Shown here: one piece after another, positions 1-62,957 of the stretch | Layout: each line of letters begins with the position of its first letter | Numbering within the stretch: position 1 is the stretch's first letter | NCBI RefSeq assembly: GCF_001194135.2 | Contig: NC_068997.1 | Location: 38,456,054 to 38,519,010 of the forward strand | Reading direction: 5' to 3' | DNA length: 62,957 bases | Source: Octopus bimaculoides | Lineage: Eukaryota | Made by a program: the position numbers and the translations under genes | Notes under the pieces: model-generated | Told to the model about the DNA's origin: nothing | The model's input: the letters and a program-made list of their open reading frames with translations, nothing else | Database searches by the model: none

Positions 1-87
1 AGAGACAGGAGGAGGGGGTTAGATGAAGAGGGGAGGGGAGTTGAGCCCATGTGGCGCAAAGGAGCGAAATATATATATATATATATA

Positions 88-255
88 TATTCGACGATAT
101 TCTTTCAGTTTCCGTCTACCAAATCCACTCACAACCTTCTGGTCGGCCTGAAGATATACTAAAAGACACTTAACCAAGATGCCAGGTAGTGGGACTGAAT
201 CCGGAACCATTTGGCTGGAAAGTAAGCTTCTTACCACACAGCCACGTCTGTGCCT
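88..255 (-). mobile_element. tRNA-derived SINE, family A, 5' half
   Basis: Reverse complement reads gtggctgtgtggtaagaagcttac...ggttccggattcagtcccactacctggc...gtagacggaaactgaaagaa, then (TA)n. It has A/B-box-like motifs and matches 13050-13205, 33997-34130 and 43140-43320. Confidence 0.85.
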
Positions 256-1489
256 AGTATCCTAAACAATTTTCAAAATCATGGTACTCTTGTGAGGAAC
301 AGCAGTAATTAATAATTTATTCTACCATTCAAGATTATAATGAGTTGGATCGCTAATTTCCACACGCTTTAGTTAACTTTTCTTTAAGTGAGAGTTACTA
401 GTATGACTAATTTGTTCTAAAAAGTGATTTTGAATAATTTTTCTTAAATATATATCAATATTCCTAAATATTCTTAAAAGCTTCTGTTTATGTTATAAAT
501 AATTCAGAGTTTTTAAAACGAATTATTCACATTACTTCATCCGTAATATTCAGAACAATTTATTGTATTATTATCATGTTTTTGATATTAATAACTTCCA
601 GCCTTCCAATGACAGTTCTTGAATATTACATTAAGTTTTGTATTCAATGCTTAACTTACTACAATATGTTGTATATCGAATTCATTTTCTTTAGTTCTTT
701 CACTCAATAACTTTTAAATAGAGCTAACCTTTAAGTATTCTAGATCAATATTAAATCTTAATTTCAAGTGAAATGTTATATTCATAGATAATTTTATTTC
801 CAATAGTATTCCATATTGAGACTTGATGAAGGATTAAATTGAATGTCTTTTCTATTGATCTACAAGCATATCAACGGTAATGAGTAGTGCAGACGATAAT
901 ATAAAGCAGAAGATGCACACAGATATTATACACGCACACACATAAACGTTAAAATAACTGCATAGTTACCTCTACACCTACATTCATCGGCAGTCTCAAA
1001 TATGCACATATACTCACACAACTGGATGTGGAGACAAACGCACACATACTCACAGAAAGATATAAAACCGAATGTAATACTGAGTAGATAGATTTATGCA
1101 GAAAGCACATTACGCTTCTCTTGGCAATTTTAGATCTTATTCTATATTTTTGCCTTGATGGAAAATATCCATTAAAAGTAGTCAGAGGACATGTACGCGT
1201 TTTCATGTGTGTGTGGGGAGGGGTATATATAAAACACGGAAACGAGGTGAAAAAGTACACAAACGCTCGAAAAACTGTGGGTGGAATAAAAGGAAAAGTA
1301 TTTATGCTTCGAGTACACGCTCTTCTTCTGAAAGAAAGGGGTGACAAGGAGAGGGAAAAACCGACGAAAGAAAATGGAGAAAAGGAAAACACTTGTACAT
1401 AATCGTCACGGCATGCTGAAAAGACAAGAAGTGATACAGAGGTTGCTTCAAGTATGAGCTGCAAAAAAGACAGCTGTGAATCTGGCTAC

Positions 1490-1494
<5 letters not shown>

Positions 1495-1540
<46 letters not shown>

Positions 1541-1650
1541 CGCGTGTGTNNNNNNNNNNGTGTGTGTGTGCGCGCGCGCGTGTGTGTGTGTGTAAGGAAG
1601 CTATTAGGTATGTGTTTATTGCGTGTGTGTACGTGTGTATATGTGTGTGT
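1495..1650. repeat. (GT)n microsatellite with embedded (CG)n runs
   Basis: Directly visible; includes a 10-N gap. Confidence 0.95.
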
Positions 1651-1777
1651 ATATAGCGATGCGTCTAGGTGTGTGAGTGAAGTGGAAAAAAGTGGTGGGG
1701 GAACATGATAAGGAGTTGAGAATTTAAGCTGTTGAACACCGAAATTTGCAGAGAAAAAAAATCAGTTCCTGTTCCAG

Positions 1778-1887
1778 ACGGAGAAAAGAGTCAGCGGTTC
1801 TCTGTGCAAGATCATTCCGATCAGAGACAGATGTTGAAGAGAATGTACAGTCGAACGGAAGCAGCGCGAAACCGGGACGCCATTACC
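1778..1887 (+). other. candidate 110-bp host exon, gene unknown
   Basis: Acceptor ttcctgttccag| at 1777 and donor |gtaagt at 1888. Two of three frames are open (RRKESAVLCARSFRSETDVEENVQSNGSSAKPGRHY; GEKSQRFSVQDHSDQRQMLKRMYSRTEAARNRDAIT). The region is CpG-rich relative to its flanks. No homology recognised. Confidence 0.3.
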
Positions 1888-3159
1888 GTAAGTGTTAGAT
1901 AAAACGGTCAACCAGGCGACAACCATTTTGTTGCATGTAGAAGAGAAGCAAAATGAGCAGAGAATGCAGTAAATGAGATTACGTAGACGAGAGCAAGGAA
2001 AGGAGACAGGTTAAGTACCGAGAGTGAAGAAAGAGCTACGGACCAGTAAGTTACGTAGATTACGGATGCTTTTGAAAAAAGGGAGGGGTGGGCTGGAGAA
2101 GGTGTGGAAGGTGGCGGGATTTGATTGGACTGTGTAAAGAGCACATTAAAATGCACACACACAAACATATTAATTATTAACACACACACGCGTACACACT
2201 CACACAAACTTAACAAGCATGTATATAATGAGCACGCTCCTATTTGGGTGGAATGTTTGGCTGGCTCTAGCTTACGGAAATACCTACAGTACCATGTAAG
2301 TGAAAGTGCTAAGATGTGGAATTCATAGGAATCCTAGGAGCTCTAATAAAAGATTAATTCCCTAAAATTCCTAAACTAACAAACTACAGTATTATTTTAG
2401 TGACAGCCTCAAAACTTTCGAATCTGAAAATTTACATTATAAGTGGAAATATCAATGAAATAATTCTTTCTACAAAAGGCACAAGGCCTGAAATTTTGGA
2501 GATTGATTGCATCGACACCACTGCTACTGGTACTTAATTATCAACTCCGAAAATACGAAAGGCAAAATAATAACAAATGTTTACTTTTGCCTTCGTGGGA
2601 CAAAATTTGCAGGTGATGTGAGGCCAAATGTTCGGCTCAAGGTGTTGCTACAAAAGCAACGAGGTGCAAGCAACGCACTACTGGTAAAAGAACGATCTAA
2701 TTGTTATGCAATCCAAAGAAAATAATAATAATATTACTGATATATTTTTGTACAAGAATCTAATATTGAGCGAACGCAGCCCAGATTTGCTTGTAATAGA
2801 GCAATTTTTCTCAAAATATCTTGCAACATTGCCAACTTGTAAATACATGACATGGACAGCTGCAACGGAGACTATGAAGCCATAGCCAGAGATACAGCAG
2901 GCGTTCTGAGTGCGTCAGCACGCCGGAGTTCATTCAACAACTTCAGGACAAGATGGTGTGAGGCTACTACAAACTTTAGTCAAATCTTGAATGGAGAGGT
3001 TTACTGTGGTGGCAAAGATCAAGGAGTTATTCGAAGATCTTCCCAGAGACACAATGAAGAACACATACGCCAGGTTGCAGAGCCGTCAACAAGCTACAGT
3101 GGAAGGTGAGGGAGGCCATCTTGAGTAAACGGAAGTTTATAGCGCTACTCAACAATAGA

Positions 3160-3680
3160 TGACAGAGAGAGAGCGAATGGGCCATATGAGGGAGAGGAGA
3201 GATGAAAGAGTAAGTTGAAACGGATGAAAGGGAACAAGTGGAGTGGGAAAGAGGGGATCAACTCGAGAGGAAGAGAGAAAAGCAAATGGAGAAAAGCTAG
3301 TGAACGACAGGGATATGAGGGGAGAAGGAGAGCAAGTGGAGATGTGGCATGAGAGTAACAGAGAAGAAAGGGAAGAGGAAGAGTAGGTTGAGCAACGGAA
3401 GAAGAGTAAGTGGTGTGGGGGAGAGGAGAGCAGACGGATGGAGAGGTCTAGAGGGAATATGAAGAGAGGGGAGAGTAGTGTGAGACAGAAAAAGAAAAGC
3501 AAGTGAAATAGGGCAAGGGAGAGTAGGTTGATATAGAGGGGAGAGGAAGCGAGGAGGAAGAAAGGAAATAGCAGTGGGAGAATGGAGGGATAGAAGATTA
3601 GGAAGTGAAAGGGAGGTAACGGAAAGTGGAAGGGGAAGATTGGAAGGTCTCAGAAATAGACGAGGAATGTGTAAGAGAGA
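3160..3680 (+). repeat. purine-rich (A/G) low-complexity tract
   Basis: About 500 bp strongly depleted in pyrimidines on the + strand. The minus-strand L/S/P/F-rich ORFs here are compositional. Confidence 0.8.
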
Positions 3681-4261
3681 AAGCTGGTTCGCACCGGGTG
3701 TCAAACTGCCGACATCATGACTGCTGCCCAATGCTCTGTGAACACTGTAAAGGCTGAAAAATGTGACATGGACAGCTGCAACAGAGACTACGAAGCCGTA
3801 GCCAGCAGGAAGAGACACAGCAGGCGTTAAGAAAATACAACGAAGGAGAGAGGGAAATATATTTGTAGAGAGAAAGACAGAGGTAAAGAGGTATACGTAA
3901 GAAAAGAGATGCTGGAAAACAAAATGTCACTAGAATACAAAGATGGTCGATGTGTGTGTGTGTGTGTGTATACAGAGAGAGAGAGAGAGAGGTGGGGGAC
4001 GAGAGCGGTTAGTGCTTGCTGTTTTATATAATGTGATGCGATTTAATAAGACAAATGTGAAAGAACGAGACAAGAATTGCTGAAAATAGAAAAGGGATAT
4101 TGAAAATAGGAAAGGAATATTAATTAGAAGTTTATTTGTATTTATGAGGTGAAACGATATATAAACACATTTATATGGTGAAAAGGTAAATAAGCATTCA
4201 TTATAAACACCATCTACAAGGTGCATTCCAGAATGTTTGAGACATTTTAATGAGAGATATT

Positions 4262-4450
4262 CATACTCCGGGCAAAATGTTTAACGGCATTTCGTGTCTT
4301 TACGTTCTGAGTTCAAATTCCGCCGTGGTCGTCTTTGCCTTTCATCCTTTTCGGGTCGATAAAATAGGTACTATTCGAGCACTGGGGGTCGATGTAATCG
4401 ACTTAGCTCCTCCCCGAACTTGCTGGCCTTTTGCTAAAATTTGAAATCAA
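4262..4450 (+). mobile_element. tRNA-derived SINE, family B (Nin/Inv-like central domain)
   Basis: B-box gagttcaaattcc; core ttgcctttcatcctttt cgggtcgataaaat; tail gccttttgctaaaatttgaaa. Matches 13682, 18889, 48066 and 54653. Confidence 0.85.
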
Positions 4451-4475
4451 TAATTTTCTCCATTAATAATAAGGC

Positions 4476-4553
4476 CATCAAATTCGGAGGATGGGTTGAG
4501 TCGATTACATCGACCCCAGTACTCAACTGGTAATTATTTTACCGACCCAAAAA
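4476..4553 (-). mobile_element. SINE family B fragment, inverted
   Basis: gagtcgattacatcgaccccagtactcaactggtaattattttaccgacc is the reverse complement of the family B core. Confidence 0.8.
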
Positions 4554-4554
4554 G

Positions 4555-5600
4555 TAAGATTTCCTGGCTTCAGTGCACATGTAGCTCTCCAGCAACTTCG
4601 TGAAAGCCCCATGGAAGTCCGCCAACGTGACAGTATCTCGGACCCTTATCACATCCTCCTTCATCTTCTCAATGTCTTCAAAACGACTGACCATGAGATT
4701 TTCCTTCAGCTTAGGCAACTACCAAACGTCACCAGGATCAAGGTCTGGAGTGTAAGGAGTGTGAGGGACAGCTTTGATCCCCGTCTCTATTAAATAGTTG
4801 GATGCCAAGATGGAGTTGTGGACCGGTACATTGTCCTGTGATGGTGTTGCCGATCCGAGTGGAAAAGCTCTGGCCTTTCACAACGAAATTTCTTCCTGAA
4901 CTCCTTCAAAACCTCTACAAAGTATTCTTTCTTTATTGACTGGCAGAGGAAATCCAGTGGATGTAAATGATGCCCTTGCTGTCGAAAAAAGGGATCATCA
5001 TGATTTTCCAAGTGGACTTGCCTTACCTGACATTCTTGAGTCCGAGAGAGCCAGAATGTTTCTATTGTGCATTTTGTTTCTTGGTCTTTGTATCATAACG
5101 GTGGATCCAGCTTTCGTTACATGTCACCAGAAACTCAAGTACTCTTGGGTTGGAGGTAATGAGACCAACACCAACGCATCTTTCCTTCTATTCGTCACTG
5201 GAGACCCAGGGAACAAACTTTGCACAAATTTGGCGCATGTTCAGGTCTTCATGAATAATTCTATGTACAGTTGCCACATCAAATCCAACCGCCATACCTA
5301 CTGTCTCTATAGACACAACGGTCGTCTTCTAGAAAATTGAGAATTTTCTCAGCCAGCTCTAATGTTTTGACGTTCCTCTCCCTCCTACACTTCTCATCAT
5401 CTCTCACTTCCACTCTACCGCTCTTGAACCTCTCTTGTGCCAGCGAAAAACAGCTGCTCGGCTAGTACAAGCTAATCCATAAGCAGCGTGGAACGTTTTT
5501 TCCCAGTTTGACACAAAAGGTTTTTGCATAGCAAGCTGCCAATTTGTCCTCATGTCCTGACTGCATTCCGCAAACTAGTCTGCTGTGACAAGCAATGTTC
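4555..5600 (-). mobile_element. mariner transposase pseudogene
   Basis: Minus-strand translation with stops and frameshifts: VKLGK..AVFRWHKR; VATVHRIIHEDLNMRQICAKFVP; LVTCNESWIHRYD; HQDNVPVHNSI-like; HTPYTPDLDPGD (the mariner YSPDLAPxD motif); LPKLKENL. Confidence 0.9.
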
Positions 5601-6777
5601 AGTAAGGTGCGTTCAAAGTTCTATTACAGCCGTCTCGTTCAATCTGGAATAAAAAGTTAGCAGGTCAGCTTATTGACTATATAGTAATGATATAACAAAA
5701 TTACAATAATCTACAGCAATTAAACTACCTTTCCTAAAAGAAAGTCTCAAAACTTCTTGAATGCAGTTCATTTCTTTAACAGTGTGGTCGGTCACAAACT
5801 AAATTAACGCTTAGGTTAACATAATTTTTTTTAGATATATTTTCTTGGATATATTAAAGATCAAATAGCTAAGCTTCAAATATGAATATAGTAAATCAAT
5901 ATCGAAATGGAGAGAATCCACCAGAAACTGTGACACGAAGTATTTGTTAGAACAATTGAAAAAGCTATTATTTTGGATACAAATATGAAACCCAATACTA
6001 CACATGTATGTATGCAATATACAATTCAAATATACCTATATANNNNNNNNNNNNNNNNNNNNNNNNNNNNNNNNNNNNNNNNNNNNNNNNNNNNNNNNNN
6101 NNNNNNNNNNNNNNNNNNNNNNNNNNNNNNNNNNNNNNNNNNNNNNNNNNNNNNNNNNNNNNNNNNNNNNNNNNNNNNNNNNNNNNNNNNNNNNNNNNNN
6201 NNNNNNNNNNNNNNNNNNNNNNNNNNNNNNNNNNNNNNNNNNNNNNNNNNNNNNNNNNNNNNNNNNNNNNNNNNNNNNNNNNNNNNNNNNNNNNNNNNNN
6301 NNNNNNNNNNNNNNNNNNNNNNNNNNNNNNNNNNNNNNNNNNNNNNNNNNNNNNNNNNNNNNNNNNNNNNNNNNNNNNNNNNNNNNNNNNNNNNNNNNNN
6401 NNNNNNNNNNNNNNNNNNNNNNNNNNNNNNNNNNNNNNNNNNNNNNNNNNNNNNNNNNNNNNNNNNNNNNNNNNNNNNNNNNNNNNNNNNNNNNNNNNNN
6501 NNNNNNNNNNNNNNNNNNNNNNNNNNNNNNNNNNNNNNNNNNNNNNNNNNNNNNNNNNNNNNNNNNNNNNNNNNNNNNNNNNNNNNNNNNNNNNNNNNNN
6601 NNNNNNNNNNNNNNNNNNNNNNNNNNNNNNNNNNNNNNNNNNNNNNNNNNNNNNNNNNNNNNNNNNNNNNNNNNNNNNNNNNNNNNNNNNNNNNNNNNNN
6701 NNNNNNNNNNNNNNNNNNNNNNNNNNNNNNNNNNNNNNNNNNNNNNNNNNNNNNNNNNNNNNNNNNNNNNNNNNNNN

Positions 6778-8193
6778 ATATATATTCCTTATGCATTCCA
6801 AAACCGAGTTACAGATTTTGACGTATGGGGTATCAAAAGATTCAGTACTATTTCGGCTACAAATTAAACTTAATTTCCATTCACATATTTGCATTTCCAA
6901 AGTTTAACATTATAGTTTTTTCCATAAATCAACTATCGTAAACATGTTATACGATGACGTCACATTTTCTGTGTGTGTACCTTAAAAGACATCAGTCATC
7001 GCGGCACACACCTTCACTCACTCACTCTGTTTCTCATTTTCACTCTCTTTCTCTCTCACGCATATACGCGCGCGCGCGCGCATACGTCCATTTCATATAG
7101 ACGTACATACATCCTTCATCTTCTTTCTCTGTTCTCTTCGCTTTATCTTCTTTCAATTTCTGCTCTCTTCAAATAAATTCTTACGGAATGAGCGGAACAA
7201 ACACAGAAAAGATGCAATCTCTCCAGAAACAAGTATAAAGCAAGGAGGATTGTAGAAAACCGAAGGCAAGAGTCTGAAGAGAGATGAGATTTTCTCAAAA
7301 TCGGCAAATGCATGTTGCAGCAAATTCATATTTTAATAATGCTGGATTATTAAATCAATGTTTTAATGTTTGGACGGAGGTCCAGTAGAATAGCTCTCAG
7401 AAACAGACTACATACAAATTCTTTCTTCACAACTCCTAAAGCTGTTTTCAGATATGATCCATCCCATTCTTATAAAAATGATAACTCGGTCCAAATTGGT
7501 GTGCTAAACACAAATTGTCGTTTATGTAGAGCTTTAAAATTTTCAAATGAAACAAATGGTATGTGCTGCTCAGGCGGTCAGGTAACATTGCCAGCACTAC
7601 CAGCTCCTTCTCACCCTCTTATGAATCTTCTAGAAGGCACTTCCATCCAGTCAAAGGATTTTCTGAACATTATCAGACAATGCAACTCTGCATTTCAAAT
7701 GACATCGTTTGATGCGTCTAAGAAGATAGATAAACATGAATTTACGCCGACATCAATGTTCAAGGGCAAGTCTATCACCTCATTGGTTCCCTGTTACCCG
7801 CAAATGAACGACCACAGTTCCTCCAAATTTACTTTATGAGTGATGTAGGACAACAAACCCGACGGAAGTGTCAAAATTTCAGATGATGGGTCGTGTTAGA
7901 CACAGCGCCGACTGCTGCAAAGAAGAGCATATCCACTAACGGCTTTTCGGTGAGTTCAAAAATCACATAACCCCCCACTTCCAATTTTCCATGACAGGTT
8001 AGGGCCTGAAATACTCCAAACAGATGCATAGCATGTTGCTCAGTTGAATTAGCCCAGCATTTACTCCACAAATGTTTTGTTGTCAATGCTGCACTTTCCC
8101 ATATCCCCTGTTTCAACATAACTGTAATATATTATGTACAAACTATGCAACTGAGCCATTTTAATCCCGAACAATGCCGGGTATCTCTGCTAG
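6778..8193 (+). mobile_element. non-autonomous Helitron (RepHel N-terminal remnant plus 3' terminus)
   Basis: 7366-7870 reads CRLCRALKFSNETNGMCCSGGQVTLP...IRQCNSAFQMTSF...(frameshift) QGQVYHLIGSLLP..PQFLQIYF, typical of the Helitron RepHel N-terminus. The 3' end has hairpin cccg..cggg (8166-8181), then CTAG (8190-8193) and T. The 5' end probably lies in the gap. Confidence 0.85.
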
Positions 8194-8199
8194 TATATA

Positions 8200-8254
<55 letters not shown>

Positions 8255-8257
<3 letters not shown>

Positions 8258-8650
8258 TAATAGTATTTTATAAGCTTAAAGCTTATAAGCGACCACCGCG
8301 CAATGACTAACGAAAATAGTCTAATAATGGGGCATATAAGCACTCGACAGAAAAAATGTAGGCTTTCCCGTACGCGTGGTACTCGAACCCACACCTCTTT
8401 GTTTGGTGTGCTACCGTTACACCAACACACTAGCCTGCTTCTTTCTGTCAGATTTAAGAACTATAATTAGTTCGTAGTTATTTTTGTAAACAAACTTTCA
8501 TGTGCTTTCACCATGATGGCTCGAGTCCCACGCGTACGGGAAAACCTACTTTTTCTGTCGAGGACCTATATGCCTCATTATTAGACTATTTTCTTCAATC
8601 ATTGCGCGGTGATCGCTTATACACTTTAAGTTTATAAAATACTATTATTA
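8255..8650. mobile_element. fold-back: two head-to-head copies of a tRNA-derived unit (about 135-bp inverted arms)
   Basis: 8255-8389 is the reverse complement of 8518-8650 with about 14 mismatches and one indel by eye. Minus strand 8445-8380 has A-box tggtgtaacggtag and B-box ggttcgagtacc. Confidence 0.85.
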
Positions 8651-8756
8651 TTATTTACAGAATTGTAAAAATCGCCACTGCTTAACAAAATCATCGAGTG
8701 AAAGCATATATATATATATATATAATCAAAATAAGCAACAGGATATCAAGAGATGA

Positions 8757-8842
8757 TGCAGTACGACCGTTTCAAGCTACTCCATTTAATTGAACAATGC
8801 AATCATTACATCAATTTAAATGCTGATTTATCCTCAGCTGCA
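8757..8842 (-). ncRNA. hammerhead ribozyme motif (type I, degenerate stem II)
   Basis: Minus strand: tgcag CTGAGGA ...catttaaattga..tcaattaaatg... GAAAC ggtc GTA ctgca. Stem I is tgcag/ctgca. Homologous to 24435-24522. Confidence 0.65.
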
Positions 8843-11841
8843 TAAATAAATGGAATTTTTTAATCAGTTGGACACATTAATATAATTTTACTCAAATTCC
8901 CTAATAGAGCAAGAAGAGGGAGAAAGTCCATGTTGCTACTAATACAACTTAGAATATACTACACTTCTAAGGATTGTATGAAGTTTGTTAGGGTCATAGC
9001 TTGTAAATAACCGTGATCCACTTTTAATTTATTAGTCTTTTTTTTTATCAACTACCAAATCTATGGCTAGAGGACCGTGTCTGTTTAGAATGAATACATA
9101 CACAGTGTGAGTTGACAGTTTATAGTTGGGTATGGTCATAAATATTGTCAGGATTTTAGAAAATGTATAAGTAATTGTCTATAAAGGAGGCTGGGTAGGG
9201 GAAGACTCTAAATCATGATATTAATTACCAGTTAAAGGGGCAAGACGCTAATAAAACCTATGATGTTAATACAGAGTAAATTATCATGGGGTACATACTC
9301 CAGTGCCCCAATGAGAACAGGTATATAAACCTGAACTTGTAATCTGAACTTGTAATCTCAACAGTTCAGTGTATGTATATATGCATGTACGTTTATGTAA
9401 ATATGTACGTGCAGCATAGATCCACTCATCAAATCTGAGGATACGCTAAAATGCAGATGTTACATTAAGGGAAAAGTAGGAAAAATATTTGATATTTTAT
9501 GTCTTTATGAATACATATATCTCAATGAATTAATCTCACATATACACGATATACTGGAGAATACGTTTTCTCACTAATATATATTGTCGACTTTTTCTAT
9601 CCAAAAGGGCTTTTCAACTCAATACTTACACGCTATTGTTTATAGCTTTATGTTTGCACTTCGTGAAATGCTTTTCCACAACTCTATTACAGTTGGAGAG
9701 ATAAAAAAAAAAGCAACTATCTCTCCAACTCATTCCAGACAAACATTAAAAAGTAACGTAGAAATAGCTGCAATGCCCAGTGTCCAAACCTATCTTGTTC
9801 GTTATGATGTCAAGTGTCCAATGCCAAGTGTCCAAACTTATCTTGTTCACTACAATGTAATCACTAACAGACTCTACAAAGTTCACACCAAAGTCTTTAT
9901 GCAGTCATTCAACCTACTAGAAACATTTATACCAGTCTCATAATACTTCTTAAAGATTGGACGTGGGCCCCGGTGCACACTGCCTGAAAAAGAAGCTGAA
10001 TGTTCATGTCTGAATTGCTTTTAATGTTAGGTCTCGCTCAGAGTTGACCTGAACTAAATAAGATAGAGACATAATGCAATGGAATGACGCGGCTATGGGT
10101 CACGTCGAGTCGTTCGCGTAATTACCTGCGTACCAGAGATCTTTCAATCAGAGGTTACCTGCGGATACACGACAACAACGTGAAATAATGAGAATTAATG
10201 CGACTTTATTTTCTTCTTTTTAAATATGGCTTTAACTAAGAATCTAAAATTTAAAAAAAACTTTCATCATTGTAATTATTTTGCCGTTAAAATCTCCATT
10301 GGCAATAGTTAGAAGTTCTTACGAATACAACATTATTTTTTAAGAGAAAAAACATTATATTTCTGATAAATAATTATTAATTGTTCTTCAGAAGGAAATA
10401 AGTCATATATCGCTGTAAGGATACACAGAGATAAGGGAATAACCTAAAAATGTTATACTAAAGCATAAAAAATAAAATAGAACAGTACAAGAAATATTCT
10501 TTGACGCAAGAGCAATTTTAGGAGAAACAATGTAGTCATTAAATCGACTCCAGTATTTTGCTAGTATGTAATTCATTGGACTGACTGGGAGCTCGGCCAA
10601 AGTAAAGTAAAGAAATGTAATTCATAAGTCTAAAAAGTCAGGTATAATGCTGACGATGGCATAAAACAAGTTGAAAAACTAGTACTAAACAAGCTGTCGT
10701 AAAAACGATACCTTGTTTAGTTCTTCTTGATGTTTCTACCGTTTGCACGAAAACCACAATCAAAAGAGATATTGAAATATTCAAAACATAATATCCGGAA
10801 AGATAATGGCCACATGGAGCAAGTTTCAGTTTGACAACGTAGAGTGAATGTTACTAAACAAAATGAAGACAGATACTTAAAATCCCCTAAGGTGGTTTAC
10901 AAACATTTCATCATTTGTCTATCGAAAAAATGGGAAAACTAAAATATGTATAAAGCATCTCAGATACGATAAAATATTCATACAAGAAGAAAATAATATC
11001 AAACGTCTTTAAATGCAACTTAAAATGTGTTATAATGAGAACAATAGCAGCATAATGCAAGATTTACTGGACAGTTCCCGTAAAAAATGTCTCTTAAGTA
11101 TTAACGAGTGCTTATACTCTGATCTATTTTATGCATTAGAAAAATTGTTCCAAGACCTGTTGGGTAGCATCACTCTCGCCTATTAACGAACCTTATTGCG
11201 GATCATTCTTCAGAAAATATGCATTGACAATGCAACGTGTGAAATAGTTACAAACATCTTCTAGATGGAATAAAAATATCGATTATCTCGATGCTATATA
11301 AAAAAAAAACTCAGTAAAGACAAAGAAGCACATATGTGAGATAAACATTGTAAAAGAAGAAATGTGATCATGTGAAATGTGATCATGTGAAATATGATAT
11401 AGATTTCACAAATATAATGGTGCAATAAATAACTTAGAGGCATTGTTGAACTTGTTTGTCGAATACAATATTCTAAAAGATATATGAACTCAAATACTAA
11501 ATATAGTTCAGTTTTTGATTGATTTATTTTCTTGTGTGACTTTTAAGTTGGGCAATCAGTAAATCTTTTCTCGTTGCACCAGCTAAGATAATAGAGTGTT
11601 GTTTCTGAGAAAAATGGGGTTCATATTCATATCAAGTTCATTTGTTCATATGTGGATTTCGTCCAAATTTGAATTCGTTGAATGAAGTAAAGTTTATGAT
11701 TTTGTAATATTAAAAATTTCAAATATGATAAAATACAATGATAGGATGTAGTGGAAAAAGAAGTTGCCTGAAGGAAGCTTGATTTAATACAGGTAAGAGT
11801 TTGGCTTTAGTGAATACACGCAAATGCAATATTGCAACTGT

Positions 11842-11914
11842 GTAGAATCTCCATAGAATCTTATAGAATCCATAGAATCTTATAGAATCCATAGAATCTC
11901 ATAGAATCTCCATG
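11842..11914. repeat. 9-10 bp minisatellite (atagaatc[t/c])
   Basis: About 7 imperfect tandem copies visible. Confidence 0.9.
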
Positions 11915-12821
11915 AACATCAATCGATGAAAATAGTTGAAGTAATTGGAGGTTCTTGAAATGACTGCATAAATTGAGAGAGCACTGACAACGCTATTGAG
12001 ATTTGTTTGCATGAAGCTTTGGTGGACTTCACTTCAGAAGTCGTACTAAATCTAATTGTCACAGGAGTCTGGAATTAGAAAATTTATTTACCTACTGCAA
12101 ATTGTCAGAAAACATCCGAGTGTTATTGGTTGGAAAATATTTCAACATTTTTAAAGATTTAATCCAGTTGAGAGTGTAACAACTAAATAATTACCAGATC
12201 AATAATAAAGCCGAAATGAACGAGTATATAGTGCGTGCATTTATTTAGCAAAAAGGAAAAACTGACCGTCCCGAAATATAACAATAAGAGGAGAAATAAA
12301 TCTTTAAAAATGATGGTATCTATTTACTTTTGAGGTGTCTGTGTACAAGATCGAACATTTACTAGCGTTGGGAAATAAAATGGTTTAAATTTTTCTAGCT
12401 AACACACTGCATTGAATATATTTACCATTAAACAATTCTATTTTCCTATTCCAACAAATATACGGTTATATATTTACTTAGTATTTCCTTATTCATCACT
12501 ACTTCGGTAAATATGATGACGGTTATGGTTTAAACACCAAATAAAACCAAAACACGTCTGCAGTTATCGAGAAAATATAAATAATGTTTTAATTTTTTTA
12601 TTTATGTTTTCTCATCGCAGTTTTAGTTCTGATTCGCATTTAAAATTCCTTGCGTTAAATACGTGAATGCTAAGCAACTATTTAATGTAACTAAGCCTTT
12701 TATGGGTGCGTCGAACCGATCAGGTACAATCTTAATATATATCATTCAGTCCTCAAAATGGTGTGCGATGTTCTTGGTTTTATTAAAGAAAATGGGTTAA
12801 TCTACTGAACCGTTTTAAATA

Positions 12822-13205
12822 TCTTTTACTTGTTTCAGTCATTAGACTTCGCCCATGCTGGAATGCCACCTTGGAGGACTTTTAGTCGAAAGAATCGACA
12901 CCAATACATATTTCTTGTTAAGCCTAGTATTTATTCTATCGACGCCTTTTGTCGAACCGCTAAGTTACGGGAACGTAAACACGCTAAGACCAGTTGTCAA
13001 GCAGTGATGGGGTACAATCACAGACACGAATGAACACACACACACACACACACACATATACATATACGACGGGCTTCTTTTCAGTTTCCGTCTACCAAAT
13101 CCAATCACTAGACTTTGGTCGGCCCGATACTATAGTAGAAGACATTTGCTCGAAGTGCCACGCAGTAGGACTGAACCCGGAACCATGTGGTTGGGAAGCA
13201 AGCAA
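12822..13205 (-). mobile_element. SINE family A, near full length
   Basis: tRNA-like head (13050-13205), internal (TG/TA)n, and a 3' half (cttagcggttcgacaaaag...) also seen at 34190-34271. Confidence 0.85.
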
Positions 13206-13681
13206 TTTATCAGAGTCACGCGTACGCTTATAATTTAAAATTAATGATTATATATCTTATAATTTAAAATTAATGATTATATATCTTTACAATTATAAAA
13301 TCATATAAAATTATTTTACTTTGCTATAAAGTGTACATGATTATTCAAAGTGGTTATATGTTCAGGCCGCTTGAATATTGCGTGTTAGTCTCTATTCAGA
13401 GAAGTTAAGAATCCTTTAGCAAGCTGCAAGTTAAATGTCTGACTTAAATATATATATTTGGAAATTATTAATTTCTGTAATCTCAGCCGAAGTCAACGCA
13501 AGTTGGATAAGTCGTTAAATTCTAATTGTTCAAAGCTGTACTTATGACACACTGAACTTTCCTGTCCTACGTAGCATGATTAGAATTTTTTGTTATTTAT
13601 AGGTTTGATTATGCAAACAGGAAAAATAGAACTCAAAATATGAGTATATGTATATTTTTTTATTAAGATTTAGTAGAAATG

Positions 13682-13862
13682 AGGGCGACGAACTAGCAGT
13701 ATCGTTCGCACGACGTTCTGAGTTCAAATTCCGCCGAGGTTGACTATGCCTTTCATCCTTTTGGGGTCGATAAAATAAGTACCAGTTGAGTTCCGGGGTC
13801 GATGTTATCGACTTACCTTCTCTCCCAAAATTGTTCCGCTACTGCCAAAATTTGAAACCAAT
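13682..13862 (+). mobile_element. SINE family B
   Basis: agggcgacgaactagcagtatcgtt head; gagttcaaattccgccgagg; gcctttcatccttttggggtcgataaaataagtaccag; aaaatttgaaacc tail. Confidence 0.9.
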
Positions 13863-15986
13863 ATTTAATGGAAGCAAGAGAATGACATGACTCAAGTACC
13901 GAGAGTTTCGTGCGATGGCACTTATCAACACTGCCTGGATGATCGAGATACAAATGCTATCATATATATACTACACAACACTTAAAAACAATGTACATTC
14001 ATCCCTGGAATGCCAGTGTTTCATCAATCATTAGTTTTTATGTGGAACAGTTGACGCCGACTGGTTGTCTTATCTTAAGTTCTCAGTTCTTTATTTCTTA
14101 GTTTATGCTGACTGTGTGATCTACTTAAATCCTCTCTCCTCCTCCTCCTCCTCATCATCATCATCATCTCAACTTTTCGTAAGCGGTTGTTGTTTACTAT
14201 TTGATATGATAATCATTATCACTCATCAGCAATATCGTTTTTTCCTTCGCACCTAAACAGACCACACCAGGAGTCCGAATGTATATTAAAACCGAGTAGG
14301 AACTTTTATCCATAATGTTTTCTTCTTATGATGGATGCTCATTCATCAAATTGAATACCCTCAGGCATGAAGTATTTTCAACTAGGGACAATGAACTGCC
14401 CAAAGTAAGTAATCAAGAAAACATGCATCGATGTTGATACTTTCACTGCTGTTGCCTTGAGAATTAGAGATGCAGTGCCACCTGTATGACCCTCAAAATA
14501 AACACTAGTAATCTGCTGCAGTTGAATTATTCGATAATCCATCTTGCCCATGTATATAGGGAGAATGTCAATAATCTCATTTTAGTTAATATAGTAAACG
14601 GTATGCACTACAACATTTAATGTTTCGCTTATTTATCTTTATAAGACCTGCAAGACAAGCATTAGAAAAGCAAGAGAATCATTTGTGAATTATTTGACTT
14701 GAAAGCTATCTCGCCTCTCAAATTTCAGTTTGCCTTGATGGTCTCTTGTCAAGAGGATCTCTTCTAACTTTGCAGAATCCTCTCATCTGTAATTCAATCA
14801 ATATATTTCTATAAGTATCACTCTTGTAGATCCCTCATTGACTGTTCGCTTTGCTTCTAATTTTATCCTACACATACACAGCAATATTCTTTCTCAATTT
14901 TTCTTCTTAACTCTCCAGTATTGAGATCAATTGTGAACATTCGTATCGTTCCAAGCCAAGCTTCTATTTGAATCAAATAATGTGCGCTCGAGAAACTCCT
15001 CTTATGCCAACTAAACTTTTCAATCTCTCCCTCTCTCTTTCGAAATCTGTCACAACCAATAAAAATATACCTCCAAGAAACACAATGTCTTTAACCTTGT
15101 TAACTACTTTTTATAATTGTAACTTTTAATAATTCAAAAGTAATAAAAACAGTTGTCAACTACTTTCTTTATTGCACAGAGTCTCCTCTTCATAGTATCC
15201 ATGAATATAGTTTTAGGTGAGCGAAATATACTAAAGAAGTGATTTCTCTATAACAGTACAAGAAGTGGCCATCCCTCATGATAGATGTTTACCTGGTGAT
15301 AAATACCTGTGCATAGTAGGTTTAACGTAGAATTCATTCTGGCTACGCATGCAAACAGCCAATATTCAGAACCTAAATCTGAATCCAAAAGCAAGATGGA
15401 CTGAGACCATCAGATTACAGGGATCTGGGATTGATTACTAGAAAAGATTTGAACTTAAAACTACAGGTTAATGAATAACTTATGAGTTTGACAGTTCTGC
15501 CTTTGTTTTATGAAACACCTGCCTGTCCATATATGTGTGTGTGTGTGTGCGCGCGCGCTTGTGCGTGTGTGTGTTCTTGTTCTATCCCGATTGCACGGTT
15601 GTTTTATGGTTTTATTTAACGGTATTTCATTATCAGTGTATATAACATGTTTCATTTACGTATTTTTTAAATATTTTTCTTTTTAATTTTTTGATTCATT
15701 GTAAGTCACTTTATCGCTTATAGGAGAAGAGTTCTCATAATAACCCAGTTCTTGTGTCGACGAGTAACACACTGCAACTACCAAAATGTATTCTAATAGA
15801 AATAAGTGAAACGGAGATTAAAAAACGAGTTGCCTTTTTCAGAAGTCACCTAACTAGACACATCTGCACCTATGATGCACCACAACTGTTTGTACAGTAT
15901 TTCATCCTTGAGACACCAGTGCACGATGGATCGAAACGATCGTAGTGAATAATAAAGTATCTCGTGAATTCCATCTTCTTCCTCCC

Positions 15987-16019
<33 letters not shown>

Positions 16020-16879
16020 AACACCCAAGAAAATGAAAAGGTGTTGGCAACAGCCGTACAATAATGTTCAGTTTTTTAATGCTAGTTAGTACTATTATAC
16101 CAATTTTAACTTTTTTTCAATAAGAGTAGAAACGGTAATTTATGATCTCTGCCAATTAGAAGAGATTAATATTCAATTTCTTTCACCCCTGCAAGCTTTA
16201 GCAACTTGTCGAGACTGATGCTCAGTTCGAACATTTGTAGGTCGCTTCCAGCAGGTAAAAGTCTCTACAGTACTCTTTGAGATGCAATTCAAGAAATGTT
16301 AAATGCATACATGTATACATGAATACATGTGTAGCAGGGAATGCCTATGTATTTACGATCATGAAAGACTTACACATTTTCATTTTTTTTCCTTCCTTTT
16401 TCCTTAGCCGCTAAGGTTTACCCCCCCCCCCCTTTTTTTTACTGTTCTTTGTATTGTTCCCTTTTTGTCGCTCTTAATTATTTATTATACATTTTCTTGT
16501 CAAGTTGTCTCGTCTCTACCGTTATCTATATTTAACTGCCAAATATTTAACTAGATATCCTCGGTTCTTCTTTGTCTCGTCTTCAAAACTTATCGACGAT
16601 ATCCACGGTTAATCACAAAGACTATGGTTAAGCATACAGAACAACAGTATGCAAATCCCTAAATCTCAATACCCAGTGAAATGAAAATTCCTCCGTTTCC
16701 ACGTTTTGTTTTATTTATTTATTTTTATTTATTTATTTATTTTCGCTTTGTGCCTTTCTCAAATTCTCATACCAATGCACATAGCCCTTCCCATCCACTA
16801 CTATCAGGATTTTGTCAACTTGCTATGACATTATTATTGCTTGTTCTTCTCTCCCTTTCTTTCACTATTTTTCTCCATC

Positions 16880-16970
16880 GTCCATCTCTCTCTCTCTTTC
16901 TTTCTTTCTCTCTCTCTCTTCCTCCCTCTTTCTCTCTCCCTTTCTCTCTCTCTTCCTCACTCTCTCTCTG

Positions 16971-17018
<48 letters not shown>

Positions 17019-17035
17019 CCTCTCTCTCTCTTACT
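16880..17035. repeat. (TC)n/(TCT)n pyrimidine microsatellite
   Basis: Directly visible. Confidence 0.95.
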
Positions 17036-17192
17036 CACTCATTCCGCTTTCTGTCTATTTCCTTTACTTTCCTTTACTCTTCCTACTTTCGTTCTGATAT
17101 CACTCAATCCTTTTTCAATACTACGCTGCAAGCAAGGAGGCGAACTGGTAGAAACGTCAGCACCTCGGGCGAAATGCTTAGCGGTATTTCGT

Positions 17193-18888
17193 CTCCGTGA
17201 ATTATTGTGAATTATTGTGAATACTGTTGTGTTACTTTGTGAAAACTATGTGAATTACTGTAAGTTGTCTCTGTAAATAACTGTGATTCTTTGTGGAATT
17301 ATTGCTGTTACGTTTCACGCGAGCCGCTGCATTTTTTCCCCAGCTATGGCAAGTGGTAGTGTCACCAGTATGGAGAGCTACGCCAGGGTCAATGCGTCGA
17401 GGAAGCCAGTGCCGCTGGAAACCAAGTTGATCAAGTTGGATATGGAAGAGGTGAGCAGAAGCAGGAATTTGATAGAAGTAGAGGGAGACTCATACAAATT
17501 GTACCCCGCAAAAGAGACTAAAGAAGACAACATTCTGAGGACAGTTGTGTATCGTACACAAGCTGTCGAAACCTGTAAAATTGAAATAGTGACGGAAGAG
17601 GAAATCGAGGAATGCGTGGGTGAAATTGTGAATGAAGCCACGTACATCAACAGAGGAAGAAAGTTCGGTACGGTAGAGGTGAGGTTCACCACTATAGAAG
17701 AGGCAACCAAGCATGCGACCAACATTTTAAGAAGTACAAAAATAGCATTACTACCAAGTTATAGAGGAAGAAGTGTGAAAATACGTATTCCCAGAGTTAC
17801 ACCAGAAATTAAACCAGAGTGATTGGTTGCAACAGTGCTGCCTGCAACCAAGGAGGAGCCGGAATTGGGACCAGTGGCGAAATCAAAAGTGCGCAAATGG
17901 TGGGGATTTGGACTCGAAATGTGGCTTTTTGCCACATTCGAGGACATAGAAAGAATTTCCTACCAGATAGAAGTGGAGGATGAGAGAACGTTAAATGTTG
18001 TAGTCGAGGGAAGGAAACCAAATTGCTACATATGCGGGGAAAGAGGTCATATGAAGACCAAATGCCCCCTATATGAGTTCACACAGCCACAGCAAGAGAA
18101 AGCACAAGCAGAGGAAGAAAACATTGTAGACCACACTGAGGAAATGAAAGAGAGACAGAAGTGTGAAACAGAGAAAATAAGGAGAAGAACGAAAATGGAG
18201 CTACTAACCCTAAAAAGCGAAAGAAAAATAAGTCAAAGGAACGGTCAACAGAAAACATAAAAGGGATAGAAAAGCAAGAAACTAATAATGTACAAGAAGA
18301 GGAGGAAAGAACGGATAAAGATGTCCAATACAAGGGGGTTTTGATAAAGTACGAGAATTGCCAGCAGATGGAAAGGAAAGTCGAGAGGTTGGAGGAAATA
18401 ATAAGAGGGAAGATGCCAGAGAAATGTGCTGAGAAATGCATTTTGATACATGAGGAAAACTACTGGGAGTACATAAAAGAACTTGGTGAAAATATAACGA
18501 TAAGGGTATGGTTGGTGGAGACACCACCCCCTAGAACTGATTATTTGCACTTGATAAACACACAAGTAACAGTGGTTAATGGGAGAAAGGTAACACGAGT
18601 GTTTCAATTGTTTGGGTTGCAAAACAGTTAACATGTTTACATGATGTTTAACGTAAAAGTGAAAAACTGGATAAATGTAACCACCCGACTTCGGGGTTCG
18701 AGTGGACATTGCGCCTCATATTTTCATTCTTGCATATTGTCATTTTATTTTAATTTTTCTTCTACTATTATCATTTGTTTTTGTATTTTTAGTTCCCCGA
18801 TTTTATGTTTGTTGCGTTTTGTACCGTCTTTATGTTTTGCGATGTCTTAAACATTTTTTGTATAGCCCTTTATGGGTAATAAAGAAAT
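17193..18888 (+). mobile_element. ORF1-only non-LTR retroelement (HAL1-like, probably Tx1/L1-derived)
   Basis: Bounded by an 11-bp TSD; single gag-like ORF; ends ccctttatggg-t-AATAAA-gaaat (AATAAA at 18878-18883). No endonuclease or RT motifs and no room for an ORF2. Confidence 0.8.
17346..18631 (+). pseudogene. gag-like ORF1p with CCHC zinc knuckle (about 428 aa when reconstructed)
   Basis: ATG at 17346. One in-frame TGA (17820-17822, KPE*LVA, probably TGG). CYICGERGHMKTKC = CX2CX4HX4C at 18024-18065. One frameshift between 18167 and 18257. NLS-like PKKRKK. Stop at 18629-18631. Confidence 0.8.
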
Positions 18889-20333
18889 CGGTATTTCGTG
18901 TGTCTTTACGTTCTGAGTTCAAATTCCGCCGAGGTTGACTTTACCTTCCATCTTTTCAGGGTCAATAAAATAAGTACCAGTTGCGTACTGGGGTCGATCT
19001 AATCGTCTGGCTCCCTCCCCCAAAATTTCGGACCTTGTGCCTAGAGTAGAAAAGAATACTACTCGGCGAGCTTTTGTACGTCTTCATCGCATCTCTCGCT
19101 ACTTTCATTCTTTGGTCTACTCCTAACCATTCGATGTTTTAAAAAGTCTTATTATATTTCTTTCATTAGATACTATCGGGAATTGTATTAAAAATGCTTC
19201 ATTCTTCGTCCAAGCTACTGAGGCTTCGCCATATATTTTTGTAGTTCTTTGTGTTGTACTCCTTCCTGTCACATTTTCTTACATAGATGTCTCTACTGTC
19301 TTCCTGTTTAACTGCGAAATATTTAGCTATATCTCAGTTGTTCTTTGTCTCGTCTACACTGGATCTATCTTTATTCGCCCAATATCTATGATTGATGGCG
19401 TGGGCTATCCTTAGGCATTGATATCCTAAACGCGGAAACAGTAAATTCCTAGATCTTAACTGGTGGTGAAAGGAAAACTTTCTGATTACTTCATCTGTAT
19501 TTGTCTTACTCATTTTGCGCACGTTTTCTTCTATACATGAAATGTGTGTAGGTGTATATATATATATATATATATATATATNNNNNNNNNNNNNNNNNNN
19601 NNNNNNNNNNNNNNNNNNNNNNNNNNNNNNNNNNNNNNNNNNNNNNNNNNNNNNNNNNNNNNNNNNNNNNNNNNNNNNNNNNNNNNNNNNNNNNNNNNNN
19701 NNNNNNNNNNNNNNNNNNNNNNNNNNNNNNNNNNNNNNNNNNNNNNNNNNNNNNNNNNNNNNNNNNNNNNNNNNNNNNNNNNNNNNNNNNNNNNNNNNNN
19801 NNNNNNNNNNNNNNNNNNNNNNNNNNNNNNNNNNNNNNNNNNNNNNNNNNNNNNNNNNNNNNNNNNNNNNNNNNNNNNNNNNNNNNNNNNNNNNNNNNNN
19901 NNNNNNNNNNNNNNNNNNNNNNNNNNTATATATATATATATATATATATATTCATTTATTTATTTCTATATACATATATATATATATTTATTTATATACA
20001 TTTCGTATTGGTTTGCAAGATTTTTTATGTGAGTTTGTGTGTTGAAGCATATTTTGTTGTGTCTGGGGAGAGTCATTCTCTTTTAGTACCTTATAATTTA
20101 ACACACTCACCGGCAAAATTTCCACTCATTTCCTTATTTATTTTTCTAAAATTTTCGTTGCGTCTTGCAGCCTTTTCAATAGTTGTTCACTGTCCGTTAT
20201 TCACATTGCGTTCTTTTTGTTCGTTTGTACGCATGTGTGTGGGTCAGTGTGTGTGTGTATGCATACACATGTATGTATGCATATGTGTATATGCATGTAT
20301 GTGTGTGTGAATATGTATATATGTATGTATGTG

Positions 20334-20508
20334 TTATAGGAATAGTCAAGCAGTAATTTTTTATAGCATACTGACCACTTCATAAAAATCATTAGTGTGG
20401 TTTTTATCCTTATATTTTTTAATGGATTAATAAATAATTTAAACAAAATAATTTAATTATGTTTACTCCTGATTGGAAGAGCATTTACTGCTTGATTATT
20501 CCTATAAT
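20334..20508. repeat. small element with 23-24 bp terminal inverted repeats
   Basis: ttataggaatagtcaagcagtaa (20334-20356) versus ttactgcttgattatttcctataa (20485-20508): one mismatch and one indel. Confidence 0.6.
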
Positions 20509-20994
20509 ATACACGTTGGCTGTCGTGAGGGGATTTAAAAATTGACTTTCCTTGGATCTATACCTGCAAATATTCGTATGTAGAAGTGTGAACTTGCTTT
20601 GGATGGTATGTATAATTATCTGGCCTTATATCCTGCCACCCTGTGTATTGTGTTGACGAAGGAAGAAAGCTTATTGTTTGCTTTAATCCAGAAATGGAAA
20701 CCAATTTATAATTAGCGTGAGGTCATTTTTAATTTTCTCTCAATAGCCCGATTTCAGTCATGTGTATATTTAGCGGGAGTTTTTGGTAGCTTTTTAAGGT
20801 ATCGGCACTTCAAGTATGCTGGAGACAGGTCGTTTTCGCCCTGTCTCCCTTGATATAATTATATATATATATATATATATGTACATTATTATTAATTTAA
20901 TGTATTAATTGCCTATAAATTTTTATAGCATGCTGACTACTTGATGAAAATCATTAACGTGATTTTCATCCTTATATTCTTTTATGAATTAATA

Positions 20995-21027
<33 letters not shown>

Positions 21028-21649
21028 ACACATACAAGCAAAAACGAAATCCTTGATTTTTGGCAATAATAATGCCGAGGGAGTAGAATGACAAAGAAAA
21101 ATTCTGCACCCTGCAACTTCCTAAAAATTATTTAGAATAAAAAATAAACAAATATATATTCTACAAACAAATTCCAAATACAATTTAATTATCCCGGAGA
21201 AGTAATTTGATTTAGTAAACATTATTTGAAAGGCTTATGAAAATAATTATATTTGAATACTATTTGGTATAAAATATAACTGGAAAACAAGCAATTTTCT
21301 TGAAATTTCAATTTTTCTATTCTTGGCGTTTTTTAGTAACTCCGATACCACTACTGAATTGGGAAAAGAAATATTTATTTCAAATATTCAGTTTAATAAA
21401 TAATATTACATAGTGTACTTGTAGTTATCAAGAAAATAAATTCTTACTTGGCAGAAAACAGAGTAAATAGTTTTCATGTAATATCAAAATGGTGTATGGT
21501 CAACGCTCAGTTAAGATAATGTTTAATAGAGATATCAGCTTTACAAATACACTTTGGTTGGGCTGTTACGTAACAGCAAAGAGCAAAGTCAAGAAAAATA
21601 CAATTCATGTCTATGGAATGAGATACGAAACAAGAATGACCTCTCTCAT

Positions 21650-22088
21650 TTTGGATGTAAATCTGTGCTTAATATATCATTTATACAGGCCTTTACAATT
21701 GGACATTTGAAATAAATGTCTTCTATTGGAAATAAATGGATTCTATGGCAGCCATGATAATTCCATCTTAATGTATCTTGTTAATTTATGATGTAAAGTT
21801 GTAACCGATTCCACTATTTGCAACAATAGCAAGGAATGATGTGGAGGTGGCGAGGCAGATTTAAGCAAGGATTTCTATCACTTCAACCGATATGGTTCTG
21901 CATAGTCTGCATATTAAGCAAAGTGTCCTTTGTTTCGAAATCATGAACATAATCTCATTATCTCATTGTCCTAACAAAATTCAGCATGCGATAACCTTAT
22001 TCACACCGAGAATATATATATATATCGCTTAGGCATTGCATGACTTGTGTAGAACTCAATATGCGTTTGCTTCAGAACGAAGTGCTAG
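21650..22088 (+). mobile_element. decayed Helitron 3' remnant
   Basis: ARISITSTD..LCFEIMNI loosely resembles the PRIxLxPxD..FPVRLCFAMTINK helicase C-terminus. Ends with a cgtt..aacg hairpin and CTAG-T at 22085-22089. Confidence 0.4.
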
Positions 22089-22599
22089 TCGAGTATAAAG
22101 CGGTAATAAGAAAATGAGATCACAAAGGAATAAACGAGTGAAGTTCCTATGATAGTCGTTTATTTCTTTATTATTTCATTTTCACCTTCCAATTTTATTT
22201 TGTTATGTATATATACATATATATATATATATTTATATATATATATATATATATATNNNNNNNNNNNNNNNNNNNNNNNNNNNNNNNNNNNNNNNNNNNN
22301 NNNNNNNNNNNNNNNNNNNNNNNNNNNNNNNNNNNNNNNNNNNNNNNNNNNNNNNNNNNNNNNNNNNNNNNNNNNNNNNNNNNNNNNNNNNNNNNNNNNN
22401 NNNNNNNNNNNNNNNNNNNNNNNNNNNNNNNNNNNNNNNNNNNNNNNNNNNNNNNNNNNNNNNNNNNNNNNNNNNNNNNNNNNNNNNNNNNNNNNNNNNN
22501 NNNNNNNNNNNNNNNNNNNNNNNNNNNNNNNNNNNNNNNNNNNNNNNNNNNNNNNNNNNNNNNNNNNNNNNNNNNNNTATATATATATATATATGCATA

Positions 22600-23140
22600 T
22601 ACCTACACCATCATCGCCCGACCCCACCTTGAATACTGTTGCCCACTGTGGTCTACCCATGCGAAGCAACTCATTATGAAAGTGGAAGCACTCCAGAGGT
22701 CAATAACAAGACCGACAGAAGGCATGAGAGGCATTGACTATTGGCGTCGACTAAAAAAACTCAGTCTCTACTTTCTCCAACGCCGCGGGGAGCGCTACAT
22801 CCTTTGTGTGATGTGGAAAATATTCCATCAACTATTGCACACTACAGAAATCGAACTCAGAACACATAACAGCATTACGTCACAACTACTTTACCTCAAC
22901 TGGTCCGGCTCTCCTTAATACCATACCAAAATACGTCAAAACGGATCCCATAAAATTCAAAAGTTCACTGGACAAATTTCTTCAAAAAATCTCGGCCCAA
23001 CCTCCTACTCTCGATATGTCTCCAACAATAATAACTCTTTGCTAGAGTGGGCCATGGTGCCCCATATATGACGAAAAGACTTCACCAGGTGGTGCTATTA
23101 AGTTAGACATGGCCTGGGCTTATACTGGTCGAAACCTATC
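22600..23140 (+). mobile_element. CR1/L2-group LINE 3' fragment
   Basis: IIARPHLEYCCPLWSTHAKQLIMKVEALQRSITR..GIDYWRRLKKLSLYFLQRRGERY matches the RPHLEY..W..K.E.VQR.AT..L.Y.ERL..L.L.SL.RRR pattern. Confidence 0.85.
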
Positions 23141-24434
23141 AAAGTTATATATAAGAAATAGTGGCACATCAAGGTACTAATTTTTGCTGGAAATAGCAGT
23201 CGATAACCGTTCGACGCTAGGTAAAGCTTCACTGAATGTAGAGAGGCAAAGATGTGTGCGGACGGCAAATTTTAAAAATTGTCGTCTTACCTCTAGGAAG
23301 AACGCTGAGTTAATTCTATTAAAGGAAAAGGAAAACAAAACCAAAGCAGGACGAGTATCTCAGGTCATNNNNNNNNNNNNNNNNNNNNNNNNNNNNNNNN
23401 NNNNNNNNNNNNNNNNNNNNNNNNNNNNNNNNNNNNNNNNNNTAAATTTATGAATTGCCATTCTCATCAGTGTGAGGAATTATTGGAAGAACACCAAAAA
23501 AAGGTTTAATAAAATAGAATAAAATAAGATACAGATACAATAAAGGAGAATACAGATGGGGTAATAGGGAAAAATCGGGTATTTACAAACAAGTTGTAAA
23601 AGGGAAAAATAACAGTTATAATAATATTGATACGTATCAATATTATGCAAGTTTATATGTGCTGCAAACTATAACATAAAAATAAAAGTCTAACGGATAT
23701 GTTTAAAGAAATACTGACAGGTCGCGACGAAGTATAATGTAAACAAGGTCACGTGTGTATAGTAGAATATAACGCAACAGAGAAAAACCATAGAGAGTTA
23801 TGCGTATACATATTGATATTGATAAAACGAAAAAATATATATATTACAAGACGCTAAAGGTGATAGGCAAGACTATGCTTGAAAAAGGTACAATGTTTAA
23901 GTAAACATGTACATACAAGCAGAGAAAATATCTAAAAGAACTTAGCAAACAAGAAGCATCGATAACAGACAGGACCGGTCGGTGTATTCAAGAGAGTTAC
24001 CTTACTCAAAAACTAGCCCGGGGTAGAGGAGACAATCAGAAAGAAATAGGAACAAAAACGAATATATGAAGGAGAAAATTATTATTAAATTACAAGCGGT
24101 AGAAAAAACGTATGCACTTAACACATAAGGATATACAGTCATACATATATACATACATACACACATACACGACATACACACATACACACACACAAAACGT
24201 GCTTACACTCACATATACACATATAAGGGAGCAAGTGTAAGTGAAGATACATGTAAAATAAAGGAGTACGTACTCACATAAGACGTATATATATAGCCTG
24301 ATAGACTCGGCTATGTCAAGATGGATTCATGTATTCCTCCCACTTGGATTTTTATGTATTCTTTCTCCCACTTGGATTTGAAATGTTGCCACAATTATAA
24401 TATGTCTATTCTACTGTTATTTTCTGCATTTTCG

Positions 24435-24522
24435 TGCAGCTGAAGATTGCTCTTCATATTGCATTTAATGTAATGCTCGCATTACTTAAATAAATGGGGT
24501 AGCACGAAACGTGCGTACTGCA
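24435..24522 (+). ncRNA. hammerhead ribozyme motif (type I)
   Basis: tgcag CTGAAGA ttgctcttcat...gtaatgc-tc-gcattac...atggggtagcac GAAAC gtgc GTA ctgca. Stem I tgcag/ctgca, long stem II, GUA triplet at 24515-24517. Confidence 0.8.
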
Positions 24523-25007
24523 ATCATCTTTGAAATCCGTNNNNNNNNNNNNNNNNNNNNNNNNNNNNNNNNNNNNNNNNNNNNNNNNNNNNNNNNNNNN
24601 NNNNNNNNNNNNNNNNNNNNNNNNNNNNNNNNNNNNNNNNNNNNNNNNNNNNNNNNNNNNNNNNNNNNNNNNNNNNNNNNNNNNNNNNNNNNNNNNNNNN
24701 NNNNNNNNNNNNNNNNNNNNNNNNNNNNNNNNNNNNNNNNNNNNNNNNNNNNNNNNNNNNNNNNNNNNNNNNNNNNNNNNNNNNNNNNNNNNNNNNNNNN
24801 NNNNNNNNNNNNNNNNNNNNNNNNNNNNNNNNNNNNNNNNNNNNNNNNNNNNNNNNNNNNNNNNNNNNNNNNNNNNNNNNNNNNNNNNNNNNNNNNNNNN
24901 NNNNNNNNNNNNNNNNNNNNNNNNNNNNNNNNNNNNNNNNNNNNNNNNNNNNNNNNNNNNNNNNNNNNNNNNNNNNNNNNNNNNNNNNNNNNNNNNNNNN
25001 NNNNNNN

Positions 25008-25041
<34 letters not shown>

Positions 25042-25329
25042 TCTGAGTAAACTGTTATCTCCCAGCTTTAATCTAGCTAAACATTTTTGATTCTTAAAAA
25101 TACTTTTATTTTTGGATAAGATATTGTGTTTTCTTTTCCTTGAATGTAAAATTCGAGAAAAACCCTGTATACATACATACACACATACATACAAACATAC
25201 ATTACATACACACATACACACACACATACATACATGCATACATATATATATATAAACATACATACATACATACATGCATGCATGCATGCACGCATACATG
25301 TAGAGATAGATAGATAGATAGATAGATAG

Positions 25330-25650
25330 TAGCACTCCGTCGGTTACGACGATGAGGGTTCCAGTTGATCCAATCAACGGAAACAGCCTAATCGTGAAAT
25401 TAACGTGCAAGTGGCTGAGCACTTCATAGACACGTGTACCCTTAACGTAGTTCTCGGGGAGATTCAGCGGGAAACAGAATGTGCCGAGGCCGGCCCTTTG
25501 AAATACAGGTACCACTCATTTTTGCCAGCTGAATGGACTGGAGCAACGTGAAAATAAAGTGTCTTGCTCAAGGACACAATACATCGCCGGGAATTGAACT
25601 CACGACTTTACGATCGTAAGCCGAATACCCTAACTCCTGAGCCATGCGCA
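25330..25650 (-). mobile_element. tRNA-derived SINE, family C
   Basis: Minus-strand head gcgcatggctcaggagttagggtattcgg...gagttcaattcccgg...gtgtccttgagcaagacac; body matches 58462-58770. Confidence 0.85.
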
Positions 25651-25699
25651 TACATACATAAGCAGTTAATGAAAAACTTCGTTATTGTAAAAAATGACA

Positions 25700-27860
25700 T
25701 GAACGAAAAATGGTAAACAGAAAGTTTGCCCGAAACCCACAAGATGTATATGGCAGTATGAAAGCGATGCCATCAAGGTTGTAAATGCTCCTCCCCGGGA
25801 AGACCTAGAGTCATTCTGGCGGAGAATGTGGAATATGAACAAACGCGATGCAGCATGGTTAAACGACCTACAAAGTGAGTACTGTGTAAACACCTCTCCC
25901 AAAACATATCAACAGGGAAACACTTCTGACAGGTATTATCAAACTGCCGAATAGAAAATCACCAGGAAGAGACCTGATAATAGGCTACTGGTACAAAAAG
26001 TTCATGTTCTACAGGGTAATTCTTCCGAACCCGATTAAAAAAACAATGGATGATGCGTTAGATTTACAACATTGGCTGATGGTCTCACGGACTACTCTTA
26101 TTCCCAAGAACAAAAAGACCTATGTGGCCAAAAACTATAGGCCCGTAGCGTGCCTAAATGTTATTATAAACTGTACACAGGATGTCTAAATATGTTTCTC
26201 CAAGACCACTGCCAAACAAGTGAAGTGATAAGCGATGAACAGGCAGGAAAGAAGAAAGGAGTCTGGGTCTGTGGTGAACGGTTCCTCCTCAACAAAGCTG
26301 TCCTTATGGAAGCCAAGCAACATCGCCGTAATCTCCTAACGATATGGCTAGACTGCAAGGTGTTTGATTCTGTGCCCCACTCATGGGTAATAGAATCACT
26401 ACACCTTGCCAAAGTACCATCTGGGTGTGGGCAATATAGATGTTTATATATGTACATCAACGGCTTGTCTATTTCCTTTATCTCTAATGATGAATACAAT
26501 AAATTCCTCGAAATCGACGAGAATGTTGCATACATTGTTACTGTGACTAATGTCAGAATAACAAAAATGTAGTTCTGTAGACTCCCGAAAATATGGAACT
26601 CAGAGCTGCCTGCATTCAACAAGACCATATCTCAAAATGCTTTTTCAGTACTAGTGCTAGTGCCAATATTTGTGATATTGGACAGGACATTCGATGAGAT
26701 ATGCAGCATGGACATCAAAACCAGAAGGGTACTGACTACCACTGGCAACTTCTACATTAACAGTGACCCGATATGATTTATGTGAGACGAATTGAAGGTA
26801 ATAGAGACATTAGATCAGTCCAAACTGCCTTTGAATATCGCATTATATCACCCATACAACTCTTGTTGAACAGTAAAGAAAGAAACGTGTATATTCTATG
26901 CATACTCAAAAGTGATTGCAACAATATCTTCAGAGTTAGAGAACTGTTGAGCAGGTACTCTGAAAATACAATTGTCTCATGCGACCCAAAGGAGGCTGGA
27001 TTGGCCTACCTAAACAGAAACTTCGAGAAGCATGCATCATACCAACAGAAAGCAATGCATATGTACATATCCCATAAGCTAGGGGGCAATTTCAACATTG
27101 GCAGGATGAGTAGATTCTCCTGAACCTGCGATAGATACAGTACATTCCGCCTAGAAGGATATGCCTTCGCTATCCAGGAACAGGATAGCTACTAAATACC
27201 TGATAAACAAGAGGGTAAAGGTGGTGCCCCCAAACCTCCATGTTGTGATAAAAAGAAAATCGGCTCTGCTATACCAGTGTGGAAGAAATCACCCCACTTC
27301 ATCAGCAGCTGCCCTGAAACGTCTCTGAGATACTATCTGTCCTTGAGGCATGATACAGTTGCGAAGATTATTTACAATGCTATCCACAGGAAGGACTGCC
27401 CCGATATTTACATCAAATGCATGTCAGAACCAGCAGGTATTCACATTTTTAAAACAAGGAATACTGGTAGAACACACCAATAAAAACATCAATTCGGTGC
27501 AAGCATAACAGACCTGATATTGTTCTGTGGGACAGGGAACAAGAGTCATGCGCTGTTGTAGAGGCCAGTTGCCCAGTAGATGTGAATGTACAATCAAAAG
27601 ACCAGGGAAAAGAGAACATTTATGGCGAATTAATGTAGAACTCACGACTCTTGTACCCTGACTATGAATTCTCATATGTACCTGTCATCATAGGTGCATT
27701 AGTTTATGTACCAACAAATTCGTAGAAAAATCTAGAAATATTCGGTTTTACAGAAAAAGAGCAAAACAAACTGATGCGGATTCTCCAAATCCAATCTGTT
27801 AGTGGCAAAGCAAAGATTTGTAGGACATACCAAAAATTCTTCATCCGAGATTCTTATGTG
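25700..27860 (+). mobile_element. RLE-type non-LTR retrotransposon remnant (R4/Dong- or NeSL-like)
   Basis: YWYKKF; RTTLIPK..KNYRPVACLN; EQAGKKKGVW; WLDCKVFDSVPHSW; LRHDTVAKIIY; KHNRPDIVLWDR..VEASCPVDVN (PD-(D/E)xK endonuclease); VPVIIGAL. Confidence 0.85.
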
Positions 27861-27996
27861 AATACTTGGATGTATGCATCGACAATTCAGCCAACACACA
27901 AACTCAACCACATATTTACGAACACCGGGAACTCTCTCAAGAAGAACTTAAATTAAACTCTAAGAAAAGTCATACATATATTTGTGTGCGTGTGCA

Positions 27997-28015
27997 TGTG
28001 TGTGTATATATACGC

Positions 28016-28101
<86 letters not shown>
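27997..28101. repeat. (GT)n microsatellite
   Basis: Directly visible. Confidence 0.95.
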
Positions 28102-28103
<2 letters not shown>

Positions 28104-31100
28104 GAAATAAGCCTTTTGGAGTTTGGTTTTTAATGAATCTTTTCTTTGTTTTTCAACCGTTTGACGATAAGGAGCATTTTCCCAGTGTCTATTTTCATTA
28201 ATTTCATTGTAATTATAGTACATTAAATACGACGCAGGGCTTGCAGTTTGATTGAGTAGTTAGAATTAAGCTTCAGTGTCAAATGGGAAAAACTACAAAA
28301 GGGGACTCGAGTTCGCCATAAACATGTTTTTTTGTGTGTTTTTTTGTTTTTTTTACACATGTTTACGATTTATTCTTATCATTAAATGTAAACAAGCTAG
28401 CAAATTAGACTGAAGAAAACAAAATGAACAAACATCTCAAAACATTTCATACAACATGTAGTTGCTCTTTAAGAGACATATAGTAAAATATTTGCAGATG
28501 CATATATAAAAAATATAACAACCAAAAAATTAGTTTCTTATTACTACTTGATGTAAATAATTCCGTCATTCCTAATAAGAACAGCTGTTCTCTTAAGAAT
28601 GAGAATATTTTTTTTTAATAACTTCTTTAACAAATTTTGGGAGTTGCTAACGATGCCGCGAGATGTTTGTTTTCTTTCCCCATCTATGAGACAAAATTCA
28701 ATTCATTAAGATTTTTGTGAAGTACGTCTTTCTGTACATCAACATTTACTCGATTTATCTTAATCTACTTAATCCATGCCATTGGCAGATTTGAGTTGTT
28801 TCCCTTATCTTATTTTTCTTTAAATGATATTACTTTTCGTTTTTTCTTTTATTTTGTTGTTTTTTTGCTTTTCTTTCATAGTTTAAACATCATAGTGATT
28901 TTTCTCGCTTGGTCGTTTCAACTTGAACCAGAAACTAAGATAATAACTTTTCAGCACAAGACTTATAAGAAAAGAGTAAAGTTGTTTGTCTACTTCACAA
29001 GTTAATTTCCATCTAATGCCCGATAATGATAGTTCTTATGTACAATGGAAATGTCTATATTTTTAGTTCTTACATTCCAAAAATAACTTCTAACGTCGTC
29101 TAAATAGTTTAGCTAAGTACAAAGTAGATGAAGCCATGAGTATATAGTTACACAGACTAGCAGTCATACATAAATCAAAATAGCCGTTCAGAAAAAAATA
29201 TCTGGAAAGTTCTAAGGAAATGTTTAAAGGTCTTAAAAATCGTAGTGATATGATTAGAAATGTTACTACAATCAGCATTATATTTGTGTTGATATGAGAA
29301 AAATTATATTACAGAAAGGAGCGAGGAAAGCATTTTGCCCGGTGCGGTAACGATTCTACCAGTTCGCCACCTTAAGCTTTTAAAGTATATTGATTGCAAA
29401 CCAAAGCATGAGAATAAAGGCACAGACATAGCAAAAAAGAAAATATGTACCAATTCAACTGAAAATAGATAGAAATGAAGAAAGTTTTCAGACTATGTAA
29501 CTAACTGTGTAATCAGAGAAAATATAAACCAGGAAGAATATAATCTAGAAAAAATGTATATAACTTTAATAACGTAGGTATACTTAAAATATTTTATACT
29601 TTTTTTTATTCTGTACACGTGTGTATGTTAATGAAGAGATATCTTTTAGATAAAAAAACAAACCGTTTGACCGTAATTACTCATTTATATTATCATTTTT
29701 TTGCTTATTAATTTGGATGCAATTTTAAATATCTTATAATTAAATATCTTGGTTCAGGTATCTTAGCGAAAACTTTGCTATTAATTTTTTATGAAGCAGA
29801 CGTCCTTAGGTATTTCCCCACTCATTCTTTTCAGTTATCACTCCACTCAATATTAGTGAAAAACCTTTATCTTCTCTCGTCATTCTAAGATTTTGCAGTA
29901 AATGTTAGACTCTGTTTGCTTGTGTAGTCGTAATATTAAAGATAAGTCTGATGGAAAATATATAGGAAGAATATGGTAACTATAGTTAAAATATAAAATA
30001 GTTTCACGATTAATTCCAGTGAACGACTTGGCATGTGTTTTGTTAGGAATCAGAAACATGAGATTAGCATTTCATACGCAACAGAAGTTTATATTCTATA
30101 CAAGAAACTTAACCTCGGTGATTTGTATCCTAAGTTTTCAATTCTACTCATGTTATGATAGTACATCTGCTTAAAGATTCCTTCAATACTTCGGATAGTT
30201 CAGTGAAGTATATTCTTCGCTGAAGAGGTCTAATAAGTCCAAAATCTACCCAGAGTTGTCTTCCGTGCTTGCTCATTACTCATTGAGTTGATACTGTCCT
30301 TCTTTCACTACATAATTATTTTTAATTAAGTGATTAATGTCCACGATATTGAATATCTTAGCATTTACTTAACTTAGTCACTGTTTCACGTTTTACAATT
30401 TTAGAAGATGAAAAGTTGCGCTAGAGACACAAAGAGGTCAATGATTGATTCTCTATTTGTTTTCTTGATCTGCTTGAAATCGCAACCATATCTCCTTCGA
30501 TTGCACTTTATTGCAAATTAGATATTGAAGTACTAAACAACTATAAAAAGACGGGATGATCGTGACTGGAATGCCTTTCAATATATGTTTACTCCGTTAA
30601 GCTTGATCCGGGACTAAACACCAGTCAGACTCTTCAGACACAGTCTTTCAGTCCTACAGACTAAAATACATATATACATAAACAGTGCATTTTATTTGTA
30701 GAGTACACTGCATATGGCATTTATGTAATCGGTTGTTCAGTTTATTTCGTTTATTTTATCATAATATAAGTCTATTGATTGTGATTTATTGTGAAAGCTG
30801 TTTTATTGTGTGGACAAAGTAGGCAGGTGCAAAAGACATCCGAGATTCAATTGTAAAGTTAAAATTAAGGTTCATATTATTGTTGTTGAATCTGCTTTAC
30901 TTCTTGTGCATTGAAAGCAACATCCTCAAAAACAGATTTTCAACCAATTATATAATAATTTATTGCAATGAAATACTGCAAATTTTCAAGTTAAAGATGT
31001 TAATGCGACAGAGTCAGTATTAATACCGAGAGGTAATATTTCTAGACGTAGATATTCGGTTAGAACAAATGATACTGCGGTAGATACCATAAGAGAAACT

Positions 31101-32458
31101 CTCGTATATCGCTGGCGGGGAGATGAGTCGCTGTTATTTCTAGCCGTCGAGTGTTCATCATTGACAAAACCAAGGAAGGCCAAAATCACGTAATCTAGTG
31201 GACTCGGCGCTGGACGTGGCAGAGATTTATCTCTCCGATACCGATATAGACAAGAGTACATTTTACACCAAGAACTAATATGAGAGTTTCTTTCATGGTA
31301 TCTACCGCAGAATAGTTTGATTTGACTGAACATCCACGTTTAAGTGGGGATAATTATTACCCCTCAGTAATGCTTACATACTATGGTCGACTGAAGTTAG
31401 AGGCCCTGGTACATGTTTTAACCAAGAGCCTTAAATATTCTTAGGACGTCCAATTTTGTTATTACTAAGTGTTCAATAGCACAAGATTGCTATATAAACA
31501 AAATTCTGTTTGTAGATAGATTGTAAATTCACAAAGCATTTTGTGTTAAAAACATTTTCAACGATTCTGACAAAACAAAATAAAATACAATTGCCGGGTT
31601 TCGAAATCATTTAAGCTATTTAATTGAACAGGTTTCTGTAAAAAATTGTCTCCTTCAATAATAATTACTGTCATTTCCTTTTACCTTTGTTAAAACCAAA
31701 CAGTAATTTTATTTGACGATTTCAACAGCCTCACTTATAGAGTTCTTTTTCCCTCCAGGTTAAAAGTAAATGATGTGCGAAACTGAAAACACGGCTTACG
31801 TTTACTTTTATCTTATTCTCCTAAAGGATATCTATTTGTAGTGATTCAATGTTTTCCTTTATCCAAGACTAAAAATCGTACTTCAAAATGGTGATTCTAT
31901 AGAAAACACACACACACACACACACGTAAGTTTATACTGAATACAAATGTGTGCCCGTTTCTTGATTTTCTGTGCTTCTTTTTCTTTTCTATTTCCTTGT
32001 TTAGACGTTTGGGTGAATAGAACGACAGGAAAATGTTTGTAAATATTCTAAGAAAATGGATGTAGGTATAATAAAGATAACAATGAAATAGCCGATACTC
32101 GATACGTGATAAGATAACAATAGGTTTAGTGGTGTAATTTTTGTAAATATCGTACCAGCAAATTACGATAACTTCTTTTAAAGTTGCAAGCAAGAAGTAG
32201 ATCTATCAGATCCGTATTCTGTAAACCCTACCCTTTTCAAAAGCATAACTTCAAGTTAAATAACTATACTCTAATAATCCTTTTTGTACAAATAACTATC
32301 GCCTAATGATTATTTTGGTATAATGACTTCTTTGTTTTACAACACTAACTACATAAATTTCAGTTTCCTTGTTAAGTCGTTTAGATATGTCTTAATGTTT
32401 TGGAGTTGTAAAGTTTATTAATCATTCTTTGTATTTTAGTTACAGATTAAACCTCAAC

Positions 32459-33961
32459 ATGGATAGTACTATACACTTCGTGAAAACAATTCGAGGAAAA
32501 GAACAGCTCAGCTGAAAGCGCAACTTATTGGCGACATGAAGATCGAAAGTGTCCCAGCCGTCTAATCTTTAGCAGAAATCATAAAGTTATGAAAACTTCA
32601 GAGCACAACCATGCAGGCGGTAGTGAAAAAGTGCATGTGTTCCAAGCATTAAGCAAAATCAAAGAAAAAGCTCTTACAACATCAGAAATGCCTGCAGCAA
32701 TAATTTCTGACGCGATTAGTGAAGTCCCAAAAGGTTCCCAACCGCTGTTTCCTACCAATGCTTACATCACTCGAAATATTCGAAAAGTAAGAAATAAACA
32801 GCTTCTCAAGCTTCCAACATCACTGGCTGATGTAGATGTTCAAGGCAGATTTAGGATAACCTCGGGAGGAGAAAACAGGCTAGTACATGATAGTGGAGAA
32901 GATGATCAAGAAAGAATTTTGATTTTTTGCAGCACCATCATCCTTGCAAAAGCTAGGTTCATCAAAACACAGGTTTGGTGATGGAATTTTTGAAACATGC
33001 CCCAACATCTTTTACTAAATATATACAATTCATGCCGAAATCCACGGTGAAATACATCCTCTTGTTTTTGTATTGCTACCAGGGAAGTCGGAAGAAATTT
33101 ACGTTAAAATGTTGCATGCTCTTGTAGAATGAATGGAAGCTAACGGAATTGAAATTGAAATAACAGAGGTAAGCATAGACTTTGAACTGGCAACTCGAAA
33201 TGCATTTCGAGCTGCCAGTTGGAGAAAAACTTAGCAATTGGGACTTTATAATAATAATATAATAATAATGATATAAACTTTTCTTTATTCTGTCAAAAAG
33301 GGAACGCTTTGGCCTTTCTATATGTTGCTGTTGTACTAATAGGACTGCAATACTTGAAACAAAGTGCATCTGAAAATGCATTGCTGTTTATTGAATACAT
33401 AGAAAATACTTTTGTAAATGGACTGCTAAGAAGAAATGGAAGACGGTCAAAGCCATTTTCAATACCTGAATGGAATGTTTACGAATTCACACTTTATGGT
33501 AAAGCACGTACAATTAATTCTATTGAAGCATGGCATAGGCGATTTAATGTCTTAGTTAGATCCCATTCAAATCTATATAATGTTCTTGATGTTCTAAGAA
33601 GAGAAAAACAAATCATCAAAGCAATGTTATCTCAACTTACCGTAGGTGCAAGCCCCAAGAAGAAAATTACCAAAGCAACAAGAAGAGAGGAAAGAATATT
33701 ACAAGTTGTTGCTAATTAGCAGAATCGATCAATGGAAGATTACTTTCGTAGTATTGCACATGATCTGGGCTCTTTTAAAATTTCGTTTTCATTTTATTTT
33801 TATTGTAATAAATGTATATTCTATTTCAAGCATATATATTACGCATATTTGTAATTTAGTTATAAATAGATATAATCAGACAAGTTTTGTTATACCTAAC
33901 CTAAGTATCGATTTACCAAAGTGTCTTAGACTAAAGTGGTTTAGACCAAAGTGCCGTATCC
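32459..33961 (+). mobile_element. Mutator-like (MULE) transposase pseudogene with right terminus
   Basis: ATG at 32459; FLYWCH-like SEHNH; GDGIFETCP..IYTIHA..PLVFVLLPGKSEEIY; SIDFELATRNAF; EWNVY..RTINSIEAWHRRFN. Three 15-bp subterminal repeats at 33915-33961. Confidence 0.85.
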
Positions 33962-33996
33962 TACACACACACACACACGCACATATATATGCGCAA

Positions 33997-34271
33997 ACAT
34001 GGCTGTGTGGTTCCGGGTTCAGTCCCACTGCGTGGCACCCTGGGCAAGTACCTTCTACTATAGCCTCGAGCCGACTAAAGCTTTGTGAGTGGATCTGGCA
34101 AACGGAAATTGAAAGAAACCCGTTGTATATGTATGTATGTATATATCTATCTATGTATATATACGTATATATCTATGCATGTGTGTATCTGTGTTTGTCC
34201 TCCCACCATTTGATAACCGGCGTTGGTGTGTTTATGTCCCTGTAACTTAGTGGTTTGGCAAAAGAGATCGA
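33997..34271 (+). mobile_element. SINE family A
   Basis: catggctgtgtgg..ttccgggttcagtcccactgcgtggcacc; internal (TA/TG)n; 3' half runs into the gap. Confidence 0.9.
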
Positions 34272-34371
34272 NNNNNNNNNNNNNNNNNNNNNNNNNNNNN
34301 NNNNNNNNNNNNNNNNNNNNNNNNNNNNNNNNNNNNNNNNNNNNNNNNNNNNNNNNNNNNNNNNNNNNNNN

Positions 34372-34415
<44 letters not shown>

Positions 34416-35325
34416 CGTACATGTGTGCGCATTTAGCTGCCAAAGCTAAAAGCAACTCTTCCTCAGACATCACTTGCTACTCCACACAGCTACGTTCACA
34501 CGCCAAACATCTTCCAACTCTTTTCTGACTACCTAGCTATTATCATCATTATGCACTCATCAATGAACAAAGAAAAAATACTCCTCCAAACTTCAAAAGA
34601 GCTTAGTGGTATCGATTCCATCAGGAAGCAGAATCTAAATTTGCAGAATTCAACATAACCACAGAAAAAAAAATTGCAAGATAAGCTACTGCACACTAAG
34701 AGTCAACAAAATAATTTTAAACGCATCAAACAAAAATGTACCTGCAGGTCAACACAAAATTATACATCCCCAATTACACAACAGAAATAGCCAACATGAT
34801 AAACACTGCACACAACCAAATAATACAATGCGCCAACACTTCAGAGTAGAATTAAGTCAAACATCTAAAAGATAAAATTAAGTCAAACATCTAAAATGTA
34901 GAAATCGGTAACCAGGCACACATTTATATTTAACATAAGCAACATAGCAAACAGCAAAAACTTTATATAGAATAGTCAATAGCATCAAAAACGGCAGCGT
35001 CACACTGCACATTACTCCACTATAACAATCTCAAATAAGATAATATCTAAACCCACTTAAATGTGGATGCTGTTAGAACAAATTATACGTTTAAGTAGGT
35101 TAAGTGGGGATAAATATTACTTATAAACAATACTGCCTCTGTCGCTAATATATAATCTCAACTAATATATTTCATTGCAATACCAAAAGTCGCAGTAACA
35201 AGACAGATATACAAAATGAAAATGTTTCACAGAGAGAATATTTTGAAATTTTCCTTTGAACCAAATGAGCCTATATGTAACAACTATTGATACATTTACA
35301 AGCAAAATATCACAAAAATGTACAA

Positions 35326-35483
35326 AGATTTATCCTTGGTTCCCGGCTAAAATGTCCTCCAAAACGGATCAGTCAGTTGACTCATGTCGACGCACAGAAT
35401 CTCCTCGAGAATGTCTTCGGTCTTTCCCATTACTAACTCTCTATAGAACGTCATGGTGAAAATCTCACCGACCTCACTATCTG
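35326..35483 (-). mobile_element. Tx1-like ORF2 fragment
   Basis: Near-identical reverse complement of 39331-39490. Confidence 0.75.
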
Positions 35484-35539
35484 ACTGGTAGAATCATTTT
35501 AATTTAAAGTATAAACGCTGTTTGCACGTACTTTGTTTT

Positions 35540-36660
35540 TCTTTCTGAATTACTTTTCTTACTTTTGACAATACAAACGCATCAGTTGTATCAACATTTA
35601 TGTTTTCAATTCCTTTACGTTCGACGCCGAGAAAGACTGTAGCAGAATGTTACACATAGCTCATTGAATTAAACTTCTCAAATATGAACGTGTTCAACTT
35701 GCTGAAACATCACTCACAGTTGACAACAGAAGTTGTCATGGTGAATGTCATCTGAATAATTACTCTCGATTCTGGAATCACATTTTCCTCTTCATGCTGA
35801 ACAATTCACTTATTTAATATTTACAATATGAATGGTATTCGATCTAATTGACTTAGCACCTCCTCAGACGTTGCTGGCATTGTGCCAAATTTTGAAACCA
35901 ATATGAATGGTATTTCTTCTTAATTCAATCAAATAGTAATTCTCTACCATCAAAATGAAAGCCAAATTTTGAATTCAAGTCAGACAAATCTTTCTTCCTA
36001 TTTCATAATGGAGACGATCAATAGTTTCTCTTATTATTCTTATTTCTTTCGCAGATAACCTTACATACTTGGCACCGTTTTTGTTTTTTGTTTTCTTTTT
36101 TTGTTTTTTTTTTGTTTGTTTGTTTTTTGTTTTTTTGTTTTTTTTTTTTGTTTTTTTACCAAACTTCATTTCTTTCTGTCTCGTCTTTTATTCGAAAATT
36201 TCATATATCACACAGTTTTCGCCCATTTTCAAATGATTTCTCTGGAAAGCATTTGAAATTTCACTGAGTACCTGCTTTGTATCAGCAGTTCTAGCTTTGA
36301 TCATCAACTATACTTTACAAAAATATTCCGCCGCGATATCAAACTGTTCATGAACTGATTTCACGGACCCTTCTCTGGAATTCAATCTTGTTTTAAGATC
36401 AGGTTTGGCAACTATTTATTTTGCCGACAGGGAGTTGAGTTGGAAAAGAACGACCAAAGTGACCGTATTGGCTAGCAAGATGCTCTCCAAACAAATACAA
36501 GGAATGATTATCATAATTAAGAAAATTCTCTTCGCAGCTTTTTCCTTAATCCTATGATTAACACCACATTCATAATCAACCATAGAGCAACAGTGTCTTC
36601 CAAATATATTTCATCTTTTGCCAATTGTTCCAAAGTTATTTCCACTATGTTTTTGGAATC
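35540..36660 (-). mobile_element. hAT-superfamily transposase remnant
   Basis: TTSVVNCE*CFSKLN (hAT dimerisation domain, SxxxxERxFS); IPCIC motif; DEIYLEDTVAL segment resembling the region around the second catalytic Asp. Heavily decayed and interrupted. Confidence 0.55.
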
Positions 36661-36909
36661 CTTTAGCTATATTGTGAGTGTGTGCGTGTGTGTATGTGTG
36701 TGCGCATGTGTGTGTATGTGTGTGCGTGCGCGCGCGCGTACATGCGTGTGTTTATGTGTGTGTGTGTGAGTGTACATATATTTAACAACATACAGAAAAC
36801 AGATATGGTATTCAATGTTTTATAGAACATACACGCTTTTCCGAAAATTACCATCATTATTATATAACAAAAGCATTATACTATCTTACAAACTTCACTT
36901 CAGTGTTCC

Positions 36910-37855
36910 GCTAAGCAGACCGGAAGCAACACCTGACTGATAATGGAAAGAAAAACCACTTTAATTTCCAAAAACAAGGACACCATCCCTCTACAAAACT
37001 ACGGGCCCTTTCATCAGTTGTATGCAACCCACATCTGGAGACCTATGTTTTACTAGATGAACGAAAAGGTTGGCTTGAAAGAGACATATGGCCTTAAAGA
37101 AAAGTTACAGGCGAACTGGAATATTGTAGAGCACAGTAAGAAAAAAACAAATCTCAACATGGCATCGATTGACTACCAGTAAGTTTTCGACCGCATTTCA
37201 CAATCGTGGATAATGAAGTCATTATACCCAAAACTACTAGAATATGTCACTCATCGATGACAAAATAAGATTGGAAAAAGAGAAAAGACCGTGAAAACCA
37301 GTCTTACATTCATAAGAAGAGGTATCTTCTATAGTAACTCTTTGCCCCATCTACTTTTCTGCCTTACTCTGACACTACTAACAAATTTACTGAATGAAGC
37401 TACCATGGCATACAGATGCTATAAGCAAAATATGAATCATCTCTTTATTGAAGACTTAAAAACTTTTACAGACTACACTGAAACAGTAAATTTAGATAAC
37501 AACGCAAGAGAAATGGTAAAACATACAAACTCACATTAAAACAAAATTACAAAACGTAGTGAAGAAGAAATGGAGAGAAAGACCACTCCGTGACCAATAC
37601 TCTGCAAGGATCGAAAGAGAAGTAAGCAAAAATGGAAGCCAACAATGACTTAAATGCTCCGGTCTAAAAGCAGAAACTGAAGGACTGATTCTCGCTGAAC
37701 AAGTCTACTGTCTGGTCAGAGTCAATTATAAGAACAAAATAATGAAAATAGATCTTTGAATCAAATGCAGAATGTGCAATCAGTACAATGAGACAGTTGG
37801 CCGCATCATCTCCGTTGCCAAATATGAATAGAGACACAGGCATGATCGAGTTGTG
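36910..37855 (+). mobile_element. RLE-type (R4-like) LINE remnant
   Basis: RKTTLISK..QNYGP; IDYQ*VFDRISQSW; RRGIFYSNSLPHLLFCL; NHLFIEDLKTF; AETEGLILAEQ; CRMC; RHDRV. Confidence 0.75.
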
Positions 37856-37859
37856 AGAA

Positions 37860-40175
37860 GAAAGCTACAATTCGGTCTTTGGTAGATCGGAAGTGGAGCG
37901 TACTACTCCATTATAGGCAGATATATACGCTTTGCACTTCGCTCAACTGTTTGGGACGGATGAAAAGTCGGAGACAGGGTTGAACTTTACCGTCAATGAC
38001 ATGAAAAGACGCTCAACTGGTGATGCAGAGTTTTGCGAAAGGCCGATAACAGCTGATGATATATTACGGGCAAGTGCCTGGCGGCCAATAATTCTCCTGC
38101 GCTCAGGTTTCAAGAATTTGGCCAAAGCGTTTGCCATAAGGTTGACGGTCTCTTTGGTTATGCGCAAACATGTACCACCCCACCCAGATCTATCCATAAA
38201 AAGCCTCCTCCTCGTGCAATATATCATAAAGAGGATTCATAAGGAACCTGACATGGATGGAGCCTCAGTCAACTTGGATCAATCGACAGCCTTCGATATG
38301 GTCGACTACCAATACTTGGCGACTGTTTTCAAGGCAACTGGTTTCGCTCCCGTCTTCAGAAGCTATAATGTACAGCGATATATCAACCGGTGGTCAGAGT
38401 AAATGGCCATCTGTTGGAACCGTTCAGCATCATGTATCCGTACGTACTGACTCTAGATCCACTTCTATAGAAGTTGAAGGTTTCGATGTGCATCCCACGA
38501 GAACTAGCATGCGGAAGATCTGTGTTTTCATATTGGATGATATCAGCATAAGCGTCGGACAGCAAACACCGCGTGGTGATCGACACTTCTCTAAGGGGAT
38601 ACGAGTCAGATGGAGTGTCTACATTACCACTCTCCCTTTCTCTTCACCGTGGTTGAGCAGAATGGAACACCTGCTCTTCTGCTTTCTGTGAAGAAAACAT
38701 GTCCCACTAATCGGACGCTCCATCTAGACACTTTTCCGCAGCTGTTCGATAATGCTCAAGTACTGCATGATCGCATGCAGCTCGGTTTCGTCGCTTTGCA
38801 TGTATCTTGGACGGGTGCGCTCGACGGCACTACCACATCTGCAGAATTTATCTCGAACTGACAGTATCCCCCACTCTACCCTAGTATCGCTATCACGACC
38901 AGAATTTCTGAAAATTATTCATGGGCTTCGGCCCGAAAGCACTTTGAAAAAAAAAACAGTCAGTTGTTTTTCATCAACGGCCAGATTTGCCTCGAGAATT
39001 TCGTTGCCCTTACACTTAATTGTTCTACAGAATACCATGGCGAAACATCCACCGATCGCAATAACCGACTGGCACTGCCATATATAACCGCCTGATCATT
39101 GTACCTTAACCCAGTTCACGTCTGCCAGTTCGCTTTCTGTGGAGGGGAGCGTTACACTAACGAGGCGCTCCTTTTGCTCTCAAAAGGAGGGGTGAACAGG
39201 TATGGTCACTATTAGTCAGAGATTCATTTTTTTCCACAGCTCGTCATTTTGACAGAGTTGTAGTCTTAGGTGAAGCAAGGGTCTAAACAGAGCGCTTGAC
39301 ATTCAGAATGTCGTCAAGCCCTCACAGCCTTCTACCAGTCAGTGAGGTCGGTAGAATTTTCACCATGACGTTCTATATAGAGTTAGTAATGGGAAAGACC
39401 TAAGATGTTCTGGGGAAGAATCTGTGCGTCGACATGAATCAACTGACTGATCCGTTTTGGGGGACTTTTTAGCTGGGAACCAAGGATAAATTGCAGAAAT
39501 CTCCGCCCTGGCAATGCTATCGGTGTAGGAGGTGGAGAAGCACAGCTGGTTCGAGGTAAACTGTACAGGCATAGAAGTACCGTCAACCAAGCCCGCCTGA
39601 GACTTGCTCAGAGCGACGAAACTGTTCTGCACGCACATTTCCAGTGCCCAAGTATTGCTGATTAGTAGAGTTATGTCGTAAATCTGCTATCTCGTGTATG
39701 TTGGATCCAGCTATCAACTGAGTCCGTTGCGAAGATAGCTCTGCGGCCTTCATTTGGCCGGGAAGACTAGGCAGTGTTTATGTATCTGATTGCCCGAAGC
39801 CAGATTGAAAGAGCTAAAAACAGACACCTCTTTGGCCAAGCCCCCATACACTTTTACAAGTTTCATTGGAAAAGGGAAGTGAGGATGTTGAAGGGTTGGT
39901 GAGAATGGTGAGCATGGTTCCGTGAGCATGGTTCCGTGAGCTAGCCTCCTCTGAGCTTGCGCCTGTAGATTAAGGGGAGACAACAAGAAGGCACGTGCCT
40001 TAGTGGTTAGGACGATCGCTATTTTGTGCGGTTTCCACAAGTAGCCCTAAGAAGTCCTGCTTTCTTGTAGAATTATTCTTTGCTGAAATGTATTGTTACT
40101 GTTCTTCCTCTTACACGCTCCTTTATATAATCCCACATTGTACCGTTTTGTACCGTCCCCATGCCTGTCGCTAAG
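37860..40175 (+). mobile_element. Tx1/L1-clade ORF2 remnant with internal deletions and 3' UTR
   Basis: WRPIILL..FKNLAKAFAIRL; NLDQSTAFDMVDYQYL; LDDISI (YADD-like); WQCYR; QSDETVLHAHFQCP (C-terminal Cys/His motif). Confidence 0.8.
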
Positions 40176-40623
40176 GCGAGGAGCACTGCAGAGCACTGCC
40201 CCCTCACAATTCAATGGCGCACCCCCAGATTTAGAAAATAAAGGTTTCAAAACTTTTCCTGCAATACAAATTAGTACCCACCCGAATATTTTGAAGCACT
40301 CCCAATCACCGAAGTCAGGCGGCGGGTCTGACTGTCCCCTGTGTTTTTGTGAACTCTTAATGGTTAACAAAGAAAACATTATTATTATCATTTCATTATC
40401 ATCTTCTTTTAATTATGTTTTCATTTCTTGCCGACTGTCTTCTATACACCTGGGGCAGAGAAACTCACTGCGTACATTTGTAGGCCATTAAAATAAACAC
40501 ACCAGATTGTTCATTTACAAAGTCATGTGATAGAGAAAAGAGGGAAGAACGACAGAGAGAAAAAGGAAAAATAAAAAAATAAAAAGTAAACAAAGAAAAT
40601 AAAGGGGGGAAAGGGGGAAAATT

Positions 40624-42349
40624 CACAGCGTCAATGCTCTTCTCAATACGACAATCTTTTGCACTTCCTATTCCTTTTCAGATCCTTTTTTGATTATTTC
40701 AAGTGTTCCTACATTCACTGGTATTGTAACCGTCTTGAGATGGCACGTCTTTTCGATTTCGATTAACAAATCTTTATATTTTCTGAACTTATCAAATTCT
40801 TTTGCCGAAATATTATGGTCACAGAGTATGCACATGTCAATCAATAAATAGACTTTATTGCCCTTGTCTTTCACAACAATATCTGGTTTATTTGCTTTGT
40901 TGGTCCGGTCTGTACATACTGGAAAGTCCCAAATAATCGTTACATTCTCTCCTTCAGTTACAGTCTCACGGTGGTACTTATACCATTTCTCAGCAGTTTT
41001 GATTTTATAATGCTGACACATTATCCAATGTAGGTATCGGCTAACTCTTGATTTATACACTACCTTACACCCAGGTATTAGGTGGTCCACTTTCAATCCC
41101 ATCGTTGCAGTATCGGCACTTTGTGTCTACACCATTTTTTATCACATTGGCTTGATAGTTCCGGGTCAATAAGCTCTGATCTTGAGCAGCCAAGATAAAG
41201 CCTTCACTCTTTGCCTTTAGCCCTGAGCTCCGTAGCCACTGATGGATGTGCTTCTGGTCTACATCATTCTTCAACGGTTATTTTCACCTTCCCTATTTCG
41301 CTGTAGAATGTTTTCGCATTGGATGTGAACAGCTTATTTTGCTTGTAAAACTTTCTCTTCTTAAAACTTCGTATTCTTTGAGCTTTTGCTTGGACATTTT
41401 GTTGCAATGTTATCTTTGTTGAAAGTAGTTCTTCTCTTGGTGAGAATCTATGTTTTCTCTTCATCTTTCTTCCTTTTCTGACTTTTACAGTGTTTCCACA
41501 GATTAGTTCATTCAATATTGATATTTCACCTCTCATTATTTCAATCTCTCTTTCAATTTCACATTTCCTGTTTGGAATTCTTCTCAGGTTTGTATTTCTT
41601 TGTTTTTTCAGAGGCATACAATTGGTTTCAATGGTTTTAGCAGCTGCGTAAAGAATTTCGTTTAACTCAGTGAGATCTGGTTTTAATTCTTGTATAATTT
41701 CTTTTGTTACATAGTTTCCAATCTTAATTTGTTTTCTATTTTGGATTGTATTTGAGAGTTTATGAAGTGGTTCTCTCTATTGGTGTGTTTTACAACTGCA
41801 AGCTAACTCAAGATTTTCGGCTTCATTTTGATCGTAGACTCTCTATGTTCTTCAGTAAATATGTGGTCTTCAAATATTTTGTCTTTACCACTTTCCTCGT
41901 TATCTTTATCGGCTCATTACAATTTATTTCTTCAGACGTTTGCGTGTTCTAGTCAAATGAGACTCGTGGAGTCTCATTTCGTCTGGTTCTTTATTTCCTT
42001 TCTGACATATATTTAAGTCAGTTTCCGCTGCGTGCTTAATTGCGGTTATTTCGGTATCTGTGAGTCTTATTTCTGAAGATATCCCTCTTAACATTTACTA
42101 ATTTGCTTTTGTCCAAATATAGTCTACTGTCTTGATTTTGAGTTCTCTATATTTGATAAGAGTGTGCGGTGTGTTTCTCTTCAGATGGTCTACCAAATGC
42201 CTAGTAATAGGCGTATATTACCTCTGTACACTCTCCTCGGGTTCATTTGGTCCTCTTACATTTTTCTTTCTATAATGGTTGTGATGGTGAACTTGGAGGG
42301 CTCGATTTTGGGAAGTTCCCATTCAAATGACCCTCCTGGTTTGTATTCC
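40624..42349 (-). mobile_element. RLE-type (R4-like) LINE with RT deleted
   Basis: QAKAQRIR..YKQNKLFTSNAKTFY is joined almost directly to QWLRSSGLKAKSEGFILAAQDQ..CRYC; then ANKPDIVVKDK..LIDM..KYKDL. Confidence 0.85.
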
Positions 42350-43115
42350 NNNNNNNNNNNNNNNNNNNNNNNNNNNNNNNNNNNNNNNNNNNNNNNNNNN
42401 NNNNNNNNNNNNNNNNNNNNNNNNNNNNNNNNNNNNNNNNNNNNNNNNNNNNNNNNNNNNNNNNNNNNNNNNNNNNNNNNNNNNNNNNNNNNNNNNNNNN
42501 NNNNNNNNNNNNNNNNNNNNNNNNNNNNNNNNNNNNNNNNNNNNNNNNNNNNNNNNNNNNNNNNNNNNNNNNNNNNNNNNNNNNNNNNNNNNNNNNNNNN
42601 NNNNNNNNNNNNNNNNNNNNNNNNNNNNNNNNNNNNNNNNNNNNNNNNNNNNNNNNNNNNNNNNNNNNNNNNNNNNNNNNNNNNNNNNNNNNNNNNNNNN
42701 NNNNNNNNNNNNNNNNNNNNNNNNNNNNNNNNNNNNNNNNNNNNNNNNNNNNNNNNNNNNNNNNNNNNNNNNNNNNNNNNNNNNNNNNNNNNNNNNNNNN
42801 NNNNNNNNNNNNNNNNNNNNNNNNNNNNNNNNNNNNNNNNNNNNNNNNNNNNNNNNNNNNNNNNNNNNNNNNNNNNNNNNNNNNNNNNNNNNNNNNNNNN
42901 NNNNNNNNNNNNNNNNNNNNNNNNNNNNNNNNNNNNNNNNNNNNNNNNNNNNNNNNNNNNNNNNNNNNNNNNNNNNNNNNNNNNNNNNNNNNNNNNNNNN
43001 NNNNNNNNNNNNNNNNNNNNNNNNNNNNNNNNNNNNNNNNNNNNNNNNNNNNNNNNNNNNNNNNNNNNNNNNNNNNNNNNNNNNNNNNNNNNNNNNNNNN
43101 NNNNNNNNNNNNNNN

Positions 43116-43139
<24 letters not shown>

Positions 43140-43151
<12 letters not shown>

Positions 43152-43320
43152 ACATACGCATATATACGACGGGTTTCTTTCAGTTTCCGTCCACCAAATC
43201 CACTCACAAAGCTTTGGTCAGCCCGAGGCTATAGTAGAAGACACTTGCCCAAGGTGTCATGCAGTGGGACTGAACCTGAAACCATGTGGTTAGTAAGCAA
43301 GCTACTTACCACAGATCGAC
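43140..43320 (-). mobile_element. SINE family A, 5' half
   Basis: Reverse complement of the family A head. Confidence 0.9.
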
Positions 43321-43783
43321 TACTGCGGCTATGTTGAATTTTTCTTTTCTTTTTATAGGTTTTGCTGTGGTTTACTGTTTTCATAATTGTGCATTTTGTA
43401 TATATTGGCGGTTGCTAATCGCCTTAATTTTTATCGTACGTTTAATAGTGTTGTTGTAATAAAAGGTATGTTTACATATTCGAGTAGTCAGGGAAAAAAA
43501 TAAAGGTAAAATTTTCACAGAAAATTGTAGATATTAAAGTTTTTAAATCTTCTAAAGATGATCGTTAGTATGTCCGAACAGAGAAAACAGTAGTGTTCTT
43601 GCAATAAAAGGGATGTTTGCATTTTCGAATTCTCAGGGGAAAAGGCAAGGATAGATATTCACAGAAAGTTGTAGATATTAAAGATCTTAAGTTTTTAAGT
43701 GTTTAAAGACGATCGTTTGTGTGCTCGGCCCCAGTAAAACTATAGATATGAAAGCTTTTAAACTTACTTTGAAGGAAATTTTA

Positions 43784-43786
<3 letters not shown>

Positions 43787-43838
<52 letters not shown>

Positions 43839-44595
43839 TAGTTTTATTTTTATAGCGTGCTTTCACTTCACTACCGAGCGCAGCTCTGTGTGCCTTGTGT
43901 ATGTGCTGTGATTTTCTGTGATGCTCTTATGGCTACTGTATTGAAAGTGTTTTGCGTAGGATGTGTGCAGTGCCCAGTAGTGCAATTTTCTGTATGTTAT
44001 ATATACTTGTAAGTCCTGGTGTTTTTGTTATGTATTTGTCTGAATATTTTTTTATCATACCTAATGCGCCTACTATGATAGGAATTGTTTCTGTCTTTAG
44101 ATTCCACATTCGAGTTACCTCTATTTCCAGGTCTTTGTATTTTGAAAGTTTCTCTATTTCTTTTAGAGAAACGTTGTCATCTGCTGGTATTGATACATCA
44201 ATTAGAAAGCATTTTTTTCTTCATGATCTCTGACAACTATATCTAACAACTATATCTGACCTTAATTTCTCTATCTGTGTGTATTGGCATATCCCAGAGT
44301 ATGGTTGCTTTCTCGTCTTCTGTGACATTTTCTGGCGTGTGTTTATACCATCTTTTTTTCTGTTGTTATTTCATAGTGTTGGCATAGCTTCCAGTGTATG
44401 TAGGTCCCAACTCTGTCGTGTCTGTGAATATATTCCTTCTTAGCCAGGACTGGGCAGCGAGAGGTAATATGATTTATTGTTTCTTGTCCATCGCCACATA
44501 TTCGCAGTTATTTATTGTTTCTTTTCATTATATGTTTTTGGTAATTTCTGGTGGGGAGGCTTTGGTCTTGTGCTGCAATTAAAAATTCTTCAAAC
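43787..44595 (-). mobile_element. R4/Dong-like LINE 3' part ending in (TAA)n
   Basis: FLIAAQDQSLPTRNY; RICGDGQETINHITSRCP; RHDRVGTYIHW; FLIDVSIPADDN..KYKDLEIEVTRMW..IVGALG..LLGTAHILRK. (TAA)n at 43787-43833. Confidence 0.9.
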
Positions 44596-47500
44596 CATTT
44601 ATCAATATATTCAAATCCTAGCTTTCTACAAAGATCCCAGTGGACTGCTCTCCCTAGATTGTCATGTCTTTGTATTCTTTCTGTGCCAGCATACTACATT
44701 CACTTACTATATGAGTAACTCTTTCCTCTTTTGATTTACATAATTTACATTGGGAATCTACTTGGTCTTTGGCTATCTTGGCTTTAATCGAATTAGTCCT
44801 TAATACTTGATCTTGTGCAGCTACTAACAAACTTTCTGTCTCCCTCTTCAGCTTTCCTTTCTGCTACCATAACCATTTCTCGCTACTAGTATTTGCTGCT
44901 ACTATCTTTGGGAATCTACCATGCATCACATACTCCTACCAGACAGATAATTTCTGTTCTTTTTTATGATTTTTAAGTTCGTTTGGGTTTTTGGTTTCCC
45001 AATGTCTTGCTGTGACTCTAGCAGCTTTTAATAAACTTTTTTCACGATTAACTACATAAGAGTCTATATCTACTCTAGCTAACTCCACACAATCTTCCAC
45101 TGATATTAACCCTCTTCCGCCTTCCTTTCTAGGTAGGTATAATCTTGCTACTCCTGCCCTTGGATGGAGTCATCCATTCATATTGAATTCCTTCCTAGCT
45201 CTTCTGCCTGGCTTTGCTAATTCAGTTATTGCCTAATCTACAAAAGTTTCTGAGTAACAAAGTAATGATACTGCTCAGATATTTACAGCCTTCACTAGAT
45301 TCGGACCATTTAGATTTGACTCCATTACCTTCCTCACCCTTCTGTACGCCTTCTCAGTTTTCGTTTTCATTTCTGTAGCTAGTACTCTGTCAGATTCTAA
45401 TACTCCTAGATACTTATGACTCTCTCCTCCTTTCAATGATTTTAATGCCTGGCCATCTGGTAATTGGATACCTTCACTGTTGACTACCTGTCCCCTTCTC
45501 GTGACTAATATTGCACATTTACGTATGCCAAATTCCATGCCTGTATTTTTGGTGAAGTGTCTTACAGTCTGTATTAAGGAATCTATCTCTTTTTCATTCT
45601 TACTAAAAAGCTTCAGATCATCCGTGTAGAATAAATGGTTAATTTTTTCCTTACTATTTCTGAACTAATACCCTGTCTTTGCCTTCCTTAATACTAAACT
45701 GAGGGGGATCAATCATAAGACAAATATTAAAGTGAACAATGAGTCCCTCTGGAAAATTCCTCTTTTAATATTAACTTTCTCTAGGCGTGTGCCACCTAAG
45801 TAGAAATCTACTTTCCATTTCTTCATGCTACAGCTAATTAATTCTCTTATGTTGTCTGCTATACTGAATATACTCGAACACTCACTAATCCACGGGTGTG
45901 GAATTATGTCATAGGCTTTCTTATTATCTATCCATGCTGATGTTAGATTTTTCTTTCCAGCTTTTACTTAATTCAGAACTGCTTTGTCTATATATAATAG
46001 GTTGTGCGTTCCTCTAGACTTCTTCCTGCAACCTTTCTGTTCTTCTGGCAGTAAATTCTGGTTGTCAAGGTACTCGTAAATGCTTTCTGAAAGCATTCCT
46101 GTTAACAGCTTCCACACTAATGGTAAGCAAGTGATTGGTCTACAATTACTAGCTGTATTACCCTTGCTCTTATCTTTCATAATGTGTATTGTTCTCCCTT
46201 TACTCATCCAATCTGGTATTATTCCTCCATTAAGGCAATCCTGAAGTTGTTCCCTCAGCCTCCCATGTAAACAACTGAATTTCTTTAGCCAGTACCCTAG
46301 AACTAAATCTGGTCCTGGACCCTTCCAATTCGGCATTTTTCTTCACATTTTACTCATTAATCCACTAGTTAATCTTAGATCTGGCTGCTTCTCACTCACT
46401 ACTTCCCTCACTTTCTTTAACCATACTGCATCTCCATTATGATTGGCCATCCCAAATATTACTCCAGAACTTTCTAGCTTCTTCTTCTTTAGGTTTCCCA
46501 TCTTCAATACTTTCTTCTCCACTATTTATTTGGTGATAAAATCTCCTCTGATCTGTCTCAATAATCTATTCTGTTGATACTGATCTATTCTTTTCTGATA
46601 TCTGGAGAGCTGGCCTGCTACCGCTATGATACACTGTTTCGACACTTCTGTTACTATCCCAAATTCTTTCTCTTTCACTAAGTATGTTTTCTCGGGGGAA
46701 GATTTTTATCTCGTGTTTCCTAAATTGTTTGTTTTCCAGACTTCTATTTTACTCAGATTTTGTCTTAAAGTCTTCTCTTTATTTTGTAGTCTACTTTTCC
46801 ACATTTGCTCTTTTTTAATCTTTCCCTGTGAGACATCTAATTTTCTGGTGACTACTACTCCTCCTGCATAGATCAATAACTTAGTTTCTCCTATATTTTT
46901 AGTATCTGGATAGATTACTGATAACAGAGTTTACTTTCCTAGTCATTTCTAGCAGCTTCCTCCTGTTGGCGCCTTTTAATGCTGGCAATCTTTTTCTTAC
47001 TTCTTTACTCTTTACTTCCTGCAACTTATCAAAAATCTTCTGATCTTCCTCACTTAAATTACTTAAGTCATTGGTGCCAGTTGTCCCTTCCTTATTAGAA
47101 GCTCTATTATTTTTTCTTTTAGGTTATTCTTTGGTTTGAACTGCATCTCTTATGTTGTTGCTTGCCTTTCCCGCTACCTGATCTTTCTTTTCCAGTTCTC
47201 TTTTGATCTCTTCTACCTCTAATTATGTTTCCCACTTTCTTCTCTTAATAGTATTAGCTTTATCAACTAATCTTTGCTCAGTCACTTTAAACTTACCCTT
47301 CTCTACTCAGAGTGTTAATATCCGTTTTCTATAGCCTTTCTTTTAAGTTCACTTTCTAAGTAGCACTGCATCACTATCCTGTTTTCTTCGCTGGTCCACT
47401 TCCTCCTCCTTGCTCTATTATCTGCTGATGCTGTATTAGGATAAGAGCTGTCGTCAGTCTGCATCTGTACTGAACCACTGCCTAGCGAGAGGCCTTCCCT

Positions 47501-47650
47501 TAAAGGTCCAGCTTCATTTTCGCTGTTACAATCAGAGTTTCTTCGGAAACTCCCGTCTTTCATAAACTGAGGTAAGTAACGTTCGTCACCATTTCCATTA
47601 CCACTATTATTTTTCGACATCTGAAGGCTTCAATCAACTTTCTATTGCAT
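44596..47650 (-). mobile_element. R4/Dong-like LINE, long degenerate copy (N-terminus through zinc knuckle)
   Basis: RRRKWTSEENRIVMQCY; PNWKGPGPDLVLGYWLKKF; CRPITCLP; NHLFYTDDLKLF (YxDD); LVAAQDQ; CKLCKSKEERVTHIVSEC. Confidence 0.9.
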
Positions 47651-47914
47651 CGTTTGTGGCCCTTTTGTGTTGGTGGGGAGGTGTATGCTTCATTTTTTTG
47701 GTGGGAGGTTTTATATTGCATCAGTACGTTTTATGTAGTTTGGCTTGAGTCTTCTGTTGTATTAATCTTTATATTGTGCGTTATTTGTACAGCGCAGGTT
47801 GTGTTCTGTCAGGTATCGGCCTTCTATGCCACATGCTGTGGGTTTTGTTCATTTTGTTAGGTATTTATAGTATGAATTTGCTCTTGTATGTTTTTGGAAG
47901 TATGTTGCATAGTA

Positions 47915-47952
<38 letters not shown>

Positions 47953-48065
47953 CTCATAAATCAACTATTTTATAGTATTTATAATTATCCGCCCACCGTT
48001 CTTTCTCTTTTGGTTGGTTTTATTATGGGTTCCGGTAATTATTATTATTATTATTATTAGTGCTA

Positions 48066-48495
48066 CATTCTGAGTTCAAATTCCGCCGAGGTCGACTTTG
48101 CCTTTTCTCCTTTCGGGTCGAAAAAACAAGTACCAGTTGAACACTGGGGTCGATGTAATCGACTCATCCCCTTCCCCAAAATGGTTGCCCTTGTGGCAAA
48201 ATTTGAAACCATTATTGTTGTTGTTGTCGTCGGCGTCGTCGTCGTTGTTGTTGTTGCTGCTGTTAAGGTGAAGGGCTGGTAAAATCGTTAGCACACTGGA
48301 CAAAATGTTTAGCGACATTTCTTCCGGTTTTACGTTCTGAGTTCAAATGTCAACGACGTTGATTTTGTGCTTCATCATTTCGGGGTCAAAAAATAAGAAA
48401 CAGTTGGATACTGAGGTCAATGTAATCGACTACTTTTCTTCCAACAAATGTCAGGCCTTGTACCTATAGTAGAAAGGATTATTACTATTATTATT
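48066..48495 (+). mobile_element. two tandem SINE family B copies (48066-48212 and 48262-48495)
   Basis: Two gagttcaaat B-boxes and two cores, separated by (GTT/GTC)n and flanked by (ATT)n. Confidence 0.85.
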
Positions 48496-48747
48496 CATAG
48501 AAAACCGATAGAGTAAGTAATACTAGAAGGATAAAAGAGCTAAACGTTATTTTATTTACGTATTTATATAACTGACAATAGGTATTTTTAAGAGTTCCGC
48601 AAGTAAATCAATAAATACAAACAAATGTAGGGAGAGATCAGCTAATGTTTCCTTGAAGCAGTTTGGAGCTAAAAATAAAATAAATGCCATGATCGATTAT
48701 CATTTTGTTCTGTTACTGATTTGTTTTCCGTTTTTTTTTTATTTTAT

Positions 48748-48910
48748 ACTTTTCTTCATCATTATACTCATCGTCGTCGTCATCCTCATCATCATCATCG
48801 TCGTCGTTGTCTCCGTCATCGTTATCTTCTTCATCGTCATCATCATCATAATCATCATCGACATCATCATCATCATCATTATCATCAGCATCATCATCAT
48901 CATCATCACC
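48748..48910. repeat. (CAT/CGT)n trinucleotide tract
   Basis: Directly visible. Confidence 0.95.
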
Positions 48911-49462
48911 AGTCTGTTGAATAACGCTCATGCAACAATGTGACACAAAAAAATAATTCCCTCTTGCTTACTTTTGCCGTTAAATTTTGCATATTTGTTT
49001 TTCCCTTCTTTCCTAGGTAATAATGAAAATAGTCCGATATTTCTTTTCAATACATAAGGTACTGTAGTTCATTGTTAACCCCATTTTGTTGTGGCCGACA
49101 GTCAACAAGAGCTGTTTGAATGGTGAGGTGTATTAAGGTGTTTTCGTTAATGTAATAAATACCAACAGATAACAAAATATTTTCCATTCACTATCCTCTA
49201 TGACCAGTTTCACTTGTCCTAATGGCAGGCTGCAATTTTGTTTCTGTCTTCATGTCTACATTTTTCACAAAACACGTCTTTCTTCTTGTTTATCCAAACA
49301 TTAATATTGATAAAAAAAAATTCACTAAAAATATCAGTAAAAAATGTCTTTTTTTCATTCCCTCCTTTTCTCATTTTCTCTTTTCTTTCTCCTTCCACAT
49401 ACAGATGTAATGCAGTAACAAAAACAGAAAACATACACAAGGATTGTGTGTTGTGTGTGGGA

Positions 49463-49503
<41 letters not shown>

Positions 49504-49686
49504 NNNNNNNNNNNNNNNNNNNNNNNNNNNNNNNNNNNNNNNNNNNNNNNNNNNNNNNNNNNNNNNNNNNNNNNNNNTGTGTGTGCGTGTGTGTGCGTGC
49601 GTGTGTGCGTGCGTGTGTGTGTGTGTGTGTGTGTATGTGTGTGTGATCGTGTGTGTTTGTGTATGTGTGTGCACGCACGTGTGTGT

Positions 49687-49687
<1 letters not shown>

Positions 49688-49719
<32 letters not shown>

Positions 49720-49794
49720 AAAATAAAGAAAGAAAGAAAGAAAGAAATAAAAAGAAAGAAAGAAATAAAAAGAAAGAAAGAAACAAAAAATGAA

Positions 49795-49829
<35 letters not shown>

Positions 49830-49860
49830 GAAAGAAACAAAGAGAAAGAAAGAAAAAGAA
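49688..49860. repeat. (AAAG)n purine tract
   Basis: Directly visible. Confidence 0.95.
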
Positions 49861-51419
49861 AGATGTAGAAATGTAGGGGTATGTGCGTGTTTGTAACTGC
49901 ATGCAGCATAAATACAGCAGCTTTCTATGTATTTACTCTGTGTCGACAAAAGCAATAATCTATTTAATATTTGTCTTTACCATATCATAAGACAGCAACA
50001 TAGAATATACCAACAACAACAACAGCAAAGCGAAAACTCGATGAATAACAACTACAACAGTGACAGCAACATCAGCATCGACAACAAATATAAAAACAGC
50101 AACACTGTTATTTAATGAAAAACAACAACAACAACAACAGCGACTGCGATAGCAATAACAACAACATTGGCAGTGACTTCAGCACAACAACGAAGAAAAG
50201 AATAAAAAAAACTCTTCCTGTTTACTTCTTGTTCACTTCTGTCCACACCCAGTGACCCTTATCTATCTGTCTTTCTTCTACCGTCATTCTTTCAACTACT
50301 ACTATTGTTGCTGCCATTACTACTACTACTACAATGGTCTCACAGTTGCTGTTTTATCTATTTCATTTTCTTATTTTCCTGCTGCTTTTCCTAATGTAGC
50401 CCCCTTCAATTAGGTGCAGAATGTTCTCCCTTTAGAGGGATCATAGGTGCACCATACCACTCGGTTTAACACTACTATCTGGTCCTTGAGTACATTTACC
50501 TGAGTTCGCTCTGCTGCATGCATTTGTATGAAGCCTCCGGCTTCAGGATTTCCGTGACCTATCCAAGTACCATCGCATTCTACAATTCTATATAGTGCCG
50601 AAAAATAGTTCGACATCCCCTGGTCAAATTTTTCCTCACCTTTTCACGCATCCGAAAAATTATTTCCCACCTAAATCCTCTGTACCACCTTTTCCAGGCA
50701 AACTGCACATTCTATTTCTCCTTGAGACTCAAATTTCTCAGCCCCGACCGACAATCCATCACCTCTATCCAGGATGCAATTTTCTGTTAAAATTTCACTC
50801 CAAAAGGTGGTGTTTATGATTACATACCCTTCACTCTCTACCTCTTATCTCTCTCACCTGGCTTTCAGCAACACCGATTTCCAGTTACTCTCGCTCAAAG
50901 TTTCCTCCTTCATTCCTTCAAGTACATCTGCTTCTTCTCTCGCTCACCGAGCAACCCTTTAACCATATTTCCTCCTAAATCGAGAACATCTGTCTCACCT
51001 TACTTTTCTCTAAAATCATTGTTCTCAGTTATTTCAATGTTCGCTGTCCTTCGTGGCTCTCACACACATCCCACACCGAATCTGCGAGTGTAGAAGCCGA
51101 ATCCTTTGCTCTTGTCAACATTTTACCCCAACTTGTTTCATCCCTTACTTTCATTCAAACCAAACCATGCACACTCCAGACACCGCTGATCTCTTTCTCA
51201 CCTCAAAACTTAACCGCTATTAACCGTGTCTGTTTCTCCGTCGATCGAGTCATCCAACCACAACTTCATTACAACTGCTAAACACACAATAACATACATC
51301 CTCTCCCTGAAGACCCTATTGCACTTGAAGCCGACCAACATGTCGAAGATCTGTCAGTTTTCTGTTACTTATTCCTGGCAGTGCATCAGATTCATTCAAG
51401 TCTCATTATAAGCAGCTAG

Positions 51420-52030
51420 ACAGAATGACTGAAACCATCCTTTTAAGCAAGTCGTTTTGCATCCTACACACACCAAAAACCCCTTGTCCCAAATCTGCCA
51501 AGTGCTTTACGCGTAGCTGCGCTGCAGCTGTTCGGGTAAAAAATGAGATCTACAATACTTCGAGAATCTTACCCACATCCCAAAGCTGAGTGATGTTCAC
51601 GCAGTATTGTAACCCTAGTAAGACCACTATTCAGTTATCAATGGTTGTTTACAGCAATGCTGATTTTTATTTCGTTCCCTTCTTTACATATTTTGGAAGA
51701 TCAATGAAGTTAACAATAAACTGAGTCCCACCAGAGCCGGATCTCTGGTAGATTCTGGTCTGAGTAGTGTTGGAGTGAAATGATACCCTGCAGGAGGTGA
51801 AGAGAACAAGACGAGAGAACTAGTTTGAAACTACATCAGAATTTCTTTCCATGTCAAATATGAAAATGTTGAAGGGGGAAGTGTCTACCCTCAACTTTTC
51901 AATCTAGTCCACAACACAACAACAGATAAAAACAGCCTGCAGTCCCTTTGCCAAGTAATAATGGTCTATTCTTTATTGAAGGCATTCAGATGCTCTAAGT
52001 TGATTAGGTCGCCACTGCTCCAGGTTTCTT
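51420..52030 (-). mobile_element. probable RTE-type LINE 5' region
   Basis: KALGRFGTRVFGVCR loosely resembles the RELARYNIDIAALSETR start of the RTE endonuclease. Weak. Confidence 0.3.
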
Positions 52031-52359
52031 GCCCATCGTCTCTATTATGAAACAATCCCAAACCTCATGTCCCCACCGAATGGAGCGATTCTAAGAATAA
52101 CTTTGGAAAGTAGAAACCAATATGTAATTTGCGTAGAACAATCAGCCAATTGTCTTCTGCCCACACAACTAAAGCAGGAAAACGGAAAGAAGGGCTCTAC
52201 AGTTACTGACATCATCACTGCAGCAACAACAACAGCAACATCGACAGCACCAATAAACATAGTAGCAACTGGGGAAACACCAACAGTATTGACATCTAAG
52301 TTGTCTACAATAGTAACTGCGGTGGCGGAACATTGAGATTACAACACAAAACCGTAACA

Positions 52360-52596
52360 CAGGGGATATCCCATCACCTCTTTCCACAACTGAAGAAACA
52401 CCTCAAGGGAACGAAATCTCATTCCGATTCGGAAGTGATCGCTGCTACAGAGGCCTGGTTGGAAGCCCAACCTTCCGAGTTCTTTTTACATGGCTTAGAA
52501 AAACTGAATGGGAAATAAGCTGAATACAATCATAATTAACTGATCCTCCTGTGTTTTCTTTTGCCCAAAGCCAGGAACTTTTCAGCACCCCTTCGT
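52360..52596 (+). mobile_element. mariner 3' end with terminal repeat
   Basis: HLFPQLKKHLKG..SDSEVIAATEAWLEAQPSEFFLHGLEKL; end aacttttcagcaccccttcgTA followed by (TA)n. Confidence 0.85.
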
Positions 52597-52998
52597 ATAT
52601 ATATATATATATATACGAATATATAAACAAATAGTAAATGAGTATATGCATATATACGTACAGGTATGTGCATACCGACATCCACCTGTATGTATAGGTG
52701 CATATCTGGGTACAGGACATTGCAAACAAAACAGAGACGAGAAAACACACAAGCCACATAGAGAACATTCTACTTCATCAGCTACCTCCGTTTTAACACC
52801 GGCGTTTCGAAGAGCTGTACACACACACACATATATACATATATANNNNNNNNNNNNNNNNNNNNNNNNNNNNNNNNNNNNNNNNNNNNNNNNNNNNNNN
52901 NNNNNNNNNNNNNNNNNNNNNNNNNNNNNNNNNNNNNNNNAAAAGTGCCGCATAGTGGGTTTAAAACCGAAACCAAGTGGTTTAGAAAGTGAGGTTTG

Positions 52999-52999
<1 letters not shown>

Positions 53000-53061
<62 letters not shown>

Positions 53062-53109
53062 TGATAGACTTATATACTAGTATATTAGCATATATGTATA
53101 TATACATAC

Positions 53110-53180
<71 letters not shown>

Positions 53181-53250
53181 NNNNNNNNNNNNNNNNNNNN
53201 NNNNNNNNNNNNNNNNNNNNNNNNNNNNNNNNNNNAGAGAGAGAGAGAGG

Positions 53251-53323
<73 letters not shown>

Positions 53324-53325
53324 CG
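53000..53325. repeat. compound microsatellite (GATA)n/(CATA)n/(TA)n/(GA)n/(GACA)n
   Basis: Directly visible; includes a gap. Confidence 0.95.
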
Positions 53326-53639
53326 TTTCACTAAAACAATTGGAAGTTATAACCTCTGCAAAGGTTATAACTTCCAGTAATTTAAAGACACAAACCGCTA
53401 ATCAGTTTATTAAGCATAAATCTAATTAATTTTAAGCTTTATTGAATTTAGAGTTAAATTAATTGCTTTGTCCGGGAATACACATGAAATAAATGTGAGT
53501 TTGTATATGTGACTGAAGAAATTAGATGCATAGCATTACTCTAAGCAGGTGCAAGACTAAGAACATAGGAGAAAATATGGAAATATTATCAGTATGTTAG
53601 AACATTTACAATGAGAAAGTATATAAATCGTTGGAGTGT

Positions 53640-54635
53640 AATATACAAGGTCGGAATTAATACAACAGCGTTCATGACAGTTTTATTAGCTGACACAGGT
53701 CGCTCAAATTGCATATTTTAGCAGCGTAGCTCTTCCTCTGGAATAATCTTTCTCTTTATTACTGGCAAATAATGGGCTCCGAGCGGAAGCGGCGTGTCAT
53801 CATTGAGTTCTTGACAATCGAGATGCACAGGCTGTCCGACATCCACAGAAGACTAAAGGAGTTTGAGGAAATGACGTAAGTGACAAGAGCATTGTGTACA
53901 GATGAATGAAGAAGTTTATCAGGAAAAACTAGCATTGAAGACAAACTACGCAGTGAGTAACCATCTACTATGGCAACTTGCGCGAGTCGCCAGCGAGTGG
54001 ACGAATTAATTCGTGTGGACACACAAGTCACAATCTATGAGCTTGCTGAACAATTGGACTGCGGTCACAGTTCACTATGGAAGATTGTGAATATCAGAAA
54101 GTGCATGTAAAGTGGACAGCCCGGTAGTTGACACCCAGTTTGAAGGAGAGAAAGGTGAAAGTCTGCTCTGGTCTGCTGGAAGCGTTCGAAGCTAATAAAA
54201 ACACTTTTGTATTGTTTTCTTTTTTTCGATTTGGTGACAGGGGATGAAATGTAGCCATACATTTAATGCTGGAAGCGAATGATGTGTCCATGGAATAGCA
54301 TTATGCCACTTCGCCGAGGACTCCGAAACTCAAGAATCAGTAATTGGCCAGAAAATCATGGTGAGTGTTCGGGGGAAGGACAAGGGCGCAATTCTTCTTG
54401 GCTTTCTGGAACGTAACTGTACCGTAAACAGCGAGTGGGATATTAAAACACTCTAAATGTTTTATAGAAACCACCAGGAGGAAGAGCCCGAACGAAAACC
54501 TAAAAACTATCCACATTCACCGGGACGATGAGTGACCATACACATCTTTGGCAATAAATCAGATAACTCCAATGAAGGACAATCTTTGTGTTTGAACCAC
54601 ATACATCCGAAAATCTGACTGAAGTAAAAGGAAGC
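53640..54635 (+). mobile_element. mariner transposase pseudogene
   Basis: VIIEFLTIE..SDIHRRLK; RVDELIRVDTQVTIYELAEQL; KVHVKW; LVTGDE. Confidence 0.8.
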
Positions 54636-54652
54636 AATATTATGTAGTAGAT

Positions 54653-55022
54653 GAGTTCAAATTCCGCCGAGGTCGATTTTGCCTTTCATCCTTTCGAGAT
54701 TGATAAATTAAGTACCAGTTGCGTACTGAGGTCGAACTAATCTATTTCCCCCTCCCCAAAATTCCGGGCCTTCTGCCTAGAGCAGAAAAGAATATTATGT
54801 AGTAGATAAAAGTGGTGAGCTGGCAGAATCGTTAGAACGCCGGGCGAAATGCTTAGCAGTTTTTCATCCGTCTTTACGCTCTGTGTTCAAATTCGCCGAG
54901 GTCGACTTTGCTTTTCCTCCTTTCGAGGTCGATAAAATAAGTACCAGTTGGGCACTGGGGTCGATGAAATCAACTCAACCCCTCCCCAAAAAATTTCGGG
55001 CCTTGTGCCAAAATTTGAAACT
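54653..55022 (+). mobile_element. two stacked SINE family B copies (54653-54790 5'-truncated; 54808-55022)
   Basis: Bounded by three copies of aatattatgtagtagat: 54636-54652 and 54791-54807 identical, 55023-55039 15/17. Confidence 0.9.
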
Positions 55023-55842
55023 AATATTATGTACTAGTTGACAAACAATGTGATTGGTTGAATCTTCTCTACATATTCAAGAATGAGCTGAAAGTCCAAG
55101 TCAAGTATTGAGGGACAAAGGGAACCACGAAATAAAATAAAGTATTGTAAATGTAGGGAACTTCGATGAATTGCAAGGATGGGTGAAAAGAACAGCGAAT
55201 GCTAGAAAGGTTTAGTGAGAGTTAAGCTGTTGACAAATCTAGTTTTGACCCAATTTTAACTTCTCTTACTTTCACTTCACGAAGACCGTTAATGTCCTTG
55301 AGAATAATATGGATGTAAACACATTCGATTCCCCATCCTCTTAAAATATATTGTGGTATTTGTCATTCGTTGTATCTGTCTTGCTTTGTTTTTTGTCTGA
55401 TCCAAAGAAACTAATGCCACATAACATTGTGTGTGTGTGCGTGTGTGTGTATGTAAGCATGTACGCACATATATATATATTTAGCAAAGTATTGGAACAT
55501 TACACATGCTAATCACATTAATACAGAAGAGACAATATTAAGATAAAACATGACGATATTAGAAAACTAAAAGAAAAAAGAAATGTAAATATGAAGTTGA
55601 TAGAAGAAAAGATCAAATCAACATTAACAAGATTAAAGTGTACAAAAATATTTGGCCGACGGCGATCTTTACAACTATTGTTTGGCGGTAAATCGAAGAA
55701 ATGTTACTAAATATATTTGTTTCGAACGATAGAAACCGTGTTATATATTGATGTTTTAAAGCGGTTATATAGATATTTACAAAGAACGAACACTGAGGTA
55801 ATAAAAAAAGAGCTAAACATGTTTGTAATATCTATCTATCCA

Positions 55843-55917
<75 letters not shown>

Positions 55918-56049
55918 ACCAATGAACCCGGTATTTATACTTACTAGTTCATGAGTTTGTATAAAATTGATTATTTTTAAATACGTGCCAAACCAGATTA
56001 TTGGATATGTGCCATACTAATGTTTTTCAATTCAAAAGTATACTCGAAT

Positions 56050-56960
56050 ACAATAAATGTAAGAGGTTTCTGACACTGGCAGGTTATATCTTTATAAAAT
56101 TAAATTTTACATTAGTGCAGCCAGGTCCGGCACAATGAGTTTCTCTACAATATAGAAAGTTTCCGTGTTTAGTAGGTCTGCTCATTAAATCGTCATAGAT
56201 TGCCAAGAATCCTGTATAATTTTTTTGTAAAACAGCACCTACACCCATTAATATCTGGTATTGGATGAGACAGTTCGGTGTTCTGGGATAATTTCTCTTT
56301 AATCTCGTTAAACGACCGTAGCGTTTCTGGTATTAAATGAATGTTCTCGTTTTTCTTTTTCCAATTATTCTGGTATTTAACATCCTGTAGTCCCCAAAGG
56401 GTCACAAATCACCTTCAGTTTTTCAGTAAGTTATATATGTAGGAGAGGAGCCAAATTACTGGAAGGTCGAATAATACCGAACTGTAATATGTGACTAAAT
56501 TCTTCTTAAGCAATTTTTAATCTGACCGGAACAAGTCTTATAGGACAAGCAGAAATAGGACAACCAGTTATAACAATATGATGTGCTGTTAAATATAATG
56601 GTTTTCTATTGCTAAAAACCGGGCGAGTGATGTCGGAAATCGACTAAGAAGAGTGTAATAATTTTTAGATGTAGAAACTAAAAAGGAAAACGACTGATAG
56701 TAGCAGTCTCTGAGCAAATAAATCGTAAATTAATCGTGGAATCCATAAATTAGTCAGAATCAATGAGTATTTTATGTTTTACATCAAGTAGGAGATCAAA
56801 ACGATCGAGAAAATCACTACCGATTATTGGATATGAAAGATCAGCTCTGATGAAAATTTTAAAACTGTACGTAAATTTGAGTCCAGCGCCATAGATCTTT
56901 CTGAACGGTTTACTTCTTGCAAAATAACCGCTGTCCGTTGCCGTGTACCTTGAGATGTGA
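56050..56960 (-). mobile_element. Gypsy/Ty3 pol remnant (protease, RT start, RT-RNase H connection)
   Basis: ADLSYPIIGSDFL; HHIVITGCPISACPIRL..IA*EEFSHILQFGIIRPSS; SFNEIKEKLSQNTELSHP. The RT core is absent between these segments. Confidence 0.8.
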
Positions 56961-57429
56961 GGTCAGATATTGCACCCTGTAACTGTCCAGAAGGAAAGAG
57001 ATTTCAAAGAATCAAAAGCATAAAATAAGGGACGTATCTATGTTAGCTAACAGAAATAATTGCCTACTTTTACATTACCTTCATTCAGCCTCGTATATGT
57101 GTCTGCATGTGTGTGTCTGTGTGCAGTACATAATGCATTAACATAATTACACACACGCAGATAGAGAGACATAAGACGGACAGACATGCATACATACATA
57201 CATACATACATACATACATACATACATACATACATACATAGTGCAGTCTTCGATTGTCGTATAGTTTCTCAGACAGCGCCTGCTAAGCTATATCAGCAAA
57301 AATAAATGCATAAATTTAGTGCTAAAAAGCGAAAAGAAAAACATCCTACGTGTCGGCAGCTAGCTCTTCAGAGATTTCTCTCTTCCTCACGGCCTCCTAT
57401 ACAACCTCAATGCAGCTGAACTAACATAA

Positions 57430-58270
57430 TAAAAATTTAAAAAACATTGATATGAAGCACTCAGCATACCGAAAAAAGTCTATGCATGGACATGTTTCTC
57501 GCAGATTTGAAGATAATAGTAATATCAACATAAAGTGCAGCTTTACACGAACTCGTAAATACTACTTCACAGTTCGACCGTTATCCGTTGCATTCCAAGA
57601 GCAGGATATTGGCACAAAATACCTCATGAACAAAAAAAGACAGTTTGAAGCTTTGAAGCCCAGAGATGCAACCAAAAATATTGATTATGTTACATATCTA
57701 TGGCAGACGCACACTTGATCAGCAGTTGCTCAAATTCAGTATCAAGGTACAACATCCTATTATGACACGATATTGTCGCTAAAATATTTCACAATGCCAT
57801 GCGAAAAAGGACTGTCTTGGGATAAATACAAAACGAATCTATTGTTGTTGAATAGATACACAAACATCAACCCAAGTAATATTGATAAACATTCTCATCA
57901 AAACTCCCACCTCCTGCAAACATAACAAGCCGGATACCTGTACTTGGGACAGATAAGGAAATGTGTGTACCGTCATAGGGATCAGCTGTCTGCTTATGTG
58001 AACATCACTTCGAAAATCAAAGAGAAAGAGGATAACTACAGACAACTGCTTCGAAACCTCCAGCTTCTATACCCAGATTATAAATTCACATTTATACCAA
58101 TAATAATTTATGCTCTTGTAAGTTTTGTAAGTGCCTAAGTGACTATCAAGGAAAACTAAGGTTTTTAGGGAGGAAAAAATCAACCAGCAAACACACACAT
58201 CACAAATACAATCTGTAAGTGAAACTAAAAATATGCAAAATTCTTTTCAAGTTCAAAATATAACATTGCT
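57430..58270 (+). mobile_element. RLE-type LINE 3' remnant, same family as 25700-27860
   Basis: KSMHGH; AFQEQDIGTKYL; KHNKPD; ITSKIKEKEDNYRQLLRNLQLLYPDYKFTFIPIII. Confidence 0.8.
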
Positions 58271-58461
58271 TTTGTGAACTACATTCCAACGATTAAGTTT
58301 TGTATCTTTGTTAGAAACCAGTTCTTTCCTTGCAGAAAGATTTCAAATAATAGAAAATAATAATAGATACTAAATGAGAATACATACATACATACATACA
58401 TACATACATACATACATACATACATACGTACATAAGAAATATATATAGTATATATATAGTA

Positions 58462-58770
58462 TAGTGGTTAGGGTATTCCACTCAGGATCGTAAGGTCATG
58501 AGCTCAAATCCCGGCTACGCGTTGTGTCCTTCAGCAAGACACTTTATTTCACGTTGCTCCAGTCCTGTCAGCTGGCAAAAATGAGTAGTACCTGTATTTC
58601 AAAAGGGCCAGCTTTGCCACATTCTGTGTCACGCTGAAACTCCCTGAGAACTACGTTAAGGGTACACATGTCTATGAAATGGTCAGCCACTTGCATGTTA
58701 ATTTAACGAGAAAGCTGTACCGTTGATCGTATCAGCTGGAACCCTTGTCGTCGTAACCGATGGAGTCCTC
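58462..58770 (+). mobile_element. SINE family C
   Basis: agtggttagggtattc..gagctcaaatcccgg..gtgtccttcagcaagacac; ends cgtaaccgatggagtcc. Confidence 0.85.
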
Positions 58771-59600
58771 CTGTATATATATATATATATATNNNNNNNN
58801 NNNNNNNNNNNNNNNNNNNNNNNNNNNNNNNNNNNNNNNNNNNNNNNNNNNNNNNNNNNNNNNNNNNNNNNNNNNNNNNNNNNNNNNNNNNNNNNNNNNN
58901 NNNNNNNNNNNNNNNNNNNNNNNNNNNNNNNNNNNNNNNNNNNNNNNNNNNNNNNNNNNNNNNNNNNNNNNNNNNNNNNNNNNNNNNNNNNNNNNNNNNN
59001 NNNNNNNNNNNNNNNNNNNNNNNNNNNNNNNNNNNNNNNNNNNNNNNNNNNNNNNNNNNNNNNNNNNNNNNNNNNNNNNNNNNNNNNNNNNNNNNNNNNN
59101 NNNNNNNNNNNNNNNNNNNNNNNNNNNNNNNNNNNNNNNNNNNNNNNNNNNNNNNNNNNNNNNNNNNNNNNNNNNNNNNNNNNNNNNNNNNNNNNNNNNN
59201 NNNNNNNNNNNNNNNNNNNNNNNNNNNNNNNNNNNNNNNNNNNNNNNNNNNNNNNNNNNNNNNNNNNNNNNNNNNNNNNNNNNNNNNNNNNNNNNNNNNN
59301 NNNNNNNNNNNNNNNNNNNNNNNNNNNNNNNNNNNNNNNNNNNNNNNNNNNNNNNNNNNNNNNNNNNNNNNNATATTAGGGAATAAAATTCCAAAACTCA
59401 CAAGGAAAATTCAATTTAGCAATTCTAAATCAAATTTCCCAATATATGATACATATATATAATTTAGAGAAAAACCCTCTATTAACAAATTCAACAATGA
59501 AAAATGTCATTCAAAACATCTAGAAAAACAAATATACCACAAAAATCCTATTGCAAAAATCAATAAATTACACAATCAATAAATGGCAAATAGCAATAAA

Positions 59601-59677
59601 TAGACTACGCGCGTTTCGTGGCTATATTTTAAAATAAATTCAATTCGATCTAGAAATATAGTCACTCTTCAGGTCTA
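59601..59677 (-). ncRNA. hammerhead ribozyme (type I)
   Basis: tagac CTGAAGA gtgactatattt...aaatatagccac GAAA cgcgc GTA gtcta. Stem I is 5 bp, stem II is 11/12 bp, and stem III is the palindrome ACGCGCGU. Confidence 0.88.
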
Positions 59678-60282
59678 AAATAATCATAAGTATAATAAAA
59701 ATAATAATAAAGTCAATGTACGTATCTAAACTTATAATAAATATCAAATAAATATAGAATAATACGTTTTAACAATAAATAATCGAAAATTATTTAGCAA
59801 CATTACTTGAAATAAAAACATAACTTATCTTATCGAAGAATTTCTGGTAAACTAAATTTTCAAACGTAATACTTAGCATTTATAAGAAATATATTGCGTG
59901 AAAATATGACGTAAATATAAAAATTATAGAATAAATAGATAGAATATGTATTTAAACTGTTAAAATAGTAAAATATATTTTAGCTGTGAGAATAAGAAAA
60001 AATTAACTGTAGTATACCATTTATGGAAAATTATAAAGTCTAAATAATTTAAAACTAAAATAGGTAATATACATAAGTTAAGCTAAATTTCTATAAATAT
60101 AATCTATTTTCATTAATTAATTTATTTGTTTTAAAAACTTCTTAGTTTAATATTATCATAAATATGTAATATGCCCTACATAATCTCGTGCTAATATACA
60201 CATTTAACTACTATAAGTTATATCTACAACAATTAGTAACATAAAATAGGGTTTATATATATACACAAATTAGCTGAAGTTA

Positions 60283-61833
60283 TAAAATAAGTAATTTAAC
60301 TTATGTCTACATTTAATTTTACGTTCATCTAGAGAATTTAAACAATTTTTTATTATTAGTTAATAATATCTCCTTAAATTCATTAGTACATAATAAACAA
60401 AAATTACTACCTATTCGATAAGATCATGCCTTATAAACTATCTCCCAATTTAAATTGTACTTAATATTTTTAGATTTTATATATATTTACTAAGGCCAGT
60501 AGAATTAATTAAACTTCTATTCTTAAAAGAATTCATGTGTTGCCACCAGTAATTTAATTTTCTTAGAAGTCGACCCTATGTAAATAGTATTTAAATTATA
60601 ACCATTCCTATTATTATCATCAATCAAAGTCACTACACATTTAAATACTACATCCTCCAAATTACATTCATTATTAAATTTACATTTAGTTTTATCTCTA
60701 CATGTACAATTAATTATATTCTGGTGTATATTATTACTATTATTATTATTGGAATAATTATTAGATTTATTTTTGTAAAACTTATTCAACTTAAATTTAT
60801 CAAAAGAAGAAATTATATTACCAACATTATTAGTAGTAGAATAACCAACTCCAAAATTATTATCAGAAAAAATGTTATTATATTTTTTATTATCTCTAAT
60901 GAAACCTTCAATTATATTTAAAATCTCTTTAATAATGTTTGTTTTAACTTGAACTCCATAATGAATAATTAACCAAATTTTGTTCTTATTATTTATATTA
61001 TTATATTTATTTTTTATATTATTAAATTTATTATTATCATTATATGAATTAAATTTAATCTTATTTTTAGTCTATTATTATTATATTTATGTTTTGTATT
61101 ATCATAATACTTATTATTAATACCATAATTACCTAAATAAAATTTATCATAATTCTTAATGTTAGGTTTATTATTATAAAAAATATAGGAATCATTTATA
61201 TTATAATCTTTTATATTATAATTATATTTAGAATTATTAAAGAATGTAATATTATTATTATATCCCGCCTTCCTCAGGGTGTCATTATAATAAGGTGCGT
61301 GTTTTTGGAAAATCTCAAAATTAGAAGAAAGCAACGATATTTTTTTACCTATGTTATCTGTCAACGATTTCTTATTTTTTTATTTTTTATTTCTCTAATA
61401 GGTTATCATATAATTCAACATCTAGTTTATACAGGTTCCTAGTTTTATCTGATTGTACTATAATTCCTTCCATATTTCGCATTTTTTTTATTCTAATAGC
61501 CAGATTTCTTAAATATCCATTATGTCTATTTGGGTATTTATGAAATTTAATATTTTTCCCCACCTTCCAAATATTACCCTCTAAAAGCTGTATATCCCTA
61601 TTATACGAGGGTTCCTTTCTAGATTTAAATTTTGAATTGATATAATTAGTATTCTCTACATCGTTAATATTAGATATGTTACAGTAATTGTAATAGGCTT
61701 TCCATTTAATCCTATTAATAAAATCTTTAATATTATTAATAAGTTTCAAAATATATCCTTTTCTAGACGGTATAGGAATATCCTTCAAAGCTGAGCGCCA
61801 AAATAGCGGTTCTATCTTACCTGTAAGTTCCAT
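60283..61833 (-). pseudogene. PLE ORF: N-terminal domain, thumb-side segment and GIY-YIG endonuclease, no RT palm
   Basis: LKDIPIPS..KLI..FINRIKWKA; SDKTRNLY; LSSNFEIF..APYYNDTLRKAGY; CTCRDKTKC..VVFKC..YIGST; TGLSKYI..WEIV; CRHK. No YxDD motif in any frame that I could find. Confidence 0.8.
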
Positions 61834-61887
61834 AACTAAGGAAATTAAGAGTTAAATACAATTGATAAACGTTAGTTATAAATAGAA

Positions 61888-61890
<3 letters not shown>

Positions 61891-61946
<56 letters not shown>
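61891..61946. repeat. (AAT)n microsatellite at the PLE 5' boundary
   Basis: Directly visible. Confidence 0.95.
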
Positions 61947-62772
61947 GGGAATAAAATTCCAAAGCCCGCGATATAAATTTATATATAAAATTCCAAAATC
62001 CGCGATAAAAATTTATATATATTAGCCAGAAAAATCTGCGATGTACTGAGGGCGCAGTATGGCGAGTGATTACTGTATTACAAAACAACGAGAATCAAAA
62101 TATTCATTCTTACCACGTTCCTTCTCACTGGGACAGTAAAATGACTCTTCGTTGAGAGTATTGTATCGGAGAACGACTTCTTATATATGGTGTGTAAACA
62201 ACACACGATGTGTGTACATAGACGTGGCATGAATGAATGAAACCAACAACAATTTAAAATTTTGATATATTTTATTTACTGATTGATAAGTGTTAACTTT
62301 ATGACTAAGATAATGAAGTCAGTTACGCATTTAAAACATCAGGGAACATTAAATGCAATATAATTGGAAGCTTTAACTGAATGACATCAAGAACTCTGAG
62401 ACATCAAATTGATATAAAGAGCAATGTATGTCTCTAACTATAAAACATAAACAAAAGCGGCGTGTCTACAGCGTGTCCTCTTAAACATTTTCATTTTCTC
62501 ATCAATTCATAATCTATTAAGTTTGTTTTTCTAAAGTAATTAAGAATTTTATATTGTTTTATATGTATGATTCGCTAGTTTCTTTTTTCATTTACCTGAA
62601 AACATTTACTTGAATAAATTCACCGTTAACTGGACTAATTGAAGAAAAACAAATTGTGATTTTTCACTTAGCATCACTTTAAGACATAATCAATTACAAT
62701 GTGAATAAAAGTTGATTGAAATATTTCTTATATACGTATGTATGTATGTATGTATGTATGTATGTATGTATG

Positions 62773-62812
<40 letters not shown>

Positions 62813-62957
62813 TTATAGAAAAATAAAGGACGAAGACAGGTGTATGAATAACAAGCAAGTGTGTTAGTTTGAGGCTCGGGAAAAATGAAGAAGTCTTTTA
62901 CGTTTCAGAAAGGAATAAGAGAAAATAAACAGAGAGAATGAAAAAAAAACTTGTAGA

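What the first reader, a model, noticed from the sequence alone, without database searches (positions are those of the whole stretch)
17193..18888. ORF1-only (gag-only) retroelement
Seen: 1,696 bp between perfect 11-bp TSDs, a roughly 150-nt 5' UTR, one ORF of about 428 codons with CX2CX4HX4C and PKKRKK that is broken only by one TGA and one frameshift, a 257-nt 3' UTR, and AATAAA at the end. No endonuclease or RT. Known: HAL1-type 'half-L1' elements encode only ORF1p and are mobilised in trans. I am not aware of a described cephalopod example, but cannot check. Inference: because both ends and the TSD are present, the element moved in this form and did not lose ORF2 afterwards, which implies a benefit from encoding its own RNA-binding protein.
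Basis: partly seen in the sequence, partly recalled or inferred. Interest (0 to 1): 0.85.

Follow-up and report, generated by a model that had tools for sequence, protein, structure and literature searches.

The report
ORF1-only retroelement targeting an octopus SINE
This is a real, complete copy of an octopus "half-LINE": a 1.7-kb retroelement that encodes only an RNA-binding ORF1 protein, has no reverse transcriptase, inserts at one precise spot in a SINE repeat, and must borrow its copying enzyme from a related full-length LINE.

Summary
A 1,696-bp insert (17193-18888) sits between perfect 11-bp duplications. It interrupts a SINE copy that runs straight through this point in three other copies in the window.

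It has one 428-codon ORF, broken only by TGG->TGA at 17820 and a 1-bp deletion near 18179/18180. There is no endonuclease or RT, no LTRs or TIRs, and no poly(A) tail.

The ORF is a genuine LINE ORF1. It is 35% identical to the ORF1 that precedes an intact L1/Tx1-group ORF2 in Octopus vulgaris. The predicted fold is two RRMs followed by a CCHC knuckle.

Two more copies in O. bimaculoides (83-87% identical) lie at the same nucleotide of unrelated copies of the same SINE. One has both junctions, so the element moves in this ORF1-only form and appears site-specific.

A sister lineage in O. vulgaris (one solo copy with an 18-bp TSD, plus head-to-tail arrays) shares only its last 47 nt with the neighbouring LINE. 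Its ORF1 is under purifying selection (dN/dS about 0.2).

Verdict: a non-autonomous, ORF1-only LINE derivative that works like HAL1 or HeT-A. The type-I ORF1, the specific 3' tail and the SINE targeting are new. Repbase and Dfam could not be checked.

The parts
17128..17192 (+). 5' part of the host SINE copy that was interrupted
   Evidence: The reconstructed empty site aligns colinearly with SINE copies at 54790-55030, 4240-4456 and 48250-48485.
17182..17192 (+). Left target-site duplication, CGGTATTTCGT
   Evidence: Perfect 11-bp direct repeat of 18889-18899. It is single-copy in uninterrupted SINEs.
17193..17345 (+). 5' UTR (153 nt) with GTGAATTATT tandem motifs. A promoter role is inferred, not tested.
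   Evidence: The L006 copy starts at the same nucleotide, CTC(C/T)GTGAATTATTGTGAAT.
17346..18631 (+). ORF1 of 428 codons, disabled by two lesions
   Evidence: Translation. It is 74-86% identical to O. bimaculoides gene models, 37-54% to the O. vulgaris lineage, and 35% to the ORF1 of a full LINE.
17541..17762 (+). RRM-like domain 1 (contains RGRKFGTVEVRF). Boundaries are approximate.
   Evidence: AF2 model of the 78%-identical relative P0001 with a 150-sequence MSA: pLDDT >90 and beta-alpha-beta-beta-alpha-beta topology. Foldseek top hits are tandem-RRM proteins.
17766..18005 (+). RRM-like domain 2. Boundaries are approximate.
17820..17822 (+). In-frame TGA. The ancestral codon was TGG (Trp).
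   Evidence: Relatives read PEWLVATVL at this position.
18024..18065 (+). CCHC zinc knuckle, CYICGERGHMKTKC
   Evidence: Pfam PF00098, E = 2.4e-4, above its cut-off. Profile hits to retroviral nucleocapsid knuckles.
18179..18180 (+). Site of the 1-bp deletion (frameshift) in an A-run
   Evidence: Relatives read CETEKTKEKNENGATNPKK. The window needs one extra A to keep this frame.
18209..18226 (+). Basic PKKRKK motif in the Lys/Glu-rich linker. An NLS role is inferred only.
18329..18628 (+). C-terminal domain of ORF1p
   Evidence: The motif ILIHEENYWEYIKELGENI matches ILIEKEEHKKLKEAF / IVIEKENYRKLKEMCGDNV in distant family members. It is intact in the L005 copy.
18632..18888 (+). 3' UTR (257 nt)
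18673..18705 (+). Core of a 3'UTR stretch (about 134 nt, 18673-18806) conserved between the two ORF1-only lineages. A possible hairpin is not statistically supported.
   Evidence: About 77% identity to O. vulgaris units although synonymous sites are saturated. Fold z-scores are +0.27 and -1.76.
18851..18888 (+). 3' tail ending GCCCTTTATGGGTAATAAAGAAAT (AATAAA at 18878-18883), with no poly(A)
   Evidence: Same terminal motif as the O. vulgaris ORF1-only units, the O. vulgaris LINE and one SINE subfamily.
18889..18899 (+). Right target-site duplication, CGGTATTTCGT
18889..19057 (+). 3' part of the host SINE copy

Best explanation
The insert is a full-length but recently inactivated copy of a non-autonomous, ORF1-only derivative of an L1/Tx1-group LINE.

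Shown:
- It encodes only a type-I ORF1 protein: two RRM folds, one CCHC knuckle, a charged linker and a C-terminal domain.
- It has no endonuclease or RT.
- It integrated with an 11-bp TSD.
- Relatives with the same termini occupy the same nucleotide of unrelated copies of one SINE family.
- In O. vulgaris a sister lineage shares its last 47 nt, and its integration site, with an intact LINE.
- ORF1 evolves under purifying selection.

Inferred mechanism:
1. The element is transcribed from its own 5' UTR.
2. Its ORF1p coats its own RNA in cis.
3. The ORF2 protein (APE endonuclease plus RT) of a partner LINE recognises the shared 3' tail (...GTGGGTAATAA[A/T][G/A]AAAT).
4. That protein nicks a specific target sequence and copies the RNA by target-primed reverse transcription.

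Supplying its own ORF1p is presumably what lets a 1.7-kb RNA compete for the partner's ORF2p.
For: Structure and integration:
- TSD and restored empty site.
- No LTR or TIR. No RT or endonuclease match inside the insert.

ORF1 identity:
- 35% identity (E = 2e-26) to the ORF1 lying upstream of an intact 1,129-aa ORF2 in O. vulgaris.
- That ORF2 has Exo_endo_phos, RVT_1 and zf-RVT domains. Its best solved-structure match is human L1 ORF2p, E = 1e-64.
- AF2 model at pLDDT >90 over the folded core, with tandem-RRM Foldseek hits, plus Pfam zf-CCHC.

Moved in this form:
- L006 has both termini at the same nucleotides. L005 has the same 3' junction.
- Sequence beyond the SINE is unrelated between loci.
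- The occupied SINE halves are no more alike (76-79%) than occupied versus empty SINEs (78-81%). The elements themselves are 83-87% identical.
- The SINE tails differ between the occupied copies.

Multicopy:
- At least 7 O. bimaculoides gene models.
- 16 full units at three O. vulgaris loci: 15 in head-to-tail arrays plus one solo copy, all lacking ORF2.
- The solo copy has a perfect 18-bp TSD.

Partner LINE:
- The last 47 nt are 93.6% identical between the ORF1-only unit and the LINE, while the rest of the UTRs do not align.

Selection:
- O. vulgaris units: variable sites are 4.1% / 3.6% / 11.8% at codon positions 1 / 2 / 3 (Fisher p = 6e-8). dN/dS is 0.19-0.24.
- Window versus L005 and L006: third-position excess of about 1.6-fold (p = 5e-4 and 0.03).
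Against: - No partner LINE was identified in the window's own lineage or genome. The trans-mobilisation step rests on the O. vulgaris pair and on general LINE/SINE biology.
- The neighbouring O. vulgaris LINE has an ORF1 only 31-35% identical, so it is not the direct parent.
- Only three copies of the window's lineage could be inspected. One has its 5' end in an assembly gap and one has an internal gap.
- In L006 the upstream TSD copy is degraded (GTGGTATAACGG).
- Only 1 of 16 O. vulgaris units has the full 467-aa ORF.
- Transcription, translation and RNA binding are untested.
- RNA folds of the tail and of the conserved block are not better than shuffles.
Confidence: 0.8

Rival explanations
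1. Recurrent by-product: the ORF1-only copies are repeatedly made from ORF2-deleted or spliced RNAs of an unsampled autonomous LINE with a nearly identical ORF1. They would not form a self-propagating lineage, and the selection signal would come from the parent.
For: - Only a handful of loci could be sampled.
- Purifying selection cannot by itself separate this case from a self-propagating lineage.
- Most copies are already disabled.
Against: - All six loci reached through ORF1-type proteins or the window (about 19 copies, two species) lack ORF2.
- The only ORF2-bearing relative found has 31-35% ORF1 identity and shares only 47 nt of 3' UTR.
- Both ORF1-only lineages share a 3'UTR stretch that is absent from the LINE. 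This points to descent from an ORF1-only ancestor.
Confidence: 0.1
2. Host gene family: a domesticated ORF1-derived CCHC gene, amplified by tandem duplication in O. vulgaris. The window copy would be a retrocopy or pseudogene of it.
For: - dN/dS is about 0.2.
- Tandem arrays are annotated as genes.
- Several UniProt and RefSeq gene models exist.
Against: - Copies carry TSDs and a LINE-type 3' tail, with no poly(A).
- Three copies sit at the same SINE nucleotide in unrelated SINEs.
- 15 of 16 array units are frameshifted.
- The partner LINE forms the same kind of array.
Confidence: 0.04
3. Composite unit: the mobile entity is the whole SINE carrying the insert, copied through the SINE's own tail. 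The shared junctions would then be inherited rather than re-created.
For: - The same junctions occur in three copies.
- One SINE subfamily has the LINE-type tail.
Against: - The SINE halves of occupied copies are no closer to each other than to empty SINEs (76-79% versus 78-81%), while the inserts are 83-87% identical.
- SINE tails differ between occupied copies.
- The window copy has a perfect 11-bp duplication of its own SINE's sequence.
Confidence: 0.04
4. A full LINE inserted here and lost ORF2 by deletion afterwards.
For: None beyond the absence of ORF2.
Against: Independent copies in two species have the same ORF1-stop to 3'UTR arrangement and total length, about 1.7-1.78 kb.
Confidence: 0.01

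Closest known systems
HAL1 ('half-L1') of mammals
   Same: A non-autonomous L1 derivative that encodes only ORF1p and is mobilised in trans. HAL1s arose several times independently (PMC5753468, citing Smit 1999 and Bao & Jurka 2010).
   Different: From my own knowledge of mammalian L1, not tested here: HAL1 derives from mammalian L1, has the type-II ORF1p (coiled coil, RRM, CTD), ends in poly(A) and inserts at loose TT/AAAA sites. The octopus element has a type-I ORF1p (RRM-RRM-CCHC), no poly(A), a specific 3' tail shared with its LINE, and a fixed target.
HeT-A of Drosophila telomeres
   Same: A Gag/ORF1-only non-LTR element with CCHC knuckles that does not encode an RT and depends on another element's RT (PMC5537684). 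It forms head-to-tail arrays by repeated targeted insertion, as the O. vulgaris units do.
   Different: From my own knowledge, not tested here: HeT-A belongs to the Jockey clade, transposes to chromosome ends without needing a nick, and is domesticated for telomere maintenance. The octopus elements are internal, TSD-flanked, and linked to an L1/Tx1-group LINE.
Tx1-clade sequence-specific LINEs (Tx1L in Tx1D, Keno, Kibi, Koshi)
   Same: Many Tx1-clade elements show target sequence preference, and Tx1 inserts into another transposon family (PMC4494074). The octopus partner LINE has APE, RT and zf-RVT domains, and it and its ORF1-only dependants use fixed sites inside other repeats.
   Different: The families named in that paper are LINEs, which as a class carry an ORF2 (PMC4120745). 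Clade membership of the octopus LINE was not tested by phylogeny.
SINE/LINE pairs with shared 3' tails
   Same: A short 3' tail shared between a non-autonomous element and its LINE (Kajikawa & Okada 2002, as cited in PMC4494074). Here 47 nt are shared at 93.6% identity.
   Different: The dependant is not a small-RNA-headed SINE. It is a 1.7-kb protein-coding element.

Membership tests
Non-LTR (LINE-derived) retroelement insertion | Target-site duplication with a verifiable empty site; no LTRs or TIRs | tested here: met
   11-bp TSD. The SINE is restored when the insert is removed. No terminal direct or inverted repeats.
Non-LTR (LINE-derived) retroelement insertion | The coding sequence is homologous to the ORF1 of an element that carries APE and RT domains | tested here: met
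   35% identity, E = 2e-26, to the ORF1 upstream of an intact ORF2 with Exo_endo_phos, RVT_1 and zf-RVT.
ORF1-only non-autonomous LINE derivative (the functional class of HAL1 and HeT-A) | Full-length copies contain ORF1 but no endonuclease or RT, in several independent insertions | tested here: met
   Window, L005 and L006, plus 16 O. vulgaris units.
ORF1-only non-autonomous LINE derivative (the functional class of HAL1 and HeT-A) | Mobilised in trans by a partner's ORF2p | not testable with these tools
   Indirect evidence only: a shared 47-nt tail and a shared integration site with a LINE in O. vulgaris.
HAL1 (Repbase family, mammals) | Derived from mammalian L1, with a type-II ORF1p (Transposase_22: coiled coil, RRM, CTD) | tested here: not met
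   No Transposase_22 hit. The fold is tandem RRM plus a CCHC knuckle.
HAL1 (Repbase family, mammals) | Poly(A) 3' end | tested here: not met
   The element ends GGGTAATAAAGAAAT directly at the TSD.
Type-I ORF1p (Khazina & Weichenrieder classes, as summarised in PMC4120745) | [quoted passage not shown] | tested here: met
   Two RRM-topology domains at pLDDT >90, followed by the knuckle, in the AF2 model of the 78%-identical relative P0001. Tandem-RRM Foldseek hits have E about 1e-4 and probability about 1.0. Pfam zf-CCHC also matches. This is a predicted structure, not a solved one.
L1 superfamily (L1/Tx1 group), for the partner LINE | ORF2 with an N-terminal APE endonuclease, an RT and a C-terminal zf-RVT / CCHC motif | tested here: met
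   Pfam hits. Human L1 ORF2p is the best PDB sequence match, E = 1e-64, spanning endonuclease and RT.
Tx1 clade | RT phylogeny groups the element with Tx1 reference elements | not tested
   No reference set was available. The only hints are one automated 'Transposon TX1' name among the hits and target-specific behaviour.
Sequence-specific retroelement | Independent insertions at the same nucleotide of a repeated target | tested here: met
   3 of 3 inspected copies of the window's lineage are at ...GCTTAG|CGGTATTTCGT of unrelated SINE copies. O. vulgaris copies are at GAA|CACATGG, with locus-specific TSD variants. The sample is small.

The most novel reading that the evidence does not exclude
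A long-lived, half-autonomous retroelement lineage in octopuses. It keeps only its RNA-packaging gene under purifying selection and parasitises the ORF2 protein of a Tx1-like LINE through a shared 47-nt tail. It inherits that enzyme's sequence specificity, so it lands in a fixed site of a SINE head (window lineage) or builds head-to-tail arrays (O. vulgaris lineage). The two ORF1-only lineages share a 3'UTR stretch although their synonymous sites are saturated. This suggests the ORF1-only state is ancient rather than a recurrent accident.
Probability: 0.5. Interest if true: 0.7.

Novelty: new variant of a known kind. Interest (0 to 1): 0.6.

Why it matters
ORF1-only LINE derivatives are known from very few systems (mammalian HAL1, Drosophila HeT-A). 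Why a parasite of a parasite should keep ORF1 is still an open question about cis-preference.

This octopus family gives an independent invertebrate case with:
- a different ORF1 type;
- measurable purifying selection on ORF1;
- a defined 3' recognition tail shared by a LINE, an ORF1-only element and a SINE subfamily;
- a precise DNA target.

That makes two questions directly testable in a retrotransposition assay: is the element's own ORF1p needed in cis, and is the tail sufficient for ORF2p capture?

It also matters for annotation. Copies are currently annotated as 'CCHC-type domain-containing' or 'uncharacterized' octopus genes. The only full-length octopus LINEs reported in the one octopus LINE study read here were RTE and Dong (PMC9115989).

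Tried and rejected
- Pfam on the ORF found only zf-CCHC. There was no Transposase_22, RRM or DUF4283 hit. A profile search against PDB sequences found only zinc knuckles.
- The first AF2 run, with a 9-sequence MSA, gave pLDDT 40 and was discarded. The 150-sequence MSA was needed.
- RNA folding of the 3' tail and of the conserved 3'UTR block gave z-scores from +0.42 to -1.76, so no structure is claimed.
- The 5' UTRs of the window element, the O. vulgaris unit and the LINE show no significant similarity.
- ARAGORN and Rfam do not recognise the SINE head as a tRNA. 'tRNA-derived' is therefore not claimed.
- Cross-species dN/dS is unusable because synonymous sites are saturated (pS = 0.78).
- Tandem Repeats Finder missed the 1.78-kb arrays because of its period limit.
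- Contig look-ups failed for P0001, P0049, P0051 and P0197. P0054 gave only 1-kb contigs.
- The organism behind assembly GCA_024449705.1 (L004, a 58%-identical ORF2 whose contig ends ...CATGGGT) could not be identified.
- Bao & Jurka 2010 could not be opened.
- The post-insertion deletion, processed-pseudogene and composite-SINE readings were considered and rejected (see the rival explanations).

Full report
**1. The observation**

The region reads as the first stage described it.
- CGGTATTTCGT occurs at 17182-17192 and again at 18889-18899, bracketing 1,696 bp.
- The repeat finder reports this as the only terminal repeat and finds no LTRs or terminal inverted repeats.
- An ATG at 17346 opens a frame of 428 codons that ends with TAA at 18629-18631.
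- The frame is interrupted by TGA at 17820-17822 and by one frameshift.
- Alignment with relatives shows the TGA was TGG (Trp in PEWLVATVL). It also shows the frameshift is a 1-bp deletion in an A-run at about 18179/18180.
- The CX2CX4HX4C knuckle is at 18024-18065 (Pfam zf-CCHC) and PKKRKK is at 18209-18226.
- The 3' UTR is 257 nt. AATAAA lies 5 nt from the end and there is no A-tail.

**2. The TSD is real**

The flanks belong to a SINE. Joining 17080-17192 to 18900-19060, with one repeat copy removed, gives a sequence that aligns without interruption to SINE copies at 54790-55030, 4240-4456 and 48250-48485 in the same window. Each of those copies carries the 11-mer once. This empty-site test is independent of the repeat itself.

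**3. What the ORF is**

*Close relatives.* The closest proteins are O. bimaculoides gene models named 'CCHC-type domain-containing' or 'uncharacterized' (59-83% identity over the aligned parts). A more distant group is in O. vulgaris at 54%. A profile search of 1.84 billion cluster representatives found 666 clusters at E <= 1e-3. Most are short fragments, and none of the 150 aligned and scanned has an RT or endonuclease domain.

*Link to a LINE.* In O. vulgaris a related ORF1 lies directly upstream of an intact 1,129-aa ORF2.
- This ORF1 is 35% identical to the window's (E = 2e-26).
- The ORF2 has Exo_endo_phos, RVT_1 and zf-RVT domains.
- The best match of the ORF2 among solved structures is human L1 ORF2p, E = 1e-64.

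The window's ORF is therefore a LINE ORF1 of the L1/Tx1 group.

*Fold.* With a 150-sequence alignment, AlphaFold gave pLDDT >90 over residues 20-240 of the 78%-identical relative P0001. The model shows two beta-alpha-beta-beta-alpha-beta domains followed by the knuckle and long helices. Foldseek against the PDB returns tandem-RRM proteins: Hsh49, NONO/SFPQ, U2AF65 and IMP3 RRM12 (E about 1e-4, probability about 1). This is the type-I ORF1p layout, an RRM immediately upstream of a CCHC knuckle (PMC4120745). A C-terminal domain is conserved across distant members.

**4. It moved as an ORF1-only unit, to a fixed site**

Two further copies were recovered from O. bimaculoides assembly GCA_001194135.2.
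- L005 (CM046624.1) is 85% identical over element positions 78-1696. Its 5' end lies in an assembly gap.
- L006 (CM046603.1) is 84-87% identical and has both termini.
- Both end ...AAAGAAAT|CGGTATTTCGT, followed by the 3' part of the same SINE family.
- L006 also begins CTCTGTGAATTATTGTGAAT immediately after the SINE 5' part, as in the window.

Several results show these are separate insertions into different SINE copies.
- Beyond the SINE the loci are unrelated.
- The occupied SINE halves are no more similar to each other (76-79%) than to empty SINEs (78-81%), while the inserts are 83-87% identical.
- L006's SINE has a different 3' tail from the window's.

So three independent insertions hit the same nucleotide of different SINE copies. 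This also rules out later loss of ORF2. The window holds three SINE copies that span the site and are unoccupied. Only one of them matches the target consensus within three mismatches.

**5. The sister lineage and the partner LINE in O. vulgaris**

*Copies.* L001 and L003 hold 8 and more than 7 head-to-tail units of about 1,779 bp. Each is a 5'UTR, an ORF1 and a 3'UTR ending GGGTAATAATAAAAT. L002 holds a solo unit flanked by a perfect 18-bp TSD, CACATGGCTCCAAGCTAT.

*Insertion site.* At all three loci the units sit at the same point, GAA|CACATGG, immediately 5' of the LINE. The host there is a decayed ORF1-type fragment. The TSD variant in L002 differs from the one in L001 and L003. This argues for separate insertions at one site.

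*Shared tail.* The LINE's last 47 nt are 93.6% identical to the unit's 3' end, whereas the rest of the UTRs and the 5' UTRs do not align.

*LINE arrays.* The LINE itself forms head-to-tail arrays elsewhere (L007).

A shared tail together with a shared target is the pattern expected if the LINE's ORF2p mobilises the ORF1-only RNA. That step is inferred, not shown.

**6. Selection on ORF1**

- Among 16 O. vulgaris units, variable sites are 4.1%, 3.6% and 11.8% at codon positions 1, 2 and 3 (Fisher p = 6e-8). The UTRs vary at 9-19% of sites.
- dN/dS between locus consensus sequences is 0.19-0.24.
- Between the window copy and L005 or L006, third positions carry about 1.6-fold more differences (p = 5e-4 and 0.03).
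- L005 keeps a 365-codon open stretch despite 15% divergence from the window copy.
- Only 1 of 16 O. vulgaris units has the full 467-aa ORF, so most genomic copies are dead. The lineages that gave rise to them kept ORF1 functional.
- Between the two lineages, synonymous sites are saturated (pS = 0.78, pN = 0.31). Even so, a 134-nt 3'UTR stretch starting at 18673 (core 18673-18705) is about 77% identical and is absent from the LINE. This hints at an old ORF1-only ancestor.

**7. Rivals**

- A recurrent by-product of an unsampled parent LINE cannot be excluded with about 19 copies from six loci. Nothing found supports it.
- A domesticated gene family does not fit the TSDs, the LINE-type tail, the repeated SINE site and the frameshifted array units.
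- A composite SINE-borne unit does not fit the SINE comparisons.

**8. Comparison with known elements, and novelty**

Functionally the element belongs with HAL1 (PMC5753468) and HeT-A (PMC5537684). It fails HAL1's defining features, which are the type-II ORF1p and the poly(A) end. Its target specificity and its L1-superfamily ORF2 recall the Tx1 clade (PMC4494074), but no RT phylogeny was possible.

The one octopus LINE study I read reports only RTE and Dong full-length LINEs (PMC9115989). I found no description of this family, but I could not query Repbase or Dfam.

The window's species was not established. The close copies are in O. bimaculoides.

Noticed in passing
L001 4268-18505; L003 1-12856 (O. 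vulgaris): ORF1-only units form head-to-tail arrays of at least 8 units (period about 1,779 bp). Each junction carries a variant of the about 18-bp target sequence. Junctions are uniform in L001 and heterogeneous in L003. This suggests a mix of repeated same-site insertion and unequal crossing-over.
   Followed up: partly
L007 4929-19184 (O. vulgaris OX597840.1): The partner LINE itself occurs as three head-to-tail copies with a period of about 5.28 kb. It carries a 5' UTR different from that of the L002 copy.
   Followed up: partly
L006 8937-9113 (O. bimaculoides): A SINE subfamily ends in TGTCCCCTCTATGTTTAGCCCATTGTGGGCAATAAAGAAAT, the same tail as the LINE and the ORF1-only elements. This LINE family is therefore probably also the SINE's mobiliser. 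The SINE copies in the window carry a different tail, and the LINE-type tail is absent from the window.
   Followed up: partly
L002 8609-9301 and 16298-16792; also L001 and L003: The O. vulgaris composite [flank][ORF1-only]n[LINE][flank] recurs on three chromosomes with the same outer boundaries. The target lies inside a decayed ORF1-like fragment, and (TA)n runs border the composite in L001 and L002. How the composite spread is unexplained.
   Followed up: partly
window 37917-39881 (+), 45701-46324 (-), 35329-35526 (-): Degraded LINE RT and C-terminal fragments, 26-42% identical to the O. vulgaris LINE ORF2. These are other LINE families, not the partner.
   Followed up: no
window 16680-17030: A long CT-rich microsatellite lies directly upstream of the interrupted SINE. 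Several other stretches (for example 5973-6907, 42164-43337, 49219-49955, 58703-59401) are stop-free in many frames on both strands, which suggests low-complexity repeats.
   Followed up: no
L006 8001-29887: The NCBI gene model LOC128247323 (XP_052822357/8) starts inside the ORF1-only copy and runs on for 22 kb, with a 267-aa product. It is probably a chimeric annotation. The UniProt entries A0A0L8FKL1, A0A0L8ICM9, A0A0L8HUA5, A0A0L8GL55 and A0A0L8FZD3 are also copies of this element.
   Followed up: no
L004 (GCA_024449705.1, JAANSU011340864.1) 240-3091: An ORF2 58% identical to the O. vulgaris LINE ORF2. Its 3' UTR runs off the contig at ...CATTCATGGGT, so it possibly has the same terminal motif. 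The source organism was not identified.
   Followed up: no
window 17197-17266: The 5' UTR begins with two to three GTGAATTATT-type tandem motifs. L006 has one fewer.
   Followed up: no

What the first reader, a model, noticed from the sequence alone, without database searches (positions are those of the whole stretch)
60283..61833. Penelope-like element that keeps its endonuclease frame but has lost reverse transcriptase
Seen: the N-terminal PLE block (..SDKTRNLYKLDVELYDNLLEK) is followed within about 25 nt by the post-RT block (SLTDNIGKKISLLSSNFEIF). An Asn-rich linker and a Cys-rich/GIY-YIG region follow, and 61071-60526 is stop-free for 182 codons despite very high AT content. Across the junction only a TAA and one extra base in an A-run break the frame. 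Known: autonomous PLEs encode RT and GIY-YIG in one ORF; the DKT variant and the CxCR-before-GIY-YIG layout resemble Naiad-type PLEs as I recall them. Inference: this may be a lineage that supplies its own endonuclease and ribozyme-processed RNA but borrows RT in trans, kept under coding constraint after the deletion, since the residual protein is strongly diverged yet mostly open. Caveats: the first GIY-YIG Tyr is Phe and the expected Arg reads Leu (KIKLLVATH), so this copy may be catalytically dead; other elements in this window also lost RT by apparent simple decay.
Basis: partly seen in the sequence, partly recalled or inferred. Interest (0 to 1): 0.85.

Follow-up and report, generated by a model that had tools for sequence, protein, structure and literature searches.

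The report
Dead Penelope-like element missing its RT
This is one broken, internally deleted copy of an already described kind of jumping gene (a Hydra-clade Penelope-like retroelement); nothing shows that what is left of it is still used, so it is ordinary.

Summary
On the minus strand, a PLE N-terminal block (61833-61390, ending SDKTRNLYK...LLEK) is followed 22 nt later by the block that normally lies after the reverse transcriptase (61373-61260). About 294 codons of RT core are missing relative to the closest full-length relative, P0001. The element belongs to the Hydra clade of Craig et al. 2021 (DKT, KWK/RWK, CxCX5C linker, C-terminal GIY-YIG), not to Naiad. It also has a probable type-I hammerhead ribozyme in its 3' UTR (59678-59600) and a 19-nt terminal repeat at both ends. 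The whole unit forms a 21% GC block (about 62021-59373).

The endonuclease frame is not kept: the 517-codon remnant carries 5 frameshifts and 2-3 premature stops. One frameshift sits exactly on the invariant GIY-YIG Arg codon, and 16 of 42 family-conserved C-terminal residues are lost. With that many lesions, a 182-codon open stretch is expected by chance (P about 0.3).

No second copy exists in the window, and none in the public protein collections is more than 46% identical. None of the 58 classifiable public relatives, nor any of 19 metagenomic loci, joins the N-terminus directly to the post-RT block.

Verdict: a single decayed, internally deleted Hydra-clade PLE. Whether the junction is multi-copy could not be tested without the source genome.

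The parts
61941..62021 (-). Upstream 'tail': two tandem 34-nt units. The last ends in TTTGGAATTTTATTCCCTA, the same 19-mer that ends the element. It is preceded by a short TATATATA run (about 62012-62024).
   Evidence: TRF finds period 34, 2.1 copies, 91% matches. The 19-mer occurs exactly twice in the window, 0.05 expected by chance. The 21-mer ATCGCGGNNTTTGGAATTTTA also occurs twice. PLE insertions often carry a 30-40 bp tail at one end (PMC8557442).
61890..61946 (.). (ATA/ATT)19 microsatellite between the tail and the 5' end of the element body.
   Evidence: TRF: period 3, 19 copies, 100% matches.
61387..61833 (-). Intact 148-codon ORF encoding the PLE N-terminal domain. KWK (the family RWK motif) lies within 61713-61699, FKSRK at 61629-61615 and SDKTRN at 61452-61435. 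It ends in TAA at 61389-61387.
   Evidence: phmmer E = 2e-16 with 401 relatives. It aligns to P0001 residues 11-141. It keeps 14 of 20 strongly conserved columns.
61367..61390 (-). Deletion junction: the A-rich run GAGAAATAAAAAATAAAAAAATAAGAAATCG, with a TAA stop and a +1 frame change. About 294 codons (about 880 bp) of RT core are missing here.
   Evidence: The DKT-to-SNHP spacing is 302-313 aa in all but one (246 aa) of the full-length relatives, and the SNHP motif itself is gone here.
61260..61373 (-). Post-RT block KKSLTDNIGKKISLLSSNFEIFQKHAPYYNDTLRKAGY, in frame +1 relative to the N-terminal ORF.
   Evidence: It aligns to P0001 residues 436-475 and to P0122 KAIVKSVSSRISMLSSNIEIFSQHAPYYEIALRRAGY.
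60986..61259 (-). Asn/Tyr-rich expansion made of degenerate tandem repeats with periods 9, 12, 15, 21 and 27. It contains one frameshift, somewhere in 61071-61014.
   Evidence: TRF, repeat family D1, GC 0.10 at 61000-61199, frame map.
60772..60981 (-). Conserved linker domain, decayed. It reads KIWLIIHYGVQVKTNII...GYSTTNN where relatives read WFNPPY..TNIGK...SYS.
   Evidence: Alignments. The NPP motif is lost.
60664..60708 (-). CxCX5C...C zinc-finger-like linker, CTCRDKTKCKFNNEC.
   Evidence: The motif is defined for the Hydra clade in PMC8557442. The four Cys are invariant in relatives.
60270..60651 (-). GIY-YIG endonuclease remnant. VVFKC has Tyr replaced by Phe. YIGST is kept. There is a frameshift on the Arg codon (leftover C at 60549), TAA at 60479-60477 in place of the family Trp, a frameshift near 60470, TGA at 60426-60424, and a frameshift near 60347-60352. 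The natural stop is at 60272-60270.
   Evidence: A model of the relatives' domain has I-TevI and T4 EndoII as its top PDB fold matches.
59600..59678 (-). Probable type-I hammerhead ribozyme in the 3' UTR: UAGAC CUGAAGA G-[44-nt extended helix II]-C GAAA C GCGC G UA|GUCUA.
   Evidence: Rfam RF00163 matches the full model at 22.1 bits (gathering score 34), E = 0.0018 in a 121-nt search. My own descriptor gives 1 hit in the window and 0 in 300 shuffles. The MFE fold reproduces helices I and II. Relatives L009 and L018 have sense-strand hammerheads downstream of the ORF.
59373..59395 (-). 3' terminus of the element, TTTGGAATTTTATTCCCTA + ATAT, abutting the assembly gap 58793-59372. (TA)n follows the gap at 58772-58792.
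   Evidence: The low-GC block (18-28%) ends here.

Best explanation
Window about 62021-59373 (minus strand) is one relic insertion of a Hydra-clade Penelope-like retroelement.

Shown:
- It has the clade's N-terminal domain (KWK and DKT motifs), post-RT block, conserved linker, CxCX5C finger and C-terminal GIY-YIG domain.
- It has a hammerhead-like motif in the 3' UTR and a terminal 19-mer repeated upstream.
- About 880 bp (P0001 residues 142-435, the whole RT core) are missing at an A-rich junction.
- The remaining 517 codons carry 5 frameshifts and 2-3 premature stops, including loss of the catalytic Arg codon.

Inferred:
- The copy was laid down by target-primed reverse transcription into AT-rich simple sequence, using RT-EN protein from an intact relative or from its own parent.
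- The RT segment was lost in one of two ways. Either it went during that copying (a template jump or slippage between Lys/A-rich stretches), or it was lost later as an ordinary genomic deletion.
- Since then the copy has decayed neutrally. It now encodes neither RT nor a working endonuclease and is inert.
For: - Homology and deletion map.
- Clade motifs set against the published definition.
- Lesion map.
- The open run is not unusual given the lesion density, P = 0.28-0.38.
- Low retention of family-conserved residues (26/42 and 14/20, against about 0.9 in intact relatives).
- Period-3n tandem expansion inside the 'open' Asn-rich stretch.
- No other copy in the window.
- No relative above 46% identity among representatives of 15 billion proteins. 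All 58 relatives that a motif scan could classify, and every longer one read in full, continue from DKT into RT.
- 19 metagenomic Hydra-clade loci, none with this junction.
- Boundaries from the terminal repeat and the GC block.
- Hammerhead.
- Internally deleted PLE copies are already documented, for example the 2.84-kb deletion in Chlamys-3_cRei (PMC8557442).
Against: - Only one copy could be examined, so the order of deletion and insertion is unknown. A multi-copy family with this junction cannot be excluded.
- The N-terminal ORF (148 codons) and two further stretches (116 and 182 codons) are open, and five of the lesions cluster in the last ~95 codons. This could mean decay has been uneven.
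- Three frameshifts lie in or next to A/T runs. They would be artefacts if the assembly has homopolymer errors. The Arg-codon frameshift and the two in-frame stops would not.
- The hammerhead scores below Rfam's gathering threshold.
Confidence: 0.8

Rival explanations
1. The copy belongs to an amplified non-autonomous family: an RT-deleted element mobilised in trans by an autonomous Hydra-clade PLE. It would need only its cis signals (5' end, hammerhead, 3' terminus), with no selection on the residual coding sequence. This is the PLE counterpart of R2 SIDEs or the Chlamys MRC1 element.
For: Both ends of the element look complete: the 5' UTR plus ATG, and the terminal 19-mer at the 3' end, which is repeated upstream as a tail. 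A hammerhead-like motif is retained. Non-autonomous or internally deleted derivatives are known for R2 (PMC3414825) and for Chlamys PLEs (PMC8557442).
Against: There is no second copy in 63 kb. No RT-less relative appears among the public proteins or the 19 metagenomic loci. Those collections do not contain the source genome, so this evidence is weak.
Confidence: 0.12
2. One reading: an RT-less lineage kept under purifying selection because it supplies its own GIY-YIG endonuclease and borrows RT in trans.
For: There are long open stretches in 20% GC sequence. The CxCX5C Cys residues, YIG, CxxC and CxH are retained.
Against: The endonuclease domain has 3 frameshifts and 2 stops. The Arg codon is destroyed, the GIY Tyr is Phe, and the Trp in the conserved LSKYIW motif is a stop. 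The open run is expected by chance. Conserved-residue retention is the lowest of the C-terminal set. No intact RT-less protein exists among the relatives examined.
Confidence: 0.02
3. The junction is not a biological deletion. It is either an assembly join or collapse in an A-rich stretch, or the abutment of a 3'-truncated fragment and an independent 5'-truncated insertion of the same family.
For: The window is a gapped draft assembly with 12 N runs, most of them next to simple repeats. PLEs are typically 5'-truncated and form tandem or nested arrays that confuse short-read assemblies (PMC8557442). The junction is a low-complexity A run.
Against: There is no gap at the junction. Both halves match the same subclade best (P0001/P0122) and share the same unusual 18-28% GC.
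Confidence: 0.08

Closest known systems
Hydra-clade Penelope-like elements (Craig, Yushenova, Rodriguez & Arkhipova 2021, PMC8557442)
   Same: It shares the N-terminal domain with (R/K)WK and DKT, the post-RT block, the WFNPPY-type linker, the CxCX5C finger, a C-terminal GIY-YIG domain, a hammerhead in the 3' region, AT-rich simple-sequence flanks and a terminal tail.
   Different: The RT core (about 294 codons) is deleted and the remaining ORF is broken in 7-8 places. The 3' UTR is long (about 0.9 kb) and the hammerhead has a 44-nt helix II. GC is 21%. It is at most 46% identical to any public relative.
Internally deleted and non-autonomous PLE copies in Chlamys (the Chlamys-3_cRei copy with a 2.84-kb internal deletion; MRC1)
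   Same: These are PLE copies that keep both ends but have lost the internal coding sequence. MRC1 shows that such derivatives can be mobilised in trans.
   Different: They belong to a different PLE clade, with an N-terminal endonuclease, in green algae. For the present copy neither transcription nor amplification is shown.
R2 SIDEs (short internally deleted elements; Eickbush & Eickbush 2012, PMC3414825)
   Same: The concept is the same: an internal deletion joins the 5' and 3' parts of a TPRT retroelement, a ribozyme is kept, and the derivative depends on the autonomous element.
   Different: SIDEs are non-LTR R2 elements with an HDV-like 5' ribozyme. They are multi-copy with TPRT-type junction variation. 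None of that is shown here.
Animal non-LTR retrozymes (Cervera & de la Pena 2020, cited in PMC8557442; Li, Clavereau & Pollet 2026 preprint, 10.64898/2026.07.22.740005)
   Same: They are hammerhead-bearing non-autonomous derivatives related to PLE pLTRs.
   Different: Retrozymes are short, non-coding, tandem units flanked by hammerheads. Here there is one hammerhead and 1.5 kb of residual coding sequence.
Naiad PLEs
   Same: Both are PLEs with a GIY-YIG endonuclease and a Cys motif nearby.
   Different: Naiads have the endonuclease N-terminal to RT, DKA instead of DKT, and no canonical hammerhead. Each of these three features disagrees with this element.

Membership tests
Hydra-clade PLE | DKG motif modified to DKT in the N-terminal domain | tested here: met
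   SDKTRN lies at 61452-61435. D, K and T are invariant in the alignment with relatives. The definition is in PMC8557442.
Hydra-clade PLE | RWK motif in the N-terminal domain | tested here: met
   The window reads RIKWKAYY (61713-61699), that is KWK, where relatives read R(M/L)RW(K/R). The Trp is nearly invariant and is retained.
Hydra-clade PLE | RT core (RT1-7) between the N-terminal domain and the thumb/post-RT region | tested here: not met
   It is absent from this copy: P0001 residues 142-435 have no counterpart. This is the loss of a part by a family member, not evidence for a different family.
Hydra-clade PLE | Linker Zn-finger modified to CxCX5C | tested here: met
   C-T-C-RDKTK-C lies within 60708-60682. 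The matching Cys residues are invariant in 12 relatives.
Hydra-clade PLE | C-terminal GIY-YIG endonuclease | tested here: met
   The window aligns to the relatives' C-terminal domain (tblastn 8e-20). A model of the relatives' domain (pLDDT 80) has I-TevI (probability 0.93, TM 0.62) and T4 EndoII as its top four PDB matches, although the E-values are only about 0.1. The profile search of PDB sequences was not significant. The window's copy is homologous but disabled.
Hydra-clade PLE | Canonical hammerhead ribozyme near the 3' end | tested here: inconclusive
   RF00163 matches the full model with every core nucleotide present, but at 22.1 bits against a gathering score of 34 because of a 44-nt helix II. 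It was not reported in the whole-window scans. My descriptor gives 1 hit against 0 in 300 shuffles.
Hydra-clade PLE | Insertion into (TA)n | tested here: inconclusive
   On the 3' side the terminus abuts an assembly gap, with (TA)n on the far side (58772-58792). On the 5' side there is only a short TATATATA and an (ATT)19 tract.
Naiad PLE | GIY-YIG endonuclease N-terminal to RT, linked by a CxC domain; DKA motif; no canonical hammerhead | tested here: not met
   The endonuclease is C-terminal, the motif is DKT, and a hammerhead-like motif is present.
Autonomous PLE | Single intact ORF encoding RT and EN | tested here: not met
   RT is deleted, and the remnant has 5 frameshifts and 2-3 stops.
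Non-autonomous PLE derivative (amplified family) | Several dispersed copies sharing the same deletion junction | not testable with these tools
   The source genome is not in any searchable collection: exact-ORF look-ups failed and no relative is more than 46% identical. No second copy is in the window.
Non-LTR retrozyme | Short non-coding unit in tandem, bounded by hammerheads | tested here: not met
   There is one hammerhead-like motif in the whole window, and the unit carries 1.5 kb of coding remnant.

The most novel reading that the evidence does not exclude
The RT-deleted structure is the master form of a dispersed non-autonomous Hydra-clade PLE family. It would keep the 5' end, N-terminal domain, endonuclease region, hammerhead and 3' terminus, and would be copied in trans by an autonomous relative. 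This locus would be an old, decayed member. That would be the first coding-remnant non-autonomous derivative described for C-terminal-EN PLEs, intermediate between full elements and retrozymes.
Probability: 0.1. Interest if true: 0.5.

Novelty: new member of a known kind. Interest (0 to 1): 0.15.

Why it matters
As it stands it matters little. It adds one decayed, AT-rich, divergent member to the Hydra clade of PLEs, and shows that such relics can lose the RT core by a clean internal deletion. That is already known for other PLEs.

It would matter moderately if the same junction proved to be multi-copy. PLE non-autonomous derivatives are so far known as non-coding retrozymes or 3'-end-sharing elements. 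A deletion derivative with both termini and a hammerhead would help define the cis requirements of PLE retrotransposition.

Tried and rejected
- Pfam recognises neither the window's pieces nor intact Hydra-clade proteins.
- The first homologue search, with the full conceptual protein, was swamped by Asn-rich words and gave 4 hits. The cleaned query gave only two RT-containing fragments.
- Rfam found no hammerhead at the gathering threshold, nor at E <= 10 over 4.5 kb. It appeared only in a 121-nt search made after a regex lead, so that E-value is partly post hoc.
- The single-strand fold energy of the hammerhead region is no better than shuffles, z = 0.47.
- The local alignment of the upstream flank against the 3' UTR is not significant beyond the terminal 19-22 nt: score 74 against 56 +/- 8 for shuffles. 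There is therefore no long pLTR.
- L001, the closest full-length relative, shows no DNA similarity to the window and no hammerhead in its 316-nt 3' flank.
- Exact look-ups of the window's ORFs found nothing.
- The metagenome scan with the single protein found nothing. The scan with an alignment found 19 loci, none with the junction.
- The PDB sequence-profile search for the endonuclease domain was not significant.
- The first MAFFT global alignment smeared the post-RT block across the RT region and was replaced by split alignments.
- The host species could not be identified. A mollusc or cephalopod-like draft assembly is only an impression.

Full report
**The observation**

- An intact 148-codon ORF runs 61833-61387, from ATG to TAA, and ends ...IIVQSDKTRNLYKLDVELYDNLLEK.
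- Twenty-two nucleotides further on, in the next frame, comes KKSLTDNIGKKISLLSSNFEIFQKHAPYYNDTLRKAGY (61373-61260).
- An Asn/Tyr-rich stretch follows.
- After that, 61071-60526 is open for 182 codons. It contains CTCRDKTKCKFNNEC (60708-60664), VVFKC (60651-60637) and YIGST (60582-60568).

**Homology and the size of the deletion**

The N-terminal ORF finds 401 proteins at E <= 1e-3 in an exhaustive HMMER search of 1.84 billion cluster representatives. The best E-value is 2e-16 and identities range from 24 to 46%.

The closest full-length relative from the word-indexed search is P0001. It has 803 aa and lies on a 2842-bp Logan contig, L001. tblastn of P0001 against the region gives three matches:
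- residues 11-141 to the N-terminal ORF (5e-19);
- residues 436-512 to the post-RT block (1e-7);
- residues 597-792 to the C-terminal part (8e-20).

Residues 142-435 have no counterpart in the window. In all but one (246 aa) of the full-length relatives, the DKT motif and the SNHP motif that closes the RT region are 302-313 residues apart. Here SNHP itself is gone. About 294 codons (about 880 bp), the entire RT core, are therefore missing.

The junction is GAGAAATAAAAAATAAAAAAATAAGAAATCG. The relatives have Lys-rich sequence (KEIHKSYKKV, TKAIVKS) at the corresponding points.

**Which PLE it is**

Craig et al. 2021 (PMC8557442) define the Hydra clade by the following features:
- an RWK motif;
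- DKG changed to DKT;
- a linker finger changed to CxCX5C;
- a C-terminal GIY-YIG domain without CCHH;
- canonical hammerheads;
- (TA)n targets.

They state that Naiads have an N-terminal endonuclease, DKA, and no canonical hammerhead.

Pfam does not recognise these proteins at all. As an independent check of the nuclease fold, I modelled the endonuclease domain of relatives P0001-P0006 (pLDDT 80). The top four PDB fold matches are the GIY-YIG enzymes I-TevI and T4 EndoII (probability up to 0.93, TM 0.62, E about 0.1). A PDB sequence-profile search was not significant.

**Extent of the element**

- GC is 18-28% from 59373 to about 62000. The window as a whole is 36%, and 62000-62199 is 38%.
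- The 19-mer TTTGGAATTTTATTCCCTA occurs exactly twice in the window, on the minus strand, at 61963-61945 and 59395-59377. Chance predicts 0.05 occurrences even with three mismatches allowed.
- The upstream copy ends a pair of 34-nt tandem units (61951-62021) and is followed by (ATT)19 and then the 5' UTR.
- The downstream copy abuts the assembly gap 58793-59372, beyond which lies (TA)n.
- This matches the short 'tail' that PLE insertions often carry at one end. There is no long pLTR: the rest of the upstream flank does not align with the 3' UTR.

**The hammerhead**

Rfam found nothing at the gathering threshold, nor at E <= 10 over 4.5 kb. A regex for the hammerhead core found one candidate, on the coding strand: UAGAC-CUGAAGA-G[helix II, 44 nt]C-GAAA-C-GCGC-G-UA|GUCUA, at 59677-59601.

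- A stricter descriptor requires helix I of at least 4 bp, helix II of at least 5 bp with one mismatch allowed, A15.1-U16.1 plus a short helix III, and a non-G at position 17. It finds this site and no other in the window, and none in 300 block shuffles.
- In a 121-nt search, Rfam Hammerhead_1 matches its whole model at 22.1 bits (gathering score 34) with E = 0.0018. The penalty comes from the long helix II. That E-value is partly post hoc.
- The same descriptor finds sense-strand hammerheads about 60-130 nt after the ORF in two metagenomic relatives, L009 and L018.

I call it a probable hammerhead, possibly degenerate.

**Is the remnant under constraint?**

Following the homology through the frames gives these lesions:
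- TAA plus a +1 shift at the junction;
- a shift inside the Asn-rich repeats (61071-61014);
- a shift at 60549, where AAA TTA C|TGG TGG leaves one base in place of the family's invariant Arg codon (FKxR(W/F)YxH reads IKL-WWQH);
- TAA at 60479-60477, where relatives have the Trp of LSKYIW;
- a shift near 60470;
- TGA at 60426-60424;
- a shift near 60350;
- then the natural stop at 60272-60270.

That makes 5 frameshifts and 2-3 stops in 517 codons, five of them within the GIY-YIG domain. The endonuclease frame is not kept.

With 7-8 lesions placed at random, the longest lesion-free run is at least 182 codons in 28-38% of simulations. Part of the open stretch is a degenerate tandem expansion with periods 9, 12, 21 and 27, which preserves the frame without selection.

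At columns where intact relatives agree at 90% or more, the window keeps 14 of 20 N-terminal residues and 26 of 42 C-terminal residues. Relatives keep 0.68-1.00 and 0.78-0.95 respectively, with medians near 0.9. Losses include NPP of WFNPPY, the Pro of the zinc finger and the GIY Tyr. All of this points to relaxed constraint.

**Other copies and RT-less relatives**

- The window holds no second copy, at either the DNA or the protein level.
- The exact ORFs are not on record in the public assemblies or protein clusters.
- No protein in the representative library is more than 46% identical. The source genome is therefore effectively absent from what I could search.
- A motif scan of the retrieved relatives picked out 74 with a DKT/DKS match and at least 75 residues after it. 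Of these, 58 reach the KDHK motif of RT. In the other 16 the regex either hit a different DKT or the protein breaks off or degenerates before the KDHK motif. None jumps to the post-RT block.
- A degenerate-pattern scan of JGI metagenomes returned 19 Hydra-clade loci. They are full-length copies, contig-truncated copies or partial tandems, and none has this junction.

**Conclusion**

The best-supported reading (confidence about 0.8) is a single dead insertion of a Hydra-clade PLE. It lost its RT core by one internal deletion, either during TPRT or afterwards, and has since decayed.

Internally deleted and non-autonomous PLE copies are documented (Chlamys-3_cRei and MRC1). The general route from internal deletion to a trans-mobilised element is known from R2 SIDEs, and PLE-derived retrozymes are also known.

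The rivals are as follows:
- the copy belongs to an amplified RT-less non-autonomous family (about 0.1);
- the junction is an assembly or nested-insertion artefact (about 0.08);

Novelty: a new, divergent member of a known kind. Interest is low.

Noticed in passing
L008:2636-2682 and L008:2917-2963: A marine-metagenome Hydra-clade PLE locus carries two identical hammerheads that reach Rfam's gathering score (35.9 bits). They are 281 nt apart and lie on the strand opposite to the complete ORF (241-2322). This could be an inverted pLTR or a retrozyme-like tandem unit next to the element.
   Followed up: no
L011:179-879: Another Hydra-clade copy has a smaller internal deletion. Residues about 149-215 of P0140 are missing with no gap in the DNA, and the deletion starts only about 10 residues after the point where the window's deletion starts. 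No close full-length relative was available to inspect the breakpoints.
   Followed up: partly
L009 and L010: These loci show the partial tandem and inverted arrangements typical of PLEs. In L009 an upstream 3' fragment (P0140 residues 517-702) and a hammerhead at 4023-4073 precede a new copy starting at 4241, with an inverted copy at 3131-1244.
   Followed up: partly
window 59373-62000: The element is a sharply bounded 18-28% GC block in a 36% GC window. Its closest relative P0001 also has a long Asn-rich insert at the same linker position, although its contig is 34% GC. The origin of the extreme AT content is unexplained: either the family's own composition or decay.
   Followed up: partly
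window 58793-59372 and 11 other N runs: The window has twelve assembly gaps (3622 N in all). Most are flanked by (TA)n, (CA)n or similar simple repeats. The gap at the element's 3' end may hide more of the insertion or its target microsatellite.
   Followed up: no
window 58460-58760 (minus strand): A GC-richer stretch just beyond the gap looks to me like a tRNA-derived SINE. It ends ...gccgggatttgagctcatgaccttacgatcc... and is flanked by (TACA)n/(TA)n. It was not tested, and no Rfam hit reached the threshold.
   Followed up: no
window 17823-18257 (+), 26150-26569 (+), 37932-38399 (+): Other retroelement fragments are present: a CCHC zinc-knuckle ORF (Pfam zf-CCHC, 24 bits) and two weak RVT_1 fragments below the gathering score. 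None is related to the Hydra-clade element.
   Followed up: partly
window 62724-62811: The (TACA)n/(TA)n microsatellite gives spurious sub-threshold Rfam hits to microRNA families (mir-297 at 54.8 bits against a gathering score of 90). This is a simple-repeat artefact.
   Followed up: yes
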